The notes beneath the pieces are model-generated. The model had not been told where the DNA came from, made no database searches, and saw only the letters and a list, made by a program, of their open reading frames with translations. The position numbers and the translations under genes were made by a program. A stretch of DNA of 64,000 nucleotides. Origin: Pseudomonadota bacterium. GTDB lineage: Bacteria > Bdellovibrionota > FAC87 > UBA2466. Position 1 is the first letter of the stretch. Every line of letters begins with the position of its first letter. The stretch lies in the NCBI GenBank assembly GCA_009927165.1, contig RFNO01000053.1, positions 16,143 through 80,142 on the forward strand. Direction: 5' to 3'. Shown here in pieces: positions 1 through 64,000 of this stretch.

Positions 1-1613
1 AAGTACCGCAACCCCTCAACGAGCCTGTTCTTTCTTATCGACCTGGCTCTGCTGAATCACTGGCTATCAAAAAAGAACTCGATCGCCAATTGGGTGAAAA
101 AGTTGATATTCCGGCCATCATCAATGGTAAAGAAATTCGAACGGGGAAGACTGAGAAATGTATTGTTCCCCATCAGCATAAACATAGTCTGGGACAATAC
201 CATCAAGTGGGTCCTGAGGAAGTAAGAGCTGCTATTAATGGTGCGCTCGCAGCTTGGAAAGACTGGTCGCAGATGTCTGCTCCTTCTCGCCAGGCCATTT
301 TTTTGAAAGCAGCTGAGCTTCTCACGCACAAATATCGATATGTTTTAAATGCTGCCACCATGTTGGGCCAGAGCAAAACTTGCTATCAAGCAGAAATCGA
401 CTCTGCTTGTGAATTTATTGATTTCTTAAGGTTCAATTCGTATTTTCAGGAACAGATTTATGGTATCCAGCCTCTATCTAGCGCTTCTGTTTGGAATCGC
501 ATGGAATATCGCCCGTTAGAGGGATTTGTTTTTTCGGTAACACCATTTAACTTTACTTCTATCGCTGGAAATTTACCTAGTTCTGCTGCTTTGATGGGCA
601 ATGTCTCTCTCTGGAAACCTGCTTCGACAGCAGTTTATTCTGGTTATTTCATCATGAAACTTCTTGAGGAGGCTGGCCTTCCTCCGGGCGTCATTCAATT
701 TATTCCGGGCAGTGGTTCTCTTGTGGGGGATCTTGTTCTGAAGGATAAAAATTTGGGCGGTATTCATTTCACTGGAAGTACGGGCGTCTTTCAAAATATG
801 TGGAAGCTAGTGGGTGAAAATATTCATCACTATCGAAGTTATCCCAGAATAGTAGGTGAAACTGGGGGAAAAGACTTCGTTTTTGCTCATGTGTCTTGTG
901 ATCGAAAAGCGCTTGTAACCGCTTTAGTAAGAGGAGCATTTGAGTATCAAGGTCAGAAATGTTCAGCAGCTTCTAGAGCATACATTCCTAAAAGTATCTG
1001 GCCACAAGTGCGGGAAGAACTAATCGCAGAACTGAAAACGGTGAAAATGGGGGACGTTTTAGATTTCAGAAATTTCATGTCTGCAGTCATCGATAAAAAG
1101 TCCTTTGATAATATCAGTCGGTACGTAGAGGGGGCTAAAAATAGTTCAGATTGCAAGATTGTCTCTGGGGGTAAAGGCAACGCTGAAGTTGGCTACTTTT
1201 ACGAGCCCACAGTCGTGGAAACAACTAATCCGCGTTATCAGACTCTTTGTGAGGAAATTTTTGGGCCCGTACTGACTGTCTATCCTTATGAGGATGACCA
1301 GTTTGAAGAAACCCTCAAGCTCTGTGATGAAACTTCTCCTTATGCATTAACGGGAGCTTTGTTTGCTCAAGACAGAGCCGTTATTGAAAGAGCGTCTCAA
1401 GTGCTTACTCATAGTGCCGGTAATTACTACATCAATAACAAACCTACGGGGGCAGTGGTTGGGCAGCAGCCCTTTGGGGGAGGCCGTGGTTCTGGGACAA
1501 ATGACAAAGCCGGAAGCATTTACAATCTTCTCAGGTGGGCATCTGTCAGAACCGTTTCGGAGACATTTAATCCACCAAGCGGTTATGGTTATCCGTTTAT
1601 GGAGGGAAAATAA
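1..1613 (+). CDS. 1-pyrroline-5-carboxylate dehydrogenase (aldehyde dehydrogenase family), 5'-partial; the reading frame is open to the window start (in-frame translation from nt 3 gives VPQPLNEPVLSYRPGSAESLAIKKELDRQLGEK...)
   Basis: N-terminal NEP...L.Y.PGS motif typical of RocA/PruA-type P5CDH. ALDH-family body with NPxxxxGxxxGGKD-like segment (VGETGGKDF) and catalytic-Cys region. Stop at 1611-1613. Confidence 0.75.
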   Translation, partial: VPQPLNEPVLSYRPGSAESLAIKKELDRQLGEKVDIPAIINGKEIRTGKTEKCIVPHQHKHSLGQYHQVGPEEVRAAINGALAAWKDWSQMSAPSRQAIFLKAAELLTHKYRYVLNAATMLGQSKTCYQAEIDSACEFIDFLRFNSYFQEQIYGIQPLSSASVWNRMEYRPLEGFVFSVTPFNFTSIAGNLPSSAALMGNVSLWKPASTAVYSGYFIMKLLEEAGLPPGVIQFIPGSGSLVGDLVLKDKNLGGIHFTGSTGVFQNMWKLVGENIHHYRSYPRIVGETGGKDFVFAHVSCDRKALVTALVRGAFEYQGQKCSAASRAYIPKSIWPQVREELIAELKTVKMGDVLDFRNFMSAVIDKKSFDNISRYVEGAKNSSDCKIVSGGKGNAEVGYFYEPTVVETTNPRYQTLCEEIFGPVLTVYPYEDDQFEETLKLCDETSPYALTGALFAQDRAVIERASQVLTHSAGNYYINNKPTGAVVGQQPFGGGRGSGTNDKAGSIYNLLRWASVRTVSETFNPPSGYGYPFMEGK

Positions 1614-1614
1614 A

Positions 1615-3372
1615 ATGAAGCGACTCGCCACTTTATCACTTATAATTTTGCTAGCAGGATGTTCCTCTGTGAATCGGCGGAATCTCGATAATGAGATTGC
1701 AGAGAAATCAATGGCTCCTTCTTGTCTGGCCATTAAAAATTTTTTTAAAACTGAGTTAAATGAATTTCAGGAGAGGATCGACAAAGCATCTGCCGATTAC
1801 CAAGAAGAGCAATGGAAAGTGGAGGCAAATGAAGGGGGGGCCTCACCAGAGAAAATGGGAACTCTCTTTGGTGTTTATCAGTCGGTCGCCTATGATAAGA
1901 CCGTCCTTCAAAAAACAATCGATCATTGGAAACAAGCAGAACAAATTGATGGGGCCGATTGTGTTTGGAAGAAGAAATTGGGCCGAGCTAAGCAGGTCCT
2001 TGAAACTAGTATTCTCACTCAGGAATCAGTCATAAAAAAAGAGAAAGAGAATCAGGAGAAACAAGATGCTCTTTCCAATCAGAGTAACGGATTTAGAATT
2101 CAAGTCCCTGGGGAAGCAGAGCCCATTTCAAAGGCGCTTCTTTCAAAAAGAATCGGGAGTACTCCCGACCGAACTGTCCGCGAAGCTCTCTTTAAACAAT
2201 TCAACTCAAGTCGAGCTAATGCTTGGTTAAAGTGGGGCTTTAAAGGACTTGTAAAGTCACGTAACGACGAAGCTAGACTGGCAGGTTTTAAAAATTATTA
2301 TGATTATAGATTTTTCAGAAATCAGCTCGACCTGAAAAATTACTTAGATAACGTTAAAGAAATTAAAACTAAGCTGGCACCCAAAGTACGAACGCTAATC
2401 AAAAGTATGGGTAGGCAATTTGGGATTTCCAAAGTGGAAGCTTGGGATCTTAGATATTTAAGAGAAAAGTCGGCCTCTGGAGAAGTGAACGATCTTCTCA
2501 AAGACTTCCCAGAAACCGAAGTTATGAAAATAGCAAAAGACTTCTACGCTAGCCTCGGAATTGATGTTGATTCCTATGGGTTTAAAATGGATTTATTTCC
2601 CCGTCCCGGAAAAAATACTCACGCATTCGCCATGGGCGTAGTGGCTCCCCATGCGAATGAGAAGGGAGAGGTGTTAGCTTCCCCTAGACCTGATATTCGG
2701 TTTTTAGCCAACTTAAAAAAGCCAGTTCAATGGGACGATATCAGCACCATTATTCATGAATTGGGACATGCTATTCACTTTGGGGAAATTCGCCAACCAG
2801 TAGCTATTTTCCGAGGATTCGGATCTGTAGAAACCGAAGCTATTGCAATGACGTTGGAACGAATGGCTGATTCTGCTGAGTTTTTAGAAGATATTTTGCC
2901 CAAATATACTTCAGTCCCGACGGATACCCTAAAGCCCATTCTAAATAAACAGGATCGTGCTACGCGCATTGAACAAGCGTTTGTGCTCTTGAGACAAGTG
3001 ATGTTTAGTGAGTTTGAAAGAGCGGTCTATTTGAATCCAGATCAGGATTTCTATCGTCTTTGGGCAAAGATATTCAAAGAGTACTGGGGCATCTCGATAC
3101 CGCCCCAACATTCTGATTGGGATGTTGATCACTTTGTGATGGCCCCTGTTTATGTTCAAAACTATGCGATTGGAATTCTTATGGTTCAGCAGTTTTATGA
3201 ATCAATCATTAAGGAATTCAATACTGCGTACCGCTCAAAAGCTATCGGAGATAAACTGAAATTGAAGTATTTTGGTCCGGGCATGGAGTTTGATTATTTA
3301 GACTTAACTTTGCATTTTACTGGGAAAGCGCTATCGGCTCAATCTGCGCTCAAACTGTTGGAGGGCTTGTGA
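1615..3372 (+). CDS. Putative zinc metallopeptidase lipoprotein (HEXXH...E gluzincin, M3-like)
   Basis: ATG at 1615 preceded by GGAGGGAAAA. Lipoprotein signal MKRLATLSLIILLAGCSS. HELGHAIHF zinc-binding motif with a downstream Glu (VETEAIA). Confidence 0.55.
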   Translation: MKRLATLSLIILLAGCSSVNRRNLDNEIAEKSMAPSCLAIKNFFKTELNEFQERIDKASADYQEEQWKVEANEGGASPEKMGTLFGVYQSVAYDKTVLQKTIDHWKQAEQIDGADCVWKKKLGRAKQVLETSILTQESVIKKEKENQEKQDALSNQSNGFRIQVPGEAEPISKALLSKRIGSTPDRTVREALFKQFNSSRANAWLKWGFKGLVKSRNDEARLAGFKNYYDYRFFRNQLDLKNYLDNVKEIKTKLAPKVRTLIKSMGRQFGISKVEAWDLRYLREKSASGEVNDLLKDFPETEVMKIAKDFYASLGIDVDSYGFKMDLFPRPGKNTHAFAMGVVAPHANEKGEVLASPRPDIRFLANLKKPVQWDDISTIIHELGHAIHFGEIRQPVAIFRGFGSVETEAIAMTLERMADSAEFLEDILPKYTSVPTDTLKPILNKQDRATRIEQAFVLLRQVMFSEFERAVYLNPDQDFYRLWAKIFKEYWGISIPPQHSDWDVDHFVMAPVYVQNYAIGILMVQQFYESIIKEFNTAYRSKAIGDKLKLKYFGPGMEFDYLDLTLHFTGKALSAQSALKLLEGL

Positions 3373-3953
3373 GCGAGGGGTACGTTAAGCAATCATTATT
3401 AGAAGCTCAGAGTCTTCTTTCCGCTTTTTTGGAAAGTAACGAACTCCTTAAAAAGGCCGATCAATTGGTTCTGGAATTAGTGGAGCTCTATCGTAGGGGA
3501 GGGAACTTATTTATTTGTGGAAATGGAGGTTCTCATTGCGATGCTATGCATTTTGCCGAAGAGTTCACTGGTCGATTCCGAAAAGATCGCCGACCCCTGG
3601 GAGCATTAGCCTTAGGTGATCCGTCTCATGTTACTTGTGTATCAAATGACATGGGTTTTGATCAGGTGTTTTCAAGGCAGCTTGAAGGGTTGGGCAGAAA
3701 AGGAGACCTGCTTGTCGCTTTAACCACGAGTGGAAATTCTCGTAATATCGCTTTGGCGATTGAAAAGGCAAAACAGAAAGAAATCCGCACTGTAGTTCTT
3801 TCTGGCAAGGACGGAGGGAAAATGAAGGGTTTGGCCAATTTGGAGTTGATTATTCCTGGAAAAACCTCTGACCGAATTCAAGAAATGCACATCAAGCTGA
3901 TTCATTCCGCCATTGAGGCCGTTGAAAGACAGTTGTTTCCGGAGAATTACTAA
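3369..3953 (+). CDS. gmhA: SIS-domain phosphoheptose isomerase (GmhA/DiaA family)
   Basis: GNGGSHCDAMHFAEEFTGRF and TTSGNSRNI motifs. About 194 aa. GTG start overlapping the upstream stop. Confidence 0.7.
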   Translation: MSEGYVKQSLLEAQSLLSAFLESNELLKKADQLVLELVELYRRGGNLFICGNGGSHCDAMHFAEEFTGRFRKDRRPLGALALGDPSHVTCVSNDMGFDQVFSRQLEGLGRKGDLLVALTTSGNSRNIALAIEKAKQKEIRTVVLSGKDGGKMKGLANLELIIPGKTSDRIQEMHIKLIHSAIEAVERQLFPENY

Positions 3954-3957
3954 GAGC

Positions 3958-4962
3958 TTATTCTGTTAATAAATTAAAGTCAGGGTAGTGCTGAGCCACA
4001 TATTTTTTGAGTTTTTCTTTAACTTGTTCTTCAAGTTGTCGTGCCCGTTCTTTAGATACTTTGTATTTATTTCCGATTTCTTGAAGTGTGAGTGGATTTT
4101 CTGAAATAAGTCGATTTTGAAAAATAATTTTTTCTCGTCCTTCGAGTGTTTGCCCAAATTGGTTCAGGATAGTTTTGAAAAGCTCAGCCTGCTCTTCGTC
4201 ACCCAACCGTTGGTCTACTGGGGCTCCAGGATCTGCAATGTTTTGGATGTGTTCCTTCCTCTCATCATCCCCAACTTGCGCGTTCAAGGAAATATCCGGT
4301 CCCGATAATCGTTGTGACATTTCCTCCACTTCTTTTTCTTTTACGTCTAATTTGCTTGCCAGTAGTTTTACGTTTTGGCCTGGTGCCATCCCCATGTCCT
4401 CTAGTTTTTTCTGTTCTTTTTTCAGTTGATAAAACAGCTTTTTTTGGGCTTGAGTAGTCCCCATTTTTACCAGAGAAAAATTTTTGAGAATTGCTTCTTG
4501 AATGTAGCTTCTAATCCACCAAACTGCATAAGTGGTAAGACGCACTTCTTTAAAGGGATTGAAATCTTGAACTGCCCTGATGAGACCAGTGTTTCCTTCT
4601 TGAATCAAGTCCATTAAGCGAATGCGATAATGGTGGTATTCATAAGCAATTTTCACGACAAATCTCAGGTTGGAAGTAACCAACTTTTGTAACGTTTCTC
4701 GATCTCGAGTTTGATAGTATTTCATGGCCAATTCGTGCTCTTCCTCTTTAGTAAGGAGGGGATACCTGGAAATCTCTCTGAAATAAGTGGCTAGGAGTGG
4801 GTCAGAGGGAGCAATGGAAGTGGACCCTTTAGGTTTTTTAACGGCAAGAGCTCCCGTACTTTTCTTGCTTTTTGGAACAAGCGTCTTGTTCCCACTATTT
4901 TTGGGTGGTTTTCCCGATTCCATTTGTCTGATACTGATATCAAAGGTGTCACAGGGTGGCAA
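3958..4962 (-). CDS. rpoH: RNA polymerase sigma-32 (RpoH-like sigma-70 family factor) with a basic N-terminal extension; alternative start at Met14 (~4923)
   Basis: Regions 2-4 of the sigma-70 family. RpoH-box-like QAQKKLFYQLKK. LLTKEEEHELA region 2. Confidence 0.7.
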   Translation of the reverse strand: MPPCDTFDISIRQMESGKPPKNSGNKTLVPKSKKSTGALAVKKPKGSTSIAPSDPLLATYFREISRYPLLTKEEEHELAMKYYQTRDRETLQKLVTSNLRFVVKIAYEYHHYRIRLMDLIQEGNTGLIRAVQDFNPFKEVRLTTYAVWWIRSYIQEAILKNFSLVKMGTTQAQKKLFYQLKKEQKKLEDMGMAPGQNVKLLASKLDVKEKEVEEMSQRLSGPDISLNAQVGDDERKEHIQNIADPGAPVDQRLGDEEQAELFKTILNQFGQTLEGREKIIFQNRLISENPLTLQEIGNKYKVSKERARQLEEQVKEKLKKYVAQHYPDFNLLTE

Positions 4963-5018
4963 AAGTTTAACCGAATTTTAATGGCGGATTGGGTTGTCTA
5001 GTCTAAAATGGGGCATCC

Positions 5019-5663
5019 ATGGAACGGCTTTTTGAGTTTTTAACCGATTTGTCTGGCGGCGTTGCCTACCTATTAATTTTTGGAATTCTCGTGGCTTGTG
5101 GTCTGGGTTTTCCATTGCCCGAAGATATTCCCTTGATTGCAACGGGTTATCTGATTTGGGATAAAACGTTGACCTGGTTCGGTGGACTCTCAGTGACGCT
5201 GTTGGGGGTACTGATTGGGGATTCTATTTTGTTTTTTATTGGTCAAAGCCTGGGTCTCAAGATTCTGAATAAAAAAACGAGTACTATTTTCTCCCCGAAA
5301 AGGGTTAAAAGGGCTCGAGCTTACTTCAGAAAATACGGCTCTAAAGTAGTCTTTTTTGCTCGTTTTGTAGCGGGGTTGCGAGCTGTCGTGTTTTTTATGG
5401 CGGGTGCCATGCACATGAAGTATCGAAGTTTTGTTTTATTGGATTTTTTAGCTGCGCTTCTGAGTGTTCCGCTCTGGATCGCCGGTGGGTTCTATTTGGG
5501 GAGATTCTTTGGAGATGAGATTTCCGACCTTCTTTTAAAGTTGAAGGAGATTAAGCTAGTTGTGACTTCAGTAATTTTTGTTTTGGTAGTGGTGGTTATC
5601 GTGAGAAGTCTTCTTCAATATCGAAATACCAAGCGCAAAGCGAGCCGAAAGCTTTCAACATAA
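5019..5663 (+). CDS. DedA/SNARE-associated family membrane protein
   Basis: Multiple TM helices and the DedA signature around GYLIW...KYGSKVVFFARFVAGLRA. Confidence 0.6.
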   Translation: MERLFEFLTDLSGGVAYLLIFGILVACGLGFPLPEDIPLIATGYLIWDKTLTWFGGLSVTLLGVLIGDSILFFIGQSLGLKILNKKTSTIFSPKRVKRARAYFRKYGSKVVFFARFVAGLRAVVFFMAGAMHMKYRSFVLLDFLAALLSVPLWIAGGFYLGRFFGDEISDLLLKLKEIKLVVTSVIFVLVVVVIVRSLLQYRNTKRKASRKLST

Positions 5664-5685
5664 ATCTGCTTTTCCCAAAAGCAGA

Positions 5686-6372
5686 TTAGCGCCACATGTC
5701 TTTATCAAAATTTTTTCTATTTTTAGCAATTTTGATTTTTGTTCTCAGTTCTCCAAAAAGAAAGGGGCCGAAAAATAGCAAATAAGGGAATAGAGCAAAT
5801 AATAAAAACAGCTTGTACTGATTTCCACCTTTTAGAAATTCAAAGATTAAAACTGCTCCTGATAGAAGGGTAAGCCATTTTGCTTTGACCGGAAGAATGA
5901 AAAAAAGGAGCAACTCAAAATTGGGGAAAAGAGTTCCAAAAACTAAGCTCACATTGAGCAAAACATAATGCCAAAGATTAGTCTGATAGCCTAAAACCAA
6001 AGCTCCGATCATGACACTTAAATAGCTGAGTCCGACAAATAAGGTCAGCGGCGCAGAACCCCATTGCGCTTCAATCGACTGAAAAACAAAGTATGTATAG
6101 AGAACGAAAAAGAAGAAAAATAGAGGATTTGATGGAGTAGATGAGGGATCTGACATTGGAAAAGCAAATAATCGCCACCATTCGCCCTGCTCTCGAATAG
6201 CAACCGGGTCAAACGAAAAACTTTCTACTGCGCTAAAACCACTCGCTTGCGCGAAATATGCCATGATGCCCAGACCACAAACTACCATTCCTAAGTTGGG
6301 CAAATCCACGAAACTCAGTTTGCGCACGCAAGTTCGCAACCATTGGGGAAAACGATGATCCATAAGTAACAC
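5686..6372 (-). CDS. Polytopic membrane protein, rhomboid-like (WWRLF and GLSY motifs; catalytic His not evident)
   Basis: At least 5 hydrophobic helices. EWWRLFAFPM resembles the rhomboid TM2 motif and GLSYLS resembles GxSG. No clear His partner. Confidence 0.3.
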   Translation of the reverse strand: MLLMDHRFPQWLRTCVRKLSFVDLPNLGMVVCGLGIMAYFAQASGFSAVESFSFDPVAIREQGEWWRLFAFPMSDPSSTPSNPLFFFFFVLYTYFVFQSIEAQWGSAPLTLFVGLSYLSVMIGALVLGYQTNLWHYVLLNVSLVFGTLFPNFELLLFFILPVKAKWLTLLSGAVLIFEFLKGGNQYKLFLLFALFPYLLFFGPFLFGELRTKIKIAKNRKNFDKDMWR

Positions 6373-6381
6373 TATAACTGT

Positions 6382-6960
6382 TTAACGTGATTCTTGACAG
6401 AGGCTTAAAAAATACTGGTGCAGTTTGTTGCTTTCACTTAATTCTGGATGAAAAGTGGAGGCCAAAGTGATGCCTTCTCTCACCATGACCGAATCGCCGT
6501 GATGGGTAAAAAGAGTTTTTACTGAAGGGCCCAATCGAGAAATTTTAGGGGCACGAATAAAGATGCCTTCGAGACTTTCTTGATCCACCCAATTAGGAGA
6601 GGGATTTAAATTCGAGATAAAACTCTCAGTTTGACGACCATAGGCATTTCTTACCACTGTGATATCAATAACCCCCAAAGACTCTTGAGCCGGGGAAATA
6701 ACCTCTTTAGCAAGTAAAATGGTTCCAGCACATAAACCCCAAGAGGGTTTTTGGTGGACGAATTCCGACACAGATTCCCAGAGTCCATTCAGCTTCAACA
6801 GGTGGATCATGCTAGAGCTTTCGCCGCCTGGAAGAACTAGCCCGGCAAGATTCACTAAGTCTTTAGGTGTTTTTACTTGAACAGATTCAACTCCCAAGTT
6901 CTCAAACTTAACTCGGTGGGGTTCTACAGCGCCTTGAACCGCTAAAATGCCAATTCGCAC
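6382..6960 (-). CDS. pdxT: Pyridoxal 5'-phosphate synthase glutaminase subunit PdxT; start taken at GTG 6960 (the longest ORF extends to 7014 and would overlap pdxS by 53 nt)
   Basis: Class I GATase; VRIGILAVQGAV matches the PdxT N-terminus. Directly downstream of pdxS. Confidence 0.8.
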   Translation of the reverse strand: MRIGILAVQGAVEPHRVKFENLGVESVQVKTPKDLVNLAGLVLPGGESSSMIHLLKLNGLWESVSEFVHQKPSWGLCAGTILLAKEVISPAQESLGVIDITVVRNAYGRQTESFISNLNPSPNWVDQESLEGIFIRAPKISRLGPSVKTLFTHHGDSVMVREGITLASTFHPELSESNKLHQYFLSLCQESR

Positions 6961-6961
6961 G

Positions 6962-7840
6962 CTACCAACCTCGTTCGGATAAACGTTCTTCCTCTTTGAG
7001 AGTATGGATATCAAGGCCCTTCATTGCTGTTCCAAGACCCTGTGAACATTTGGCTAAAATTTTTGCGTCCTGGTAGTGAGTAGTGGCTTCTACAATAGAA
7101 TGAGCGAGTCTTTCCGGATCTTCTGACTTAAAAATTCCCGAGCCTACAAAAACAGATTCAGCTCCCAGCCACATGCACAGGGCAGCATCCGCTGGAGTGG
7201 CAACACCCCCTGCTGCAAAATTGGGAACAGGAAGTTTTCCGTTTTTGGAAACCCAATCCACTAAGGGAAGGGGGGCTCCTAGTTCTTTAGCCTCATTGAC
7301 TAATTCTTCGCGTCCGAGAGTGGTGAGTCGTCGAATTTGGGTTCTTAAGGTCCGCAAATGTCTAACAGCCTCTACGATGTTGCCAGATCCTGCTTCTCCT
7401 TTAGTACGAATCATGGCAGCCCCTTCTCCAATTCTACGGAGTGCTTCGCCAAGATTTCTTGCTCCGCAGACAAAGGGCACTTTGAATTGAAATTTGTCGA
7501 TATGGTACTGTTCGTCGGCAGGTGTTAGGACTTCGCTTTCGTCAACGTAATCTACTCTGAGTGACTCTAAAATCATTGCTTCCACAAAGTGTCCGATTCT
7601 GGCTTTTGCCATGACGGGGATGGAAACAACCCCCATAATTTCCTGAACCTTATCTACGGGGGACATTCGGGCTACTCCGCCTTCCTTTCGAATGTCTGCT
7701 GGAATTCTCTCAAGAGCCATTACGGCAACGGCACCCGCTTTTTCGGCAATTTTAGCTTGTTCGGCGTTCACCACGTCCATGATGACCCCACCTTTAAGCA
7801 TTTCTGCTAACCCGGTCTTGAGTTTCATTTCAGGTAACAT
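6962..7840 (-). CDS. pdxS: Pyridoxal 5'-phosphate synthase lyase subunit PdxS
   Basis: [18 protein letters not shown]..., conserved PdxS/SNZ TIM-barrel sequence. Confidence 0.9.
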
Positions 7841-7965
7841 AGGAAGTACTCCTTAAGACTTGTATCTGAAGAATAACGCACTTGGACTAATAGTGCAATA
7901 ACCCGTATTTAACTCTATTTCTATCTTTCCATTCCGATGAAATTCGCCTAAATTCAGTTACTCAA

Positions 7966-8940
7966 ATGGCTAACCCAATTGCCCCACGGGCAAATGCTCT
8001 TGAACTTAAATCGCTTCTCGGGACTGAACTTTTAAAAATTCAACAAATTCAAATGCTTATATCGACTGCCTTTTCTTTTCGGCAGCGAGCTGACGGAGGG
8101 AAACCCATTCCGCCCACTCTGTCAGGAAAGTCGGCGATTCTGCTGTTTTTTGAGGCCAGTACCCGAACCCGAAGTTCCTTTGAGATGGCAGTTCAACGAT
8201 TAGGGGGAAATGCGATTGTTCTGACCCAACAAGGCAGTTCGGCTGAGAAAGGAGAAACCTTGTTGGATACAGCTCGGACCATCCAAGCAATGAATCCAGA
8301 TATTCTGGTGCTCCGACATCCTTCCGCAGGGTCACCCTATCTTCTTGATCGGGAGTTGAAGTTGCCCATTATTAACGCGGGTGATGGTTTTCATGAACAT
8401 CCTACTCAAGCGCTTTTAGATCTCATGACTATTTTTGAAATGAGAAAGAAAATTGAAGGAACTCGAGTTCTCATCGTTGGGGACATTGCTCACAGTCGAG
8501 TAGCGCGTTCAAATATTTATGCTTTAAAAACGATGGGGGCCGAAGTTTCTGTTTGTGGTCCTCCCACTTTGCTTCCTCCCAAAATTGAAAAAATGGGAGT
8601 TCAGGTTTTTCAGGATCTGGAGAAAGCCGTTCTGAATCAGGATGTCATCATGATGCTGCGAATTCAGTTCGAACGATTGAACTCGGGACAAAGTCCTTCG
8701 CGGGGGGAGTACGCTCGTTTTTATGGGATGAATCGAAAGCTTCTAAAACTTTGCAAACCCAACGTTTTGATCATGCATCCGGGACCTATTAATCGGGGAG
8801 TAGAACTTGCCACTGAAGTGGCGGACGGAGCTCAGTCAGTGATTTTGAATCAAGTTTCCAATGGGGTATTGCTCCGAATGGCGGCTCTGCATTTGCTTCT
8901 TGGGGGAGAACCTTTTTCTTGGAGCGAAGAAATTAAATGA
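7966..8940 (+). CDS. pyrB: Aspartate carbamoyltransferase catalytic subunit
   Basis: STRTR carbamoyl-phosphate-binding motif, HPTQAL, HPGP. Confidence 0.9.
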   Translation: MANPIAPRANALELKSLLGTELLKIQQIQMLISTAFSFRQRADGGKPIPPTLSGKSAILLFFEASTRTRSSFEMAVQRLGGNAIVLTQQGSSAEKGETLLDTARTIQAMNPDILVLRHPSAGSPYLLDRELKLPIINAGDGFHEHPTQALLDLMTIFEMRKKIEGTRVLIVGDIAHSRVARSNIYALKTMGAEVSVCGPPTLLPPKIEKMGVQVFQDLEKAVLNQDVIMMLRIQFERLNSGQSPSRGEYARFYGMNRKLLKLCKPNVLIMHPGPINRGVELATEVADGAQSVILNQVSNGVLLRMAALHLLLGGEPFSWSEEIK

Positions 8941-10250
8941 GTATTTCTCAATGCCTGCTTATTAAAAATGGACGAGTTATTGATCCCAGTCAGAATTTGG
9001 ACGCGATCACCGATATTTTAGTCCGTGATGGGAAAATTGTAGCTATCGGAAAAGCTATCCCTGTACGTCCGGATGAGCCATTGGAATCTCTGGATGTTTC
9101 TGGATTAGTAGTGACCCCAGGTTGGATTGATATTCATACGCATCTTCGAGAGCCTGGCGGAACTCATAAAGAAACTATCGAAACAGGAACTCGTTCCGCT
9201 GCTGCTGGAGGGTTCACGAGTATTGCTTGCATGGCCAACACTCAACCCGTTAATGACAGCTCCTATATTACAACCTACATCCGTCAAAAAGTGTCATCCG
9301 ATTCCCCAGTAAACGTTTTTCCTATTGGCGCAGTCACTAAAGGTCTGAAGGGTGAGGAACTTGCTGAAATCGGTTCTATGCGCGAAGCAGGAATCGTAGC
9401 CATCTCCGACGATGGCAAAACCGTCATGAATGCTTATTTGTTCCGAAAGGCTCTCGATTATTCCCGGCGATTTGATTTGGTAGTCATTAGCCATGCTGAA
9501 GACCTCAATTTAAAAGGAAGAGGAGTCATGAATGAGGGCTTCAATTCTGCTCGATTTGGTTTGAGAGGAATTCCGAAAGCCGCTGAGGAAGTGATTGTCG
9601 CCCGAGATATCTACTTAGCCGAATTGACTGGGGCTCGTCTTCACATTGCTCATGCTAGTACGGCAGGAAGCGTAGCGTTGATTCGTGAAGCCAAGCGCCG
9701 TGGAATTCAAGTTACGGCGGAAGTCACCCCGCACCACCTGACTTTGACGGACGAGGCAGTGGGCCCCTATGATACCAATACGAAAGTCGCACCTCCGTTG
9801 AGAGAAAAAGAGGATATTGAAGCATTACAAGAGGCAGTGGCGGATGGAACAATCGATGCTTTGGCGTCTGACCATGCTCCCCACGCTCGGGAAGAGAAAG
9901 AAGTGGAATACGATCACGCAGAATTTGGTATGGTGGGATTAGAGACAGCTTTTCCTCTCTATTACTCCAAGGTTCTTAAAAACCATTGGGATTTGTCTCA
10001 GTTGGTTTCTGCTATGACTTGGAAGCCAGCACAGATTATCGGTGTGAAAAAAGGAACACTCCAAGTAGGAGCTGATGCTGATATTTCAATTTTTGATCCC
10101 AAGCATGAATGGACTATTGATCGCCAAGCATTTTTGTCAAAGAGCCAGAACTCACCTTTTCATGGCTGGAGTATGACGGGGAAACCCGCTTTTACAATTG
10201 TAGCTGGAAAAGTGATCTATCGTTCGGCCCATTTGAAAGGGAAGAGCTGA
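8937..10250 (+). CDS. pyrC: Dihydroorotase
   Basis: DIHTHLREPG metal-binding motif, DHAPH. 4-nt overlap with pyrB. Confidence 0.85.
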   Translation: MSISQCLLIKNGRVIDPSQNLDAITDILVRDGKIVAIGKAIPVRPDEPLESLDVSGLVVTPGWIDIHTHLREPGGTHKETIETGTRSAAAGGFTSIACMANTQPVNDSSYITTYIRQKVSSDSPVNVFPIGAVTKGLKGEELAEIGSMREAGIVAISDDGKTVMNAYLFRKALDYSRRFDLVVISHAEDLNLKGRGVMNEGFNSARFGLRGIPKAAEEVIVARDIYLAELTGARLHIAHASTAGSVALIREAKRRGIQVTAEVTPHHLTLTDEAVGPYDTNTKVAPPLREKEDIEALQEAVADGTIDALASDHAPHAREEKEVEYDHAEFGMVGLETAFPLYYSKVLKNHWDLSQLVSAMTWKPAQIIGVKKGTLQVGADADISIFDPKHEWTIDRQAFLSKSQNSPFHGWSMTGKPAFTIVAGKVIYRSAHLKGKS

Positions 10251-11371
10251 TGCCTAGTCATGGTTGGAATGCAGCCCTCTACTTAGAAAATGGTCATCTT
10301 TTTCTTGGAAAGGGTTTTGGCGCCAGACAAGCTCGAGGGGGCGAAGCCGTATTTAATACTGGAATGACGGGCTACCAAGAAATATTTTCGGATCCTTCTT
10401 ATTCGCATCAAGTCGTTGTTTTGACGAGCACCCAAGTTGGAAATTACGGGATCAATCCTGAGGATACTGAATCTGAAACTTTGTTATTAAAAGGAGTCGT
10501 TGCCCGGGAATACTTTTCGGAACCCTCCAATTGGAGAGCTCAACAAAACCTGGGAGATTATTTAGAAAAATCTGGAGTTCCCGGTATTTCCGAAGTCGAT
10601 ACTCGGCGAATTACTCAAATTTTGAGGGATGAGGGCGCACAAAGAAGTATTATTTTCCCAATCGAAAAAGAAACACGCACAGAGATCCAAGCGAAAGCCC
10701 AAACCCTCCTGGGCAAGATTCCTGCAATGGAAGGTTTGGAGTTGGTTAGCCAAGTGAGCTGCAAAGTGCCTTGGGAGTTTGATGAGAAAAAAAACAAGTC
10801 TCGTAATACCCTTGGAACCATGGTTGTTTATGATTATGGGGTCAAATGGAATATTCTGAGGAGTTTGTCTGAAAGAGGATTTAAAGTCAGAGTGGTTCCC
10901 TACCAAATGCCCCATCAAGAAGTTTTGAAAGAGAAGCCAGCCGCTGTTTGCTTGTCTAATGGTCCGGGAGATCCCGCTCGTGTACCTTCCGCCATTCACG
11001 AGATTCAAGGGATTTTAGGCAAACTTCCTGTATTAGCCATCTGCATGGGACATCAACTCTTGGCAAGGGCCCTCGGCGGAGAAACTTATAAGCTAAAATT
11101 CGGCCATCATGGAGTAAATCATCCCGTGCAAGAATTAGAGACCGGACGGATTATGATCACTTCTCAAAATCATGGATTTGCAGTAAACGCAGATTCTCTT
11201 CCCCAAAAAGATGTAAAAATCAGTCTAATAAATCTTAATGACCGAACCGTTGAGGGATTTGTATCGACCACATTGCGGTTTTCTAGCATTCAATTCCATC
11301 CCGAAGCCAAACCGGGACCTAGCGATGCTAATTTTCTTTTTGATAATTTTCTTAAGGGGTTCGTAAAATGA
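10250..11371 (+). CDS. carA: Carbamoyl-phosphate synthase small (glutaminase) subunit
   Basis: CPSase small-subunit N-domain plus GATase CMGHQLL catalytic Cys region. Confidence 0.9.
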   Translation: MPSHGWNAALYLENGHLFLGKGFGARQARGGEAVFNTGMTGYQEIFSDPSYSHQVVVLTSTQVGNYGINPEDTESETLLLKGVVAREYFSEPSNWRAQQNLGDYLEKSGVPGISEVDTRRITQILRDEGAQRSIIFPIEKETRTEIQAKAQTLLGKIPAMEGLELVSQVSCKVPWEFDEKKNKSRNTLGTMVVYDYGVKWNILRSLSERGFKVRVVPYQMPHQEVLKEKPAAVCLSNGPGDPARVPSAIHEIQGILGKLPVLAICMGHQLLARALGGETYKLKFGHHGVNHPVQELETGRIMITSQNHGFAVNADSLPQKDVKISLINLNDRTVEGFVSTTLRFSSIQFHPEAKPGPSDANFLFDNFLKGFVK

Positions 11372-12042
11372 ATACAGAAACAACGACAAGCAAAAGAAAT
11401 CTACCAGGTACTCTTTATCCGGACTTTGTTGCCATTGTTGATCAGCTCATTGAGACGGTGGATAAAAAAGATCTGGAATTGATGAGAAAGGATTTTCACA
11501 CACGTCTTCGAATGACTCTCTCTCAGCCAGAGCGTGCTGAACTTGTTGAGGACCTTTGGGATTTTTTCTACGATTGGTGTCTTTTCGAACAAAAACTTCC
11601 AGAGAACATGACCTCCTGGCCCATGCATATCCAGGGAATTTGGAAGCAACTGAAACAAGAGAATTTGCGGGGTTTGTACTCTATCCAAAAAATTAATGAC
11701 GAAGGCTTAAAGTTAAAAGAACTTTTCACGGGAAAGACTCATTTTATTCCAAGAAAGTATGATTCTGATTTTTTGGGTTTCCAAAAAGGGGACCTGATTG
11801 AGGGACGATTGATTGGTGATGGCTCTGGAAAAAGAGATTCCAGTGCTTTTGTAAGACGACCGTCTTATCACCCTCTGGAAGTTCATGATTACATCAAAGG
11901 GAAAGTTAAAAAGTTTAAGAAAGATAAAGATTACGATACTTATCAGAGTTGGTTGTGGCTCTTAGTAGGGATGTACTTAAAATATCGAATCTATGAGCAC
12001 ATGCCGATTCAAAAAATTTACGACGATAACAGCAGGATTTGA
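11368..12042 (+). CDS. Hypothetical protein inserted between carA and carB (no recognisable domain)
   Basis: 224-aa ORF. ATGA overlap with the carA stop, and its stop lies 2 nt before the carB ATG. Trp-rich, soluble. Confidence 0.5.
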
Positions 12043-12044
12043 AG

Positions 12045-15000
12045 ATGCCCAAGCGAACGGACATCAAAAAAATATTGGTGATTGGTTCAGGACCCATTGT
12101 AATTGGTCAGGCGTGTGAATTTGATTACTCAGGTACACAGGCCTGCAAAGCTTTAAAAGAAGAGGGATACGAAGTTGTTTTGGTGAATAGCAATCCTGCT
12201 ACGATCATGACTGATCCAATTTTTTCTGACAGAACTTATATAGAACCCCTAACAGTTCCTTACCTAGAAGACCTAATTCAGAGAGAGAGGCCCCAGGCTT
12301 TATTACCGACGGTAGGGGGACAAACGGCGCTCAATCTGGCTATGGCTCTTCATAAAAAAGGCATATTAGCCAAATATGGAGTGGTGCTTATTGGGGCCGA
12401 TGAAGTGGCAATTGAAAAAGCCGAGAGTCGAGAGCTATTTAAGAAGGTTCTTACTAAGGTGGGGGTAGATTTTCCTAAAAGTGGTGAAGCAAAAACGCTA
12501 GAACAAGCGCTAGAAATCGTCTCTCAAATTGGGTTCCCCTGTGTCATTCGTCCTTCTTTTACACTGGGGGGAACCGGAGCGAGTATTGCGTTCAATATTG
12601 AAGAATTTCAAGTGGAGTGCAATCGCGGAATTGAAGCGAGTCCGGTGGGTGAAGTTCTCATCGAAGAATCGGTACTGGGATGGAAAGAATTTGAGCTCGA
12701 ACTCATTCGAGACCGAAAAGACAATGTTATTGTGGTGTGTTCCATTGAAAATATTGACCCTATGGGAGTTCACACGGGCGACAGTATAACGGTAGCTCCT
12801 GCTCAGACCTTATCTGATGTTGAATACCAACGAATGCGTGACCAAGCTTTGGCGATTATTCGTGAGGTGGGAGTTGATACTGGAGGTTCAAACATTCAGT
12901 TCGCTATCCATCCAAAGACCGGACGAATGGTTGCCATTGAAATGAACCCGCGTGTCTCCAGAAGTTCTGCTCTTGCTTCAAAAGCAACCGGATTTCCCAT
13001 AGCAAAGATCGCTACGAAGCTAGCAGTAGGCTATTCACTCGATGAAATACCTAACGATATCACCCAAAAGACTCCCTCGTGTTTTGAGCCATCGATTGAT
13101 TACGTCGTGACCAAAATTCCCCGGTTTGCTTTTGAGAAATTTCCCCGCTCGGATGCTCGGCTTTCGCCTTCGATGAAGTCGGTGGGTGAAGCTATGGCTA
13201 TCGGAAGAACTTTTAAGGAATCGCTTCAAAAAGCACTCCGATCTTTAGAAGTAACATGGTCGGGACTAAACGTATTGCAGGAGCGTCGCCAGATTAAGAC
13301 CGAAGAGGGGTGGGTCGAAGGTATCAAGAACTACATCCAGACCCCCAAGCCTGATCGAATTTTATGGGTCGCCCAAGCGTTTAGAGAGGGAATTTCTGTC
13401 GAGGAAGTTTACTCCTTAACTGCTATTGACCCCTGGTTTTTAAGACAGATCCAAGAAATTACAATTGAAGAGAAAGAAATTCGAAATTGGTCAGGAAAAC
13501 TTCCTGAAGTTTCGGAAATGATGATGAGGTCGTGGAAACGGATTGGCTTTTCGGATAAAACTCTTTCAGAAATTCTGAACACTACCGAAGAATCGGTTAG
13601 AGCTCATCGATATGCTCTGAGAGTGTTGCCCGTGTTTAAATGTATTGACACTTGTGCAGCTGAATTTGAATCATCAACTCCTTATTTTTATTCAACTTAC
13701 GAAGAAGTGGGTGACAAAGTTAATCATTCTGGAAAAAAGAAAATCATGATTCTGGGTGGGGGTCCGAATCGAATCGGACAAGGAATTGAGTTTGATTATT
13801 GTTGCGTGCAAGCCTTATTTGCTTTGGAAGATGAAGGCTTTGAAAGCATTATGGTTAATTGCAATCCAGAAACGGTCAGTACGGATTATGACATGAGCGA
13901 TAAGCTCTACTTTGAGCCTTTAACGCTCGAAGATATCCTTCATGTTATCGAATCAGAAAAGCCAGCTGGAGTGGTTGTGCATTTTGGTGGTCAGACACCA
14001 CTCAATTTAAGTAGAAAATTAGCCAAACTAAATATTCCGATTTTGGGAACTTCTGCTCAAGCTATTGAAGTTGCCGAAGATCGAGACAAGTTTAGAGCTT
14101 TGTGCTCTTGTTTAGGATTGCGCCAACCGGAAAGCGTTGTGGTAAGTGATCCAGACAGAGTCATCGAGGCTGCAGATCAGTTGGGTTATCCCCTCCTAGT
14201 TCGTCCCTCCTATGTTCTCGGGGGCAGAGGAATGGAGATCATATACAATAGTCGGGAACTCCAAAAATGGCTTAGAAAAAAACATGAAATTACCGAGGAT
14301 AGCCCTCTGTTGATGGATCGTTTCTTGAGCAATGCCATCGAAGTCGATGTCGACGCCATTTGTGACGGGGAGCAAGTTCTCATTGTGGGCATGATGGAGC
14401 AAATACATGAGGCAGGAGTTCACTCCGGAGATTCTGCCTGCAGTCTTCCACCAATCACTTTAAAGAAATCAATACAAGAGGAGTTGGAAAGACAAACCAG
14501 ATTAATTGCCCTAGATCTTAAAGTGAAAGGGTTAATCAATATCCAGTTTGCTATTGAGTCAGATACTATTTTTATTATTGAAGTGAATCCCCGTGCATCG
14601 CGAACAGTCCCTTTTGCTAGCAAAGCTAGAGGAGTGCCCTATGCCAAAATAGCGATGAAAGTCATGCTAGGAAAAAAACTCCACGAAGTAGAGATTCCCG
14701 CTGTTTCCATGGATTTGGTTTATGTGAAGGAGTCGGTTTTCCCATTTAAACGATTCCCCGAGACGGACATTATCCTGGGACCTGAGATGCGATCTACAGG
14801 GGAGGTTATGGGAGTAGGCAAGACCTTTGGAGAAGCCTTTGGAAAAGCTACTTTAGCATCAGGCTATCCGTTACCTCTCACAGGAACCGCTTTTCTCAGT
14901 GTGAAAGATGCCGACAAAGGGGCTTGTTTACAAATTGCTAAAGAACTCGTGAATCTAGGGTTTGATTTGGTTGCTACCAAAGGGACAGCAGATTTTTTGA

Positions 15001-15278
15001 GTCGCCGAGGGGTAAGCGTACGGCCAGTAAACAAAGTGAATGAAGGCCGTCCTCATATTGTTGATCATATTAAAAATGGTGAAATTAGTTTGGTGGTAAA
15101 CACTTCTGCTTTAGGGGTACACGAAGTGGGTGCTGCTTATGAATTAAGAAGAAATACCCTCATGCGAAATTTATGCTACTTTACGACCGTTGCAGCTGCG
15201 AGGGCAGGTGTCCAAGCGATAGCTGAACACAAGCGGGTGCCACTCAGCACCCATTGTTTGCAGGAGCGGAGCTTATGA
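12045..15278 (+). CDS. carB: Carbamoyl-phosphate synthase large subunit
   Basis: [31 protein letters not shown]-terminus. Duplicated ATP-grasp halves and a C-terminal MGS-like domain. 1077 aa. Confidence 0.95.
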
Positions 15279-15748
15279 ATTCTGTGCCAATGACCCTCAA
15301 TGGGAAAAAGAAGCTTGAAGAGGAACTAAAACAACTCAAATTCCACGAGAGACCAAAAGTTATTCAGGAAATTGCTGTTGCTCGTGCTCACGGCGATCTA
15401 TCAGAAAATGCCGAATACGATGCTGCCAGGGAAAAACAGGGCTTTATTGAGGGACGTATTCAAGAAATTGAAGATAAGATAGCACGCGCTCAAGTAGTAG
15501 ATACGAGTCAGATTAAGACTGATCGTATTGTGTTTGGTGCTAACGTGGAAATTAAAGATTTAGATTCGGGTGACTCAAAAAAGTATCACATTGTGGGAGT
15601 AGATGAAGCAGATGTAAAAGAGGGAAAACTCTCTATTGAATCGCCCATAGCAAGGCAGCTTTTAAATAAAAAAGAAGGCGACGTTGTGACTATCCGAGTG
15701 CCCAAGGGAGAGTTGGAATACGAGGTGATTAGCATTCGGTATGAGTGA
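15275..15748 (+). CDS. greA: Transcription elongation factor GreA
   Basis: [16 protein letters not shown]... coiled-coil N-domain with acidic tip (DLSENAEYD), FKBP-like C-domain. ATGA overlap with the carB stop. Confidence 0.85.
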
Positions 15749-17825
15749 TGTTCTCAATTGCCCCATCCAATTTGTGAAAGGGGTGGGGCCTAAACTTGCT
15801 AAAATTCTTTCCAAAAAAGGGATTTCAACAGTCGAAGATGCCCTTTATTTTTTGCCGAGGGATTACGAGGATCGGCGAAAGTTAACCCCATTAGCCGAAT
15901 TAAAAGCAGGAAAGTTCTCTGTTGTATTTGGTAAAGTTTCTTCAGTAAAACCTCAGCGCATAGGAAGAAAACATCGACTTGAAGTAACTCTCAGTGACCT
16001 CTCCGGTAGTCTAAACTTATTTTGGTTTCATGCTTATCCTGCCCTCATCGAAGAGTTTGCCATTGGGAGTCTTTTTGTGGCTGCAGGCGAAGTTCGTGTT
16101 TCTGCTCGTGGGCTTCAAATGGCTCACCCTGAATTTGAGAAAGTATCGGAAACCAAAAACGGGAAGCCCGTTATCAGCATTAATTTTGGGCGAGTCGTTC
16201 CTGTTTATAGTGAGACTGAAGGACTCCACCAAAAAACATTGAGACGAGTGATGAAAGAAGCTCTACAAACTTCGCTTCCTCACCTTAAAGAGAGTCTTCC
16301 TGAACAGCTGCTGACTGATCTTGCTTTACCCAGCTTACGCCAAAGTTTTACCAAAATTCATTTCCCCGATGAGCTCCCTAAATCGGATATTCTAAGCGAG
16401 TCGGTCAAGCGGATCATTTTTGAAGAGTTTTTTATCCTTGAATTAGGATTGGCTTTGCGGAAGCAAAGGCACCAAAAAGAAAAAGCACCTCCTTTGGTCG
16501 ATGGTCAAGGGAAGCTGGCAGCTTTGTTGAAAGCCTTGCCGTTTGAACTCACTAACGATCAAAAAGAGGCTCTTGAAGTTACCCGACAAGATTTGGGTAG
16601 AGCGTTTGCTATGAGTCGATTAATTCAAGGAGACGTGGGCTCTGGCAAAACAGTCGTAACACTAGGGGCTGCTGCCGTGGCAAGCGGTAGCGGCTTTCAA
16701 ACTGCTTTTATGGCCCCAACTGAAGTGTTGGCGCAACAGCATTATCGAACTGCAAAAGCGCTGCTCGGTAACATTGGGGTACCGGTGTATTTGCTCACGC
16801 AGTCAAATACCGATAAAAAAGAGACTGAGCTTTTACTGCAAAAGGACGAAACTTGTTTAGTCATTGGCACCCATGCGCTCTTTCAGGAGTCGATTAAATT
16901 TAAAAAATTAGGTCTAGTTATTGTGGATGAGCAGCATCGTTTTGGAGTGGAGCAACGAGGGTTGCTGCTCAAGAAAGTCGACAAGGGAAGTCCTCATTTA
17001 TTAATGACTACTGCTACTCCTATTCCTAGAACTCTTGCTCTTACTTTGTATGGCGATTTGGATTTGAGTGTGATTCGGCAGAAGCCCCAAGGAAGAAAGC
17101 CGATTAAAACAAGAATTTTGAAAGATAAAGATCGCCCAAAATTGTATCAACAGATTACAGAAGTAGTAACAAGAGGTAACCAGGCTTATATCATTTACCC
17201 GTTAGTTGACGAATCGGAGAAGCTTGAACTGAGGTCCGCTACTGAAATGCATCGCCGTTTAAGCAAAGAAGTATTTTCCGAATTTCGGGTTGGATTAGTT
17301 CATGGCCGAATGAAAAGTGATGAAAAGGAAAAGGTTCTCTCCGAATTCAAAGAGAAAAAGTTTGATATTCTCATTTCAACGACGGTCATTGAAGTCGGCA
17401 TTGATGTTCCTAATGCTACGCTTATGGTGATTGAGCATCCCGAGCGTTTGGGATTGTCGCAACTACATCAGCTTCGGGGGCGAGTTGGGAGAGGTAGCAC
17501 GGCGAGCGAATGTGTCTTATTAGCTGATGCCTTTGTGACAGAACGCCTAAGAATTATGACTAAGACGGAAGACGGATTCGTCATTGCAGAAGAAGACTTA
17601 AGAATTAGAGGGCCGGGAGAATTTTTAGGAACTCGACAAAGTGGCTTGCCAGGTTTTAGAGTCGGGAATATTTTACGGGATGCTGATTTGCTTCAGCGAG
17701 CTAAAGAAGAAGCTGAAAAACTGCTCAGTCAAGATCCAGAACTGATTCAAACATCGAATGCGACCATACGTAATCTGGTTGAGAATCGGTGGAAACAAAA
17801 AATTGAGAGATTAAGAGGGGGATAA
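15741..17825 (+). CDS. recG: ATP-dependent DNA helicase RecG
   Basis: Wedge domain; SF2 helicase motifs [33 protein letters not shown]. Confidence 0.9.
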
Positions 17826-17826
17826 G

Positions 17827-18657
17827 TTGAAAAAATGGTTCATAATCTTGGTCGGTTTGGCTGTTTCGTGTGGTTGGGGTGCCTTGCCCGAAAGTCTTCC
17901 TATTCACCATCAGCCTTTTTGGGGACCTAAACTACCCAATGAATTTCGGGGAACCCGCCATGCAGATTGGATTTTTCTTTACGACGGGCCAGGGAGCTGG
18001 GAAGTCGGAACAGAAAACCTCAAAGCATTTTTGCGTGAAAATAATTACTCTTATCAAACTAAGGGGCCCCATGACTTATTAAATGGAGATTTGCAGATGG
18101 AAAAACCAGGGCTCCTCATTATGCCCGGGGGAGAATCCTGGGTATATTTAGAATATCTCGGAGATAGGGGAGCTCAGGAAATTATTAGATTTGTTAAAAA
18201 TGGTGGTAGTTATTTGGGCGTTTGCGCAGGTGCTTTTTATGCTACTTCTCATCGGGAAGGCGGGGCTGCAACTGGACCCTACGGAATCGGCCTTCTTGAG
18301 GGGGTTGCTCACGATGGAACTTACTTAAAAGAGCCAGGTTACAGTGAGGGCGTGGTGAACTTTAGTTGGGAATTAGGGAATCCTTTAGTAGAAGGGCTGG
18401 GAAATTTTGTAAATATGCTGCTCTATGGAGGGCCGGCTTTTCGTTTTTCCATTGAAGAGGCTCAGAAGAAAAATATTCAAACAGTTTTAAGATTTTCTCA
18501 CTCTCTTGAGCCCGCTATGATTCAACTTGAGTATGGAAAGGGAAAGGTTTTCTTGTCTGCTCCTCACGTTGAAATAAAAGAAGAGAAGGGAGAAAAGCCA
18601 CTTCATGATTTCTCATGGCCCTTTCTTGAGCGGGTAGTGAACTCCTTAATGAATTGA
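17827..18657 (+). CDS. Secreted protein with a class-I glutamine-amidotransferase-like (BPL_N-type) domain
   Basis: Signal peptide MKKWFIILVGLAVSCGWG. LLIMPGGESW...GGSYLGVCAGAFYA motif typical of the BPL_N/GATase1-like fold. Confidence 0.45.
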   Translation: MKKWFIILVGLAVSCGWGALPESLPIHHQPFWGPKLPNEFRGTRHADWIFLYDGPGSWEVGTENLKAFLRENNYSYQTKGPHDLLNGDLQMEKPGLLIMPGGESWVYLEYLGDRGAQEIIRFVKNGGSYLGVCAGAFYATSHREGGAATGPYGIGLLEGVAHDGTYLKEPGYSEGVVNFSWELGNPLVEGLGNFVNMLLYGGPAFRFSIEEAQKKNIQTVLRFSHSLEPAMIQLEYGKGKVFLSAPHVEIKEEKGEKPLHDFSWPFLERVVNSLMN

Positions 18658-18785
18658 GATGGAGCGGCCAGGGAATACGCTGGTAACGCAAAGCGATAGA
18701 TTTGAGCTGAAAGTGTGAAGAAATTTTCAAAATAATCCGATAGGGAGTATGGCCCACAAGTGCACTGGGCCAGGACACCTTATCA

Positions 18786-20693
18786 ATGGAAAATACTCTT
18801 TTTGTTTTTTACGATTGCCCTGATATTAAGGCGATTTCGTCCAAGTTTGTTGCTCACTCTGTGCTTGCCCACAGTCCTGACCAGCTTTTAGGAGCGATAC
18901 AGAAAGCCCATCAAGAACGCCTTCGCATTGCGTTCTTTGTAACAGAACAAGACTGCCACCGAATTAGTCAGCTCATCGACGCTAGAGCTGCCAAAGAGGA
19001 TTGCCCCAGTTTTGGTTATATCGTCCTCAGTGATAATCCGAAAAATTTCTTTCAAAATCCTCGAGTGCTCTCCCGGTTAATAGACATCATCGAGCCAAAA
19101 AAGATAAAAAAAGAGGCAGAAACCTTTTTCATGAAAATTTGTAAGTTGATTGCTCATCTTTCTGAGATTAATACCACTCGGATCAATTCAACGATGCTTC
19201 AAAAACTCAACGAAATTTTTATTGAATTATCAGCTGAAAGAAATCCCGAAAAATTATTGGTCACGATTCTTTCCAAAGGAATTGAACTTTCAGGCGCTCA
19301 GGGGGGAACGCTTTTTGTGTTGAATGAGGTTGATGGAGATTTGGAATTTCGCTTTAGGATCACTGATTCCGGAGGAAAAGAAATCAACTTTGAGGAAGTA
19401 AATTCCCGAGTTCAGGAAAATAGTGTTTGTGGCTATGTCGCTCTTACTGGAAAAAGTACCAATGTAACTTCTACTCAAGAGACAAAGTTATCTCAAGGGT
19501 TTCCCATGTTTTCGTCGCTTGACCATGTGCAACCCCAAGGAAATCAATCGTTGTTGACAGTTCCTCTACGAGACAGTCGTGGCGATTGTCGAGGAGTCTT
19601 GCAACTGGCCAACAAAGTAAAGTCTAATGGGGAATACGCACCTTTTGATTTAGAAGATGAAAGTTTAGTGAAGTCGTTTAGCACCCAAGCAGCAATTTGT
19701 CTCGAGACGAGTGATGTCTATCGAGATGTTCAAAAGCTTTTCGAAGGTTTTGTTAAAGCTTCTATTACTGCAATCGAGTCCAGAGATCCTAGTACGGGTG
19801 GACATTCGGAACGAGTGGCATCGATGTGTGTAGCTCTCGCTCGAGCTACCACGGAAGTTAGCACAGGAATTTATCGTTCAGTAAAATTCAAAGAGGACGA
19901 AATAAAGGAGTTGGAATACGCTGCTCTTCTCCATGATTTCGGAAAAATTGGTGTCAAAGAACAAGTGTTAGTCAAAGCAAAGAAGCTATATACCCATCAA
20001 TTAGAATCGATAAAAGAACGAATAAATACTTGTAAAGCTGCCGCAAAGATTTGTTTTCTTGAACAGCGTATTCATTTGGGAGAATCCCATCGTCAACAAC
20101 TGGAGCACCAGTACCACGAGAGAGTTCGTCAAGTGGATAACTACTGGAATCTTATTATTGCCGCCAATGAGCCTAATATTTTAAAGAAAGAAAACGAGCA
20201 AATACTGGACCAGATACGCCATGAGCAGCTCTTGCTTCCGGATGGTACACAAGTATCTTTACTCACAGAAGAAGAGTATCTTGCGTTGTCGGTTCAACAG
20301 GGTTCACTCACTGATAGTGAAAGAGAAGAAATTGAGTCACATGTTCGCCATACGTACCAATTTTTAAAAAATATTCCTTGGACTCGCGACTTTAAAAACC
20401 TCACCGAAATCGCTTACTGCCATCACGAAAAACTTGATGGTACTGGATATCCTCGAGGTTTGACGAGCCATGAAATACCCCTGCAATCCAAAATCATGAC
20501 CATCGCAGATATTTTTGACGCACTCACTGCAGCTGACCGTTGGTATAAAGAGGCAGTACCCATCGAACGCGCACTAGAGATATTGGGACAGGAAGTTAAA
20601 GAAGGTAAGCTTGATCCGGTACTATCCGAAATCTTTATCGAAAAAAAGATTTACTCAACTGCCGTACTGCAGAAACTAGGCAAAGTTGCATAG
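18786..20693 (+). CDS. GAF domain / HD-GYP domain protein (probable c-di-GMP phosphodiesterase)
   Basis: HDFGKIGV (HD) and HHEKLDGTGYPRGL (GYP) motifs. Central GAF-like region. N-terminal ~120 aa of unknown fold. Confidence 0.75.
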   Translation: MENTLFVFYDCPDIKAISSKFVAHSVLAHSPDQLLGAIQKAHQERLRIAFFVTEQDCHRISQLIDARAAKEDCPSFGYIVLSDNPKNFFQNPRVLSRLIDIIEPKKIKKEAETFFMKICKLIAHLSEINTTRINSTMLQKLNEIFIELSAERNPEKLLVTILSKGIELSGAQGGTLFVLNEVDGDLEFRFRITDSGGKEINFEEVNSRVQENSVCGYVALTGKSTNVTSTQETKLSQGFPMFSSLDHVQPQGNQSLLTVPLRDSRGDCRGVLQLANKVKSNGEYAPFDLEDESLVKSFSTQAAICLETSDVYRDVQKLFEGFVKASITAIESRDPSTGGHSERVASMCVALARATTEVSTGIYRSVKFKEDEIKELEYAALLHDFGKIGVKEQVLVKAKKLYTHQLESIKERINTCKAAAKICFLEQRIHLGESHRQQLEHQYHERVRQVDNYWNLIIAANEPNILKKENEQILDQIRHEQLLLPDGTQVSLLTEEEYLALSVQQGSLTDSEREEIESHVRHTYQFLKNIPWTRDFKNLTEIAYCHHEKLDGTGYPRGLTSHEIPLQSKIMTIADIFDALTAADRWYKEAVPIERALEILGQEVKEGKLDPVLSEIFIEKKIYSTAVLQKLGKVA

Positions 20694-20755
20694 AGTTATA
20701 GGTTTGGTAAGTGGAAAAATTTTCCTACCTGCGGACAAAAGTTCCCGTCAATCCA

Positions 20756-20783
20756 TTGACAAAAAAATCAGTTGTCGTAATAT
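20756..20783 (+). promoter_or_regulatory. Sigma-70-type promoter candidate (TTGACA-N16-TAATAT) upstream of the FleQ-like EBP gene
   Basis: Near-consensus -35/-10 hexamers with 16-17 nt spacing, about 65 nt upstream of the ATG at 20849. Confidence 0.4.
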
Positions 20784-20848
20784 TAAAGGGTTCAGACCTC
20801 TTTTTCTAACGTTTCCAAAATAAATTTGCATCTTCGAAGAAAACAGAA

Positions 20849-22267
20849 TTGTTTCTGAACAATTTTTCTAACAATTTCAAGAAAAAGTCGGAGCAATCTG
20901 TGTCTATTCGTCGAATCTTGATTTGCGAAGGTGACTCTCAAATATCCAAAAGATATCGAGAGGTTTTAGAGGGTAATGGGTACTGGGTTCAAGAGAGTCC
21001 AGATATTGCTGAGGCAATCAGGTTGGCTACCAAGCAGACATTTCACCTCTGTCTCTGGGGATATCAGGATAGCGAGGGGTTAAACAAACTCCAAAGTTTT
21101 CGCGCTGAGCGTCCAGGTTGTGCCGTCGTTGTTCTAGGATCGGAAAACAGTCCTTCCTCTATTGTGAACTTGATGAGGGCGGGGGCTTCTGATTTTTGGG
21201 ATTCGAACCAAGAAATAGCCGGATTACTGACCGTTATTGAAGAGAATTTAGGGAGAATTATTTCCACTCCCCCTGATTTGAGCCAAAACGAGTTTTCCAT
21301 TCCCCAATTCGTGGGAAGACATCCTAAGATTCTTGAGATTTTCCAGCTCATTATGAGCATTAAAGATACGGACTCAAATGTACTCATTACCGGAGAGAGC
21401 GGAACTGGAAAAGAAGTCGTGGCCAGAGCTATTCACGATTTGAGCCCGAGAAAAAAACTACCCCTAATTGCCGTTAATTGTGGAGCGATACCGGCAACAC
21501 TTCTGGAAAGTGAGCTCTTCGGCCATATGAAGGGAGCCTTTACTGGGGCAACTCAAAACCGTATTGGGCGTTTTCAATTGGCTGGGCAGGGAACTTTATT
21601 TTTGGACGAAATCAGTGATCTGTCTTTGGATTTACAATCCAAAATTCTAAGAGCTATTCAGCAAAAAGTTTATGAACCTGTGGGAAGTGCTCACAGCCTG
21701 TATCTAAACGCCAGAATCATTGCAGCTTCCAATCAAAATCTTGAGACTGCAGTGGGTGAAAAGAGATTCAGAGAGGATCTTTATTATCGACTAAACGTGA
21801 TTCCTATTAATATCCCACCGCTTCGTGATAGGAAGTCAGATATTCCCCTTCTTGTTAAAGCCTTTACCGACAAATTTGCTAGTCAGTATGCGAGAGAAGT
21901 CACAGGGGTATCTGAAGACTCATTGAGAATTCTGATGCAGTACCATTGGCCAGGAAATATTCGTGAGCTAGAGAACTTAATCGAGCGAGTAGTAATCCTT
22001 AAAAGAGATAAGGGAATCATCGACGTTAAAGACTTGCCTATCGAGCATTTTAAACGGGTTACTTTGGATAGGTATATCAGTAGCGTGTCCCTTCCAGATA
22101 ATGGTTTGGACCTAAATGATGCTATCAACGATTTCGAAAATGAATTAATCATACAGGCACTTCAAAAGACACAGGGCAATAAAAACAAAGCTGCTTATCT
22201 TTTGAACTTGAATAGAACTACTTTAGTAGAGAAGTTAAAGAGAAAAGGTCTCAAACTCGCTTGTTAG
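20849..22267 (+). CDS. Sigma-54-dependent transcriptional activator with a degenerate (non-phosphorylatable) receiver-like N-domain, FleQ/FlrA-like
   Basis: AAA+ sigma-54 interaction motifs [29 protein letters not shown]. Fis-type HTH at the C-terminus. N-domain aligns to REC, but the phospho-acceptor Asp and conserved Lys positions are replaced. Confidence 0.7.
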
Positions 22268-22280
22268 TTTGCGGTCTTCT

Positions 22281-23087
22281 TTAATTCCTTTTTTCTTCTT
22301 TTTCTTTTTCTGATGATTCAATGAATTGGCGCATGAAATATTTTAAGATGCTGCTACGTTTGGCGCCTCCTAAAAGTGACTTCACATCCTCGTATACGGT
22401 GGGATCGTTTACTATTGAGCCCAGAGTTCCATCACCCGAATCGATCTTACTCAAAATTGAATCGAGGTGGGATAAAGCCTTATTCAAATTTTGGCCGCTT
22501 GTTCCATAAAATAGCTCATTGAGAAGGCTCTTTTCTTTTCTTATTTGACCGGACAATTGAACTAAGTTGTCTGATAATCTTGCCAGATTTTTAATGGTCG
22601 AATCAACATCTCCCCCTTCTCTCAAATAGCGCGCAATACCTTCCATCAGATTACCGCTTTTTGAAAATAGGTCAGGAGTGTCTTGGGTACGTATCGTATC
22701 GCCATTTTTTAGTTCCGCTTGTCCATTTGTTCCAATAGCAAGCTCAATATAGCGATCCCCCAGAACCCCTTGAGTCTTTAAAGTGGCAGTTGAATCTTCT
22801 CTGAGGCGACCACGCGCTACCGATGAAATCTGTAGCTCGGCGATCATATCCTTTGAATCGTCCTTGGAAACCGAAATTTCCTTTACTATTCCCACCCTCA
22901 GCCCCGAAAGTGAAACTTCAGAACCTGGATGTAAACCCTTTACATCTTTGAAACGAGCATAAAGTGTGAAAGTGGAGTGTAAAAAACCAGTCCCGCTCCC
23001 CATCACAAAAATGAGATAAGTGGCGATAAGAAGTCCCAGCACAACGAAAGTACCAACGAAAACCTGATTAATCTTTCTACGTTCCAT
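22281..23087 (-). CDS. mlaD: MCE-domain protein MlaD (phospholipid ABC transport substrate-binding component)
   Basis: N-terminal TM anchor plus MCE domain. Downstream of mlaE-mlaF. Confidence 0.7.
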   Translation of the reverse strand: MERRKINQVFVGTFVVLGLLIATYLIFVMGSGTGFLHSTFTLYARFKDVKGLHPGSEVSLSGLRVGIVKEISVSKDDSKDMIAELQISSVARGRLREDSTATLKTQGVLGDRYIELAIGTNGQAELKNGDTIRTQDTPDLFSKSGNLMEGIARYLREGGDVDSTIKNLARLSDNLVQLSGQIRKEKSLLNELFYGTSGQNLNKALSHLDSILSKIDSGDGTLGSIVNDPTVYEDVKSLLGGAKRSSILKYFMRQFIESSEKEKEEKRN

Positions 23088-23851
23088 TACCAGCTCTCCC
23101 CAGAAATGAAGCCTTGAAGAACCGGATCCTTCATGTGTTCAATTTCCTTTGCGGTACCTAGTGCCCTGATTTTCCCATCCTTTAAAAAAGCAACACGGTC
23201 TGTGACTGAAAAAATAGCATGCATATCATGTGTCACCAGCACAGATGTTACGCCGTGATCTTTAAGCTGCAAAATAATGTTGAGTATTTGTCTTGTGTTA
23301 TAGGGATCTAATCCCGTTGTTGGTTCATCATAAAGAATAACCTCTGGCTCAAGAATAATACTGCGAGCTACTCCGACCCGTCTTTGCATCCCGCCACTTA
23401 AGTCTGATGGAAGAAGATCGATGCTTTTTTCAAGGCCCACTTTTGAAAGAGTGGAAACTACCCTGTGGTGAATTTCTTCCTCACTTAATTGGGTGTGGGC
23501 ACGCAGAGGATACGCCAAATTTTCTTTGACGGTTAAGCTATCAAAGAGAGCCCCATACTGAAAGACATAAGCTATTCTCTTTCGTACATCGATAAGTTGT
23601 TGCTCCGACAGAACGCAAATATCTTTATTTCCAAAGAAAATGCTGCCTTGGTCTGGATGCTCAAGGCCAATCAAAGAACGGAGTAGAACGCTTTTTCCTG
23701 TGCCACTTCCTCCCATTAAAGTGAGAACTTCCCCGCGGTAAATATCCAAATCGATCCCATCATGAACCGCTTTATCTCCAAAAAATTTTTTTATGCCTCT
23801 TATTTTTATGAGAAGCTCAAGCTCGGTAGGTTGTTCGTGTCGTTGTACCAT
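23087..23851 (-). CDS. mlaF: ABC transporter ATP-binding protein MlaF
   Basis: Walker A GGSGTGKS, signature LSGGMQRRV, Walker B. Confidence 0.8.
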   Translation of the reverse strand: MVQRHEQPTELELLIKIRGIKKFFGDKAVHDGIDLDIYRGEVLTLMGGSGTGKSVLLRSLIGLEHPDQGSIFFGNKDICVLSEQQLIDVRKRIAYVFQYGALFDSLTVKENLAYPLRAHTQLSEEEIHHRVVSTLSKVGLEKSIDLLPSDLSGGMQRRVGVARSIILEPEVILYDEPTTGLDPYNTRQILNIILQLKDHGVTSVLVTHDMHAIFSVTDRVAFLKDGKIRALGTAKEIEHMKDPVLQGFISGESW

Positions 23852-24658
23852 TTATATTTTTTCCAGAATCCAAAATAGTTTAGTGAGAATAAAATCGAAA
23901 ATCACAATAAGAATTGAGGATGTGACGACCGCATAATTGGTTGCTTGTCCTACTCCCTGGGTTCCCCCTGTGGTCCTGAGTCCATAGTAACAGCCTGTTA
24001 CACTAATTAAGAGACCGAACAAAAATGTTTTTGTGACTCCAAATGTAAAATCTGTCACTTTTAGTGAAGTGATTCCTTCGTAAATATAGAAGTCAGGATT
24101 GATATTGAGCTCAGACATGGAGATGATCATTCCTCCTCCAATTCCCACCAAATCTGCAAAGACAGTCAGCAGGGGGGCCATAAGCAGCATGGCCAGAACC
24201 CTTGGAACCACAATTCTTTTGATGGGGTCTGTTCCTAAAGCGCGAATGGCGTCGATTTGTTGCGTAACATTCATTGAGCCGATTTCAGCCGCGATACCAG
24301 ATCCCACCCGGCCCGCCAACATGAGACAAGTAAGAACGGGTCCCAACTCACGCATGATGGACATGCCAACCACTTTTGGGACATAAAGTTTCCCACCGAA
24401 TCTTTCCAAACCGTATCCAAATTGGAGCGACATAACAAAACCAGTAGATAATGCTGTGATAAAAACCAGAGAACAGGAGCGCAACCCCAATTTATAGCAT
24501 TGCTCAACAAACAATCCAAAATAGAACGGGGGAGTGAATATGGCACGAACTGAGTTTAGAAGAAGTGCAACGCTGCCACCTGCAAAATTCAGGAGATGCC
24601 AGAGCGTTTTAAAAAGCCGCTCAAAAAAATAAAAAATAAAATATTTAGTCTGTTGCAT
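23852..24658 (-). CDS. mlaE: ABC transporter permease MlaE
   Basis: MlaE/Ttg2B family polytopic permease, ~268 aa. Adjacent to mlaF and mlaD. Confidence 0.75.
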   Translation of the reverse strand: MQQTKYFIFYFFERLFKTLWHLLNFAGGSVALLLNSVRAIFTPPFYFGLFVEQCYKLGLRSCSLVFITALSTGFVMSLQFGYGLERFGGKLYVPKVVGMSIMRELGPVLTCLMLAGRVGSGIAAEIGSMNVTQQIDAIRALGTDPIKRIVVPRVLAMLLMAPLLTVFADLVGIGGGMIISMSELNINPDFYIYEGITSLKVTDFTFGVTKTFLFGLLISVTGCYYGLRTTGGTQGVGQATNYAVVTSSILIVIFDFILTKLFWILEKI

Positions 24659-25184
24659 ATTTAAGGGATTTTACAAAAGTTAAAAAATCTTTGGTCTCCT
24701 GAGCTGATATTGCTTTTGGACTCATCAGCGAGAAATCAAAAACACAGCCCCGTTTTTTTACAACAACAATATCAAGCAAAAAGGGTACTCCCTCCGAACT
24801 GGCTCTCACACGACTGTAAAGAGCTTCACTGCCTGAAACAACAAGTTCTTCCTCTCTTTCGATTTTTATGTTTCTCGACCCAATCAAAAGCTCTTTTGTC
24901 AAAACTCGTAAACTCGCCTCTTTGTGTTTGTTACACGAGCTTGTCACTGTGACGGTATTTCCCGATGGGAGCTGGTAAGCCTCATCGCTTTCACCATCAC
25001 TCCCTCTTCTTTGCCACTGACGAGGAGCTGAAAGCTGATAATCGTTTGCTCTTCGAATTTCGCTGCCACCCCCACCCAAAACGGCACATCCTGTAGTGAA
25101 ACTGATGAAGCTCAGTAGCAATAATATCAGAGGATTTAACAAGGTTGATTTCATGAGCAAATTCCTTAAACGGATTCCTCCCAC
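24645..25184 (-). CDS. Hypothetical lipoprotein (probable start at Met11, ~25154)
   Basis: Signal peptide with lipobox FTTGC. First gene of the mla-like cluster on the minus strand. Confidence 0.4.
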   Translation of the reverse strand: MGGIRLRNLLMKSTLLNPLILLLLSFISFTTGCAVLGGGGSEIRRANDYQLSAPRQWQRRGSDGESDEAYQLPSGNTVTVTSSCNKHKEASLRVLTKELLIGSRNIKIEREEELVVSGSEALYSRVRASSEGVPFLLDIVVVKKRGCVFDFSLMSPKAISAQETKDFLTFVKSLKYATD

Positions 25185-25323
25185 TTATCGGAATGTTTTG
25201 ATGAGATTTACAGCATTGAAAAATGCTCAGATCGGAGCTTTGCGGCGAAGCCAAATAGTTGACGGTCTGACAAAATACTTGCTCATCCTGGGCAGGTAAC
25301 AGCAAAAAACAGAGCTGAAACTT

Positions 25324-25339
25324 CGGCACGTACTTTGCT
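25324..25339 (+). promoter_or_regulatory. Sigma-54 (-24/-12) promoter candidate cGGCAC-gtact-TTGCt
   Basis: 9/10 match to TGGCAC-N5-TTGC with correct GG-N10-GC spacing. Intergenic, oriented toward the TPR/EBP operon. Confidence 0.4.
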
Positions 25340-27713
25340 CTTTACTTTAAACGTGCACATTAAACTTCGCGTTAATTATTCAGTTCTTTACGTGTTGAGC
25401 TTCGTGTTTGCCCTGTCTGGACGCCCCGCAACAAATTTCTGGGAATTGAAAGATCTGGATCTCCCCATGCCATTTTGTGAAGGGGTGACCAATCTAGAGG
25501 TGGCCCCTACTTATTTCACAGAAATTGAAAATCAATTAGGCGGAACGCCAGAGTACAATGGCTTGATTCAAAGCTATCATCGCAAAGATTGGGAAAAGTT
25601 AGGCAATGAAATTGCAACTTTTCGCAGGGTATTTGAAACTTCACGACTTCAAGAAGCTGTTGATTTTCTGGAACTCCAGGCCCAATTAGACCAAATTCCA
25701 AATTCAGAGCCGAGTCAGATCAAAAAGTTCGAATCAAAGTTTAGAGAGATTTTACTCCTCTATCCCCATTCAACATTGGCACCTGTCCTATCAGCCTCTT
25801 TGGCGAGTTTCTATCTGAAAAATGGATCTTATGCGAAAGCCCTAGGGCTGTATCAAACAGGAAAGCAGGAGTATCCCTTTCACCCCAGCGCCTGTGTTTT
25901 TCTCCTCGGTAGTGCCGAGTCGCAGTATCTTCTTCACAACTACGAAGATGCCAAAAAAGGATTCAGCCAAGTTCTTCAAAAGTGCGATGCGGCTAGATTG
26001 CAAATGGGCTCTCGAATCAGACTCATCGATATCGACAGAGAATCGGGACAAGACCTCAAAAAAATAGAAAAAGCTTACGAGAAGATCCAAGTGAAAAATG
26101 GCCACTTAATTTCCCGATTCCACCCCGAGCTCCTATTCAATTTAGGAGAACTTAAATACCGTCAAGGAAATTATCCAAGCGCCTCCTTCTATTTCAACGA
26201 GTTTACAAAAGTAGAGGAGCATTTTTCCGAATGCCAAGCTCCCCTTCGGAAGCGACTAGCAGACTTGTCGGTAAAACGAAAAGATAAGCTTCCCGCAGTG
26301 ATTGGTAATTATTTAACCGTAAAAGAAAAATTCCCAAAAAGTGATTGGGGACACTTTTCGAAAGCCCACGCCTTGTTGATGGAATTTAAAGATCTGGACT
26401 CAGCTGAAATTGAGAGGCGTTTAACGGTAGTCGATGAAGAGCTGTTAGCAATTAAGGACGAAAAACTTCGTACGGTTGGTAACATAGAAAAGGGGTTATC
26501 CCTTCTTGAAGCAAGCAATGAAGAAGCTCTTGGTTACCTATCTAAATTGAATGAGCAGAATGGCTTTGATTTGAAGCAAGGAGAAGTGGGATCTTTCATT
26601 CGAGTGAACACGTTACAGGTCCTGGAAAAATTAGCTCGAACCCCGTCAACAGTTTCCCAAGCTGAACGAGATGAGAAGTTACTAGCCCCACTTGAGCATT
26701 CCTACAAAGAATGGTTTGAGGGCACACCCATGGCCAAAAAGGCGCAAAACCTTTACCGAGATCTCATCGTGCAGAGCGCTTTGGAAAATCTTGAGCAAAA
26801 AGGGTTGAAAAAGTCATTGGAGAAGTTAGAGCGCTGGCAGACTTCTTCATTATTTAATCAGCAAAAAGTAGAGTTAAGTACTAAAATGAAACTGGGCGAC
26901 TCTCTTGTCCGTTGGTGGTTTAGCGAAACCAATCGAGATGAGAAAAAATCAGCCGAACGTCTGCTCGATAAAAAAGAAGTCATATCTGCTTTGATTAGTC
27001 CGGAGTATGACCCACTCTGGTTACAGACCTACTTAACAGTAGAAAAACCGCTCGAATTAGAAGTGGCTCTTAAGGCCATGGAAAAACAGAGAAGTATTGC
27101 TTCTGCTTTTAAGCCTAAAGATGGCCTAATTTCCTCCTATCTGGCATTGATGATGGGTAGGGCTTTTCGCGAAGCAAAACAATACCAAAAAAGCGAAGAA
27201 TCGCTTTCAAAAATCACTCACCCCAAACTCAGTGCCCTAAAAAGGCTTGAACAAGTAAAAACTTTTTCGAGTGCGGGTCAGTTTGAAAAAGCCCTCAAAA
27301 TTGGTTTGAGAGGATTAGAAAAAGCAGACCTGGCCTCTTCTGGTGCCTATCTGGACTTAATGAAGCGATCCGTACTTGCCGGGAAAAAATGGGGTCTCTC
27401 GGAAGAAGTTTTAAAATCAGCTCAAAAAAAGGGATTAAAGGAAAAAGATTTAGCTCCTTTCTTAGCAATGTCGGCAAGAGCGGAGCTTGAAAAGTCGAAT
27501 TGTTCGCTATCTATTAAGCGTTATGAAGAGGCTATTAAGATTGCCCCTGATTCCCCTGAGAAATTAGAAAACCGTTTCTATCTGGGTAAGTGTCGGAGCA
27601 AAATGAAAGATACCAAAGGGGCCATCAAGGAGTGGAGAGAAATTGCTTCTCAAAAGGACGAGTTTTGGAGTCCGCTTGCTGAAAATGAAATCAAACTATT
27701 GGAGTCGCCATGA
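25335..27713 (+). CDS. Large TPR-repeat protein with N-terminal hydrophobic segment; the true start is probably downstream of the annotated 25335
   Basis: Multiple TPR-like helical repeats ([18 protein letters not shown]...). Stop overlaps the start of the downstream sigma-54 EBP (ATGA). Confidence 0.55.
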
Positions 27714-28660
27714 CAACGCTGAATTTTCATCACCGAAAGATGCTGATTGCTGATGAGTTGATGGAAAAGCTTTTGAAAACGTCTCGGAGAGCAGCAATGG
27801 CCGACTCTTCAGTCCTTCTCTGCGGAGAAAGTGGGACTGGCAAAGAATTAATTGCTCGTTATATCCACGAGATCAGCAACCGAAGGGAAATGCCATTTAT
27901 CAGTGTGAACTGTGCAGCTATTCCGGAGGGACTTATGGAAGCTGAGCTCTTTGGATATGAAAAGGGAGCTTTCACGGGTGCACTAGTACAAAGAATCGGA
28001 AAATTCGAACGGGCCCAAGGTGGAACACTTTTGTTAGATGAAGTCAGTGAAATGTCATTGCCCTTACAGGCCAAGTTGCTTCGGGTTTTGCAGGAATCGG
28101 AAATAGACCGATTAGGTGGTAAGGGGCCTATCCGAATTAACACAAGAATTATCGCAACCACGAACAAAGATCCTTTTGAATTGATCAGTAAAGGGTTGTT
28201 CCGGGAAGATTTATACTATCGCCTAAATGTATTTAGAATTGAATGCCATCCTCTGCGCGAAAGACGGGAAGCCATTAGAAAACTGTCTCAATTTTTTCTG
28301 GAGAATCTGAGGGAGCGATATGAGCTTCTCAATCAGACTTTCAGTGCCGAAGCCTTGGAAAAGTTAGACAAACATTCATGGCCTGGAAATATAAGAGAGT
28401 TGGCAAATGCCATTGAACGGACCGCCTTAATGACAGAAGAGGCACTCATCGGTCCTGAGCATATCAGTTTCTTACGGTCACACCCGCGCCCAGTTGAAAT
28501 GGAAACAGTGAGTGAAGAATCACTAGCTGCGTTGGAGAAAAGGCACATTGAAAAGATGCTGGAGAAGGTCGATGGAAATCGTACGGAAGCAGCCAGGAAA
28601 CTGGGGATAAGTGTAAGGACTCTGAGAAATAAGCTTAAGGAATATCAAGCTCCATCCTGA
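27710..28660 (+). CDS. Sigma-54-dependent transcriptional activator, activator-only (AAA+ plus Fis HTH, no receiver or sensor domain), PspF-like architecture
   Basis: [25 protein letters not shown]. 316 aa, starting directly in the AAA+ domain. C-terminal HTH. Confidence 0.8.
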
Positions 28661-28734
28661 AAAAAAGTCCACTTAGTATGGAAGGATTTTCCTAACTCAG
28701 GCCGGCAAGGAGCAAATTTTGTGCGAGATTGACC

Positions 28735-28750
28735 TGGCCTTAAGTTTGCA
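28735..28750 (+). promoter_or_regulatory. Sigma-54 promoter TGGCCT-TAAGT-TTGCA upstream of flgB
   Basis: GG-N10-GC spacing and 8/10 core match plus A. 45 nt upstream of the flgB ATG, immediately downstream of the EBP gene. Confidence 0.55.
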
Positions 28751-28794
28751 GCTTTACCTTATCGGCATTTCTCCAAAAAACTTAAGAGATTTCT

Positions 28795-29172
28795 ATGACA
28801 CTGTTCGATAAAACCATTGATACTTTATCAAAGTCTCTAGACCTGCATCTGCTTCGCCAATCAGTAATCAGTGACAATATTGCGAATGCGGAAACACCCG
28901 GGTTTAAAGCCAGAAAAGTCGAATTTGAAAGTGAACTTCAACGAGCTGTTGAAGCTAATGAGACTGGAGTTAGCGAACCGGCCGTATTGTCAGTTGAGGC
29001 AAATATTACTCAAGATCCCCACTCTGAATTGGGTCAGGATCTCAATACAGTAGATATGGATCGCGAGATGGCCGCAATGACGAAAAACGACATTCAGTAT
29101 TCCGCTAATACTCAAATGATTAACAAAAAGTTTACTTTTCTTAAGTATGCCATCGGGGAAGGACGTAACTAA
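28795..29172 (+). CDS. flgB: Flagellar basal-body rod protein FlgB
   Basis: ISDNIANAETPGFKARKVEFE rod-protein N-terminal motif. Confidence 0.85.
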   Translation: MTLFDKTIDTLSKSLDLHLLRQSVISDNIANAETPGFKARKVEFESELQRAVEANETGVSEPAVLSVEANITQDPHSELGQDLNTVDMDREMAAMTKNDIQYSANTQMINKKFTFLKYAIGEGRN

Positions 29173-29615
29173 TGGGTGATTTCTTTCAGTCTATTGATGT
29201 AAGCGCATCAGCTTTAAGTGCAGAACGAATGCGCATGAACACTACCTCAAGTAATTTAGCAAATGCCCAAACTACACGAACACCTGAAGGCGGACCTTAT
29301 CGCCGGAAAGATGTTGTTTTTGAAGCTGAAACGACCCGAAGTTTTGCTTCGGAATTAGCAGGGCAAATGAAAGAAGTTCCTCTACATCGAGTAAAAGTGA
29401 CAGATGTCGTTTCTGATCCGAATCCTCCCAAGTTAGTTTATCAACCCGGACATCCCGATGCCAATCCGGAAGGATTCGTTGCTTATCCTAATATAAATAC
29501 AATGGAAGAAATGGTGAATTTGATCACTGCGAGTCGAACTTATGAAGCCAACGTCACATCGATTAATGTGACCAAAGGCATGATGAATAAGGCCCTTGAA
29601 ATAGGGAGAAAATAA
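29172..29615 (+). CDS. flgC: Flagellar basal-body rod protein FlgC
   Basis: SASALSAERMRMNTTSSNLANAQTT motif. ~147 aa. Confidence 0.85.
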   Translation: MGDFFQSIDVSASALSAERMRMNTTSSNLANAQTTRTPEGGPYRRKDVVFEAETTRSFASELAGQMKEVPLHRVKVTDVVSDPNPPKLVYQPGHPDANPEGFVAYPNINTMEEMVNLITASRTYEANVTSINVTKGMMNKALEIGRK

Positions 29616-29618
29616 TAA

Positions 29619-29921
29619 ATGAATATCTCAAGTATTAGTCCCAATTTAATTCCTAATGAAGCTCCCCTTTCCTCAAGCCCCCCCACGCAAGAGGCAAAAG
29701 GAGAAACATTTACTGAGTTTTTAAGCCGTTCGATTGATCAAGTGAACGACCTTCTGGCAAATGCTGATAAAAGTGCCACTGATCTAGCAACTGGAAAATC
29801 TGAGAATCTACACGATGCCATGATCACTATGGAAAAAGCTGAAACAGCATTCAAGCTTTTGATGCAAGTTAGAAACAAAGTGATTGATGCTTATCAAGAA
29901 GTCATGCGGATGCAGGTTTGA
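29619..29921 (+). CDS. fliE: Flagellar hook-basal body complex protein FliE
   Basis: ~100 aa. FliE-like C-terminus and operon position. Confidence 0.75.
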   Translation: MNISSISPNLIPNEAPLSSSPPTQEAKGETFTEFLSRSIDQVNDLLANADKSATDLATGKSENLHDAMITMEKAETAFKLLMQVRNKVIDAYQEVMRMQV

Positions 29922-29943
29922 TTTTTAGCTATTTAGGAGCGAC

Positions 29944-31731
29944 ATGAACGAGACACTTCAAAGATGGCTTGAGACAGCTCAGTCGTATTTCGAGACTTTC
30001 TCAAGACAGAAGAAAATTCTGGTGGGCGTTACTGCTGCCCTAGTTGTGACTGGCTTGGTCGCACTTACCGTAATGCTTCGACGTGATCCCATGCAGGTTC
30101 TTTACTCGGAACTTCGACCTGAAGAAACTAAAAGTGTTTCTAAAAAGCTCAGCGAACAAAACGTTCCTTACCAAGTCAGTGAAGATGGGGCTACTATTTC
30201 AGTGCCCTCCAGCCAAGTGTATCGAGCTCGAATGGAGTTGGCTAAAGAGGGATTGCCTGGCCAGGATCTCGTGGGATTTGAAAAATTTGATGCTTCAACA
30301 ATTGGGATGTCAAGTTACGTGCAGCGGATTCAGTATGTACGGGCTGTTCAGGGTGAATTGACTCGCTCTATCCAGAGATTGGCTTCCGTTAAGACCGCTA
30401 GAGTTCACATTAGTGTTCCGCCTAAAAAAACTTTTCTTGAAGAAGAAGATCCTCCAAAAGCATCCGTGGTCTTAGAGTTGCGAGCGGGAATGACTCCCTC
30501 AAAGCAAGAAACGGCTGGGATCGCTCATTTAGTGGCCAGTGCCGTTGAAGGTCTAAAAGTTAATCAAATCACAATTGTAGATACTAAAGGAAATTTCCTG
30601 CATCGCCCAGAAGACAGTCTAACTCCAGCTATTCCTTCAGCACTGTTAGAGATGCAGCGCGCCATTGAAGTGGAGTACGAGAGACGTATTGAAGAAATGC
30701 TCACGCCAGTGGTTGGTTTTGGTAAAGTACGTGCCAAAGTAACTGCAGAAATTGATCCGTCGAGAGTAAATACAACCGAAGAGACATTTGACTCCGAAAA
30801 AGCAGTCCCCCGGAGTGTGACAAAAATGGATGAAAGCAATTCCGGTTCCCGCCCTAACCCCATGGGAATTCCTGGCAGTCGATCAAACTTGCCCGGTACT
30901 GAAGTCAACAATCCCCCGTCACCCGTTGCAACCAGTTCAAATGAAAAAAATTCCAGCAACACTACCTATGCCATTCCGAGAAAAGTTCAAGTCGTCGATA
31001 AGCCCAGTGGGTCTATCAAGAGGTTAACGATAGCGGTGGTGGTTGACGGTTATTACAATAAAGCTCCTAACGCTACAACTGAGACCTTTGCTCCCCGAAA
31101 TGAGGAAGAGCTCCGTCGAATTCAGGATCTGGTTGCAAATTCGGTTGGTTTTGATTCCGAGCGGAGAGACAGCATCACAGTAAGCTCCATGCCGTTTAAC
31201 ACTAATGAAATCAAGGACACCGATGAAAAGCAGACTCCGGCTGTCACATGGCAAAACTTAGCCCCGCAAATGCTTAGAAATGGTCTTGTAGCCCTTGTTT
31301 TCCTAGCATTCTTCTTCTTAGTGATGCGGCCTTTCTTAAAATGGATGAGCAGTTCCGAATCAGCAAACAATAGGAACAAAGACGGAACTCTGGTTCCTCG
31401 AACAGTGGGTGAGATAGAAGCAGCGGTAAAGGCTGCCAGCGAATCGGGAGTTCAAGCCGATCAGGTTGCCGAAGCTTTGATGGCACAGGCCAATGATGCC
31501 TCAGGCAGCGCAGGAACCAACCCAGAAATTGCCGCACAAATGGCAGCCAACGATGAAGATGATAACGTGATTCGGGGAGTCTTTGGTGATACTGCTGAGA
31601 AAAAAGAGGAGCGTCAGCTGAAAAAGCTGATCGTCGAGCAGATAGAAAAATCACCCAAGAAGAGCTTCAGAATTTTACAGGATTGGATCGAAGAAGATGA
31701 TGAAATGAAGGCCTCTGAGGTAAGTGCATGA
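29944..31731 (+). CDS. fliF: Flagellar M-ring protein FliF
   Basis: N-terminal TM, conserved FliF/YscJ region (GQDLVGFEKF...RIQYVRAVQGELTRSI), second TM near the C-terminus. Confidence 0.85.
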   Translation: MNETLQRWLETAQSYFETFSRQKKILVGVTAALVVTGLVALTVMLRRDPMQVLYSELRPEETKSVSKKLSEQNVPYQVSEDGATISVPSSQVYRARMELAKEGLPGQDLVGFEKFDASTIGMSSYVQRIQYVRAVQGELTRSIQRLASVKTARVHISVPPKKTFLEEEDPPKASVVLELRAGMTPSKQETAGIAHLVASAVEGLKVNQITIVDTKGNFLHRPEDSLTPAIPSALLEMQRAIEVEYERRIEEMLTPVVGFGKVRAKVTAEIDPSRVNTTEETFDSEKAVPRSVTKMDESNSGSRPNPMGIPGSRSNLPGTEVNNPPSPVATSSNEKNSSNTTYAIPRKVQVVDKPSGSIKRLTIAVVVDGYYNKAPNATTETFAPRNEEELRRIQDLVANSVGFDSERRDSITVSSMPFNTNEIKDTDEKQTPAVTWQNLAPQMLRNGLVALVFLAFFFLVMRPFLKWMSSSESANNRNKDGTLVPRTVGEIEAAVKAASESGVQADQVAEALMAQANDASGSAGTNPEIAAQMAANDEDDNVIRGVFGDTAEKKEERQLKKLIVEQIEKSPKKSFRILQDWIEEDDEMKASEVSA

Positions 31732-32750
31732 AGGAAATGAGAAACGGTCAATTAACTGGGATTGAGAAAATCGCAGTGCTAATGAATGTCATTGGCAAAG
31801 AAAAGTCTGGTGAGCTGTTGAAGCAAATGAAAGACTCAGATGTTCGCCGACTGCTGAAAGTGATGAGCAGCATGAAGAAGGCACCCGTGCAGCTTATCAA
31901 TGATGTACTTAAAGAGTACCTTTATAAATTAAGTGAAAAAGATGAAATTATTTTCGAAGAAAACCTTTCTGAACCAGAATTGATAAGTCAGGTTCTTGGC
32001 TCAGAACGCGCAAAGCAAATTTTCGGAGGCAACAGAGCGGTCAATCTGGTTGAGCGAAAGAGTCTGACCGTTTTGGAAACGGTAGATCCAAAGACTCTTG
32101 CAGAGTTTCTTGTGGATGAGCATCCTCAAACAATTGCATTAATTATCGCCCACATGGATGTGGAACAACAAATCACCATGATTAAAGCTCTTCCCGATAA
32201 TCTCAGGCCAGAAATTGTCACTCGAATGGCTACCCTTGAATATGTATCTCCTGAGAAAATTGACGAATTAGACGAAGTTCTTAAAAGAGATCTCATTGGC
32301 AAGGCAGTAGGAAACAAGAATCAATTTGGCGGAGTGCCAGCTATTGCGGATCTCATTAATAATCTCGATAAAAGAACAATGACTTCTTTAATGACTCGCC
32401 TTGAAGATAAAGATCCAATACTGGCTGTAGAGATAAAGCAACATATCTTTAGTTTTACGGATGTTATTAAGATCGATAATCGAGGCCTCCAATTGGTCCT
32501 TAGGGACGTTCCAAATCAAACTCTGCTTTTGGCCCTGAAAAATGCGCCTGAAGAACTAAGAGAAAAGCTTTATGAAGCAATGTCTGAGCGGGCAGCAGCC
32601 ATGTTGAAAGATGACTTAGCAGCGTTAGGTCCACAGCGAGTATCAGACGTTGAAAAGGCTCAGAAAGAAATTGTGACTGTAGTCAAACGACTAGAAAAAG
32701 AAGGGAAAATTATCATTGGCGTGGGTGAAGAGTCAGATATGGTCCCCTGA
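31728..32750 (+). CDS. fliG: Flagellar motor switch protein FliG
   Basis: LTGIEKIAVLMNVIGKEKSGELLKQM start and conserved FliG middle and C domains. Confidence 0.85.
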   Translation: MKEMRNGQLTGIEKIAVLMNVIGKEKSGELLKQMKDSDVRRLLKVMSSMKKAPVQLINDVLKEYLYKLSEKDEIIFEENLSEPELISQVLGSERAKQIFGGNRAVNLVERKSLTVLETVDPKTLAEFLVDEHPQTIALIIAHMDVEQQITMIKALPDNLRPEIVTRMATLEYVSPEKIDELDEVLKRDLIGKAVGNKNQFGGVPAIADLINNLDKRTMTSLMTRLEDKDPILAVEIKQHIFSFTDVIKIDNRGLQLVLRDVPNQTLLLALKNAPEELREKLYEAMSERAAAMLKDDLAALGPQRVSDVEKAQKEIVTVVKRLEKEGKIIIGVGEESDMVP

Positions 32751-33573
32751 CCAAATAAGGGAACAAGGGGAGTTTGTTCGTTTTCGGGCAGCCGATGTGC
32801 GCACTTTGCCTCAGTTTTCGGAGGCTGTAGCTCAGAAGGCTTCTGCTTGGAGCGGTGAAGTGTCCCAATCAACTGGCGAACATTTTCGTATGGCTGGCGA
32901 GTATTGGGATGGCCTCATGAATGATCCCATGTTCCGAGAGCGTTTTGATGCTTTGGTCGAGAAAGAAGTAAGGTCTCGCCTGTTGAAACGTTTGGAACAT
33001 CATGAAACTGAAGTTTTACCTGAAATTTCAAAAGAAGCCATGAAGCAAGGATATCAAGAGGGAAAAAATTTAGCCCATGAGCAGCTCGAGGAAGAAATCA
33101 ATAAGATCGAACAAAATCTGACTTATACTTGGCAGGAAAAAGTTGGCGAACTAGAGAAAAGCAAAACTGAAGCCTCCGCGCTATTAGATTCTCTTGTTGC
33201 TGAATGGAAAAATCAGCGTGAATCCCTTTTGCACAGCCATGAGCGCGAATGGTGCCAAGCTATGTTGCATCTCATGAAAAGATTCCAGATGGAAAAGAGT
33301 GAGAGTTATGGAAAAGCTCTTGAAATTTGGATGGCTGAAGCGATACCGGAATTTGTAACCAAGAGCCCTGTCACTGTTTGTGTGCCGGACTATGAATGGG
33401 AAAAATACGCCGATTGTCTTGGAAAAAAAGAAAGTGAAGGAAAATGGCATCTGGTGCGAGACTCAAAATTAATGCCTGGACAAATTCGATTTGAAGCTGG
33501 GGCCGGCGGGGCGATTTTCGATTCCGGAAATAATTACCAAAAATTAGTGGATTGGTTGGAAACAATCAGATGA
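32716..33573 (+). CDS. fliH: Flagellar assembly/export protein FliH (start uncertain)
   Basis: Position between fliG and fliI. Coiled-coil. C-terminal ...GGAIFDSGNNYQKLVDWLE resembles the FliH/ATP-synthase-b-like C-domain. Confidence 0.55.
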   Translation: MAWVKSQIWSPDQIREQGEFVRFRAADVRTLPQFSEAVAQKASAWSGEVSQSTGEHFRMAGEYWDGLMNDPMFRERFDALVEKEVRSRLLKRLEHHETEVLPEISKEAMKQGYQEGKNLAHEQLEEEINKIEQNLTYTWQEKVGELEKSKTEASALLDSLVAEWKNQRESLLHSHEREWCQAMLHLMKRFQMEKSESYGKALEIWMAEAIPEFVTKSPVTVCVPDYEWEKYADCLGKKESEGKWHLVRDSKLMPGQIRFEAGAGGAIFDSGNNYQKLVDWLETIR

Positions 33574-34870
33574 ATCTAGAACAATTCTGCAAACAAATCC
33601 GAGATGAGTCGTTTGTAACATTTTGTGGACGTGTGACGAAAGTTAGAAGAGATTCGGTTCGGGTCTTCGTACCTAACGCAAAAGTGGGCTCGGTGGTTAT
33701 GGTTCAGGGGAGACAGAAAGAAATTCCGTTAGAAATCGTTAGTTTAGATCCAGAAGGTCATGTCGCAATGCCTTTGGATGAATTAAACAGTGTTCAGTTA
33801 GGTGACCTCGTTACACTTCGCGAAGAACAAGCAGTTATCCCCGTTGGAAAGGAACTGCTTGGCCAAGTCGTTGATTCACTCTGTAGGCCACTTGAGACAA
33901 ATAGGAAGCTCAATTTACCAGATTCCATTTCGCTTTATGGTGAATACTTAAACCCAATGGATCGAACGATTATTCGGGAACCTATCGACTTGGGCGTGAG
34001 GACAATAAACGCCCTTCTTACTTGTGGTCTTGGCCAAAGAGCAGGAATTTTCGCTGGTTCAGGAGTGGGTAAAAGTGTTCTGTTAGGGATGATGGCTAGA
34101 TTTACTTCTGCAGATGTTGTGGTTGTGGGACTTATCGGAGAACGAGGCAAAGAGGTACGAGAGTTTATAGAGCACGAGTTGGGAGAAGAAGGCAGAAAAA
34201 AAAGTGTGACTGTCGTCGAAACAGCTGAGAAATCTCCCGTCAGGCGTGTCCGTGGAGCATATGTTAGTACTGCTATAGCGGAATATTTTCGAAAACAAGG
34301 TCTACAAGTGTTGCTCTTAATGGATTCTCTTACTCGCTTTGCGATGGCACAGCGAGAAATCGGTATGGCGGCGGGCGAGCCACCCACCAGTAAAGGTTAT
34401 ACGCCTAGTGTATTTTCGGGAATTTCCCGACTGGTTGAGCGTGCGGGAAATTTCGGGGCCGAAGGCAGCATCACTGGTCTTTATACAGTTTTGGTTGAGG
34501 GAGATGACTTAGAGGATCCGGTTGCAGACAGTGCCGGTCAATCTTGGACGGCCACTTGGTATTATCCCGAAAAATAGCAAACAAAGGACAATATCCAGCA
34601 ATCGATATCTTGCAGAGTGTGAGCCGAGTAATGGATCAAGTTACCGAAAAGACTCACTCCACATCGGCACGAAGGGTAAAGCAAATCTTAGCTCGCTTTC
34701 AGGATAACGAAGATGCAATTAACTTAGGTCTCTATAATAGAGGGAGTGACCAGACAATTGACGAAGCGATTGAGAAAGAACCTATTATCCTCGATTTCCT
34801 CAAACAAGGAAGAGACGAGCACTCATCATTTTTTGATTCGAAAAGTAAACTCTTGGAAATTGCTAGATGA
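33552..34870 (+). CDS. fliI: Flagellum-specific ATPase FliI, interrupted by a -1 frameshift near 34533-34537 (reading frame continues in ORF 34544..34870); possible pseudogene or sequencing error
   Basis: Walker A GSGVGKS and Walker B LLLMDSLTRFA in the first ORF. The FliI C-terminus DGHLVLSRKIANKGQYPAIDILQSVSR is in the next frame. A single missing C in gcc(c)gg would restore ...VADSARSILDGH... Confidence 0.8.
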
Positions 34871-35301
34871 GATTTAAATTCCGGCTCGAAAAAATTGCGA
34901 ATTATTTTACGCAGAAGGAATTTGCAAAAAAAATTGAGTTAGCAAAAGTGTTGAGAGATTTGGCTCAGAGCAAAAGCCTAAAAGAATCAATTGAAAGAGA
35001 AAACCTAGGGTTGTTAAAAAACCAAAGCCAAAAATCACAAGTAGGAGTCGAGTGGTTAAAGCTCTTCATGGATCGTATCGACCACAACATCATTTCACTT
35101 GAGAAATTAAAAGTTGTGATTGGAGAACAGCAAACAGTGGTTGATCTAAAAAGAAAAGAGCTCAACATTCTGAGCGCTAAAAAGAAAGCTCTCGAAACCA
35201 TGCGCGATAAAAAGATGGCGGAATTCAAAGTGATTGCAAATCGAAACGCACAGAAGAAGTTGGACGAAAGCTTTGAGCTATTAAAGACAGAAAAAAAATG
35301 A
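34867..35301 (+). CDS. fliJ: Flagellar export protein FliJ
   Basis: MRFKFRLEKI... N-terminus typical of FliJ. All-coiled-coil, ~144 aa, directly after fliI. Confidence 0.6.
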   Translation: MRFKFRLEKIANYFTQKEFAKKIELAKVLRDLAQSKSLKESIERENLGLLKNQSQKSQVGVEWLKLFMDRIDHNIISLEKLKVVIGEQQTVVDLKRKELNILSAKKKALETMRDKKMAEFKVIANRNAQKKLDESFELLKTEKK

Positions 35302-35915
35302 ACAGACTTTTTACATTTATCCTATTATGTTTCGCTGGATTACTTCCCGCTCATCTCAGTGCAGATGTATCAAAAGTGGAAGAAATCGGGAATCAGAAAA
35401 AACTTCTCGAACAGAGAGAGCAGGAACTCAATGCTCGGGAGGCGACACTAAAGGAGCAGATTGCAAGCCATGTTCGCGTCATACAGGACCTTCAGGAAAG
35501 ATTTAGCAAGGACAAGCGCGCCATGGAGGAGAAGCTGAATCAGCGAGAAGTTGAGTTGAATAAAAAGCTGATCGAAAAAGAGCAGGAGCTCAAAAAAAAG
35601 ACGATTGAACTTGAGAGTGTACGAGACCATCGCGCCAAAAGTTATCGACTGATCTACGAAAAAATGGAGCCAAAAAATGCGGCAAAGATTCTGGAGGATA
35701 TCGATGCTTCACTTGCATTGCAGATTTTAGCCGACATGAGGGAACAAAAGGCCGCTGAAATTTTATCTAAAATGAACCCAGAGAAGGCGAGAAGTATTAC
35801 TGAGTACGGGTTTGGAAAAAGACAGTTGGCCTCGCCAGCTGGAGGCAACCAAAAGATTTCTCAAAAGGTCAATGAAGTAAACGAGAAGAGTCCGATAGCT
35901 CCCATCGGAGAGTAG
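35298..35915 (+). CDS. Flagellar protein with MgtE_N-like domain (FlbB/MotE/YlxF-like)
   Basis: Signal peptide, coiled coil, then PKNAAKILEDIDASLALQILADMREQKAAEILSKMNPEKARSI (MgtE N-terminal-like). Same position as ylxF/flbB in Firmicute and spirochaete fla operons. Confidence 0.55.
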   Translation: MNRLFTFILLCFAGLLPAHLSADVSKVEEIGNQKKLLEQREQELNAREATLKEQIASHVRVIQDLQERFSKDKRAMEEKLNQREVELNKKLIEKEQELKKKTIELESVRDHRAKSYRLIYEKMEPKNAAKILEDIDASLALQILADMREQKAAEILSKMNPEKARSITEYGFGKRQLASPAGGNQKISQKVNEVNEKSPIAPIGE

Positions 35916-35945
35916 TCCAAAAATCAAAGAAAGGAGGTAAAAACA

Positions 35946-37244
35946 ATGCTACATAATATTTATTCAAGCAGTCTTAATCTGTCTGCTTTGTCCGTTATGG
36001 GTGGTGAAAGTCTGGGCTTGCCTGAGACAGGAGAATTCGATTTTTTGAATTATCTTTTGGGCCTTCAGGTAACGAGTTCGGAAAGCTCAACTGAATTAGA
36101 TGGATTGATGTCTGGATTGAACGCTAAGAATGGTCAGGAGTCTAAGCTTGATTCTAATGAAGCCCTTTTGGAACTTTTTGATCGAAAGGCTTCAAGAGAT
36201 TCGTCGGTGCTTATTGGGCAACCGATGATGGGACCGGTTCAGCCTCAAGTTGCTCCCTTAACTGTTCAAACAGTTCAAAAAATGGAATCTGCTGAAAGCA
36301 CAATGGGCCGTCTTGATGACAAGATTCCCGTTATTAAATCTTATAAAGAAGATAAACAGCAGGTTTTGGGTCAAAATGTACTTGAAGATCCTATCGGTCA
36401 GCTTGCCTTCAACAAGGCGATGTATGATCAGAACCGGAGCTCAGTAAATAGCGGTCCAAGATCCAAGGACGCCGATCCACAGGTTGTGTTCGACCAAAAG
36501 GAAAGAATGATTCAATCCTATATGGGCTCGAAAAAACAACCAGAGGCTAATGCCGATAGTCCAGAGTTAGCCATGGGAAAAGTGACGATTAACGAGACTC
36601 GGTTCGACAATGAAGAAGCAGACACCATCGACGGCCCTAAGCGACAAACTCATCGATCAGAAGAGTTTGATGTCGTTTCTGATACATCGGCACCTATGCT
36701 ACAAAATAACGTAGTTACGGTGAACTCGAAGGTCACAGGGCTGGAGAAAGTGAGCCATCATACGGTTCCTGAGCTCTTCCAAAAAGTCGAATCAATGGTC
36801 CATCACGGCGGAGGAAAACTGACGGTTACTTTGACACCACCCGATTTGGGACAGGTCGAGATACACGTCAGTACCAAAGGCAAGAATGTTGAGGTTTCTG
36901 TGAAATCAGATAACGATTTTGCAAAAGCCGCCATTGAAAGCCAAGTCGCTGATCTCCAGCAGTCTTTGCAGAATCAGGATCTTAATTTGAGTAAAATTGA
37001 GGTCCACGTCAGCAGAGAAATGGAGCCATCATTTTTAGAAAATCAATATGCTCAGTTTTCTGGAAATGGAAGTCTGTACCAGCAGTCACAAAGCTCGCGT
37101 CAGGATTCAGCAAAGAATCCCTGGCAAGTGAATCACCTGGATAGTTCTCATCCACGGAATCGGATGACTACCACATCAGCTGTTTCGACAGCTGCTTTGC
37201 ATGGGGTTAACCAAGGAACTGGACGAGTTGATATCCGCATCTAG
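35946..37244 (+). CDS. fliK: Flagellar hook-length control protein FliK
   Basis: Low-complexity N-terminal region and conserved C-terminal Flg_hook domain (GGGKLTVTLTPPDLGQVEIHVS...). Confidence 0.7.
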   Translation: MLHNIYSSSLNLSALSVMGGESLGLPETGEFDFLNYLLGLQVTSSESSTELDGLMSGLNAKNGQESKLDSNEALLELFDRKASRDSSVLIGQPMMGPVQPQVAPLTVQTVQKMESAESTMGRLDDKIPVIKSYKEDKQQVLGQNVLEDPIGQLAFNKAMYDQNRSSVNSGPRSKDADPQVVFDQKERMIQSYMGSKKQPEANADSPELAMGKVTINETRFDNEEADTIDGPKRQTHRSEEFDVVSDTSAPMLQNNVVTVNSKVTGLEKVSHHTVPELFQKVESMVHHGGGKLTVTLTPPDLGQVEIHVSTKGKNVEVSVKSDNDFAKAAIESQVADLQQSLQNQDLNLSKIEVHVSREMEPSFLENQYAQFSGNGSLYQQSQSSRQDSAKNPWQVNHLDSSHPRNRMTTTSAVSTAALHGVNQGTGRVDIRI

Positions 37245-37253
37245 AGAGAAACC

Positions 37254-38213
37254 ATGAACGAATTATCTGCTGCTTTGCCAAGTAAGCTCACCGAGATGCC
37301 TGCGGAAAGATCTAAACCCAAGAACACTTTGGGTAAGGATGATTTTCTCAAGCTTCTCATGGCGCAGCTGAATAATCAGGATCCCCTTAAGCCAATGGAA
37401 CACCAGGAGTTCTCAGCTCAATTGGCACAATTCGGATCCTTGGAGCAGTTACAAAATATCCACAAGGGGATTGAGAATCTTCAAGGGGGTATGGGTAACG
37501 AGTCCAAGCTTTCGGCAATTGGCATGATTGGAAAGCAAGTTCATGCCAATGGTAACGAGGTGAATCTGGTTGAAGGTCAGGCCATTAATCTTACTTTTTC
37601 AAAAAAGGAGGGGATTAATCCTGTGCAAGCACAGATCTATTCGGAATCTGGAAAAGTGGTACGTGAACTGGATATCGATCCAAGAACTAAAAATGGTGAA
37701 ATTAGCTGGGATGGAAAAGATCAAGAAGGAAAAGCACTCCCGTCAGGAAAATACACGTTTAGAGTGCAAGGAGTTGGCTCATCGGGCCAAGCCGAAGAGC
37801 TGGGAGCAGAGCTCTCTGGACGTGTGACGGCAGTTGAAATGAACGGGAATAATCCCGTGCTTGTAGTTCAAACTGCCTCGGGAACTTCCAAACTTGAACT
37901 TAATAAAGTTAATACAGTTACTCAGGATTCAGGTTCGAACTCCAAAGAAAGTTTGAGCCCGAAGCTTGATAAAAGTAAAGCAAGTGAAGCTAAAACCATT
38001 GCTAACAATCTGAAGGGGCTTTCTTCAGCGGAAAACACAAATGAATCGGAAGGAACCACCGCAGTGAAATCGGCAAGTAACAGCATACCTGTTGATATTT
38101 CTGAGGTGGTTAATGTCGATTCGAGTGAAAATGAAAGTGAAGAAGGAATTCCTTGGGAAGACCAGTGGCGAGGCTTTCCTGCTTTTGCTTCTCCAAAGGA
38201 TCTCAGACCATGA
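37254..38213 (+). CDS. flgD: Flagellar hook capping/assembly protein FlgD, with a long Ser/Glu-rich C-terminal extension
   Basis: KDDFLKLLMAQLNNQDPLKPMEHQEF FlgD N-motif and the hook-cap domain. 319 aa versus the typical 140-230. Confidence 0.8.
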   Translation: MNELSAALPSKLTEMPAERSKPKNTLGKDDFLKLLMAQLNNQDPLKPMEHQEFSAQLAQFGSLEQLQNIHKGIENLQGGMGNESKLSAIGMIGKQVHANGNEVNLVEGQAINLTFSKKEGINPVQAQIYSESGKVVRELDIDPRTKNGEISWDGKDQEGKALPSGKYTFRVQGVGSSGQAEELGAELSGRVTAVEMNGNNPVLVVQTASGTSKLELNKVNTVTQDSGSNSKESLSPKLDKSKASEAKTIANNLKGLSSAENTNESEGTTAVKSASNSIPVDISEVVNVDSSENESEEGIPWEDQWRGFPAFASPKDLRP

Positions 38214-38608
38214 GCATTCAAGATCTCTATAGAGCTGGGAATTTTTCGATAAATCCTTCTGGAGTAGGTTCGATTGGTGATCGACCGTCAATCGGTAGCA
38301 CCAAAGCTCCTACCAATCCGGATGAGTTTCAAAAGGTTCTTCGACAAGAAGAAGGAAAAATCAGCATGTCGCAACATGCGGAAACACGCATTCGTTCTCG
38401 TGAAATTCCGTGGAGTGCGGCAATGGAAAAACGGGTAATGGGTGGCATCGAAGCTCTTGAAGCCAAGGGCAGCCGAGAAGCGCTGATTCTCGCTGATGAT
38501 GTCGCTTTTATTGCCAATATCCGGTCGAAAACCATTGTAACGGCGATGGATCGAACGCAACTAAAAGAACGAGTTTTCACAAATATTGATAGCGCCGTTC
38601 TAGTCTAG
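38210..38608 (+). CDS. Small conserved-position flagellar operon protein of unknown function (between flgD and flgE)
   Basis: ATG overlapping the flgD stop (ATGA). 132 aa, no TM. Possibly related to the 'flagellar operon protein' family found between flgD and flgE in Firmicutes; not verifiable here. Confidence 0.4.
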   Translation: MSIQDLYRAGNFSINPSGVGSIGDRPSIGSTKAPTNPDEFQKVLRQEEGKISMSQHAETRIRSREIPWSAAMEKRVMGGIEALEAKGSREALILADDVAFIANIRSKTIVTAMDRTQLKERVFTNIDSAVLV

Positions 38609-38637
38609 CTGAGGCTGCCACCTCAGTTTTAACAAAA
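38609..38637 (+). terminator. Weak hairpin plus T-tract (ctgagg-ctgcca-cctcag-tttt) between the small ORF and flgE; possible attenuator or processing site
   Basis: 6-bp stem followed by TTTT. Low stability. Confidence 0.25.
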
Positions 38638-38710
38638 ACTCCCAAAGCTGGCCCGTGTTTTCGGTGCTTCCACACCTAAAACGGAAGCTTTGGATTATCT
38701 AGGAGGAAAC

Positions 38711-39988
38711 ATGGGTGTTGTATCTTCAATGAGTACTGCTATTTCAGGGCTTGAGGCCAATGGACAAGCCTTGGGCGTAATTACCGATAACATCGTAAAT
38801 GCCAATACAACCGGGTTCAAAGCATCTCGCTCTGAGTTCCAGAATATCCTGGCTGAAACAGGAGCCGGCGGAATTCAAGTTGGTCGTGGTGCTGGTCTGG
38901 CCGGTGTAACCAATATCTTAAATCAGGGGTCCATTACGCATACGGATCGTCCCACTGATCTTGCGATCAGCGGTAACGGTTTCTTCGTGCTAAAAGGGGA
39001 TGCCCTAGGCCAAACTTACACAAGAGACGGAAGTTTTCGTTTCGATAAAGATGGCTTCTTAGTCAATCTCAATGGTTATCGTGTTCAAGCATATGAAGCG
39101 ACTCCTGGTGGGCAGATTACTGGAAAAATGACAGATATTCGTATTCCCTATAATACGATCGCAGCTAAAGCGAGTGAGCGAGTGCAAGTCCACTTGAATC
39201 TGGATGCTCGAACAGCAGTCGGAGCTCCCCTTGATTTAGTCAAACCGGAAGAGTCAGCCCAGTTCAATACTGGAATCCAGGTATTTGACTCAGTCGGAAA
39301 TGCTCGACCGTTGACGATGTATTACAACAAAACCTCTGAAAACGTTTGGGAATTCCATGCGATGACTGACGGGGCAAATCTTATGGATGGAGTGCCTGGC
39401 GAACAAAGTGTTGTTATTCAGGGAACTCTTTCATTTGATCCCAATGGTCGACTCGAAAGCGTTCAACAAAATATCGTGAACAGCAACTTCGTGGGAGCCA
39501 TTCCGGACCAGAATCTCTATCTCGATTTTGGTGATCCGACTGATCAGTTGGGTACAGGAGAAAAGGGTACCACCCAATATGGTTCGAAAAGTGCTATGTT
39601 CCGAAATGTTCAGGATGGATGGGCAGCGGGTGTGTTAACGGATACATCTATCGATGCCGACGGGATGGTAAGTGGAATCTACACTAACGGTCAGAATCGT
39701 ACCTTGGGTCAACTGGGTGTTGCTCGTTTTGAATCGACGGAACGTCTTTCTAAAATGGGTGACAACCAATTCCGTGAAAGCGTCCTTTCGGGTCAACCCC
39801 TTATTGGAAAACCCAACACAAACGGAAGAGGCATTGTCATGACCAAGAGTCTTGAGCAATCAAACGTAGATTTAGCTCATGAATTCGTGCAGATGATTAA
39901 GGCACAACGAGGCTTCCAAGCATCTGCAAAAGGAGTCACAACAGCTAATGAAATGCTAGATGAAGTAGTGAACATTAAGAGTCGCTAA
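38711..39988 (+). CDS. flgE: Flagellar hook protein FlgE
   Basis: ATG at 38711 with an AGGAGG RBS. MGVVSSMSTAISGLEANGQA...NIVNANTTGFK N-motif and the conserved C-terminal motif. Confidence 0.85.
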   Translation: MGVVSSMSTAISGLEANGQALGVITDNIVNANTTGFKASRSEFQNILAETGAGGIQVGRGAGLAGVTNILNQGSITHTDRPTDLAISGNGFFVLKGDALGQTYTRDGSFRFDKDGFLVNLNGYRVQAYEATPGGQITGKMTDIRIPYNTIAAKASERVQVHLNLDARTAVGAPLDLVKPEESAQFNTGIQVFDSVGNARPLTMYYNKTSENVWEFHAMTDGANLMDGVPGEQSVVIQGTLSFDPNGRLESVQQNIVNSNFVGAIPDQNLYLDFGDPTDQLGTGEKGTTQYGSKSAMFRNVQDGWAAGVLTDTSIDADGMVSGIYTNGQNRTLGQLGVARFESTERLSKMGDNQFRESVLSGQPLIGKPNTNGRGIVMTKSLEQSNVDLAHEFVQMIKAQRGFQASAKGVTTANEMLDEVVNIKSR

Positions 39989-40010
39989 TAATCTAGGATT
40001 CTAAACCTGA

Positions 40011-40055
40011 CTTGGGCACTTTATCTTTGGGGATAAAGTGCCCAAGCTTTTCTTC
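40011..40055 (+). terminator. Rho-independent terminator after flgE (15-bp perfect stem cttgggcactttatc / gataaagtgcccaag followed by cttttcttc)
   Basis: Perfect inverted repeat with a short loop and a downstream U-rich tract, 22 nt after the flgE stop. Confidence 0.75.
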
Positions 40056-40096
40056 GGGCTACTAGCATGTTAAAAATGACATCAGAAAGGAGACAA

Positions 40097-40468
40097 ATGA
40101 TGAAATATTATTTGTTAGTTTTAGGATTAGTTCTGAATAGTGCGGTTTTTGCTGCCACCCGAGAAATCGTGATGGAAACTCAGAAAGTAGATGATGCTGT
40201 CCACTGGAGGCCAGAGAAAGTAGAAGTAACACCTGGAGAGACGGTTAAATTTGTCGTGAAGCATGATCTTGAAGGTGGTTTTGACTTCCATGGGTTTTTT
40301 GTCCCTCAATTGAAAATCCAGAAGCAAGTAAACCGCCATAAAGCTGAGGAAGTAACGGTCAAGATTCCCAAACACATGAAAGAAGGGGAGTATCCCATGG
40401 GTTGTCACTTCCATCCAAAACATGTGGCAGCAACGTTGATCGTTAAGAGTAAAACTACTAAAAATTAA
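40097..40468 (+). CDS. Small secreted cupredoxin-like protein (putative copper-binding)
   Basis: RBS AGGAGA, then ATG. Signal peptide MMKYYLLVLGLVLNSAVFAAT. Beta-rich, with candidate ligands His (FDFHGF), Cys and His (MGCHFHPKH). Confidence 0.35.
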   Translation: MMKYYLLVLGLVLNSAVFAATREIVMETQKVDDAVHWRPEKVEVTPGETVKFVVKHDLEGGFDFHGFFVPQLKIQKQVNRHKAEEVTVKIPKHMKEGEYPMGCHFHPKHVAATLIVKSKTTKN

Positions 40469-41001
40469 GATAGAATACAGATGTCGGGGAGATTTCGGTA
40501 TTTCTCCCCGAAATCTAAACCGTAGCCCACCACAAACTTATCCTCAATTTCAGTGCCTAAATAGTCCAGTTTTACTTCAACTTCGCGACGGCTCGGCTTA
40601 GATAGGAGCGAACAGAGTTTCACTGACTTTGGGCTAAAAGCTTTCAAATGTTCGGTAAGAAATGCCAAGGTTCTTCCAGAATCTACAATTTCATCAATGA
40701 CCAAAATGTGGCGTCCCTCGGGAGAAGACTCCATATCTTTCAGAAATCTGACGGCACCGCTACTTCTGGTTCCTGAACCATAACTGGCTAACCGAACGAA
40801 ATCCAACTCCATGGGTACTTTTAATTCGCGAATCAAATCAGAACCAAAAATCATGGCACCTTTCAATGTAACTACTACCAAGAGACTTTCGTCCTGAGAC
40901 AGCAGTTTTTGATAGTCTTGGGATATTTGGTTACCCAATTTTTTTGTCATTTCAGAGATTTGAGCTTGGTTAATAAATGGAGCCAATTTCATAATAATCA
41001 T
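40465..41001 (-). CDS. hpt: Hypoxanthine-guanine phosphoribosyltransferase
   Basis: PRPP-binding motif ILVIDEIVDSGRTL; ~175 aa PRTase type I. Confidence 0.85.
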   Translation of the reverse strand: MIIMKLAPFINQAQISEMTKKLGNQISQDYQKLLSQDESLLVVVTLKGAMIFGSDLIRELKVPMELDFVRLASYGSGTRSSGAVRFLKDMESSPEGRHILVIDEIVDSGRTLAFLTEHLKAFSPKSVKLCSLLSKPSRREVEVKLDYLGTEIEDKFVVGYGLDFGEKYRNLPDICILS

Positions 41002-41462
41002 TCCTTTAGTTTCAAAAAAGCTGCTTTGATTGAGGATAAGTTTCCTATTCCTTTTTTGGCCAAAAAACTGAGCACGGGACTGCCGCCCAACGCCAAAACC
41101 CCCATATATCCTTTTCTAAAAAGAGTAATGGGGTGAGTGTGAATTTTTGCTGAAATACGATAATCCTTCGCTTGTTCAAGCATCAAGCCCAATACGGTCA
41201 CACCAATTTCTCCAATATCATCGGACTCAATGTCACTTAAAGCTTCGGTGGACTTGCTACCCAGAAAAAAAGTTAAATCCGGGGCCGAGGGAGAATTGCG
41301 GAGCAGAGATAATTTTCCCTGGTTTTTAATTAAAGAGAAAGTGTGATTGGTATCTGTTTGAATCCCAATTTCTATGTCTTCTCGAAGAGGGGCACCTGCT
41401 TTTTGACAAACAGACCTCTGAAAAAAAGAATCTAATTGAGTAAAAGCGCTTTGGTCATCCAT
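40998..41462 (-). CDS. Hypothetical protein (154 aa), upstream of and overlapping hpt
   Basis: ORF with a 4-nt overlap with hpt. No recognisable motif. Confidence 0.35.
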   Translation of the reverse strand: MDDQSAFTQLDSFFQRSVCQKAGAPLREDIEIGIQTDTNHTFSLIKNQGKLSLLRNSPSAPDLTFFLGSKSTEALSDIESDDIGEIGVTVLGLMLEQAKDYRISAKIHTHPITLFRKGYMGVLALGGSPVLSFLAKKGIGNLSSIKAAFLKLKE

Positions 41463-41516
41463 GGAACAGACTTATACCCGAAATTATTTAGTTCTGTCAC
41501 GAGAAGAGGCGTTTCT

Positions 41517-43169
41517 TTAATTTGGGTTCTGTTGTTGTATTAATTCTTGGTAGGTCTGGGCTGCTGGGGCTGCATTGCCAGCCTTTGTCCCAAATTCTTC
41601 CATGAGATGTTCAGGAACTTTATTGATTTCTAGAATGCTGGTCTCTCCAATAGCAATCTTCTTCTTTTGAATAGCTGCTTCATCAAATTTATAATTGGGA
41701 ACCGATTTTTGTACTTCCTTCATTTTTTCAATGGCCCGGTCAAGAGCTTGATTGTAAGCATTTAATTGTTCAGCATTGGTCATTTCTGTCAAAACATCAT
41801 TCCCTTCTTCATCTCCAACTGTTATTTGATTTTTAAATTCGGCATCATCATACTTCCAATTAGTTTGAAGATTGTTAAGGTCAACTCCTGTTTTATCCAT
41901 TACTTGAAGCTGGTTTCGCATATCCCGCGTCTTATCATCTTCTCGGTCGGGCCCATTTTCTTTGATGGTTTTTGCTTGTTGTGCATTGCCGTTTGATAAA
42001 TTGGAATTCTGCTCCTGAAATCGTGGATCAACAGCACTCCATTTTACCTGACTCATTTTTTGGCAGTCTTGAACCTGTTGTTGAAGCTGATTTTGATAAT
42101 CTTGTTTTTTGTTGGCATCGGACACTTTTGCAATTTCCGCGCTGACCGATTGTCCCCAGGCCTCACAAGTCGGTGTTTCTTCTGATAAGCTCGGAGCGAT
42201 AAACTCAATTTCACCATTTATTTCATAAGGTTTCTTTTCAACGGTTCTATTTATGCGACGTTGAGATAAATTTGCAAGAGTCGAGTCCCACAAGGCTCTG
42301 GTCGCTCGAGCGGCTGCTTCATAGTAGAATGTTAGGTTGCCCATTGCTTGAGGATCATCTTCAGAGCCTGGGCTTTTAGCAGCTTTGATAATAGTTTTAG
42401 AAGAAATATCTCCTACTTCCTCAATCGCTTGTTCTACATCGGGTCTGAGACTCGTGCGTTCTACTTTATCGGGTTCCTTTTGATTATTAGATGAATTGGA
42501 GGGATTCGAGTTCGCCGAATCCTTTTTTTCCGATGCTGTTGGGTTTTTAAAGACTTCTCTTGTTTCTACTTTAAAAACAGAGCGGTACTTTATTCCTTTT
42601 TCCTGGTCGGTTTTTTGTTGTTGTTTGGGATCCTCATCTTGTTTGGAATATTGCGTATGTTTCTCATAGGTAACTCTTTCTAGAAGAGAAGAACCCCCGC
42701 CTTCAGAAATGCCACCGTGAGCTGATATAAATCCATAAAGAGTTCGTGTCTGGGCCTTAGGATCCTTAGGATTATTTTTTTTAGCTTGTCCATCTGCCGT
42801 ATTATAAGAAAAATCGTGGAAAGTGAGGTCGCTCTCATAGGAAAGTCCATCGTCCAAGTTAAATCGTCGTTTAGAACCCTGAATTACTTTTCCTGAAGGA
42901 TCTTTGGCTTTTCCCATTACGTTTTTATCTTGGGTAAATTTAATAAAGCGGTCGATGTAAGCTTTTCGAGCTTTTTCAGCTAAGGCATCCACATCTTGAA
43001 TCTCGGAAGAGTCTTCGGCCAATACTAAAACAGGCAGTAAGGAGAGCCATAAGAGCCCTTTAAGCCATTGCTTACCTGGTGGTTGAAACCGTTTCACGAT
43101 AGACCCCTCTACGAAATAAAGTAGCAATTGAGATGCCGAAAAAAAGAGCGAAAAACTCAATGATTTCAT
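41517..43169 (-). CDS. Large secreted low-complexity (Gln/Asn/Lys/Asp-rich) hypothetical protein
   Basis: N-terminal hydrophobic signal-like segment(s). 550 aa with polar low-complexity stretches. No catalytic motif recognised. Confidence 0.4.
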   Translation of the reverse strand: MKSLSFSLFFSASQLLLYFVEGSIVKRFQPPGKQWLKGLLWLSLLPVLVLAEDSSEIQDVDALAEKARKAYIDRFIKFTQDKNVMGKAKDPSGKVIQGSKRRFNLDDGLSYESDLTFHDFSYNTADGQAKKNNPKDPKAQTRTLYGFISAHGGISEGGGSSLLERVTYEKHTQYSKQDEDPKQQQKTDQEKGIKYRSVFKVETREVFKNPTASEKKDSANSNPSNSSNNQKEPDKVERTSLRPDVEQAIEEVGDISSKTIIKAAKSPGSEDDPQAMGNLTFYYEAAARATRALWDSTLANLSQRRINRTVEKKPYEINGEIEFIAPSLSEETPTCEAWGQSVSAEIAKVSDANKKQDYQNQLQQQVQDCQKMSQVKWSAVDPRFQEQNSNLSNGNAQQAKTIKENGPDREDDKTRDMRNQLQVMDKTGVDLNNLQTNWKYDDAEFKNQITVGDEEGNDVLTEMTNAEQLNAYNQALDRAIEKMKEVQKSVPNYKFDEAAIQKKKIAIGETSILEINKVPEHLMEEFGTKAGNAAPAAQTYQELIQQQNPN

Positions 43170-43241
43170 CAGACAAGAAGTGTCACTGTGTGGATGAATT
43201 GGTGTCTACTGGATGTCTACGGTCAAGTGTCTAAAAGTCAG

Positions 43242-44477
43242 TCACTTTTGCTCTTCAAGTTGCACGATCCGGCCCAGACTTTCAAAATCAAGCGGGACAG
43301 TAATCAAACGACCGTTAATGTAAATAGCAGGGGTGCCCTTTAAATCGAGGGTAAGCCCAAGATCAATGTCCTTTTTAATTTTTTCTAGAGATGTGGGGTT
43401 ATTTAAGCACTGGTCGATATCGGATTCGCTGAAAATGGGGGCCAATTTCTTCTTAAGATTGTCAAAACCACCGGAAAAATCATTTTCCTCAAAATCAGAG
43501 AAAACTGTGTCGTGATACTTGGCGAACTTGCCTTTCTGTTGGGCACAATTTCCCAAGCGAGCCAAAGTGCAAGCATGGGCATGCAAACTATGAGGGACTG
43601 CAGGGTTGCAAGCCGAGTCTAAAGGGAAGTTTTTAAAAACTAAAAGAACTTTATTATTAAAAGAAGGAAGAAGTGTATGAAAAGTAAAAGCAGCAGTTCT
43701 ACAAAAAGGGCATTGAAAATCACTGAAGACAACAATTTTTACTTGAGCATTTGGGTTCCCGAAAACACCATCCTCTTTCTCAATAGGAATGTCGTATTGG
43801 GGAAGGGTTTTCCAATTAGATAAAAATTCCGAGACCGACGCATCTTTTTGTTTTTGTTGATCCGACTCTGGAGTAGTCCAATGCGGAATAAGAGTAAGAC
43901 AACCTGCAAAAACGACCACGCTTGTCAAAAATACCGTCAAACGTATAGCGGATAGGCCCTTGATTGACCACGGCTGATTCCCCCAAAAAAGATTTTGGAT
44001 TGAATTAGTTTTAAACTCTAATTGATTCCGTTTGTAATTTAACCAAAGGTGGCCCAGGTTAGCCACATACGTCAAACAACACAGCAAGCACAAGCTTCTC
44101 AAGGAAATAAGCTGTATCCCTACCAGTAAAACCAAATCTATTCCCAAAGCAACTGTAGTGAACCAAGCCATTAGGCGGTTACTAAGATAAAAATGATTAC
44201 TTTTTGGGGGACTCAAAAGCCCCCCAATAAACAGTGTGAAGAAATACATCGCTCCAATCGATGCTAAAGGAACCCCGGCAACTTCCGAGAAACGAGAAAC
44301 GTTTACGATGTCGCAATCAGCAAGGCGTCCAAAAGAACAAAAGGAAGAGGTGTCTTGGATTCCATTTTTTACTCGGGTATGATGCACAAGTAAGTAAATA
44401 CTCAAAAGCATGCCAATAAAGGCAGAACCGAGTTGAAAAAAATAAAGCTTACGAATCTGAGCATCTAGCTGTTTCAC
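43242..44477 (-). CDS. Vitamin K epoxide reductase (VKOR) domain fused to a thioredoxin/DsbA-like domain (disulfide-bond formation)
   Basis: VKOR loop Cys pair (CSFGRLADC) and TM CLLC active site. C-terminal thioredoxin-like domain with CPFC. Confidence 0.7.
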   Translation of the reverse strand: MKQLDAQIRKLYFFQLGSAFIGMLLSIYLLVHHTRVKNGIQDTSSFCSFGRLADCDIVNVSRFSEVAGVPLASIGAMYFFTLFIGGLLSPPKSNHFYLSNRLMAWFTTVALGIDLVLLVGIQLISLRSLCLLCCLTYVANLGHLWLNYKRNQLEFKTNSIQNLFWGNQPWSIKGLSAIRLTVFLTSVVVFAGCLTLIPHWTTPESDQQKQKDASVSEFLSNWKTLPQYDIPIEKEDGVFGNPNAQVKIVVFSDFQCPFCRTAAFTFHTLLPSFNNKVLLVFKNFPLDSACNPAVPHSLHAHACTLARLGNCAQQKGKFAKYHDTVFSDFEENDFSGGFDNLKKKLAPIFSESDIDQCLNNPTSLEKIKKDIDLGLTLDLKGTPAIYINGRLITVPLDFESLGRIVQLEEQK

Positions 44478-44519
44478 GGCTCAAATTATCCTTGAAACGG
44501 GGAAAGCAGGCAAACTGAA

Positions 44520-45566
44520 TTGAGTAATCATAAAAAAACTAACGAACCCACAAATCGCGAGTGGCAAGACTTAGAAAAGCAAATTCACGCTCTTTCTTCA
44601 GACCATAGTCCAGCTCGAAGGAAAATAATTGCCGATATTTTTCGTTCAGCCGTAAAATTAACGCAAAGTAGTCCAGGGACCTTAAATTTAAAAATATCAT
44701 CTTCAGTTCTTAAAGAACTCAGGCATTCTTTTGATAAGTTTGCTCCCTATAAGCATATTCCAAAAATCACTATTTTTGGCTCGGCACGTGTTCCTTCAGA
44801 TAAACCTCTTTATCGACTGGCCAAAGACTTTGCATCGGAAGCGGTGAAAAGAAATTACATGATCATCACTGGGGGCGGTCCCGGTATCATGGCAGCTGGG
44901 AACGAAGGTGCTGAAAAATATGGTTTCGGGCTTAACATTAGACTTCCCGTGGAGCAGTCCGCTAATCAGTTTATCGACGCAGAGAAGTTGCTGATTAACT
45001 ATAAGTACTTTTTCACTCGGAAGCTTTTCCTAGTAAAAGAAGCTGCTGCTTTTGCATTTTTTCCAGGTGGATTTGGAACCTTCGATGAGGCTTTTGAAGT
45101 GCTCACTCTGTTGCAAACTGGAAAAACCAATATGATCCCCGTGGTATTTATTGAACCCAAAGGGTTCGGTTTTTGGGGACCCTTAGTAAAGTTTATGGAA
45201 GGGGTTATGTTGAAAAAGGGGTTCATTTCAAAAAGTGACAAGGCGTTATACCAAGTCTTCAATAATGTGGAAGATGCATTAGACTACGTCGCTCATTTTT
45301 ATCGCAATTATCATTCGATGAGATTTGTAGGGGATCACTTATCAATTCGTATAAAGAAAGAGTTAACTGTTAAGCATTTGAAAGAAGCCAATCGTCTTTT
45401 CCCGACTCTGACGCACCTCGGTAAGATTCAGGCCGGTACAGCTTTACCTGAGGAAGAGAATGAACCCGAGCTAAAAGACCTTCCTCGGTTATTAGTTCCT
45501 TTTGATCGAAAAGATTTTGGCAGTCTTCGTTCTTTGATCGATTTTATTAACGACTGCAAGGTATGA
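44520..45566 (+). CDS. LOG-family protein (TIGR00730-type; putative nucleotide 5'-monophosphate nucleosidase) with C-terminal extension
   Basis: ITIFGSARV...IITGGGPGIMAAGNEGA and PGGFGTFDE motifs. Confidence 0.7.
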   Translation: MSNHKKTNEPTNREWQDLEKQIHALSSDHSPARRKIIADIFRSAVKLTQSSPGTLNLKISSSVLKELRHSFDKFAPYKHIPKITIFGSARVPSDKPLYRLAKDFASEAVKRNYMIITGGGPGIMAAGNEGAEKYGFGLNIRLPVEQSANQFIDAEKLLINYKYFFTRKLFLVKEAAAFAFFPGGFGTFDEAFEVLTLLQTGKTNMIPVVFIEPKGFGFWGPLVKFMEGVMLKKGFISKSDKALYQVFNNVEDALDYVAHFYRNYHSMRFVGDHLSIRIKKELTVKHLKEANRLFPTLTHLGKIQAGTALPEEENEPELKDLPRLLVPFDRKDFGSLRSLIDFINDCKV

Positions 45567-45571
45567 ACTGA

Positions 45572-46579
45572 ATGAACAAGCTTCGTTGTTTTTTCTTTTC
45601 TGATTTGCTTCCAGAGGAACGAGCCTGTGTGGAATCATGCCTGGATGAGTTGAGTAAAACGGTTTCTATTGAGCGCATTCGGGTCACAAATTACCATCGC
45701 TGGTTTTTTCAGTCCCAATCAAATTCGGGTCCCAGTTGGATTGTGTCTCATGATTGGCAAAGTGCGCTTGATTTTCTCCAAATTAAAAAGGCAAAGAGCC
45801 CGATCTTTGTATCTGTTTTTTCTTCGGCAACAAAAAAAAGCACCCCATTAGAAACGTGGCTAAAGTCTTTCCAAAGTCCGCTATCATCCGGAGTAAAATT
45901 ACTTTCCCATAGTCCCTTGAGTTATAAGTTTTTTCGCGAATTGGCAGGAATCCCAGAAGTCCAAATGAAGCAGATTCCGCTGCCATTTCCCCCATTGGTG
46001 CGACGAAAAGACAGTAAGCACTTTACTGTGGGAACTTATGGAGCTTTTCGCTCAGAAAACAACCTACATTTTATTGCGACATTAGCTCATTATTTGGCGA
46101 AAAAAGATCCCCAATGTTTCTTTCGAGTTTTGGGTTCTGGGCCTCTCTATTCGCATTTGAATCAGTTAGTCAGCTCCTTGGGGATTTCCCAACAGTTTAT
46201 CGTGTCAGAAACAACGGATATTGAAGATGTCTGTGAGCTTGACGTGTTTTTGTATGTCCCTCATCGAAACGATCATTTTGCTCCCCTTCTTTTGGCGGGG
46301 GCAACGGGAGCAGTGCCGGTCTGTTTAGAGACCCCTGGCATTCAAGATTATGTGAAAGACAGTTACAGTGGTTTTATTGTCGCAGAAGATGATACAAAAA
46401 CGATGTCTGAACTCATTTTGACTCTCAAGCAAAATCCCCTGCTTCGAAATGAAATGGTCCGGCGTTTTTCGGACCATATTCAAAGTCGGTTTTGTAGTGA
46501 AAAACTCGCTCCTGACTATGCAAAAATTTTTGGAGTAGCATCTCATCAAACCAAAAACTACGTGCGGCGGGAACTATGA
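45572..46579 (+). CDS. Glycosyltransferase family 4-like protein (conserved C-terminal GT-B domain; degenerate N-domain)
   Basis: C-terminal pattern APLLLAGATGAVPVCLETPGIQDYV...GFIV typical of GT4. Not MurG-like at the N-terminus. Confidence 0.4.
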   Translation: MNKLRCFFFSDLLPEERACVESCLDELSKTVSIERIRVTNYHRWFFQSQSNSGPSWIVSHDWQSALDFLQIKKAKSPIFVSVFSSATKKSTPLETWLKSFQSPLSSGVKLLSHSPLSYKFFRELAGIPEVQMKQIPLPFPPLVRRKDSKHFTVGTYGAFRSENNLHFIATLAHYLAKKDPQCFFRVLGSGPLYSHLNQLVSSLGISQQFIVSETTDIEDVCELDVFLYVPHRNDHFAPLLLAGATGAVPVCLETPGIQDYVKDSYSGFIVAEDDTKTMSELILTLKQNPLLRNEMVRRFSDHIQSRFCSEKLAPDYAKIFGVASHQTKNYVRREL

Positions 46580-47355
46580 ATCAATCAAAAGCGGAAACAA
46601 TACAAGTTAGTGCAGGACTTCGTGGAATTCATCTCATTTCCTTTGTGTTGGGGCTGCTGATAGTGGGAATTTCACTTTACTGGGCAAGCGACCGAGAACG
46701 AGTAAAAAATCTCATAACCAGTCTCCAGTTTTTTAAAATAGAAACGATTGATATTAAGACGGAGTGGCCTTTAGAGAGCTCTAAAGTTGAGTCATGGGTG
46801 GGCTCACTGAAAGGAGAAAACATTCTTCTTTTAGATGCTAACCAACTCATTCAAACTATCAAAACCCATTCCTGGGTTGAGACTGTAGCAATCAACAAAG
46901 GTTATCCCAATCGAATCCAAATTGTTTTAACCACGAAAAAACCCCAAGCGATCATTTTAAATAAGGGGCAATCATGGTTTGTTGATCCCAATGGAGTTTT
47001 AATTGAAAAAGTATCAGGGCCTTTAATGAAGGGTCTTGAGTTGCCCTTTTTATCTTTCGATAACACTTCTCAAAATTGGAATGTGTCAGAGTTTTTAAAA
47101 GAATTTGAAAAAGTAAAAAATCAGGCAGGAGATAAATTCACTGTTGCCCAGATTGTCCTTGGAAAATTCCCTTATTTCAAAACATACTTGTCCCAACCCA
47201 AAATTGAAGTACTGTGGAGTTTTGAAAATTGGCAATCTCAAGTCGAACATCTCATTCAACTCATTCTTAACCCGCCGAGTCAAATTGGCCAACTTCGGAG
47301 AATCAATTTAGTTTTTCCCAAAAAAGCTGTTGTCAGTTCAATGATTTCCCACTAA
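46576..47355 (+). CDS. ftsQ: Cell division protein FtsQ (TM plus POTRA)
   Basis: N-terminal TM helix, POTRA-like region, and position immediately upstream of ftsA-ftsZ. Confidence 0.6.
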   Translation: MNQSKAETIQVSAGLRGIHLISFVLGLLIVGISLYWASDRERVKNLITSLQFFKIETIDIKTEWPLESSKVESWVGSLKGENILLLDANQLIQTIKTHSWVETVAINKGYPNRIQIVLTTKKPQAIILNKGQSWFVDPNGVLIEKVSGPLMKGLELPFLSFDNTSQNWNVSEFLKEFEKVKNQAGDKFTVAQIVLGKFPYFKTYLSQPKIEVLWSFENWQSQVEHLIQLILNPPSQIGQLRRINLVFPKKAVVSSMISH

Positions 47356-47511
47356 AGTTGGGGTTAGAACTCTAGTAACTTAATCTCCTTTCTTACGGGT
47401 TACTTGCGGCAGCGCACTGCACTCTAGTTACCAGAGACCTCTCAATACTGAAGTACGATTTTAAACCGCTGTAGTTTTCCTTGAGACTTTTCCCGAAGGG
47501 AAAAATCAAGG

Positions 47512-48771
47512 GTGGAGAAGTCAACCATGTCGGGCTTCATGAAGGCTCCAAAGCAAGCGGAACCTATTGTTGGAATTGATTTTGGAACAACCAAAATCTG
47601 TGTCGTTATTGCTAAACCAACTCCCGAAGGATTAGAAATCATCGGAGTGGGTAAGCAGCCCTCTCACGGAATTCGTAAAGGCGTGGTTGTGAATATCCCT
47701 GCCACTGTTGAAGCACTCAAAAAGGCAGTTGAGATTGCAGAGTTGATGGCTGGTTGCAGCTTCCGTTCGGCCGTTTGTGGAATCGCGGGAACCCATATTA
47801 AAGGTTTTAATAGCAGTGGAGTCGTGGCAATTCGTAACAAAGAAGTCACTGTTACTGATGTTGAGCGGGCTGTGGATGCTGCCCGTGCAGTGGCGATTCC
47901 TTTGGACCGCGAAGTCATCCATGTTATTCCACAAGAGTTTACTGTAGATGACCAAGAGGGAGTTCATGATCCCATTGGCATGAACGGCGTGCGTCTCGAA
48001 TCCAAAGTTCATATCGTTACTGGAGCTGTTTCTTCCGCACAAAATATTATCAAGTGTGCCAATCTTGCAGGAATTCAAGTATCTGACATCGTTTTGGAAC
48101 CTTTAGCTTCTGCCGAAGCTTGCTTAACTCTCGATGAAAAAGAATTGGGCGTTGTTTTGGTTGATATTGGAGGCGGAACAACGGACGTGGCTCTCTTTTC
48201 CAAGGGCGCTGTAGTGCATTCTGGGGTTGTTTCCATGGGGGGAAGTCACATCACCAATGACGTTGCCGTGGGACTCCGGTGCTCGATTCAGGATGCTGAA
48301 AACATAAAAATTCACTCGGGCTGCGCCATGAGCTCCCTCTTACCTTCTGACGAGGTTATCGAAGTTCCTTTGTTGGGCGGGAGAAAATCCAGAGAAGTTT
48401 CTCGTTCTGTTTTAACTAAAATTATTGAGCCTAGAGTAGAGGAGATTCTTACGCTCGTTGGGCAAGAAATTGCGAATAGCGGATATAAACACCTCATGTC
48501 TGCGGGGGTAGTGCTAACTGGCGGACCGTCCCTAATGGAGGGAATGCCGGAACTTGCGGAATTTACTTTTGAGTTGCCTGTCCGACGTGGATCCCCTCAA
48601 GGGATTGGGGGATTGGTGGATGTCGTCAGCTCACCTATGTATTCAACTGCAGTAGGATTGTTGACCTACGGCATGAAAAATCAAAGTGGAATTCAGTTTC
48701 GCCAAACCGAAAGCACCGTTTACGACAAAGTCGTGAATCGTATGAAATCTTGGTTAGGGGAAGTTTTTTAA
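47512..48771 (+). CDS. ftsA: Cell division protein FtsA (likely true start at ATG ~47527)
   Basis: Actin-fold motifs IVGIDFGTTKICVVIA, DIGGGTTDVALF. Confidence 0.9.
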   Translation: MEKSTMSGFMKAPKQAEPIVGIDFGTTKICVVIAKPTPEGLEIIGVGKQPSHGIRKGVVVNIPATVEALKKAVEIAELMAGCSFRSAVCGIAGTHIKGFNSSGVVAIRNKEVTVTDVERAVDAARAVAIPLDREVIHVIPQEFTVDDQEGVHDPIGMNGVRLESKVHIVTGAVSSAQNIIKCANLAGIQVSDIVLEPLASAEACLTLDEKELGVVLVDIGGGTTDVALFSKGAVVHSGVVSMGGSHITNDVAVGLRCSIQDAENIKIHSGCAMSSLLPSDEVIEVPLLGGRKSREVSRSVLTKIIEPRVEEILTLVGQEIANSGYKHLMSAGVVLTGGPSLMEGMPELAEFTFELPVRRGSPQGIGGLVDVVSSPMYSTAVGLLTYGMKNQSGIQFRQTESTVYDKVVNRMKSWLGEVF

Positions 48772-48803
48772 TTTATTGATCACAGAAACCCAGGGGAGGG
48801 CTT

Positions 48804-50000
48804 ATGTTCGAAATCGTAGAAAAACAATCACCGCTCGGCGCAAAAATTAAAGTTGTAGGGGTCGGGGGTGGTGGAACCAATGCTATCGCTACGATGATCA
48901 ACTTGGGGCTTAATGGCGTCGATTTCATGGCAGCCAATACCGATAATCAGGCTCTCGCTCATAACCCAGCACCAGTGCATATTCAGTTGGGAAATGAACT
49001 CACCAAAGGACTTGGTGCAGGAGCGAACCCAGAAGTCGGAAAAAAAGCAGCTATGGAAGACTGTTCCAAAATTGCTGAAATGCTCTATGGAGCCGACATG
49101 GTTTTTATTGCTGCTGGAATGGGAGGCGGCACGGGAACCGGAGCCGCACCTGTGATTGCAAACATTGCAAAAGAAGCCGGAGCTCTCACTGTCGGTGTTG
49201 TCACCAAGCCTTTTAATTTCGAAGGTAAAAAGCGCAAAAAGAATGCTGAATTAGGCATTGAGGAACTGAAGAACTCAGTGGACACCCTGATTTGCATTCC
49301 TAATCAACGGTTACTGTATATTGCCAATGAGACAACAACGATGCTGGACTGCTTTAAAAAAGCAGATGAAGTGTTGTATCAAGCAGTAAAAGGTATTTCA
49401 GATCTCATCAACATTCGTGGTTTAGTTAACCTGGACTTTGCGGACGTACGAACTGTGATGTCCAATAAAGGCTTGGCCCTCATGGGAACTGGACATGCAT
49501 CTGGGGAAAATCGAGCCATCGAAGCTGCTAGAAAGGCAATTTCTTCACCCCTCCTGGAAGATGTAGCGATTAACGGAGCAACAGGAATCATTATTAATAT
49601 CACGGGTGGCCCCGATCTGACTCTCTTTGAAGTAAACGAAGCTTCCTCTCTGATCACAGAAGAAGCCCATGAAGATGCCGAAATCATCTTCGGGTCAGTG
49701 ATAGATGAATCGTTAAAAGATGAAGTTCGAGTGACTGTGATTGCAACAGGTTTTAATCCACCAGCAAAACAAGAAGTTCATATTCCGGAAAAAATAAGCC
49801 AAGAAGTAACACAGCCTGCAACTGTTCAAGTAAGTGCAGGACCTACTTCTAACAATATCGTTCCTCCTCCGGTGCAAAAGCAGGAAACGACAACGCCTTC
49901 CTTGAGCTCAGCTCAGCAACTAGCTCGTGAAATTGGAAAGCGTTATTTTCAAGCAGAGGAATACGACATTCCTACTTTTCTAAGACGGCAGCACGATTAA
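48804..50000 (+). CDS. ftsZ: Cell division GTPase FtsZ
   Basis: [10 protein letters not shown] and tubulin signature [14 protein letters not shown]-terminal conserved peptide DIPTFLRRQ. Confidence 0.95.
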
Positions 50001-50021
50001 ACGTTGTCGTTGAGTGATAGT

Positions 50022-50273
50022 ATGAACCGTTGGCTATTGAGCTTACTTCTTTTCTCTGGACTTGTATGGGGGGAACACGCGGATCGCGTTCATTCCCCTC
50101 ACCAGGATCTTCCCCTCTGGCAAGAAGCTATTCATAACCGACAAGAGAATAACGAGTATCTTTTTCCCGTAGATGTGAAAGAAGCTAATGAGTTTCAGGA
50201 GGCACTTTATCGCTTTTTGGGAACTCTAGCAGAGATCAATTTTGGTCCGGTAAAATCAGAACCTACCAACTAA
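50022..50273 (+). CDS. Small secreted hypothetical protein
   Basis: ATG at 50022 and signal peptide MNRWLLSLLLFSGLVWG. 3' end overlaps the convergent motB. Confidence 0.35.
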   Translation: MNRWLLSLLLFSGLVWGEHADRVHSPHQDLPLWQEAIHNRQENNEYLFPVDVKEANEFQEALYRFLGTLAEINFGPVKSEPTN

Positions 50274-51054
50274 GGAAGGGAATTTCTCGATCAGGCGTAG
50301 CAACACTGATCTCAACTCTTCTGTTTTTGGCTCTTCCTTCTGGGCTGTCTTCTTCAGCAATGGGTTGTGTATTCCCAAATACCCCCATAGACACTTTGGA
50401 TTTTGGAAAACTTGTGCCTTCGATGAGGAAACGAACGATATTATAAGAGCGCTGAGAAGAGAGATCCCAAGCTTCTTTTTCGCTGGCCGTTCCCCGATCT
50501 AGAAATTCCCCATTGTCTGAGTGCCCTTCAATTTGAACTGGAAGATCAAGAGCAGCTAGTCTTTTCCCTAATTCAAATAGAAAAGGAACCTGATTTCTCT
50601 TTAACTTGGCACTTCTGGGTGCAAACAGCATTGCTTCGCCGAGTCTGATTTTAAAACCGATGGCAGTTTTTAGAATTTCGACGTCATCTTGACCTGATTG
50701 GACTCCAGTTGCTCTCTCGAAAATACCCCGAACTTGTTCCGCAATCCGTTGCATCATGGCTTCTTCGTCTTTGGAAAACTTTCCATTTTCTTTTGCTGAA
50801 GGAGGAACTTTGGACCCTGTATCAGCAGGCTTATCAAAGGGGGTAAAGGGATTACCTTTCAGAGGAAAAATTCCGCCAGACGTGGTGAATGACTTTTGAA
50901 TGCTTTCTACTGCTTGTTTGTATTTACTCTTATCGGTCTGTCCCAAAGCGTAGAGAATCGTAAAAAATGCAAAGAGCAGGGTGATAAAGTCAGCGTAAGA
51001 AACAAGCCACCGTTCAAGATTCTCGTGTTCCTCGTGATGTTTTTTCTTACCCAT
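50263..51054 (-). CDS. motB: Flagellar motor stator protein MotB (OmpA-like peptidoglycan-binding C-domain)
   Basis: LVSYADFITLLFAFF plug/TM region with the conserved Asp. OmpA-like C-terminus (NRRVEI). Confidence 0.8.
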   Translation of the reverse strand: MGKKKHHEEHENLERWLVSYADFITLLFAFFTILYALGQTDKSKYKQAVESIQKSFTTSGGIFPLKGNPFTPFDKPADTGSKVPPSAKENGKFSKDEEAMMQRIAEQVRGIFERATGVQSGQDDVEILKTAIGFKIRLGEAMLFAPRSAKLKRNQVPFLFELGKRLAALDLPVQIEGHSDNGEFLDRGTASEKEAWDLSSQRSYNIVRFLIEGTSFPKSKVSMGVFGNTQPIAEEDSPEGRAKNRRVEISVATPDREIPFLSW

Positions 51055-51065
51055 CGCTCTTTCCT

Positions 51066-51890
51066 TTAAGCTGCTTTCTTCTCCGCGCCACCTTCGCCAC
51101 TTTCAGCTCCGGCTTTATGTCCTTTGCCGTGTTCCATTTCCATATTATTGAGTCGGTCCTCAATAATACGAGGGTTAAGTCCCGCTTGAATGGCTAAGAG
51201 TCCCGTGCAAATGATTTCCATTTCTTCCGCTTCGTGTTTCCCCAGCTTTTTTGCTTTGTTCCCCATGGGAATGAGGATTAAGTTTGCTAGGCCGACACCA
51301 TAAACTGTTGCAACGAAAGCAACGGCGATTCCGGAACCCAATTTGCTGGAATCGGATAAATTACCCATCACATGAATGAGTCCTAAAACAGCTCCGATGA
51401 TTCCAATGGTAGGAGAAAAACCACCTCCAGTTTCAAAAACTTTTCCCACGGCATTCGCATGCTCTTCGGTTTTGAAGATTTTTTCTTCCATCATTTCTCG
51501 CAGAATGGCAGGATCGTAACCATCCACAATTTTTCTCAAGTTTTGTGCGAAAAATGGGTTTTTGATATTGGCGACTGATTTTTCAAGCGCCAGAAGACCA
51601 TCTTTTCTAGCCAAGTTTGCCAAATCTACTATTTCTTTGATGAGGCCACTGAAATCTGGTGATTTCCCAAAGAATATTTTGGGAATCATTTTAATTGCGC
51701 TGCTGAATTCCTCTCCGGTACAAGCGAGCATAGTAGCTCCTAAAGTGCCACCGAAAACAATTATTGCAGCTGTCGGTTGAGTGAGCGCACTAAGGTGCAA
51801 GCCCTCAAGAACGGCACCGCCTATCACTGCAAACATCCCTAGAAAAATACCAATACATGAAACGATCATGATTGTTTCCGAGCCTCCCAA
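51066..51890 (-). CDS. motA: Flagellar motor stator protein MotA
   Basis: Four TM helices. MotA/TolQ/ExbB family conserved C-terminal TM3-TM4 region. Confidence 0.8.
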   Translation of the reverse strand: MGGSETIMIVSCIGIFLGMFAVIGGAVLEGLHLSALTQPTAAIIVFGGTLGATMLACTGEEFSSAIKMIPKIFFGKSPDFSGLIKEIVDLANLARKDGLLALEKSVANIKNPFFAQNLRKIVDGYDPAILREMMEEKIFKTEEHANAVGKVFETGGGFSPTIGIIGAVLGLIHVMGNLSDSSKLGSGIAVAFVATVYGVGLANLILIPMGNKAKKLGKHEAEEMEIICTGLLAIQAGLNPRIIEDRLNNMEMEHGKGHKAGAESGEGGAEKKAA

Positions 51891-52075
51891 GAAGTGTGAA
51901 AAATACTTTTTTTATAGTCCTTAAAAGCAGCTACTAACTCATCCACTCTCTCTCGAACAATAAGTTGGAGACCAGTAGTCAGAGTGATGACGGTATCGGG
52001 AGTTGCTTCGATCGTTTGTATCTGTTCAGGGTTGAGCATGACTGAAGACCCATCGAATTTAGTAATACGGATCAC
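51866..52075 (-). CDS. flbD: Flagellar protein FlbD
   Basis: MIRITKFDGSSVMLNPEQIQTIEATPDTVITLTTG... matches the FlbD family pattern. Directly upstream of motA-motB, as in spirochaetes and Firmicutes. Confidence 0.7.
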   Translation of the reverse strand: MIRITKFDGSSVMLNPEQIQTIEATPDTVITLTTGLQLIVRERVDELVAAFKDYKKSIFHTSWEARKQS

Positions 52076-52178
52076 CGTTTACCTCCCGTTTACTTATCGG
52101 AAAAAGAAGCGGGGTCCTTGACCCTTTTAGGCCTGGACCAGCTATGACTTCCACATCTCTTATCGGAATTCCCTTGCT

Positions 52179-52763
52179 TTGGTTGAGGCCTTACATTTGA
52201 ATAAGGGCATGAAAATTTACACAAAATCCGGTGACGAAGGCATGACGGGACTCATCGGTGGTGTTCGAATTTCAAAGGGAGCTCCCCGAATCATTGCTTA
52301 TGGAGAAATTGACGAGTTGAATGCTTGCTTGGGGGTCATTCGCGCAGAAACTCCCCATATTCTTCTTAAAAACGCTATTGGGGAAATCCAACACCAGCTC
52401 TTTACCATTGGAGCCCAATTAGCCGCCCCGCATACCGATCCAAAAATTGAGCGGATTACGGCAGCCCATGTCGAGAGCCTCGAGCGTCAGATTGACGCTA
52501 TGCAACAAACCTTGTTGCCTTTAAAGCATTTTATTCTGCCTGGCGGCTCAAAAACCGCTGCCTTTCTTCACTTAGCTCGAACAGTTTGCAGAAGAGCGGA
52601 AAGAAGCATGGTTGCTCTGTCTCAGAGTCCACAAGAGCCAGTAGATGTCTGGTGCCTTACTTATATCAATCGTTTATCCGATTACCTTTTTGTGATGTCT
52701 CGTTTGGCTAACCAATTAGAAAAAATTGAGGATATCCCTTGGATTCCTCAAAAGACCCTGTAA
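52179..52763 (+). CDS. ATP:cob(I)alamin adenosyltransferase, PduO-type (likely start at Met11, ~52209)
   Basis: MKIYTKSGDEGMTGL...GEIDELNACLG motif of PduO/MMAB-type ATR. Confidence 0.8.
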   Translation: MVEALHLNKGMKIYTKSGDEGMTGLIGGVRISKGAPRIIAYGEIDELNACLGVIRAETPHILLKNAIGEIQHQLFTIGAQLAAPHTDPKIERITAAHVESLERQIDAMQQTLLPLKHFILPGGSKTAAFLHLARTVCRRAERSMVALSQSPQEPVDVWCLTYINRLSDYLFVMSRLANQLEKIEDIPWIPQKTL

Positions 52764-52840
52764 CCCCCCTAAAAATCGAAGGATCGAGTGAATTGACTGA
52801 GGCCTAGTTCTCATTTAAATACTTACTCAAGTGAGAAAAC

Positions 52841-53185
52841 ATGCAGCCATCGGAAATTTATACAAAAGTTGCTCATCAATTAACAAGACGAGATCACTCA
52901 CCGGAAGTTTTCAATTTATTGGCGGATACTTTCAAAGCTTTAGGGGATCCGACACGCGTTCAAATTGTTTGGTCGTTAACTCATGGTGAATTGTGCGTCA
53001 CCGACATTGCAAATCTACTCGATTTAACTGCTTCCGCAGTCAGTCATCATCTTCGAACTTTAAGAAATTTGAGATTGGTTAAAGTTCGCCGAAATCACCG
53101 AAGTCTTTTTTATTCTCTGGATGATGACCACATCGAAAATCTTCTAGAAGAAGGTATGGAACATGTGGAGGATCTCATTTCATGA
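52841..53185 (+). CDS. ArsR/SmtB family metalloregulatory transcriptional repressor
   Basis: LADTFKALGDPTRVQIVWSL...CVTDIA...VSHHLRTL winged-HTH. Candidate metal-sensing Cys and His residues. Confidence 0.8.
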   Translation: MQPSEIYTKVAHQLTRRDHSPEVFNLLADTFKALGDPTRVQIVWSLTHGELCVTDIANLLDLTASAVSHHLRTLRNLRLVKVRRNHRSLFYSLDDDHIENLLEEGMEHVEDLIS

Positions 53186-54939
53186 AAAAGGCCTTCCTCC
53201 TGTTATTCAGTTCAACCTTAATCTGGGCCAGTGATTCAGCTCCTAGAATGGTTGTACATATGTTGAATTACATCGCAAAAGATTACTCCGGGGCGGTAGG
53301 TCCTGATGGAAAAGTTCTCAGTGAATTTGAATATCAAGAACAAAAAGAATTTGTTCAGAGGATTGTTGATTCTAGTTTGACAGTTTCTAATCTTAAGGAA
53401 CCCCAGATTCAAATCAAGTTACATCAACTCCAAAAACTTATTGATAAGAAAGCGCCACCCCATTTAGTAAAGCAGCTGTCAGAATCCATATCGGAAAATA
53501 TCATTCAAAAAACCGCTCTTCTCGTAGCCCCAGTTCATCAAGTGAATTTAACTAATGGAAAAACTCAATACGATCGCAACTGTGCTCAATGTCACGGCGT
53601 CGACGGAGCCGGGGATGGTCCCGCAAGTGGAAATTTCAATCCTCCTCCCACTAATCTCAAAGGTTCTAAACTCAGTGGCACTTCTCCTTTTCAGTTGTTT
53701 AATACCATCAAGTTGGGCGTTCCCGGGACAGCGATGGCATCCTTTGATTATTTAACAGATGCTGAGGTTTGGGACATTGCTCATTACGTAAATAGCTTGA
53801 TCCCAAAAAATGAAGAAGCTTCTACTGTAGGGTCTGTTTCTGCAGCCCTGAGATATTTGGACGGAGCTTATTGGTCCTATTCTCAATCAGATTTTCAGAG
53901 TGCCAAAACTCAAGCGATTGAGGCCTATTTAGAGGGAGTGGAACCCCTGGAACCCAGACTTCGCGCCATTGATTTAGCGTTTACTAATGAATTAGAACAG
54001 TCGCTCATGCTTTTTCGGCAAGCAATCGATAAAAGATTGCCCAGTCCCGCAGTCAAAGAGCGCTTAGAACATTGCAACATTTTACTCAATCGAGTTGAAA
54101 AAGTTCTCGCCAAAAAACCGTCATCCGCAGCTTTTACATTCTCAGTAGCATTTGGAATTTTCTTACGGGAAGCTTTTGAATCGGCTTTGTTGCTCATCAC
54201 ACTTTTGGGAGTTATTCGGTCTATTGGCACATCCTCTGCCAATATTTTTGTTCATGCCGGTTGGATTTTGGCGGTGATTGTTGGAATTGGCAGTTGGTTT
54301 TTTTCTGGATGGCTTTTAGCTATTTCTGGAGCGCAAAGAGAGTTGCTCGAGGGTGTAGTAGCCCTATTAGCTGTTGGGATGTTGCTCTTTTTCGGTTTTT
54401 GGATGCATCGAAAAACCGAAATCGGACGTTGGAGAGACTTTATAAAAGAAATGGTTTCCCTGGCAGTTCAGAAAAAGAATTTGCTTGGCTTAGGGATCGT
54501 TTCTTTTATGGGAGTTTTCAGGGAGGTTTTTGAGACGGTAATTTTTCTCAGAGCTCTTTTGTTAGAGGCTGGCCCTCAGCATGAGGCCGTGTTAGGGGCA
54601 GGGGTTTTGGTTGCATTCGTGTTAGTTATTGGACTGAGCTGGTGGAGTATTCGGATGAGTGCTCGACTACCGGTTCGACAGTTATTTCTCATCTCCTCAT
54701 GGGTCATGTTTTCATTGAGTTTTGTCCTTCTGGGAAAAGGAATCCATGCTCTTCAAGAAGCGGGTCTTCTTTCTGCTGCTTCAACGGGTTGGAACTTTCA
54801 GTTTGAATTATTGGGAATTTATCCCAGTTACCAAACGCTCATTCCTCAAATGGTGTTATGTTTATCTTTGCTCGTGTTTTTCTGGTTGGGCAAACAATCA
54901 ATGGCAATCAATATCACTAAACGAGCTGATTCAGTTTGA
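53182..54939 (+). CDS. Cytochrome c domain fused to an FTR1/EfeU-family high-affinity iron permease
   Basis: Signal peptide, CAQCHG heme-binding motif, then 7-TM FTR1 region with two REXXE motifs (REAFES, REVFET). ATGA overlap with the arsR stop. Confidence 0.75.
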   Translation: MKKAFLLLFSSTLIWASDSAPRMVVHMLNYIAKDYSGAVGPDGKVLSEFEYQEQKEFVQRIVDSSLTVSNLKEPQIQIKLHQLQKLIDKKAPPHLVKQLSESISENIIQKTALLVAPVHQVNLTNGKTQYDRNCAQCHGVDGAGDGPASGNFNPPPTNLKGSKLSGTSPFQLFNTIKLGVPGTAMASFDYLTDAEVWDIAHYVNSLIPKNEEASTVGSVSAALRYLDGAYWSYSQSDFQSAKTQAIEAYLEGVEPLEPRLRAIDLAFTNELEQSLMLFRQAIDKRLPSPAVKERLEHCNILLNRVEKVLAKKPSSAAFTFSVAFGIFLREAFESALLLITLLGVIRSIGTSSANIFVHAGWILAVIVGIGSWFFSGWLLAISGAQRELLEGVVALLAVGMLLFFGFWMHRKTEIGRWRDFIKEMVSLAVQKKNLLGLGIVSFMGVFREVFETVIFLRALLLEAGPQHEAVLGAGVLVAFVLVIGLSWWSIRMSARLPVRQLFLISSWVMFSLSFVLLGKGIHALQEAGLLSAASTGWNFQFELLGIYPSYQTLIPQMVLCLSLLVFFWLGKQSMAINITKRADSV

Positions 54940-54940
54940 G

Positions 54941-55762
54941 TTAACTGGTTAAGTGTTTATTCAACCATTGAGTCAGCTGGACGAAGTAGTCGTTTTTATC
55001 AAGGTCGTTGTGCGGCTCATGATACCCACCTGGCATAATGTAGAGATTCTTATCACGACTACGGATCTGATTGAGTAATTCAAAACTTCCTTCAAGTTTG
55101 ACTATTTTATCCAAAGATCCATGTGCAAACAAAACAGGTAAAGTAAGTGTAGATGCTATTTCTTTTAGTTTGGGCAGTTGATCCAGAACTTCTCGTCCTT
55201 GATTGAGAGTATTAGTATGGCAACAAAGAGGATCGGATAAAAACTGTTTCACTACTTCAGGATCGCGTGAGATAGCCGACTTATCACTGTTGCCAGAAAC
55301 ACGAAACGTTGGAATGACTTTTACGAGCTGTTTTCCAAGAGCAATCACATAGGGATTGATTGCGTCCCCAGTAAGATAAGCTGGAGCACTTAAAATTAAC
55401 CCCCTGAATGCTTTTTGATAATATTGCATGAAAGTCATGGCAATAGCCCCGCCGAGGCTATGTCCGAGGAGAAAAAGGGGGAGAGGTTCTTGCTCTCTAC
55501 ATATCCATCGATATACTGAAGCAACATCGTCAACGTAATCGGTAAACTTCTCAATCCATTGACGTCTTCCACCACTTTGGCCAGAGCCCCTCAAATCAAA
55601 GCGAACGACGCTATAACCGTCTTTTAGGAGAGCCTGTTCCGTATTGAGATGTCTTCCCGAGTGCTCACTCATTCCGTGAACCAAAATAACTCGTCCTTTG
55701 GAGGGTACTTGGCTGGGCTCTGTAGACCACACCGCCAACTTCTCAACGAAAAAAGCCGACAT
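54941..55762 (-). CDS. Alpha/beta hydrolase (lysophospholipase/monoacylglycerol-lipase-like)
   Basis: HGMSEHSGR, nucleophile elbow GHSLGG, catalytic Asp/His downstream. Confidence 0.7.
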   Translation of the reverse strand: MSAFFVEKLAVWSTEPSQVPSKGRVILVHGMSEHSGRHLNTEQALLKDGYSVVRFDLRGSGQSGGRRQWIEKFTDYVDDVASVYRWICREQEPLPLFLLGHSLGGAIAMTFMQYYQKAFRGLILSAPAYLTGDAINPYVIALGKQLVKVIPTFRVSGNSDKSAISRDPEVVKQFLSDPLCCHTNTLNQGREVLDQLPKLKEIASTLTLPVLFAHGSLDKIVKLEGSFELLNQIRSRDKNLYIMPGGYHEPHNDLDKNDYFVQLTQWLNKHLTS

Positions 55763-55766
55763 GTTT

Positions 55767-56699
55767 TTATTCTACAATGGATTCTACCGTCGGATCGGAT
55801 TTATCAAGTGAGTCTGGATCAGAGGACAGACGACGGTTTGCCTTGTCCTGAGGAAATTTAGCGTTTAGCGGAAAAATATAAGACCTAATGGTGCCCAGAA
55901 ATTTGGTCCCTTCGACTTTTTGCCCGTTATAAACTACGTCGCTTCCAACCGAATTCCCTAAAACCACTTTAATTTTTTGGTTTGCGCTAAAAGTAGCTTT
56001 TTCCGAGGGAGCCAGGAAATATTCGATAGGAGGAGCTTCATCAATTACTACTTTAATCCAACTCCTATCCCCAGACGTTACTTCTAGCTTATGGGGTCCA
56101 TTCGATGTTTCAACCGGAGATGTTGGGGGTAACTTCTCTTGGGTAGTTTGCGTAGGTTCTGCGGGTTTTGAATCGGGAACGCTCGCTACTTCACGAATTT
56201 GGTTTGCGTTGTCGGTCGTCTCAGAATTAGTGGTGGGAGTTGCTGTAGCCACTGCTGGAGGTACTGATATCGATTCTTTGCCCACGTTGATGAGCCAAAC
56301 GGAAATTCCCAAAACGACTAATCCGACCAATGAAAAAACAATGGGTTTAAAGTTCAGGGTTCGTGAATTTTGGATGAGTTCTGAGGCGGAGGCCACTGGA
56401 GCTTTAGTCGTCTCAGGTTGAGCCGAGGGAGAGGGTGTTTGGGCAGTTGAAATTACTTGAGGCGTTTGGTCTGTTTCTTTTAAGTATTGTTGATAGGCTT
56501 GTTCAGGATTGATTCCGACGTAGCGAGAATAAGAGACAATAAAGCCTTTAATAAAGGGTTTAGCTGGTAAAGCTTTCCAGTTTCCCTCTTCCATCAATTT
56601 TAAAATAGGGAGCTGAATTTTGGTTATGGCTGCTACTTCTTCCAAACGGATATTCTTCTTTTCTCGCTCGGACTTTAAAAAGTAACCCAAAGTTTGCAT
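55767..56699 (-). CDS. rodZ: Cytoskeleton protein RodZ-like (XRE HTH, TM, Pro/Thr-rich linker, DUF4115-like C-terminus)
   Basis: N-terminal HTH IRLEEVAAITKIQLPILKLMEEGNW, a single TM, and a PT-rich periplasmic linker. Confidence 0.65.
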   Translation of the reverse strand: MQTLGYFLKSEREKKNIRLEEVAAITKIQLPILKLMEEGNWKALPAKPFIKGFIVSYSRYVGINPEQAYQQYLKETDQTPQVISTAQTPSPSAQPETTKAPVASASELIQNSRTLNFKPIVFSLVGLVVLGISVWLINVGKESISVPPAVATATPTTNSETTDNANQIREVASVPDSKPAEPTQTTQEKLPPTSPVETSNGPHKLEVTSGDRSWIKVVIDEAPPIEYFLAPSEKATFSANQKIKVVLGNSVGSDVVYNGQKVEGTKFLGTIRSYIFPLNAKFPQDKANRRLSSDPDSLDKSDPTVESIVE

Positions 56700-56739
56700 G
56701 TTTCTCTTTTATCAGGGGTATTGCCAAAAATGCTAGGTT

Positions 56740-57498
56740 TTACTGGAGGAATTTAAGAACTTCTTGAGAACGGTCCACATAAGGGCCTGTTTTGTGCCTA
56801 GAAACCAGCTTTTCAAATTGATTTTTAGCCATATTCTTCTGACCTGATTTCATCAAAGCCAGTCCCAGTTTATAGTGGCTTTCATCATAAAGCGGGCAGG
56901 TGGCCAAAGCCTTTGAATAGGAGTCTATTGCCTTAGAGAATTTTTTTTCCTTGGCATAAACATCCCCTAAGTTCTTGTTAGCAAGACAGAAGTTAGGAAG
57001 CACATCTAGCGCCCTTTGGTGAAACATTTTCGCTTTGGTTAGGTTACCCAGACGAAAATAAGAGTACCCCAGATTAGTCATGGCATTTTCGGGAGTGCCA
57101 TACTTTTCTGATTTCAGGGCCTTATCAAAATAGGCAATAGCATCAGCAAATCGGTCTTGCCGATTCATCAATACTCCTAGGTTGTTATAAACTTCAGGAT
57201 AAAAAGGAGTAATTTTTAACGCATTTTTAAAAGCTTCCTCTGACTTGGAAAAGCGTTTTGTTTCCATGTAGATAATGCCCAAGTGATTGTAAGCTGCAGC
57301 TAAATTGGGATCAATTTCGATGCTCTGATAACAATACTCGAGAGCTTTGGAAAAATTTCTTTGGGCAAACATATCCGAAGATAACTGCAAGAAGAGTTTA
57401 GCCTTGTCTTTTTCTTTTGTGTTTTCACTCAGATGGCTACAAGCGTTTAAGAGGCCCAGAAGACAAAGGATTAGAGAAACAAATCGGAGTGTTCGCAT
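56740..57498 (-). CDS. TPR-repeat lipoprotein, PilF/PilW-like (type IV pilus assembly) by position upstream of rodZ
   Basis: Lipobox LLNAC; ~6 TPR repeats; ~250 aa; conserved pilF-rodZ synteny known from Proteobacteria. Confidence 0.5.
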   Translation of the reverse strand: MRTLRFVSLILCLLGLLNACSHLSENTKEKDKAKLFLQLSSDMFAQRNFSKALEYCYQSIEIDPNLAAAYNHLGIIYMETKRFSKSEEAFKNALKITPFYPEVYNNLGVLMNRQDRFADAIAYFDKALKSEKYGTPENAMTNLGYSYFRLGNLTKAKMFHQRALDVLPNFCLANKNLGDVYAKEKKFSKAIDSYSKALATCPLYDESHYKLGLALMKSGQKNMAKNQFEKLVSRHKTGPYVDRSQEVLKFLQ

Positions 57499-57623
57499 GT
57501 TCTGAGTATAGCGGACACCTTAGGGGTATTCCACGGGCTTTTGGCAGCCGTGAGGAGCGTTAATGCAACGAGTTAAGTATTTGGCTTGTTTACATTTATG
57601 GTTTTTAAGAAAGGGCAAGCAAG

Positions 57624-59033
57624 CTAACACGCATCTTTAATCGTAAATTTCAAAGATAAGCCGGGCAATTCAATGGTGTCCCCATCAACCAGTTCTACTG
57701 GTCCTAAAATTTTTCGCCTATTCAGAAGAGTAGTTTCAGAGTCTTTTGATACGGCTTCTAACCAAAGCGATGTTTTTCTCCGAAAAATTCTTACGTGTTG
57801 TCCCAGTATTTGATCTTTATCTCCTAAAGAAAAATGGCTCTGAGTGGAACTGCCGATGAGAGTTTCATCCGAATAAAGAAAAAACTCTTTGGGACTTTTT
57901 TCATCAACCAGTTGAAGTCGACCAACTCGGAGAGGGACGCGACATTTTTTGCAATAACCTAACTGGGATTGTGGGTCAGCAAGACCACAGTAATCGCAGA
58001 ATGTACAAGCAGGAGGAAACAGTGTCTTGGGAAGTACCGAAAGTTCTACGGGTGCAATCGCTTTTGAATTACTGAAAGGCCAAAATCCTTTTCTGGTTAA
58101 TTTATTCAGCTCATCTCTAACTGTTTTTGCCCTCTGGTAACGATCCTTAGGGTCTGTTGCTAAACATTTTTTTATAATAGCAGTTAATCTAGGATCTAGG
58201 CTCGTCTTATCGATTTGATTTGCTTCTCCTAACTTTGGAGTTTCTCCCATAGCAATTTCATAAAGAAGTGCCCCGAGGCTATAAATATCTCCTGCCGCAG
58301 TAAATTTAGTTCCTTTCTGAAGAAAGTCCGGAGGAGTGTAACCTTCGGATTCGAAAAGAAGAGGTTCAGTGTCTGAGAGGTGATAGAGAGTTCCGAAGTC
58401 GATGAGCTTAACTCGCGAGCTGATCCCATCAAGCATAACGTTTTGAGGTTTTAGGTCTCGGTAAATGTAACCTTGTTGATGAATTACTTCGAGCGCATCA
58501 GCAATCTCTCTTCCCAAATAAATCAGTAGTCCATCCTCAACAGTGCCTTTGTTTTGCTTTTTGTAATCTTCTACGGCTTTGGTGAGTTCTTTGCCGTTAA
58601 TAAACTCCATAACTAAGTAGAACGACTTATTTCTCTCAAAATATTCGAAGCCTCTTGGGAAAGCAGGGTGTTTTATTTTTCTGAGAAATTTCGCTTCTCT
58701 TTTGAATGCTTTGAGGAGTTGGCTCTTGAACTGATCATAAGAGGCTTGATCAAGCATTTGCTTTATTAATACTGGTTTCTCATTGTCTTTTCTTTGGGCT
58801 CTGAAAGTAGCACCAAATCCGCTCCTAGCAACAGCTTCTTCGATCAAGTACGAAAATTTTGATTTGATTCTTTCGCCTGGAGAGAGCAGTCCTTGTCCTG
58901 CATCTTTTACTGAGTCGAATGAGGTTTGACGAAGCTTTCTGGCAACTTGAACTTGAGATAAGCTTTCACCACAGGACTCGCAAAAGAGGGAGCCCGCCAC
59001 ATTGGTTGTCTGACATGACGGACACTTTTGCAC
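57624..59033 (-). CDS. Hanks-type Ser/Thr protein kinase with N-terminal zinc ribbon, second Cys cluster and C-terminal FHA domain
   Basis: CPSCQ...CESCG zinc ribbon. Kinase motifs YRDLKPQN, DFG, APE-like. C-terminal FHA-like segment (LIGSS...HVRIF...). Confidence 0.75.
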   Translation of the reverse strand: MQKCPSCQTTNVAGSLFCESCGESLSQVQVARKLRQTSFDSVKDAGQGLLSPGERIKSKFSYLIEEAVARSGFGATFRAQRKDNEKPVLIKQMLDQASYDQFKSQLLKAFKREAKFLRKIKHPAFPRGFEYFERNKSFYLVMEFINGKELTKAVEDYKKQNKGTVEDGLLIYLGREIADALEVIHQQGYIYRDLKPQNVMLDGISSRVKLIDFGTLYHLSDTEPLLFESEGYTPPDFLQKGTKFTAAGDIYSLGALLYEIAMGETPKLGEANQIDKTSLDPRLTAIIKKCLATDPKDRYQRAKTVRDELNKLTRKGFWPFSNSKAIAPVELSVLPKTLFPPACTFCDYCGLADPQSQLGYCKKCRVPLRVGRLQLVDEKSPKEFFLYSDETLIGSSTQSHFSLGDKDQILGQHVRIFRRKTSLWLEAVSKDSETTLLNRRKILGPVELVDGDTIELPGLSLKFTIKDAC

Positions 59034-59068
59034 TTCGCAAACCCCTCTTCATTGCCCCGTCACTAAAC

Positions 59069-60307
59069 TTAAATTAGGAGGCGCGTTTTCTTGGCTTCAT
59101 CCTTGATGGTAGCCAAATTATCCGACACCGATTTTCCTTGTTGTAAGTCTTGGGATAATTGCCCAAGAGCTTTAGTTACTTTGGCTTGACCCAGATTTGC
59201 TGCAATCTTAGTTGTGTTTTCAATCAGTCGGGTCGCTTTAGCTTTATCCCCGCTGTCGATACTTGCTTGAATTTGTTCTCCGTTAATGTGAACTTGCAGC
59301 ATTTGTATTGCTCTGAAAACATCCGGATCAATTTGTCCTAAATCTGTCTCGCGATCGGTAGTTTTTACTTTGATAATGGTTTCATCTGATGATTTACCGT
59401 CGTAAACCGCTTTGAGGTTGAATAGGGCTAGTTCACTTCCAACTTGACCGTTTCCTTGATGGCTAGTTTGAACTATAAAAGTGGTCATATCCTTGGTCAT
59501 GGAACCGGTTGAAAGTTCCAAAGATTTTTTATTTCCTGAAATATCATAAATCACAATCTCAGGTGCGACTTTAGCAATTCTCATCACTTTGCAATCGATG
59601 TTGCTAAAGTTGAGGATCAGATTGCCAACCACTGAGGATTGTAGTTTTTGGACTTCTTCTTGCAGTCCTTGTTTGAACTTAGAAAGGTCATTGGCGTGGT
59701 AGTAAGAACCTCTTCCTAGCTCCGATAATTTACTGATAAAGCTAGAATCATAGTCGTCGGCTGATCCGATACCTACTCCAGTTAGAGTAATGTGTTCATG
59801 TTTTCGGACAATTTCTTCAAATCGTTGAGATTCCTCGATACGATATCCCTGATTATCTGTTGGAAAACCATCTGTGAGAAGAATGATATGATTGACTCGT
59901 TTTACTTTGTCGGCGCTGGAGCGGGCATCGAAAGAACCATAAGCTTGTTTTAGTCCAGCCTCTAAATTTGTGACTCCTGAAGGAGAAGCTAAATTAAGTA
60001 TTGCATCTCGCATGACTTGTCGGTTCTGCGAAAGAGACGCTAACGGAAACAATTCCTTGGAACCTGAATCAAAGAGAACAACGCCTACACGATCATCATC
60101 TTTAAGCGAATCGATAATTTCTGCTACAGCTTGTTTTACAGTCGACCATTTGTCGCCCCCCATGGAGCTAGAACCATCTATTAAAAAAACGACATTGGAA
60201 GGTATTCGACCGAGCCCAGAGTCTGGAGTAAGTTCGATTAGAGTAGTTGTACTGTAATCTCCGCTGATAGGTCTTAGATCCGAACCATTCTTAACTGTAA
60301 TTTTCAC
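59069..60307 (-). CDS. Cytoplasmic von Willebrand factor A (VWA) domain protein
   Basis: MIDAS motif VVFLIDGSSSMGG...T...D. No signal peptide. Immediately upstream of the kinase gene on the same strand. Confidence 0.7.
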   Translation of the reverse strand: MKITVKNGSDLRPISGDYSTTTLIELTPDSGLGRIPSNVVFLIDGSSSMGGDKWSTVKQAVAEIIDSLKDDDRVGVVLFDSGSKELFPLASLSQNRQVMRDAILNLASPSGVTNLEAGLKQAYGSFDARSSADKVKRVNHIILLTDGFPTDNQGYRIEESQRFEEIVRKHEHITLTGVGIGSADDYDSSFISKLSELGRGSYYHANDLSKFKQGLQEEVQKLQSSVVGNLILNFSNIDCKVMRIAKVAPEIVIYDISGNKKSLELSTGSMTKDMTTFIVQTSHQGNGQVGSELALFNLKAVYDGKSSDETIIKVKTTDRETDLGQIDPDVFRAIQMLQVHINGEQIQASIDSGDKAKATRLIENTTKIAANLGQAKVTKALGQLSQDLQQGKSVSDNLATIKDEAKKTRLLI

Positions 60308-60496
60308 GCGTCTCTCCTTGTACCACTCGTTGCTGAGCCCGCCGGGAACTCAGCTCCACCCAAGTTGAGATTGCAAAGCGTATGCCCCAAGTCTACCGGA
60401 ATTATCAGTGCGTAATGATTGTAAGATGGCCCGACTTAGTGAAGCAGGAGTGACGTTTTAGGGCGCCATCGGGGCCGAAGCGGTCACTGATTAAGG

Positions 60497-62167
60497 TTAA
60501 GGAGTGGTCTTTATCAATTGCTCGACTGAGCTTGGGCTTCTATCCGTATGAAGTCGACGGTACCAATAGTAGTTTCGTAAAACAGAAGCAACATACTCTC
60601 TGGTCTCCCGGTAGGGAATAAGATCCATGAAAAGAATGGGATCAGACATGGGATAACGTGAGGACCATATTTCTACTCGATTAGGGCCCGCATTATAAGA
60701 AGCTAGTGCCAAGTGAATCTGACCATTCGTGCGTTGGATAAGTTCAGAAAAGTATCTAGAACCCAGTGAGATATTATCTTCCGGATTAAAGATATTTTTC
60801 AAACTGGTCAGTTTGCGTTGAGTGTGAGGAGCAATTTGCATCAGACCTTTTGCTTTTGCTCTCGAAACTGCCTTCGGATTAAAAGCACTCTCTCGTCTGG
60901 CTAGAGCCATAAGTAGGTAGGGATCCAGTCCTTGAGAATATTTTTCAAAAATCGGGAAATAAATTTTGGGGAAATATCGCTCCATGACAGATTTACTTGT
61001 GAAAGCCGGATTCGCATAAAGCATGTTTGAGAGAATGGTGAGTCTTCCTAGTTGATTACCGTGAGACTCTCTCAAATCGGACAAGTAAAGCATAAATTCC
61101 GGTTCCGCATTCTGAGAATCACTTATAATCCATGTCAAAACTTTATCGGCAGCTTGTAGTAAACCAAACTGAGTTAGAAGTTCGACTTGCTCGGTTAAAT
61201 TATTAAGTTGGGGAGCTTGTTGGGACCGAGTGAGTAGCGATGGTTCATTTCGTTCAAGAACCTCTCCCGGGTCCTCATCACGGGAAGTGAGGGCCATCAA
61301 AGTGTGAAAAGCAAAAGGATAAGAATGTTTTAGTTCTTGAATATCTTTTTTTGCAGCTGAACGATTTCCCTTTTCTTCATGAACTCTACTTAGCCAATAA
61401 AGTGCTCTTGAGCGAAATGCTTTTTTGAGTTGATTTGAATTTTGAAAACAGACTTCTGCTTTGTCCCACTGTTTTGCTGCAAAAAACATGAGGCCTGCTC
61501 GAGTGGAAAGAGTTTCGGCATCGTTCGGGTCTTCTGTTGGACAAGTTCCCCCTTTTTGATAAAGCTCGGCAAGCTTCTCCAGAGAAATGTTATTGGGAAG
61601 TTCGTCTTCTAAAAAAGCAGCTAGGGCAGTTGCGATATTATTGGGACAATGATCCTCTTGAAGCGCTTTCATTCTCAAAAGTTCTATTTCACTGGGTTTT
61701 ACTCGAGTGAGGCCCCTGAGAGACGCCATAACTGGCGAGAATCTTAAGTCGAGCCAATTGGAGACTTTTCCATTTTTGAATTTGGCTACTAAGGTTCTTT
61801 TTGAGGTTTTCTTCTGAGGAACAATCGCCTTTTTGGCTCGGCTTTCAAGTTCCTCTCGATTCAAAACGGAAAAACAAAATGGGGAAGAGGTGGGGTGAGA
61901 GCGACATTTAGAGTTCAGTACTGAGGAGCTTTGTGGGGAGAGCCGGCCCTGAAGCCATTGATCAAATTCTTGGGCTGCCAAGTATTGAGGATCCGATAAG
62001 ACTTCAGCTGGAAGTGAGTTGGTTGGGGCTTTTACAGTAGACGCCGGATTACGAAGCCTTGAGCGGTTTCCAACGCACGAAAGAAGGGTAAAGCAGGCAC
62101 TTATTAGTCCAATGGTTAACAAGCCATATTTTATGAAGCCCGCCCCGCGCATTAATTTTTCCCCCAA
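60497..62167 (-). CDS. Lytic murein transglycosylase (SLT domain) lipoprotein with superhelical N-domain
   Basis: Lipobox LLSCVG. C-terminal SLT motifs ESAFNPKAVSRAKAKGLMQI and SYNAGP. Confidence 0.8.
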   Translation of the reverse strand: MGEKLMRGAGFIKYGLLTIGLISACFTLLSCVGNRSRLRNPASTVKAPTNSLPAEVLSDPQYLAAQEFDQWLQGRLSPQSSSVLNSKCRSHPTSSPFCFSVLNREELESRAKKAIVPQKKTSKRTLVAKFKNGKVSNWLDLRFSPVMASLRGLTRVKPSEIELLRMKALQEDHCPNNIATALAAFLEDELPNNISLEKLAELYQKGGTCPTEDPNDAETLSTRAGLMFFAAKQWDKAEVCFQNSNQLKKAFRSRALYWLSRVHEEKGNRSAAKKDIQELKHSYPFAFHTLMALTSRDEDPGEVLERNEPSLLTRSQQAPQLNNLTEQVELLTQFGLLQAADKVLTWIISDSQNAEPEFMLYLSDLRESHGNQLGRLTILSNMLYANPAFTSKSVMERYFPKIYFPIFEKYSQGLDPYLLMALARRESAFNPKAVSRAKAKGLMQIAPHTQRKLTSLKNIFNPEDNISLGSRYFSELIQRTNGQIHLALASYNAGPNRVEIWSSRYPMSDPILFMDLIPYRETREYVASVLRNYYWYRRLHTDRSPSSVEQLIKTTP

Positions 62168-62281
62168 ACGAGTCTCATTATATCGGTATTTTAATGAAAA
62201 AAGGGACGGAAAAGGGCACTAGAAAGGCCCTAATTGGGCTGAAAAGGCCAAGAACGTTTTGAACTCAAGGCTGGCACAGGG

Positions 62282-62297
62282 TGGCCCTTTTCTTGCT
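62282..62297 (+). promoter_or_regulatory. Sigma-54 promoter candidate TGGCCC-TTTTC-TTGCT (preceded by an extra TGGCAC) about 100 nt upstream of the repeat lipoprotein gene
   Basis: 9/10 core match with correct GG-N10-GC spacing in an intergenic region. Confidence 0.35.
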
Positions 62298-62383
62298 GTA
62301 TACTCCCGATGCTGACCCAAAAGGGTTGGCCGGTAGAGCAACTAACCATCATCCCCTAGGGGGAAGATGATAAAGAGGGGATT

Positions 62384-62725
62384 ATGAAAAAGTTTTCAAT
62401 TTATTTGGCCGGATTGTTACTGATAGCGGCTTGTGGCAGTGATAACAATTCGCAGCCTAACCAGAATCAGCCTTATCAAAACCAGCCGTACCAGAACCAG
62501 CCTTATGGGCAAAATCCCTACGGTGGCAACGGGCAAAACCCGTATGGTGGTTATGGACAAAACCCGTATGGTGGTTATGGACAGAATCCTTATGGTGGTT
62601 ATGGACAGAATCCTTATGGTGGTTATGGACAGAATCCTTATGGTGGTTATGGTTACAATCGCCCGGGTTACGGACAGAATCCTTACGGTGGTTATGGTGG
62701 ATATAACCGACCTTACGGTTATTAA
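62384..62725 (+). CDS. Tyr/Gly/Pro/Gln-rich tandem-repeat lipoprotein ((G)QNPYGGY x ~8)
   Basis: Lipobox LIAACGS, then QNQPY x3 and GQNPYGGY repeats encoded by near-perfect 24-nt tandem DNA repeats. Confidence 0.6.
   Translation: MKKFSIYLAGLLLIAACGSDNNSQPNQNQPYQNQPYQNQPYGQNPYGGNGQNPYGGYGQNPYGGYGQNPYGGYGQNPYGGYGQNPYGGYGYNRPGYGQNPYGGYGGYNRPYGY
62507..62700 (+). repeat. Tandem 24-nt coding repeat array (ggacagaatccttatggtggttat and variants, about 7 copies), preceded by 15-nt QNQPY repeats
   Basis: Directly visible near-identical tandem units within the lipoprotein CDS. Confidence 0.8.
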
Positions 62726-62762
62726 GAGCAGTGAGTTCGCAGTTTATAGGGGGCGGTGGGGA

Positions 62763-63374
62763 TCACCCACCGTCCCTTAGCATTTTTTCAGTTTGTACTT
62801 TCTTAGCGTTCAATTCTTCCAAGGTTTTTTTGTGCACTTTTTGTTTCTCCACCCACTGAATCTTTTGGGTGCTTAGAGATTCTTTTCGAGATTTCAGTTG
62901 CTCAAAATTTTTATTGAGCCCCTGCAGTAGACCTTTCACTTTGGCAACTTTTGCTTGTGTTTCTTGAGACCACTTTTGTCGGTCTTGTTGTTCAGTCTGT
63001 GCTCTTTCTTTTTCTGCAGAGGAAACTTCTTTTTTATTTAAATACGACGCCAATGTCTGAAGCGCCTTATTGTTTTTTTCAATTTCCTCGCCTGCTTTTT
63101 TGATGAAGTCATCATACTGGGTTTTTAATTTCAAGTGCTCCTGTTCTAGGGACTCTACCTGTTTGAATTCGTCATCAAGTGTGGCTGCATTTTTTGAAGA
63201 ATTTTCAATATTGGTTTGTGTGTCTTCGATATTTTTCGAAAGAATTTGCAGGTTGTCCTGCAATCTCCTTTTTCCTGCTGCACCTAATTTGGAATCAGTC
63301 GATTCCTCGGCGAGTAGCAAAGTTTGGAAAATTAAATTCAATACCAAAGCAAATAGTATGGGCGTCTTGTTCAT
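62763..63374 (-). CDS. Secreted coiled-coil protein (Skp/OmpH-like periplasmic protein?)
   Basis: Signal peptide MNKTPILFALVLNLIFQTLLLA followed by an all-helical K/E/Q-rich coiled coil. Confidence 0.4.
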   Translation of the reverse strand: MNKTPILFALVLNLIFQTLLLAEESTDSKLGAAGKRRLQDNLQILSKNIEDTQTNIENSSKNAATLDDEFKQVESLEQEHLKLKTQYDDFIKKAGEEIEKNNKALQTLASYLNKKEVSSAEKERAQTEQQDRQKWSQETQAKVAKVKGLLQGLNKNFEQLKSRKESLSTQKIQWVEKQKVHKKTLEELNAKKVQTEKMLRDGG

Positions 63375-63434
63375 TCTTAAATTATAGCTCAGAAAAGAAC
63401 AAAAACGATGGCCAACCGCATGAAATCACGAGAT

Positions 63435-63995
63435 TTATTGAGTTATGCCTAGAAGAATCTCTCCAGAAAGCCAATCTTGAGGGCCAATCCACTTGCGAAT
63501 CAGGGCCCCCTTTGAGGAAATCAAAAAGGTTTCTGGCAGCTTACGGGTTCCCAGCTTTTTGCTGAGTACCCCATTTGAATCGTGGAGCACCATCAGTTGA
63601 ACAGCGGGTTTAAAAGTCTTTAATGTTTTCAAAATGGCTTCGGGCCTATCGTCTACTGAGACCGTTACTAGACGAGGAAATTCGGCTGATTTATTGGCCT
63701 TAAGTTGTTTACCCAGGCCATTCAAAGTGGGAAGTTCCTCGATACAGGGATCGCACCAAGTAGCCCATAAATTAATTAATAGAGTTTCTGGTGAGTTAGC
63801 ATCCAATCCCAACAATTCTTGAAAGGTAATGTTTTGACCCTCTTTCATTTTGAGTGATTTATCTGGAACGATGACTTTTAGCGGAATATCTAGAGGGATT
63901 GAAGAGATGGAGCTACGATCTGCCTCAAAATTAAACGAAACATTTCTTTGTTGGGTAAGAGGCTCTAGAAAGTAAAGCAAAGCCAACCCAATCAA
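63435..63995 (-). CDS. TlpA/ResA-like thiol:disulfide oxidoreductase (thioredoxin fold, membrane-anchored)
   Basis: N-terminal TM and WCDPC active site (ATWCDPCIEELP). Confidence 0.7.
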   Translation of the reverse strand: MIGLALLYFLEPLTQQRNVSFNFEADRSSISSIPLDIPLKVIVPDKSLKMKEGQNITFQELLGLDANSPETLLINLWATWCDPCIEELPTLNGLGKQLKANKSAEFPRLVTVSVDDRPEAILKTLKTFKPAVQLMVLHDSNGVLSKKLGTRKLPETFLISSKGALIRKWIGPQDWLSGEILLGITQ

Positions 63996-64000
63996 AACCA

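Follow-up and report, generated by a model that had tools for sequence, protein, structure and literature searches.

An ArsR/SmtB-family repressor gene coupled to a cytochrome c/FTR1 permease gene: an operon with a predicted Zn/Co-class metal sensor

The gene for an ArsR-family regulator that overlaps the gene for an FTR1-type permease with a built-in cytochrome c domain raises two questions: which metal, if any, does the regulator answer, and which metal does the permease carry? We addressed them at one such locus in a 64,000-nucleotide stretch of bacterial DNA (the window). According to the ORF listing and our reading of the sequence, the two genes lie on the + strand, arsR at 52841..53185 and the permease gene at 53182..54939, and the ATG of the latter shares bases with the TGA of the former in an ATGA at 53182..53185, an arrangement typical of translational coupling. 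A Shine-Dalgarno sequence for the permease, GGAGGA (53167..53172, + strand), lies within the 3′ end of arsR with the ATG 9 nt on, and arsR itself has a very short leader without an obvious ribosome-binding site. The same two genes were called independently on 16 metagenome contigs with identical protein, and the overlap is retained, as (A/G)TGA, in 10 of 12 orthologous loci. The repressor and permease genes are thus a real two-gene operon, and the features listed for it in an earlier, sequence-only reading (the ORFs, their translational coupling, one CXXCH haem motif and the pair of REXXE motifs) are all present. The operon is isolated among housekeeping genes, with neither an efflux pump nor a binding protein beside it in the window; nor, as that reading had stated, does an EfeO, P19 or multicopper oxidase partner adjoin the permease. 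An Rfam scan of the whole window returned no RNA families.

The 114-residue regulator belongs to the ArsR/SmtB family, matching Pfam HTH_5 (PF01022; 2.8e-17, 62.8 bits) and NCBIfam HTH_metalloreg (NF033788; 95.5 bits, cut-off 55). It carries the α5 motif D-x-H-x10-H-x2-(E/H/D) in the form of D95, H97, H108 and D111, which coincide with D104, H106, H117 and E120 of SmtB in a gap-free alignment at 43% identity, and line up, again without gaps, with D84, H86 and H97 of CzrA and with the ligands of NmtR. Across the wHTH-α5 core, which takes up 86–93 of the 114 residues, the regulator is 40–48% identical to these three sensors (from Synechococcus, S. aureus and M. tuberculosis, respectively); the four ligand positions are common to all of them, although the last ligand is Asp in the window regulator and Glu or His in the others. 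The regulator does not fall into the α3N class (SmtB site 1, CadC): its N-terminal arm lacks Cys and varies among orthologues, and the N-terminal α3N ligands of SmtB are absent or unconserved. C52 and D55 match C61 and D64 of SmtB.

All four α5 ligands are kept without exception in 12 orthologues, which otherwise diverge and have variable N-termini. This invariance bears on whether the protein is a metal sensor in vivo at all, as it might instead be a constitutive or redox-responsive autorepressor (HlyU, NolR, BigR or PagR-like) that keeps the permease at a set low level or responds to a non-metal cue. Many ArsR-family proteins do not sense metals, several of these are among the regulator's PDB matches, and the regulator has a single cysteine, C52. 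However, a BigR/SqrR-type switch would need two cysteines, which it does not have, C52 itself is missing in one orthologue (L018), and the complete α5 set is conserved; we regard this explanation as highly improbable.

Sensors of the α5 class release DNA when metal is bound and, to our knowledge, every characterised one derepresses its target upon metal binding. Metal selectivity in the ArsR/SmtB family cannot be told from the ligands alone. Judged by its ligand set, the regulator most likely responds to metals of the Zn(II)/Co(II) class, with Ni, Cd or Pb also possible. Because α5 sensors derepress with metal, the most likely inducer of the operon is an excess of a Zn/Co-class metal and not iron starvation.

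This expectation runs against one option of the sequence-only reading, which saw in the ArsR a candidate sensor of iron or another divalent metal; the iron option amounts to an Fe(II)-responsive repressor in front of a classical high-affinity iron uptake system. In its favor are the FTR1 core with its REXXE motifs, the divergent canonical Fur gene found at four loci of relatives, and a statement in a preprint (bioRxiv 10.1101/2021.11.08.467730, citing Xu et al. 2016) that the cyanobacterial permease cFTR1 is induced by iron starvation. The best match to GATAATGATAATCATTATC between positions 52701 and 52900, however, is 9/19, which is background level, as thousands of sites in the window score as high; with no Fur box in the promoter, the operon does not classify as a Fur-regulated iron-uptake operon. 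Furthermore, the α5 site is the ligand set of Zn, Co and Ni sensors, we know of no Fe-sensing member of the ArsR/SmtB family, and our search found no literature that links an ArsR with a cytochrome c/FTR1 permease. As an α5 sensor lets go of DNA when it binds metal, iron sensing would therefore place an iron importer under positive feedback, so that import would be raised at high iron. With induction by metal excess expected and the Fur box absent, the iron-sensor proposal is unsupported, and we consider an Fe(II)-sensing regulator very unlikely.

The region upstream of arsR contains, on the + strand, the −35 hexamer TTGACT (52793..52798) and the −10 region TTTAAATA (52814..52821), which includes TAAATA (52816..52821). 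The promoter TTGACT-N17-TAAATA described earlier is therefore present as sequence, and its upstream half is well conserved: TTGAC is invariant, with equal spacing, in 11 of 11 aligned orthologous upstream regions (alignment A2), and the orthologues display a conserved box, CATTTAAA, 17–18 nt beyond it. Its downstream half, in contrast, is weak by consensus, with TAAATA agreeing with TATAAT at 3 of 6 positions, and a consensus promoter scan, in which promoter-like sites were no commoner than in shuffled sequence, did not call it.

The −10 region is covered by an imperfect inverted repeat of the 14-2-14 type, TTCTCATTTAAATA-CT-TACTCAAGTGAGAA (52808..52837), which is complementary at 11 of its 14 positions and which we take as the candidate ArsR operator. 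In a palindrome search of the window that allowed up to 3 mismatches it was found once, with 0 expected. Its 12-bp core is complementary at 9 of 12 positions, which 18% of shuffles reach and which is not significant on the window locus alone; the core carries weight because it is conserved in orthologues, where the repeat occupies the same place and the core improves to 11/12 (L007) or 10/12 (L004 and L010). Among 86 loci, the core motif occurs upstream of arsR only. The suggestion that an inverted repeat here serves as an ArsR operator thus holds as to its existence and conservation but not as to its form, which is this larger repeat and not the 6-N17-7 element originally described. In the 6-N18-6 form, with at most one mismatch, the repeat turns up 3 times in the window where 0.34 would be expected, and the other two, one of which is intragenic, are probably due to chance. 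The broader idea of an autoregulatory operator over the promoter is borne out by the prediction, as the repeat spans the −10 region and is conserved in orthologues. A further likeness to SmtB, CzrA and NmtR is that the candidate operator is an imperfect inverted repeat, centred on 2 bp and placed over the sensor's own promoter. These sensors, however, govern metal exporters or a metallothionein, whereas the target of the window regulator is a permease from a family of importers.

The 585-residue permease starts with a probable Sec signal peptide, MKKAFLLLFSSTLIWA/SD (53182..53229, cleavage after IWA), which was judged by eye from its KK, hydrophobic core and small residues and has low pLDDT in the model. 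The remainder of the protein, all encoded on the + strand, comprises a periplasmic four-helix bundle (bundle 1, residues 20–111; 53239..53514), a class I mono-haem cytochrome c domain (residues 120–206; 53539..53799) with the haem motif CAQCH (residues 134–138; 53581..53595) and the axial ligand Met185, a second periplasmic four-helix bundle delimited by the model and the alignment (bundle 2, residues 215–309; 53824..54108), and an FTR1 core of seven TM helices (54127..54933) assigned from the Pfam match, the model helices and hydropathy. With seven TM helices, the N-terminus of the modelled permease would be outside. Three glutamate motifs are found in the core: REAFE in TM1 (residues 329–333, in helix 316–348; 54166..54180), RELLE in TM3 (54337..54351) and REVFE in TM4 (residues 447–451, in helix 434–463; 54520..54534).

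These assignments are backed by profile matches to Pfam FTR1 (PF03239; 6.6e-18, 65.4 bits, cut-off 25.3, residues 324–530), Cytochrom_C (PF00034; 6e-14, 53.6 bits, cut-off 21.3) and Cytochrome_CBB3, and by an AlphaFold2 model of the permease (pLDDT 81) and a confident model of its periplasmic part (pLDDT 92.7). The cytochrome c domain matches the structures of c552 and of the CcoP domain of cbb3 oxidase. A Foldseek search of the PDB with the full-length model gave cytochrome c matches only and none for the FTR1 core, and a search by sequence found no solved FTR1 or EfeU structure. C134, C137, H138, M185, REAFE and REVFE are invariant across 29 aligned homologues, and RELLE is likewise an invariant motif. 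In bundle 1, Y30, D34, Y35, E50 and E53 are invariant in the family and H26 and E56 nearly so; in bundle 2, which carries the motif AYLEGVEPxEP, the invariant residues are Y249, G252, E254, P255, E257, E272 and R279.

The fusion of cytochrome c to FTR1 had been singled out as remarkable, but it turns out to define a widespread family that already bears an NCBI name, 'cytochrome c/FTR1 family iron permease'. Relatives of the permease occur at more than 400 genome loci, and the periplasmic module alone retrieves 195 clusters at E ≤ 1e-30, most of the matches listed being 580–680 amino acids long. The studied member is PbrT of the pbr lead-resistance operon on plasmid pMOL30 of Cupriavidus metallidurans CH34, assigned to an iron/lead transporter family. 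BLASTP aligns PbrT (WP_008645747.1) with the permease end to end at 31% identity (E 1e-83, residues 16–561, 93% of the length), and the two proteins have the same layout: a signal sequence, a helical bundle, a CxxCH cytochrome c, a bundle with AYL(E/D)G.EP and a 7-TM FTR1 core with RExxE in TM1, TM3 and TM4, the axial Met being kept as well. As the fused permease belongs to this widespread, named family that includes PbrT, the only new part, on the comparisons made here, appears to be its pairing with an SmtB-type sensor; that the operon is a known permease family with a new regulatory partner, and not a new kind of system, is well supported. No functional literature was found on the protein PA5248.

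How the haem domain is used can be approached through other FTR1 systems. The FTR1 core with REXXE is common to the window permease and to yeast Fet3p-Ftr1p, E. coli EfeUOB, Campylobacter P19-cFtr1 and Bordetella FtrABCD, and transport presumably goes together with Fe(II) oxidation across the comparison (PMC9174327). The redox partners of these systems are separate proteins, namely a multicopper oxidase, a cupredoxin-M75 EfeO, P19 or the EfeB peroxidase, whereas that of the window permease is predicted to be the c-type haem domain fused to it. An EfeUOB-type assignment was rejected, as the permease scores below the NCBIfam cut-offs for EfeU (70 versus 255 bits) and EfeU/Ftr1 (TIGR00145; 103 versus 303.8 bits) and has no adjoining EfeO (cupredoxin-M75) or EfeB; a profile comparison of its helical periplasmic domains with EfeO revealed no similarity (hhalign probability 0.2%). 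According to the preprint mentioned above, cFTR1 (Slr0964) of Synechocystis sp. PCC 6803 takes up Fe(III), which may first be formed by re-oxidation of Fe(II); in that account it resembles the window permease in being a bacterial FTR1-family protein without a known dedicated ferroxidase partner, and differs from it in its reported induction by iron starvation.

The haem domain may have a ferroxidase or ferrireductase role, as the sequence-only reading proposed. Sequence alone does not reveal which way the electrons run, and the domain resembles soluble electron carriers and CcoP, so that it might work in reverse, either as a cell-surface reductase of Fe(III) or another metal or by letting electrons from Fe(II) oxidation feed respiration for energy, with transport being secondary. 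Against such reversal, Fet3p-Ftr1p and EfeUOB couple transport to the oxidation of Fe(II) (PMC9174327), and a single c-type haem has no obvious periplasmic reductant other than the respiratory chain. We give reduction at the surface or an energy-yielding flow little credence and favor oxidation. The invariance of CXXCH and Met185 in 29 members of the family, both of which PbrT retains, would in turn argue for a redox-active substrate, i.e., iron.

PbrT itself has been described as a putative importer of Pb(II) within the iron/lead transporter family (PMC3431237; PMC1526738); uptake of the toxic metal that is sensed was the original proposal for it. Applied to the window, the ArsR would sense Zn, Cd or Pb and the permease would import the same metal into the cytoplasm for binding or efflux, with the haem being structural or otherwise employed. 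The full-length homology to PbrT is consistent with this, and so are the genomic neighbourhoods of the family. The linkage to ArsR with the (A/G)TGA overlap is specific to the monophyletic clade of the window, and in other clades the permease gene is linked to Zn/Cd/Pb efflux genes or to Fur. The efflux neighbours include a P1B-2 ATPase (TIGR01512; 504 bits, cut-off 313.5) and an HMA-CDF exporter with an ArsR, and the linkage to Zn/Cd/Pb exporters recurs in Bacteroidota and Bdellovibrio-like bacteria. Three observations, however, speak against uptake of the sensed metal: (i) Pb, Zn and Cd do not change redox state under physiological conditions, yet the CXXCH motif and Met185 are invariant and the motif is found in PbrT itself; (ii) the operon in the window lacks an adjoining efflux pump or binding protein; and (iii) PbrT protein in CH34 rises 4.1-fold under metal starvation by EDTA but not under metal shock (1.1-fold; PMC11647595). 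We therefore regard uptake of the sensed metal as unlikely.

The pbr operon also provides the closest parallel in gene order, as on pMOL30 the metal-sensor gene pbrR lies directly upstream of pbrT on the same strand, and pbrRTU is reported to form one transcript (PMC3431237). PbrR, however, is a MerR-family activator, whereas the window sensor is an α5 repressor of the ArsR/SmtB family whose gene overlaps that of the permease through ATGA, and pbrT is part of a resistance island that also encodes the PbrA ATPase and PbrBC, whereas the window operon stands by itself.

Combining these findings, we propose, with confidence that is evenly balanced, that the locus is an autoregulated operon in which a metal-derepressed ArsR/SmtB repressor controls a haem-linked iron permease, giving a Fur-independent iron supply under an excess of a competing metal. 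To the gene structure, motifs, fold, family membership, α5 ligands and conserved operator and promoter established above, the model adds a putative effector metal, derepression, haem attachment, a direction of electron flow and a transported metal. In the absence of metal, the ArsR/SmtB dimer would occupy the 14-2-14 repeat over the −10 region and the transcription start and keep the promoter shut. A divalent metal would then fill the two α5 sites, each formed by D95 and H97 of one subunit and H108 and D111 of the other, and the repressor would leave the DNA, allowing a bicistronic mRNA to be made from which the permease would be translated by virtue of the strong GGAGGA and the ATGA coupling. 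Exported by its Sec signal peptide, the permease would present two four-helix bundles flanking a class I cytochrome c whose haem is attached covalently, this periplasmic part sitting atop the 7-TM FTR1 core. By analogy to Fet3p-Ftr1p and EfeUOB, periplasmic Fe(II) would be oxidised at or near the haem domain, the electron would pass to the respiratory chain, and Fe(III) would enter the cytoplasm through the REXXE glutamates. The iron route would thus be turned on by an excess of competing metal and not by a lack of iron, a logic shared with the co-transcription of pbrT and pbrR. That an importer should be induced under metal excess is counter-intuitive and is a point against this model, as are the poor −10 hexamer, the 12-bp operator core that is not significant at the window locus by itself, and the failure of PbrT protein to rise under metal shock in CH34. 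The rise of PbrT under EDTA and the Zn/Cd/Pb efflux genes beside the permease gene in other clades count in its favor.

The purpose of such wiring can be put forward more tentatively still: an SmtB-type sensor of Zn/Co-class metals may trigger the haem-dependent ferroxidase-permease as an 'iron rescue', independent of Fur, when iron is at risk of displacement by a competing metal, a notion that we consider rather unlikely. If true, it would account for the long-puzzling 'lead uptake' gene pbrT in lead-resistance operons and for the presence of the permease family beside Zn/Cd/Pb exporters in Bacteroidota and Bdellovibrio-like bacteria. The family is widespread, the literature searched contains almost no functional work on it, and the one function assigned within it, import of Pb(II) by PbrT, is tentative. 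Should the regulator answer Zn/Co-class metals, this compact operon would be a clean system in which to ask what a built-in cytochrome c does, which metal crosses the membrane, and why, in several phyla, 'importers' of this family are connected with sensors of metal excess and with efflux genes.

A PduO gene lies upstream of the operon, 77 nt off, with no terminator-like site in the gap, and read-through from it could give expression that is independent of ArsR, another point against the proposed model.

The 114-residue ArsR/SmtB repressor gene (arsR, 52841-53185, forward strand) and the co-directional gene of the 585-residue cytochrome c/FTR1 permease (53182-54939, forward strand) overlap such that the ATG of the latter and the TGA of the former share the bases ATGA. 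The permease ATG is preceded, at a distance of 9 nt, by a GGAGGA sequence (53167-53172, forward strand), and the same two genes were called independently on 16 metagenome contigs carrying an identical permease. The sequence-only reading had described both ORFs, their overlap and the CAQCH and two REXXE motifs of the permease correctly; its interpretation, in which the regulator was a candidate sensor of iron or another divalent metal, is partly supported.

The arsR product matches Pfam HTH_5 (2.8e-17) and passes the NCBIfam ArsR/SmtB metalloregulator model (95.5 bits versus a cut-off of 55), and its nearest solved structures are SmtB (E 5.6e-21), NmtR and CzrA. In ungapped alignments to these sensors, D95, H97, H108 and D111 fall on the C-terminal-helix (α5) metal ligands D104, H106, H117 and E120 of SmtB, the first three also on D84, H86 and H97 of CzrA; the fourth CzrA ligand, H100, lies past the end of the alignment. 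All 12 orthologous regulators keep these positions (D, H, H, then D or E), and their N-terminal arms are mutually unrelated. C52 and D55 match the SmtB α3 ligands C61 and D64, and the N-terminal partner ligands of the SmtB α3 site are missing in the window protein, which leaves α5 as its only credible metal site. Sites of the α5 class are known to take Zn(II), Co(II) or Ni(II), and the repressor leaves its DNA once the metal is bound; in vivo selectivity cannot be deduced from sequence. Iron sensing by this ArsR, as proposed earlier, is improbable in our estimate, and the operon itself has no Fur box. We are equally doubtful of a repressor that senses no metal at all.

The promoter proposed upstream of arsR stands in part. 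Both of its hexamers are present, and TTGAC is invariant in 11 orthologous upstream regions, with a conserved CATTTAAA box 17-18 nt later; TAAATA, however, is a poor −10 element, and a consensus promoter scan did not report the site. The comparative evidence is the stronger. The inverted repeat suggested as an operator is likewise real and conserved in orthologues, but its actual form is a 14-2-14 repeat, TTCTCATTTAAATA-CT-TACTCAAGTGAGAA (52808-52837), which occurs once in the window versus 0 expected and is our candidate operator. Its 12-bp core matches at 11/12 positions in one related locus (L007) and 10/12 in two others (L004 and L010), where 0-3% of shuffles do as well; the window's own core reaches 9/12, as do 18% of shuffles. 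Across all loci compared, the core motif is found solely upstream of arsR. The arsR start codon falls within the right arm (ATGAGAA) in most orthologues, implying that the leader is very short and the mRNA nearly leaderless. For the window (52831-52843) and locus L003 (4650-4662), arsR starts 10 nt farther downstream, and the GTG/ATG of the right arm is out of frame with arsR. A 2-bp-centred inverted repeat over the −10/start region is the classical arrangement for autoregulation by SmtB/CzrA-type repressors.

The window's 16 most similar genome loci include 12 with a same-strand ArsR gene directly 5′ of the permease gene, and the (A/G)TGA overlap is kept at 10 of 12 orthologous junctions, the window included. 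In a neighbour-joining tree, ArsR-linked permeases form one clade containing the window protein and a second small clade. Other clades have other partners. Eleven Bacteroidota loci (L050, L053, L056-L058, L061, L068, L072 and L077-L079; e.g. L068:2075-6902), which are monophyletic, carry on one strand, in this order, a Fur-family-like gene (PF01475, 35.8 bits), a P1B-2 Zn/Cd/Pb ATPase gene (TIGR01512, 504 bits; copper model under cut-off) and the permease gene, an arrangement that mirrors pbrA/pbrT of Cupriavidus. In four Bdellovibrio-like loci (L034, L040, L066 and L080; e.g. L040:3564-4813, reverse strand) the permease gene is transcribed divergently from genes for an ArsR and an HMA-CDF exporter that form an operon; this ArsR has a CxC α3 motif (ELCLCEL) without α5 ligands and, to judge by these motifs, is of another sensor class than that of the window. 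Canonical Fur is divergent from the permease in four loci. Links to Fur are thus rarer in the family than links to metal sensors and Zn/Cd/Pb efflux.

The permease has Pfam matches to FTR1 (6.6e-18), Cytochrom_C (6e-14) and Cytochrome_CBB3, and scores far under the cut-offs of the NCBIfam EfeU and EfeU/Ftr1 models. An alignment of 29 homologues (35-64% identity) shows that CAQCH (residues 134-138), Met185, REAFE (329-333) and REVFE (447-451) are invariant. The AlphaFold2 model (mean pLDDT 81 over the whole protein) comprises a low-confidence signal-like N-terminal segment, a first bundle of four helices (residues 20-111), a cytochrome c fold (120-206), a second bundle of four further helices (215-309) and seven long TM helices (316-584). 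Hydropathy is consistent with this layout, in which TM1 holds REAFE and TM4 holds REVFE. Usually only two REXXE motifs are cited for FTR1 permeases. A third such motif, RELLE (residues 386-390; 54337-54351, forward strand), lies in TM3; its R386, E387 and E390 are invariant family-wide. Invariant acidic and aromatic residues of the first bundle (Y30, D34, Y35, E50, E53), and those of this kind among the invariant positions of the second (Y249, E254, E257, E272, R279), are candidates for a metal site. No specific kinship of the permease to EfeO was detected (hhalign probability 0.2%), and sequence and fold searches of the PDB yielded no solved structure for FTR1 or EfeU.

Well over 100 full-length proteins share all three Pfam domains, and permease relatives are encoded at 421 or more loci in a scan limited to one genome per species. 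The periplasmic module alone retrieves 195 clusters at E ≤ 1e-30 (50%-identity representatives), most of those listed being 580-680 residues long, so that the module is essentially always fused to FTR1. Several of the full-length proteins already bear the NCBI name 'cytochrome c/FTR1 family iron permease', as do many plasmid-borne homologues. In a plasmid collection, 795 Escherichia records, mostly conjugative, match at <60% identity, none being among the best 30 plasmid matches listed.

The homologue on pMOL30 of Cupriavidus metallidurans CH34 lies directly downstream of a MerR-family Cd/Pb regulator gene and divergent from a P-type ATPase gene and lspA; it is pbrT of the pbr lead-resistance operon (PMC3431237, PMC1526738). 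BLASTP aligns the window permease (residues 16-561) to PbrT at 31% identity (E 1e-83) with all motifs in register, RELLE corresponding to REMTE. The gene order, sensor then permease, is also the same in this studied member of the family. PbrT protein rises 4.1-fold after EDTA metal starvation and is unchanged (1.1-fold) after metal shock (PMC11647595, Table 2), a pattern that fits metal acquisition better than a lead-specific role. Import of the sensed toxic metal itself, on the PbrT model, is a reading we regard as rather unlikely.

A metal-derepressed, autoregulated operon is the best-supported reading, which we hold with about even confidence. Apo-ArsR would block the promoter until a Zn/Co-class metal at the α5 sites freed it; the coupled permease would then be produced, exported and haem-loaded, and would carry out FTR1-type transport with its own cytochrome c as redox partner. 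Electron flow in the reverse direction seems to us improbable. We favour iron as the substrate because the haem ligands are invariant in 29/29 aligned members, with CXXCH and the same Met kept in PbrT, because iron permeases share its REXXE motifs, because some relatives are linked to Fur, and because PbrT responds to EDTA starvation and not to metal shock. Induction by metal excess, the best-supported regulatory logic, is the opposite of an iron-starvation system and finds a parallel in pbrR-pbrT. A plausible purpose would be Fur-independent iron supply under competing-metal stress.

Both protein families are known. Modestly new are an α5 ArsR/SmtB repressor as the partner of the permease, a defined and conserved candidate operator, and family gene contexts that point to metal-excess control; a literature search of incomplete coverage found no description of an ArsR-controlled cytochrome c/FTR1 gene.

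The gene ending 77 nt upstream of arsR (52179-52763, forward strand; Pfam 4.7e-60) encodes a PduO-type ATP:cob(I)alamin adenosyltransferase; no terminator-like site was detected between the two, and seven related loci keep this gene in synteny with the ArsR-permease pair. It may be connected with cobalt handling, or its transcription may read through into the operon. A single base separates the permease stop (54939) from the convergent alpha/beta hydrolase gene (54941-55762, reverse strand), leaving no room for an intergenic terminator. The motB-motA-flbD flagellar stator cluster (50263-52075, reverse strand) lies just upstream of the operon, and genes for RodZ, a TPR protein and a Ser/Thr kinase lie further downstream, in the genome of an uncultured, motile, Bdellovibrionota-like bacterium of about 43% GC.

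Follow-up and report, generated by a model that had tools for sequence, protein, structure and literature searches.

The stretch of DNA analysed here (the window, 64,000 nt from an uncultured bacterium) carries on its forward strand, at 62384-62725 (stop codon included), an open reading frame (ORF) encoding a 113-aa prolipoprotein. It is preceded by a candidate sigma-54-type promoter, a leader predicted to be structured and a Shine-Dalgarno sequence, and is followed on the same strand by a predicted intrinsic terminator (62747-62789), consisting of a 14-bp G+C-rich stem-loop and a T-run, which it shares with a convergent gene for a 203-aa protein. The surrounding genes encode an Slt-type lytic transglycosylase (SLT), which is divergently oriented, a coiled-coil protein, a TlpA-like periplasmic oxidoreductase and components of the ribosomal cluster. 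It is with the rplQ-rpoA end of this cluster that the gene travels, the flagellar cluster being ~33 kb away. The same 113-aa protein is found, identical, on two more environmental contigs, and a Tyr/Gly-rich lipoprotein occupies the syntenic position in nine lineages whose RpoA identities range from 81 to 100%. In one of them (L114) the adjacency to SLT has been lost, while the lipoprotein and its promoter persist.

The gene and its lipoprotein signal

Sequence comparison indicates that the ORF at 62384-62725 is a genuine, if small, gene. This conclusion follows from its presence in nine syntenic lineages, from the mostly synonymous nature of the changes in the lipobox region and from the fact that codon differences between the 24-nt repeat units of the array described below are synonymous in all but one case. 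It could be argued that the frame is a spurious one laid over a DNA minisatellite, or a decayed piece of a larger gene, since open frames can arise from low-complexity tandem DNA and the orthologue in L114 was missed by the gene finder. However, the Shine-Dalgarno sequence, start codon, signal peptide, lipobox and stop codon have been kept across the nine lineages with mostly synonymous substitutions, and the unit has a candidate promoter and a predicted terminator of its own. Moreover, every homologue is a complete small lipoprotein of 68-115 aa, which goes against the degenerate fragment of a larger structural gene that the original prediction had named as the outcome that would undo it. On this comparative evidence, a spurious or decayed frame is hardly credible and may be regarded as effectively refuted already.

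The first 16 residues form a predicted signal peptide that ends in a lipobox, IAAC, with Cys17 (codon 62432-62434) as the putative lipidated residue (62384-62434, forward strand). The N-terminus, MKKFSIYLAGLLLIAAC, fits the PROSITE-type lipoprotein pattern: a positively charged n-region (MKK..., where the pattern asks for Lys/Arg within the first 7 residues) leads into an uncharged hydrophobic h-region and then the lipobox, whose cysteine falls within the expected positions 15-35. The pattern, charged n-region included, is matched in 9/9 lineages, in which the lipobox otherwise reads LAAC, VVGC, LASC or LSGC. Among the six closest lineages, changes in codons 14-22 are mostly synonymous (L107 differs from L088 by 6 synonymous and 0 non-synonymous changes), comparisons involving L116 accounting for 4 non-synonymous changes, and the mature N-terminus CGSDN is invariant in seven close lineages. 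The only NCBIfam matches are weak, sub-threshold ones to lipoprotein signal-peptide models. The protein is thus predicted to be a bacterial lipoprotein and a substrate of Lgt and LspA, as had been proposed from the lipobox at the outset.

A conserved putative sigma-54-type promoter and the leader

The putative promoter (62282-62303, forward strand) was recognized by its spacing and its conservation. It comprises TGGCCCTTTTCTTGCT at 62282-62297, 102 nt upstream of the ATG, in which a -24 element TGGCCC and a -12 element TTGCT place GG and GC 10 nt apart, followed by a conserved extension GTATAC (62298-62303). There is 1 mismatch to the consensus TGGCAC-N5-TTGCW, a C where the consensus has A. 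At a tolerance of at most 1 mismatch the window contains 3 matches against 2.1 expected, which is not above chance, and the significance of the promoter therefore lies in its conservation across lineages and not in this count. TGGCC[C/T]-N5-TTGCT is found 57-90 nt upstream of the start codon in 9/9 lineages, the probability of such a match arising by chance being ~6e-5 per 200-nt spacer. In seven of these lineages TGGCCCTnTTCTTGCTGnATAC is invariant, as a 20-of-22 block, within an otherwise diverged spacer, and in the distant L115 and L114 only TGGCC...TTGCT survives, with exact spacing, the spacer and the extension having changed. In a phylogenetic footprint of nine lineages, the sigma-54-like element that had been proposed about 100 nt upstream of the gene thus shows the pattern of a sigma-54 promoter, a reading strongly supported by the comparison. 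An extra TGGCAC to which attention had also been drawn is indeed present just upstream (62272-62277) but lacks a -12 partner and occurs in none of the other lineages; it was discarded as a promoter element. Activator-binding sites of sigma-54 promoters are usually dyads some 80-150 bp upstream; of such a site, only a partly conserved stretch, GGGC..GCCC-N5-GGGC, was seen at 62214-62240.

The candidate promoter shares with known sigma-54 promoters of envelope and flagellar genes (TGGCAC-N5-TTGCW; PMC3162934) the GG/GC spacing, a position upstream of an envelope gene, the presence of activators with a GAFTGA motif, encoded in the window at 20849-22267 and 27710-28660, and a sibling at flgB. It departs from their consensus by the C that replaces A in the -24 hexamer. 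The same departure is seen in the sibling, for the window has two copies of TGGCCY-N5-TTGCW where 0.17 would be expected, the second of them (TGGCC[C/T]-N5-TTGCW) being 45 nt upstream of flgB and immediately following the gene of an FlbD-like activator. Co-regulation of the lipoprotein gene with flagellar genes, as originally suggested, is plausible in view of this common variant.

One alternative takes the conserved 22-nt block to be an operator bound by some other regulator, or to belong to a promoter used by a sigma factor other than sigma-54. In its favour are the consensus mismatch, the invariant extension TGnATAC past the -12 element, which the sigma-54 consensus does not explain, and a search for an upstream activating sequence that yielded no dyad of at least 6 nt beyond trivial ones. 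This alternative is nevertheless very unlikely, because what L115 and L114 retain is precisely the sigma-54-critical bases at exact spacing, because no -35/-10 pair can be fitted to the block and because activator genes are present. A search upstream of the gene found no sigma-70-like site, and a sigma-70 reading of the block itself was rejected, since its TATACT becomes AATACA, AAACAC or TTATAT in other lineages. The 64,000-nt window does not contain rpoN.

In sigma-54 promoters, transcription starts about 12 nt past the GC of the -12 element. By this canonical geometry the transcript would begin at 62308 on the forward strand, and two hairpins are predicted in its leader. Hairpin 1, GCUGACCC-AAAA-GGGUUGGC (62311-62330), begins ~3 nt after the predicted start and is present in both minimum free energy and centroid folds; a hairpin at the 5' end is predicted for the leaders of 9/9 lineages, its sequence differing from one to another. 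Hairpin 2, CAUC-A-UCCCC UAG GGGGA-A-GAUG (62347-62369), comes from single-sequence folds and ends 5 nt before the Shine-Dalgarno sequence GAGGGG (62375-62380); here five aligned lineages have GAGGGGA-N-TATGAAAAAG without a single change. A hairpin finishing 3-5 nt short of GAGGGG is predicted in six lineages, its stem differing between clades (CAUCC.. in one and GCGCU.. in another). Fold z-scores of the leaders range from -1.2 to -2.7. When the leaders were aligned with MAFFT and folded jointly by RNAalifold, the two hairpins were not recovered; the 5' arm of hairpin 2 was paired instead with the Shine-Dalgarno sequence, with no compensatory pairs, and the leader hairpins did not pass a formal covariation test. 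Conservation of leader structure across lineages is, from these folding models, suggestive only.

A low-complexity chain of variable length

The predicted mature part is a chain of 97 aa in which five residues, G (27.8%), Y (21.6%), N (16.5%), Q (14.4%) and P (13.4%), add up to 94% and charge is confined to 2 Arg and 1 Asp. The original prediction of a Tyr/Gly/Pro/Gln repeat composition was therefore right in kind, its estimate of about 25% Tyr being too high. Two tandem arrays were delimited by TRF on the forward strand, one of 15 nt x 3.5 that encodes QNQPY units (62453-62505) and one of 24 nt x 8.2 (62503-62697; 80% matches, score 208) that encodes GQNPYGG[Y/N] octapeptides. Counted in frame, there are seven octapeptides, six of them contiguous (62507-62650) and the seventh (62672-62695) set apart by an interruption, GYNRPGY. 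The 24-mers, which had been called near-identical, are so in four of the seven units, three being identical (62579-62650) and one off by 1 base, whereas the remaining three are off by 3-7 bases.

This composition is more constant than the repeats that produce it. In each of the nine lineages the aromatic fraction is 20-23%, K+R is at most 2 and D+E at most 1, while the repeat unit may be GQNPYGGY, GQQNPYGGY or PGYVAPVQ, which points to selection on composition and not on sequence. The chain has the features expected of prion-like or sticker-spacer sequences, being rich in G/Y/N/Q/P, with few charged or aliphatic residues and with aromatics at regular intervals. It is also predicted to be intrinsically disordered: AlphaFold2 returned a mean pLDDT of 45.6 and a pTM of 0.12, with the signal helix as sole secondary structure, although a shallow alignment of 9 sequences makes such low pLDDT weak-to-moderate evidence.

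The length of the chain varies between close strains. Eight alleles, of 83-105 aa, were found in one lineage and alleles of 106 and 114 aa in another, and close strains are separated by clean in-frame indels of 30 and 24 nt, so that the comparison of strains bears out the earlier proposal that copy number can change. With repeat units of 24, 27 or 30 nt, and indels that preserve the frame in the cases observed, the outcome is a length polymorphism (83-114 aa) and not the on/off switching of a phase-variable contingency locus, a reading that was rejected. Part of this variation in copy number could be an artefact of short-read assembly, given that a read has about the length of the array.

Searches with the gene and its surroundings against Pfam, NCBIfam, PDB sequences and Rfam gave nothing meaningful, and just four matches were found by sequence search among 1.84 billion representatives. 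In a contig search that used the adjacent SLT as query, the only matches were distant SLT domains from Bacteroidota (32-42% identity), and no relative of the locus came to light. A literature search (QNPYG, tyrosine-rich lipoproteins, bacterial proteins rich in glycine and tyrosine) yielded no account of the family. By these searches the lipoprotein falls in no described family. Most protein matches, namely DUF4190 (PF13828) and DUF805-like membrane proteins, a DnaJ protein and the proteins P0038-P0040, were set aside as compositional convergence. The DUF4190, DUF805-like and DnaJ proteins have Q/P/Y/G-rich tails with similar strings of the QPYGQNPYG type, but they are transmembrane or cytoplasmic proteins without a lipobox, from other taxa and without synteny. 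Readings as a RiPP precursor or as part of a curli-like system were dropped as no partner genes lie nearby, and there was no Pfam or NCBIfam match to the functional amyloid subunits CsgA/B of curli, Fap or TasA, the neighbours being the SLT, coiled-coil, TlpA-like and ribosomal genes already listed. Very small disordered lipoproteins such as LptM (YifL) are comparable in size, in class and in the disorder of the mature part. The protein differs from LptM in composition and lacks its mature motif, and membership was rejected: it has no match to NF047847, and those of distant orthologues (18.4 and 14 bits) involve the signal peptide only and fall below the cut-off of 27.7.

The closest parallels are ones of likeness. 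Tandem aromatic repeats occur in the FET-family proteins FUS, EWS and TAF15 ([G/S]Y[G/S]Q), in Sup35 (PQGGYQQYN) and as the octarepeat of PrP (PHGGGWGQ); GLFG nucleoporin domains are cohesive, and the N-terminus of galectin-3 has PGAYPG repeats. With FET proteins, Sup35 and PrP the lipoprotein shares the uncharged G/Q/N/Y-rich composition of prion-like domains (PMC4606120), regular aromatics, tandem units 8-9 aa long whose number varies naturally, and predicted disorder. Unlike them, it is bacterial, exported, lipid-anchored and richer in Pro, consists in its mature form of nothing but the low-complexity region, with no folded domain as partner, and shows no detectable homology to them. In common with GLFG nucleoporins and galectin-3 it has aromatic stickers set in uncharged N/Q/G/P spacers and one tethered end, the distant orthologue in L115, with its PGYVAPVQPGY units, resembling the galectin-3 type; it differs in that Tyr replaces Phe and in an unrelated cellular context. 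Among bacterial proteins, disordered regions do extracytoplasmic work in CsgF (PMC10133297), in the anionic domain of LbpB (PMC11022072), likewise a lipoprotein, and in RsgI and PBP1 (PMC9732909). These regions, however, are charged or Phe-dependent, are carried on folded domains and act in known pathways, whereas the repeat here is neutral, rich in Tyr and unaccompanied by any folded domain.

Proposed function and alternatives

The best reading of these data, to which we assign a probability of about 0.5, is that the locus encodes a sigma-54-controlled, envelope-tethered, self-associating low-complexity lipoprotein. The promoter (-24 TGGCCC, -12 TTGCT) would be opened by an enhancer-binding ATPase and would drive a monocistronic unit of ~480 nt, with a structured leader of ~75 nt ahead of the 113-aa prolipoprotein. 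After Sec export, lipidation of Cys17 and removal of the signal peptide, the product would be a nearly uncharged, disordered chain of 97 aa tethered to an envelope membrane; as to membrane and leaflet, the E. coli +2 rule (Gly at +2), if it holds in this taxon, would place it in the outer membrane. With a Tyr every 3-5 residues and Gly/Gln/Asn/Pro in between, it would be a 'sticker-and-spacer' polymer, whose multivalent Tyr-mediated self-association or adhesion may give rise, on the cell surface or within the periplasm, to a cohesive layer, a gel or a condensate. In-frame gain or loss of repeats would tune the number of stickers, and expression would be switched along with that of further envelope functions under sigma-54 control, the flagellar genes possibly among them. 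Sigma-54 regulons are known to centre on the cell exterior, lipoproteins and flagella included (PMC3162934), prion-like domains in bacteria are enriched in envelope proteins (PMC4606120), and extracytoplasmic condensates have been demonstrated for CsgF (PMC10133297) and the lipoprotein LbpB (PMC11022072). Self-association itself is proposed by likeness to eukaryotic low-complexity domains, not by homology, and chains so rich in Pro and Gly may remain soluble and serve only as a spacer. A bolder version, in which the whole mature chain is a 'pure' prion-like or FG-like polymer on a lipid anchor that forms a cohesive condensate, a hydrogel or an amyloid-like layer on the surface or in the periplasm, switched by sigma-54 and with Tyr stickers tuned from strain to strain, is possible but must be considered doubtful.

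A structural role in motility is an alternative of comparably low probability, the protein then being an envelope lipoprotein of the flagellum (sheath, ring or basal-body accessory) switched with the flgB operon by the FlbD-like activator and working as a part of that machine instead of making a general self-associating layer. Lytic transglycosylases of the Slt class are recruited by some flagellar systems, and one is the divergent neighbour here; the unusual -24 variant, TGGCC[C/T], is also that of the candidate flgB promoter. However, one base variant common to two promoters is weak evidence for a shared activator, no similarity to known flagellar lipoproteins was found, and an association with rplQ-rpoA instead of the distant flagellar cluster, together with the retention of lipoprotein and promoter in L114 where SLT is no longer adjacent, seems difficult to reconcile with such a role.

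Somewhat less probable again, and on balance improbable, is a passive function without self-association, as a disordered tether, entropic brush, spacer, stress protectant or probe of the peptidoglycan mesh. The predicted disorder and a Gly/Pro content that disfavours folding would suit it, as would the proximity of a lytic transglycosylase and a TlpA-like periplasmic oxidoreductase, but hydrophilins and brushes are usually charged or rich in Ser/Thr, and an inert hydrophilic spacer has no need of 20-23% aromatics and near-zero charge maintained across nine lineages. There is a precedent in the disordered envelope regions of Bacillus subtilis RsgI and PBP1 that sense peptidoglycan gaps (PMC9732909). 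The adhesion or predation originally envisaged, for which the protein would be a surface adhesive or a matrix protein cross-linked through dityrosine or DOPA-type chemistry and used in attachment, is unlikely. Resilin and mussel-type materials are built of similar Tyr-rich Gly/Pro repeats, and the invariant CGSDN could be a sorting signal, yet genes for a peroxidase, a tyrosinase or surface export were not found in the conserved neighbourhood, surface exposure is unsupported, and the same applies to a predatory context for the organism.

Should the protein be only a passive spacer, it would be an ordinary orphan lipoprotein. If instead it self-associates, as in the reading favoured here, an uncharged chain of 97 residues on a lipid anchor would be among the simplest natural low-complexity-domain systems outside the cytoplasm. 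Alleles that differ in repeat number (83-114 aa) are already available for it in nature, as are lineages in which the repeat sequence has been replaced and the aromatic fraction kept at 20-23%. The locus adds a clean, comparison-supported case to the notion that sigma-54 governs the cell exterior, and documents, for an uncultured lineage, a TGGCC[C/T] variant of the -24 element that is shared with a flagellar operon. If the proposal is true, this uncultured clade would possess a membrane-tethered scaffold for extracytoplasmic condensates that does without a folded domain.

The lipoprotein gene and its family

The ORF at 62384..62725 (+) encodes a prolipoprotein of 113 aa, whose N-terminus MKKFSIYLAGLLLIAAC fits the PROSITE-type lipoprotein pattern with a predicted lipidated Cys at residue 17. 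In its 97-aa mature part, G (27.8%), Y (21.6%), N (16.5%), Q (14.4%) and P (13.4%) make up 94% of the composition, and the charged residues are two Arg and one Asp; the protein is indeed Tyr-rich, although the originally predicted figure of ~25% was slightly too high. Tandem Repeats Finder delineated a QNQPY array (62453-62505, 15-nt x 3.5) and a 24-nt array (62503-62697, 24-nt x 8.2, score 208), and seven GQNPYGG[Y/N] octapeptides are in frame. The description of the 24-mers as near-identical holds for three identical units (62579-62650) and one with a single base changed, but not for three others with 3-7 changes. Since codon differences between units are synonymous in all but one case, it is the peptide unit that is preserved, not merely a DNA repeat. 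A terminator (62747-62789; 14-bp stem, then a T-run) is common to the convergent gene.

A search of 5.8 billion proteins revealed a single clear homologue group plus compositional look-alikes, and four of 1.84 billion representatives matched a profile at E < 1e-3, three of them compositional. When lineages were traced via neighbours and RpoA relatives across environmental contigs (L numbers denote contigs, P numbers proteins), nine of them proved to carry a Tyr/Gly-rich lipoprotein at the syntenic position: the window type (113 aa, with an identical copy on two other contigs), L107-L111 (114 aa, 106 aa in the L086 variant), L112/L113 (111 aa), L087 and L088 (107 aa each), the L001/P0001 group (83-105 aa), L116 (107 aa, RpoA 90% identical), L115 (115 aa, RpoA 83% identical), which has PGYVAPVQ-type units instead and extra Cys residues, and L114 (RpoA 81% identical). 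The L114 ORF (~10100..10310 (-) on the 2.98-Mb contig ERZ25039592 contig_2782), missed by the gene finder, encodes a 68-aa Tyr/Gly-rich lipoprotein (MRTLFAGIILVITLLLSGCGNSCPTGY...) and has its own TGGCCT-N5-TTGCT element. The gene's place is constant in all nine lineages: past the rpoA-rplQ end of the ribosomal cluster come genes for a TlpA-like thiol:disulfide oxidoreductase and for a secreted coiled-coil protein (~200-240 aa), and then the lipoprotein gene; in eight lineages this faces a gene for an Slt-type lytic transglycosylase (SLT), in place of which L114 has ferrochelatase.

The lipobox pattern holds for all nine proteins and, over codons 14-22 (lipobox and CGSDN), nearly all differences between members of the six closest lineages are synonymous (six synonymous and no non-synonymous changes for L107 versus L088), which supports the lipoprotein reading; pairs involving L116 show four non-synonymous changes. 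The presence of small lipoproteins at this position in nine lineages argues against a degenerate fragment of a larger structural gene. On this comparative sequence evidence the gene is real, and it belongs to an undescribed, narrowly distributed family of lipoprotein/low-complexity type, both kinds being already known. Literature searches found no description of this family, and Pfam, NCBIfam and PDB-sequence searches no relative.

The convergent gene (62763..63374 (-)) encodes a 203-aa secreted coiled-coil protein with no family match and only six clusters among the 5.8 billion proteins. In every case it adjoins the lipoprotein gene and converges on it, even in the distant L114 and L115 loci, where its product is 232-239 aa long. 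The coiled-coil protein may be a functional partner of the lipoprotein. On the other side, beside the SLT gene, a conserved cluster at 55767..60307 (-) encodes a RodZ-like HTH protein, a TPR protein, a Ser/Thr kinase with an FHA domain and a VWA-domain protein, and is syntenic in most related contigs reaching that far.

Promoter, leader and candidate activators

Upstream of the gene, a sigma-54-type element TGGCCCTTTTCTTGCT (62282-62297, +), with GG and GC doublets 10 nt apart, differs from TGGCAC-N5-TTGCW by one mismatch (A to C). Three sites with at most one mismatch occur in the window versus 2.1 expected, which is not significant by number alone; the element is significant because it is conserved across lineages. 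An alignment of five lineages across the full spacer left just three blocks invariant: TGGCCCTnTTCTTGCTGnATAC, the Shine-Dalgarno (SD)/start GAGGGGAnTATGAAAAAG and an opposite-strand TATAAT assigned to the SLT gene. The 22-nt promoter block is identical in seven lineages. In two distant ones its flanks, spacer and downstream extension are all altered, and TGGCC[C/T]-N5-TTGCT is kept 57-69 nt upstream of the start, a match expected by chance ~6e-5 times per 200-nt spacer (window base composition). A rival, unlikely reading is that the block is something other than a sigma-54 promoter. The survival of the sigma-54-critical bases alone, with their spacing unchanged, is as expected of a -24/-12 promoter and disfavours a generic operator. 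With these bases conserved in all nine lineages, and no sigma-70-like site found upstream of the gene, the proposed sigma-54 promoter is well supported. The extra TGGCAC at 62272, also put forward originally, is rejected as a promoter element, having no -12 partner and being absent from other lineages. The TATAAT of the SLT gene is a perfect minus-strand match (62177-62182), and the two divergent genes thus use different promoter types; for SLT, the ATG at 62152 (551 aa, the start called on other contigs) is a likelier start codon than the TTG at 62167.

Transcription would start near 62308, giving a leader of ~75 nt whose predicted fold (MFE -29.7 kcal/mol, z = -2.3) contains two hairpins, one (62311-62330, +) beginning ~3 nt from the predicted 5' end and the other (62347-62369, +) ending 5 nt before the SD. 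This layout is predicted in every close lineage with differing stems (CAUCC.. in one clade, GCGCU.. in the other), and a 5'-proximal hairpin in all nine leaders. Because RNAalifold on the sequence alignment did not recover the two-hairpin layout, pairing a hairpin 5' arm with the SD instead, the modelled structure is only suggestive; it could serve mRNA stabilisation or translation gating. Between the second hairpin and the start codon (62347..62383, +) and in the orthologous leaders, the hairpin's 3' arm is SD-like (GGAG/GGGG), its 5' arm (CCCC/CCUUU) could pair alternatively with the true SD, and two GGA motifs lie ~12-18 nt apart; a translational switch or CsrA-type site could be imagined here, purely as an idea.

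No rpoN was found within the window and the search for an enhancer dyad gave no convincing one. The rest of the window nevertheless lends the sigma-54 reading additional support. Two enhancer-binding ATPases with a GAFTGA motif are encoded: an NtrC-type response regulator (20849..22267, +; motif at aa 229), a candidate activator of the lipoprotein promoter although the link is not established, and a receiver-less FlbD-like activator (27710..28660, +; motif at aa 86). Directly downstream of the latter, a second -24/-12 element TGGCCTTAAGTTTGCA (28735..28750, +) lies 45 nt upstream of flgB and heads flgB-flgC-fliE-fliF-fliG (28795 onward). Its -24 hexamer has the same unusual C as that of the lipoprotein promoter; TGGCCY-N5-TTGCW occurs twice in the window versus 0.17 expected. 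Further along, fliI (33552..34870, +) is split into two overlapping frames (33552..34577, +, ~residues 1-329; 34544..34870, +, the C-terminal part), which points to a frameshift near 34540-34577 that may be an assembly error or mark a pseudogene.

Repeat turnover

The prediction that repeat number varies was borne out by in-frame indels between close strains. The L001/P0001 lineage has eight alleles (83, 86, 92, 95, 96, 98, 100 and 105 aa) with identical flanks, distinguished solely by how many QQNPYGGYG and GYG units they carry; at the DNA level, a single substitution and a clean 30-nt in-frame indel separate L001 from L082. A 24-nt in-frame indel between L086 and L107 is accompanied by scattered, mostly third-position substitutions, and these are therefore distinct strains, not one mis-assembled sequence, although some length variants could be assembly artefacts as the arrays are about read-length. 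Each lineage has its own unit (8-aa GQNPYGGY in the window type, 9-aa GQQNPYGGY in others), which indicates, from sequence comparison, turnover and homogenisation of units. Since unit lengths in nucleotides are multiples of three, protein length varies without on/off switching, and a contingency locus was rejected.

Disordered chain and possible mode of action

AlphaFold2 gave a mean pLDDT of 45.6 and a pTM of 0.12, with secondary structure only in the signal helix. The aromatic fraction (20-23%) and near-absence of charge are maintained in all nine lineages, those with a replaced repeat sequence included, which suggests that composition and sticker density are what selection acts on. The repeats resemble those of FET-family proteins, the Sup35/PrP oligopeptide repeats, GLFG nucleoporins and the N-terminal repeats of galectin-3, although the lipoprotein is not homologous to any of these. 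Nor is it a curli, Fap or TasA subunit (it has no Pfam/NCBIfam relative) or a member of LptM. QPYGQNPYG-type tails recur in other taxa on DUF805-like and DUF4190/PF13828 membrane proteins and on DnaJ (L089-L101, L096/L098/L106, P0003-P0014); this is widespread convergent composition, and the DUF4190, DUF805-like and DnaJ proteins with Q/P/Y/G tails are not homologues.

Computation thus shows a sigma-54-type unit encoding a predicted exported, lipid-anchored, disordered, neutral, Tyr-rich, repeat-variable chain. Such a chain would act in the envelope by multivalent Tyr-mediated self-association or adhesion, its valency being tuned by repeat gain and loss. This would fit with sigma-54 regulons being centred on the cell exterior (PMC3162934), the concentration of bacterial prion-like domains among envelope proteins (PMC4606120) and the extracytoplasmic condensates demonstrated for CsgF and LbpB (PMC10133297, PMC11022072). 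Competing explanations are that the chain has a structural role tied to the flagellum, that it is a covalently cross-linked surface adhesive, or that it is a passive spacer, protectant or peptidoglycan probe (cf. PMC9732909). We give this reading of the unit and its chain, taken as a whole, a probability of about 0.5 over these alternatives, and the physiological role much less.
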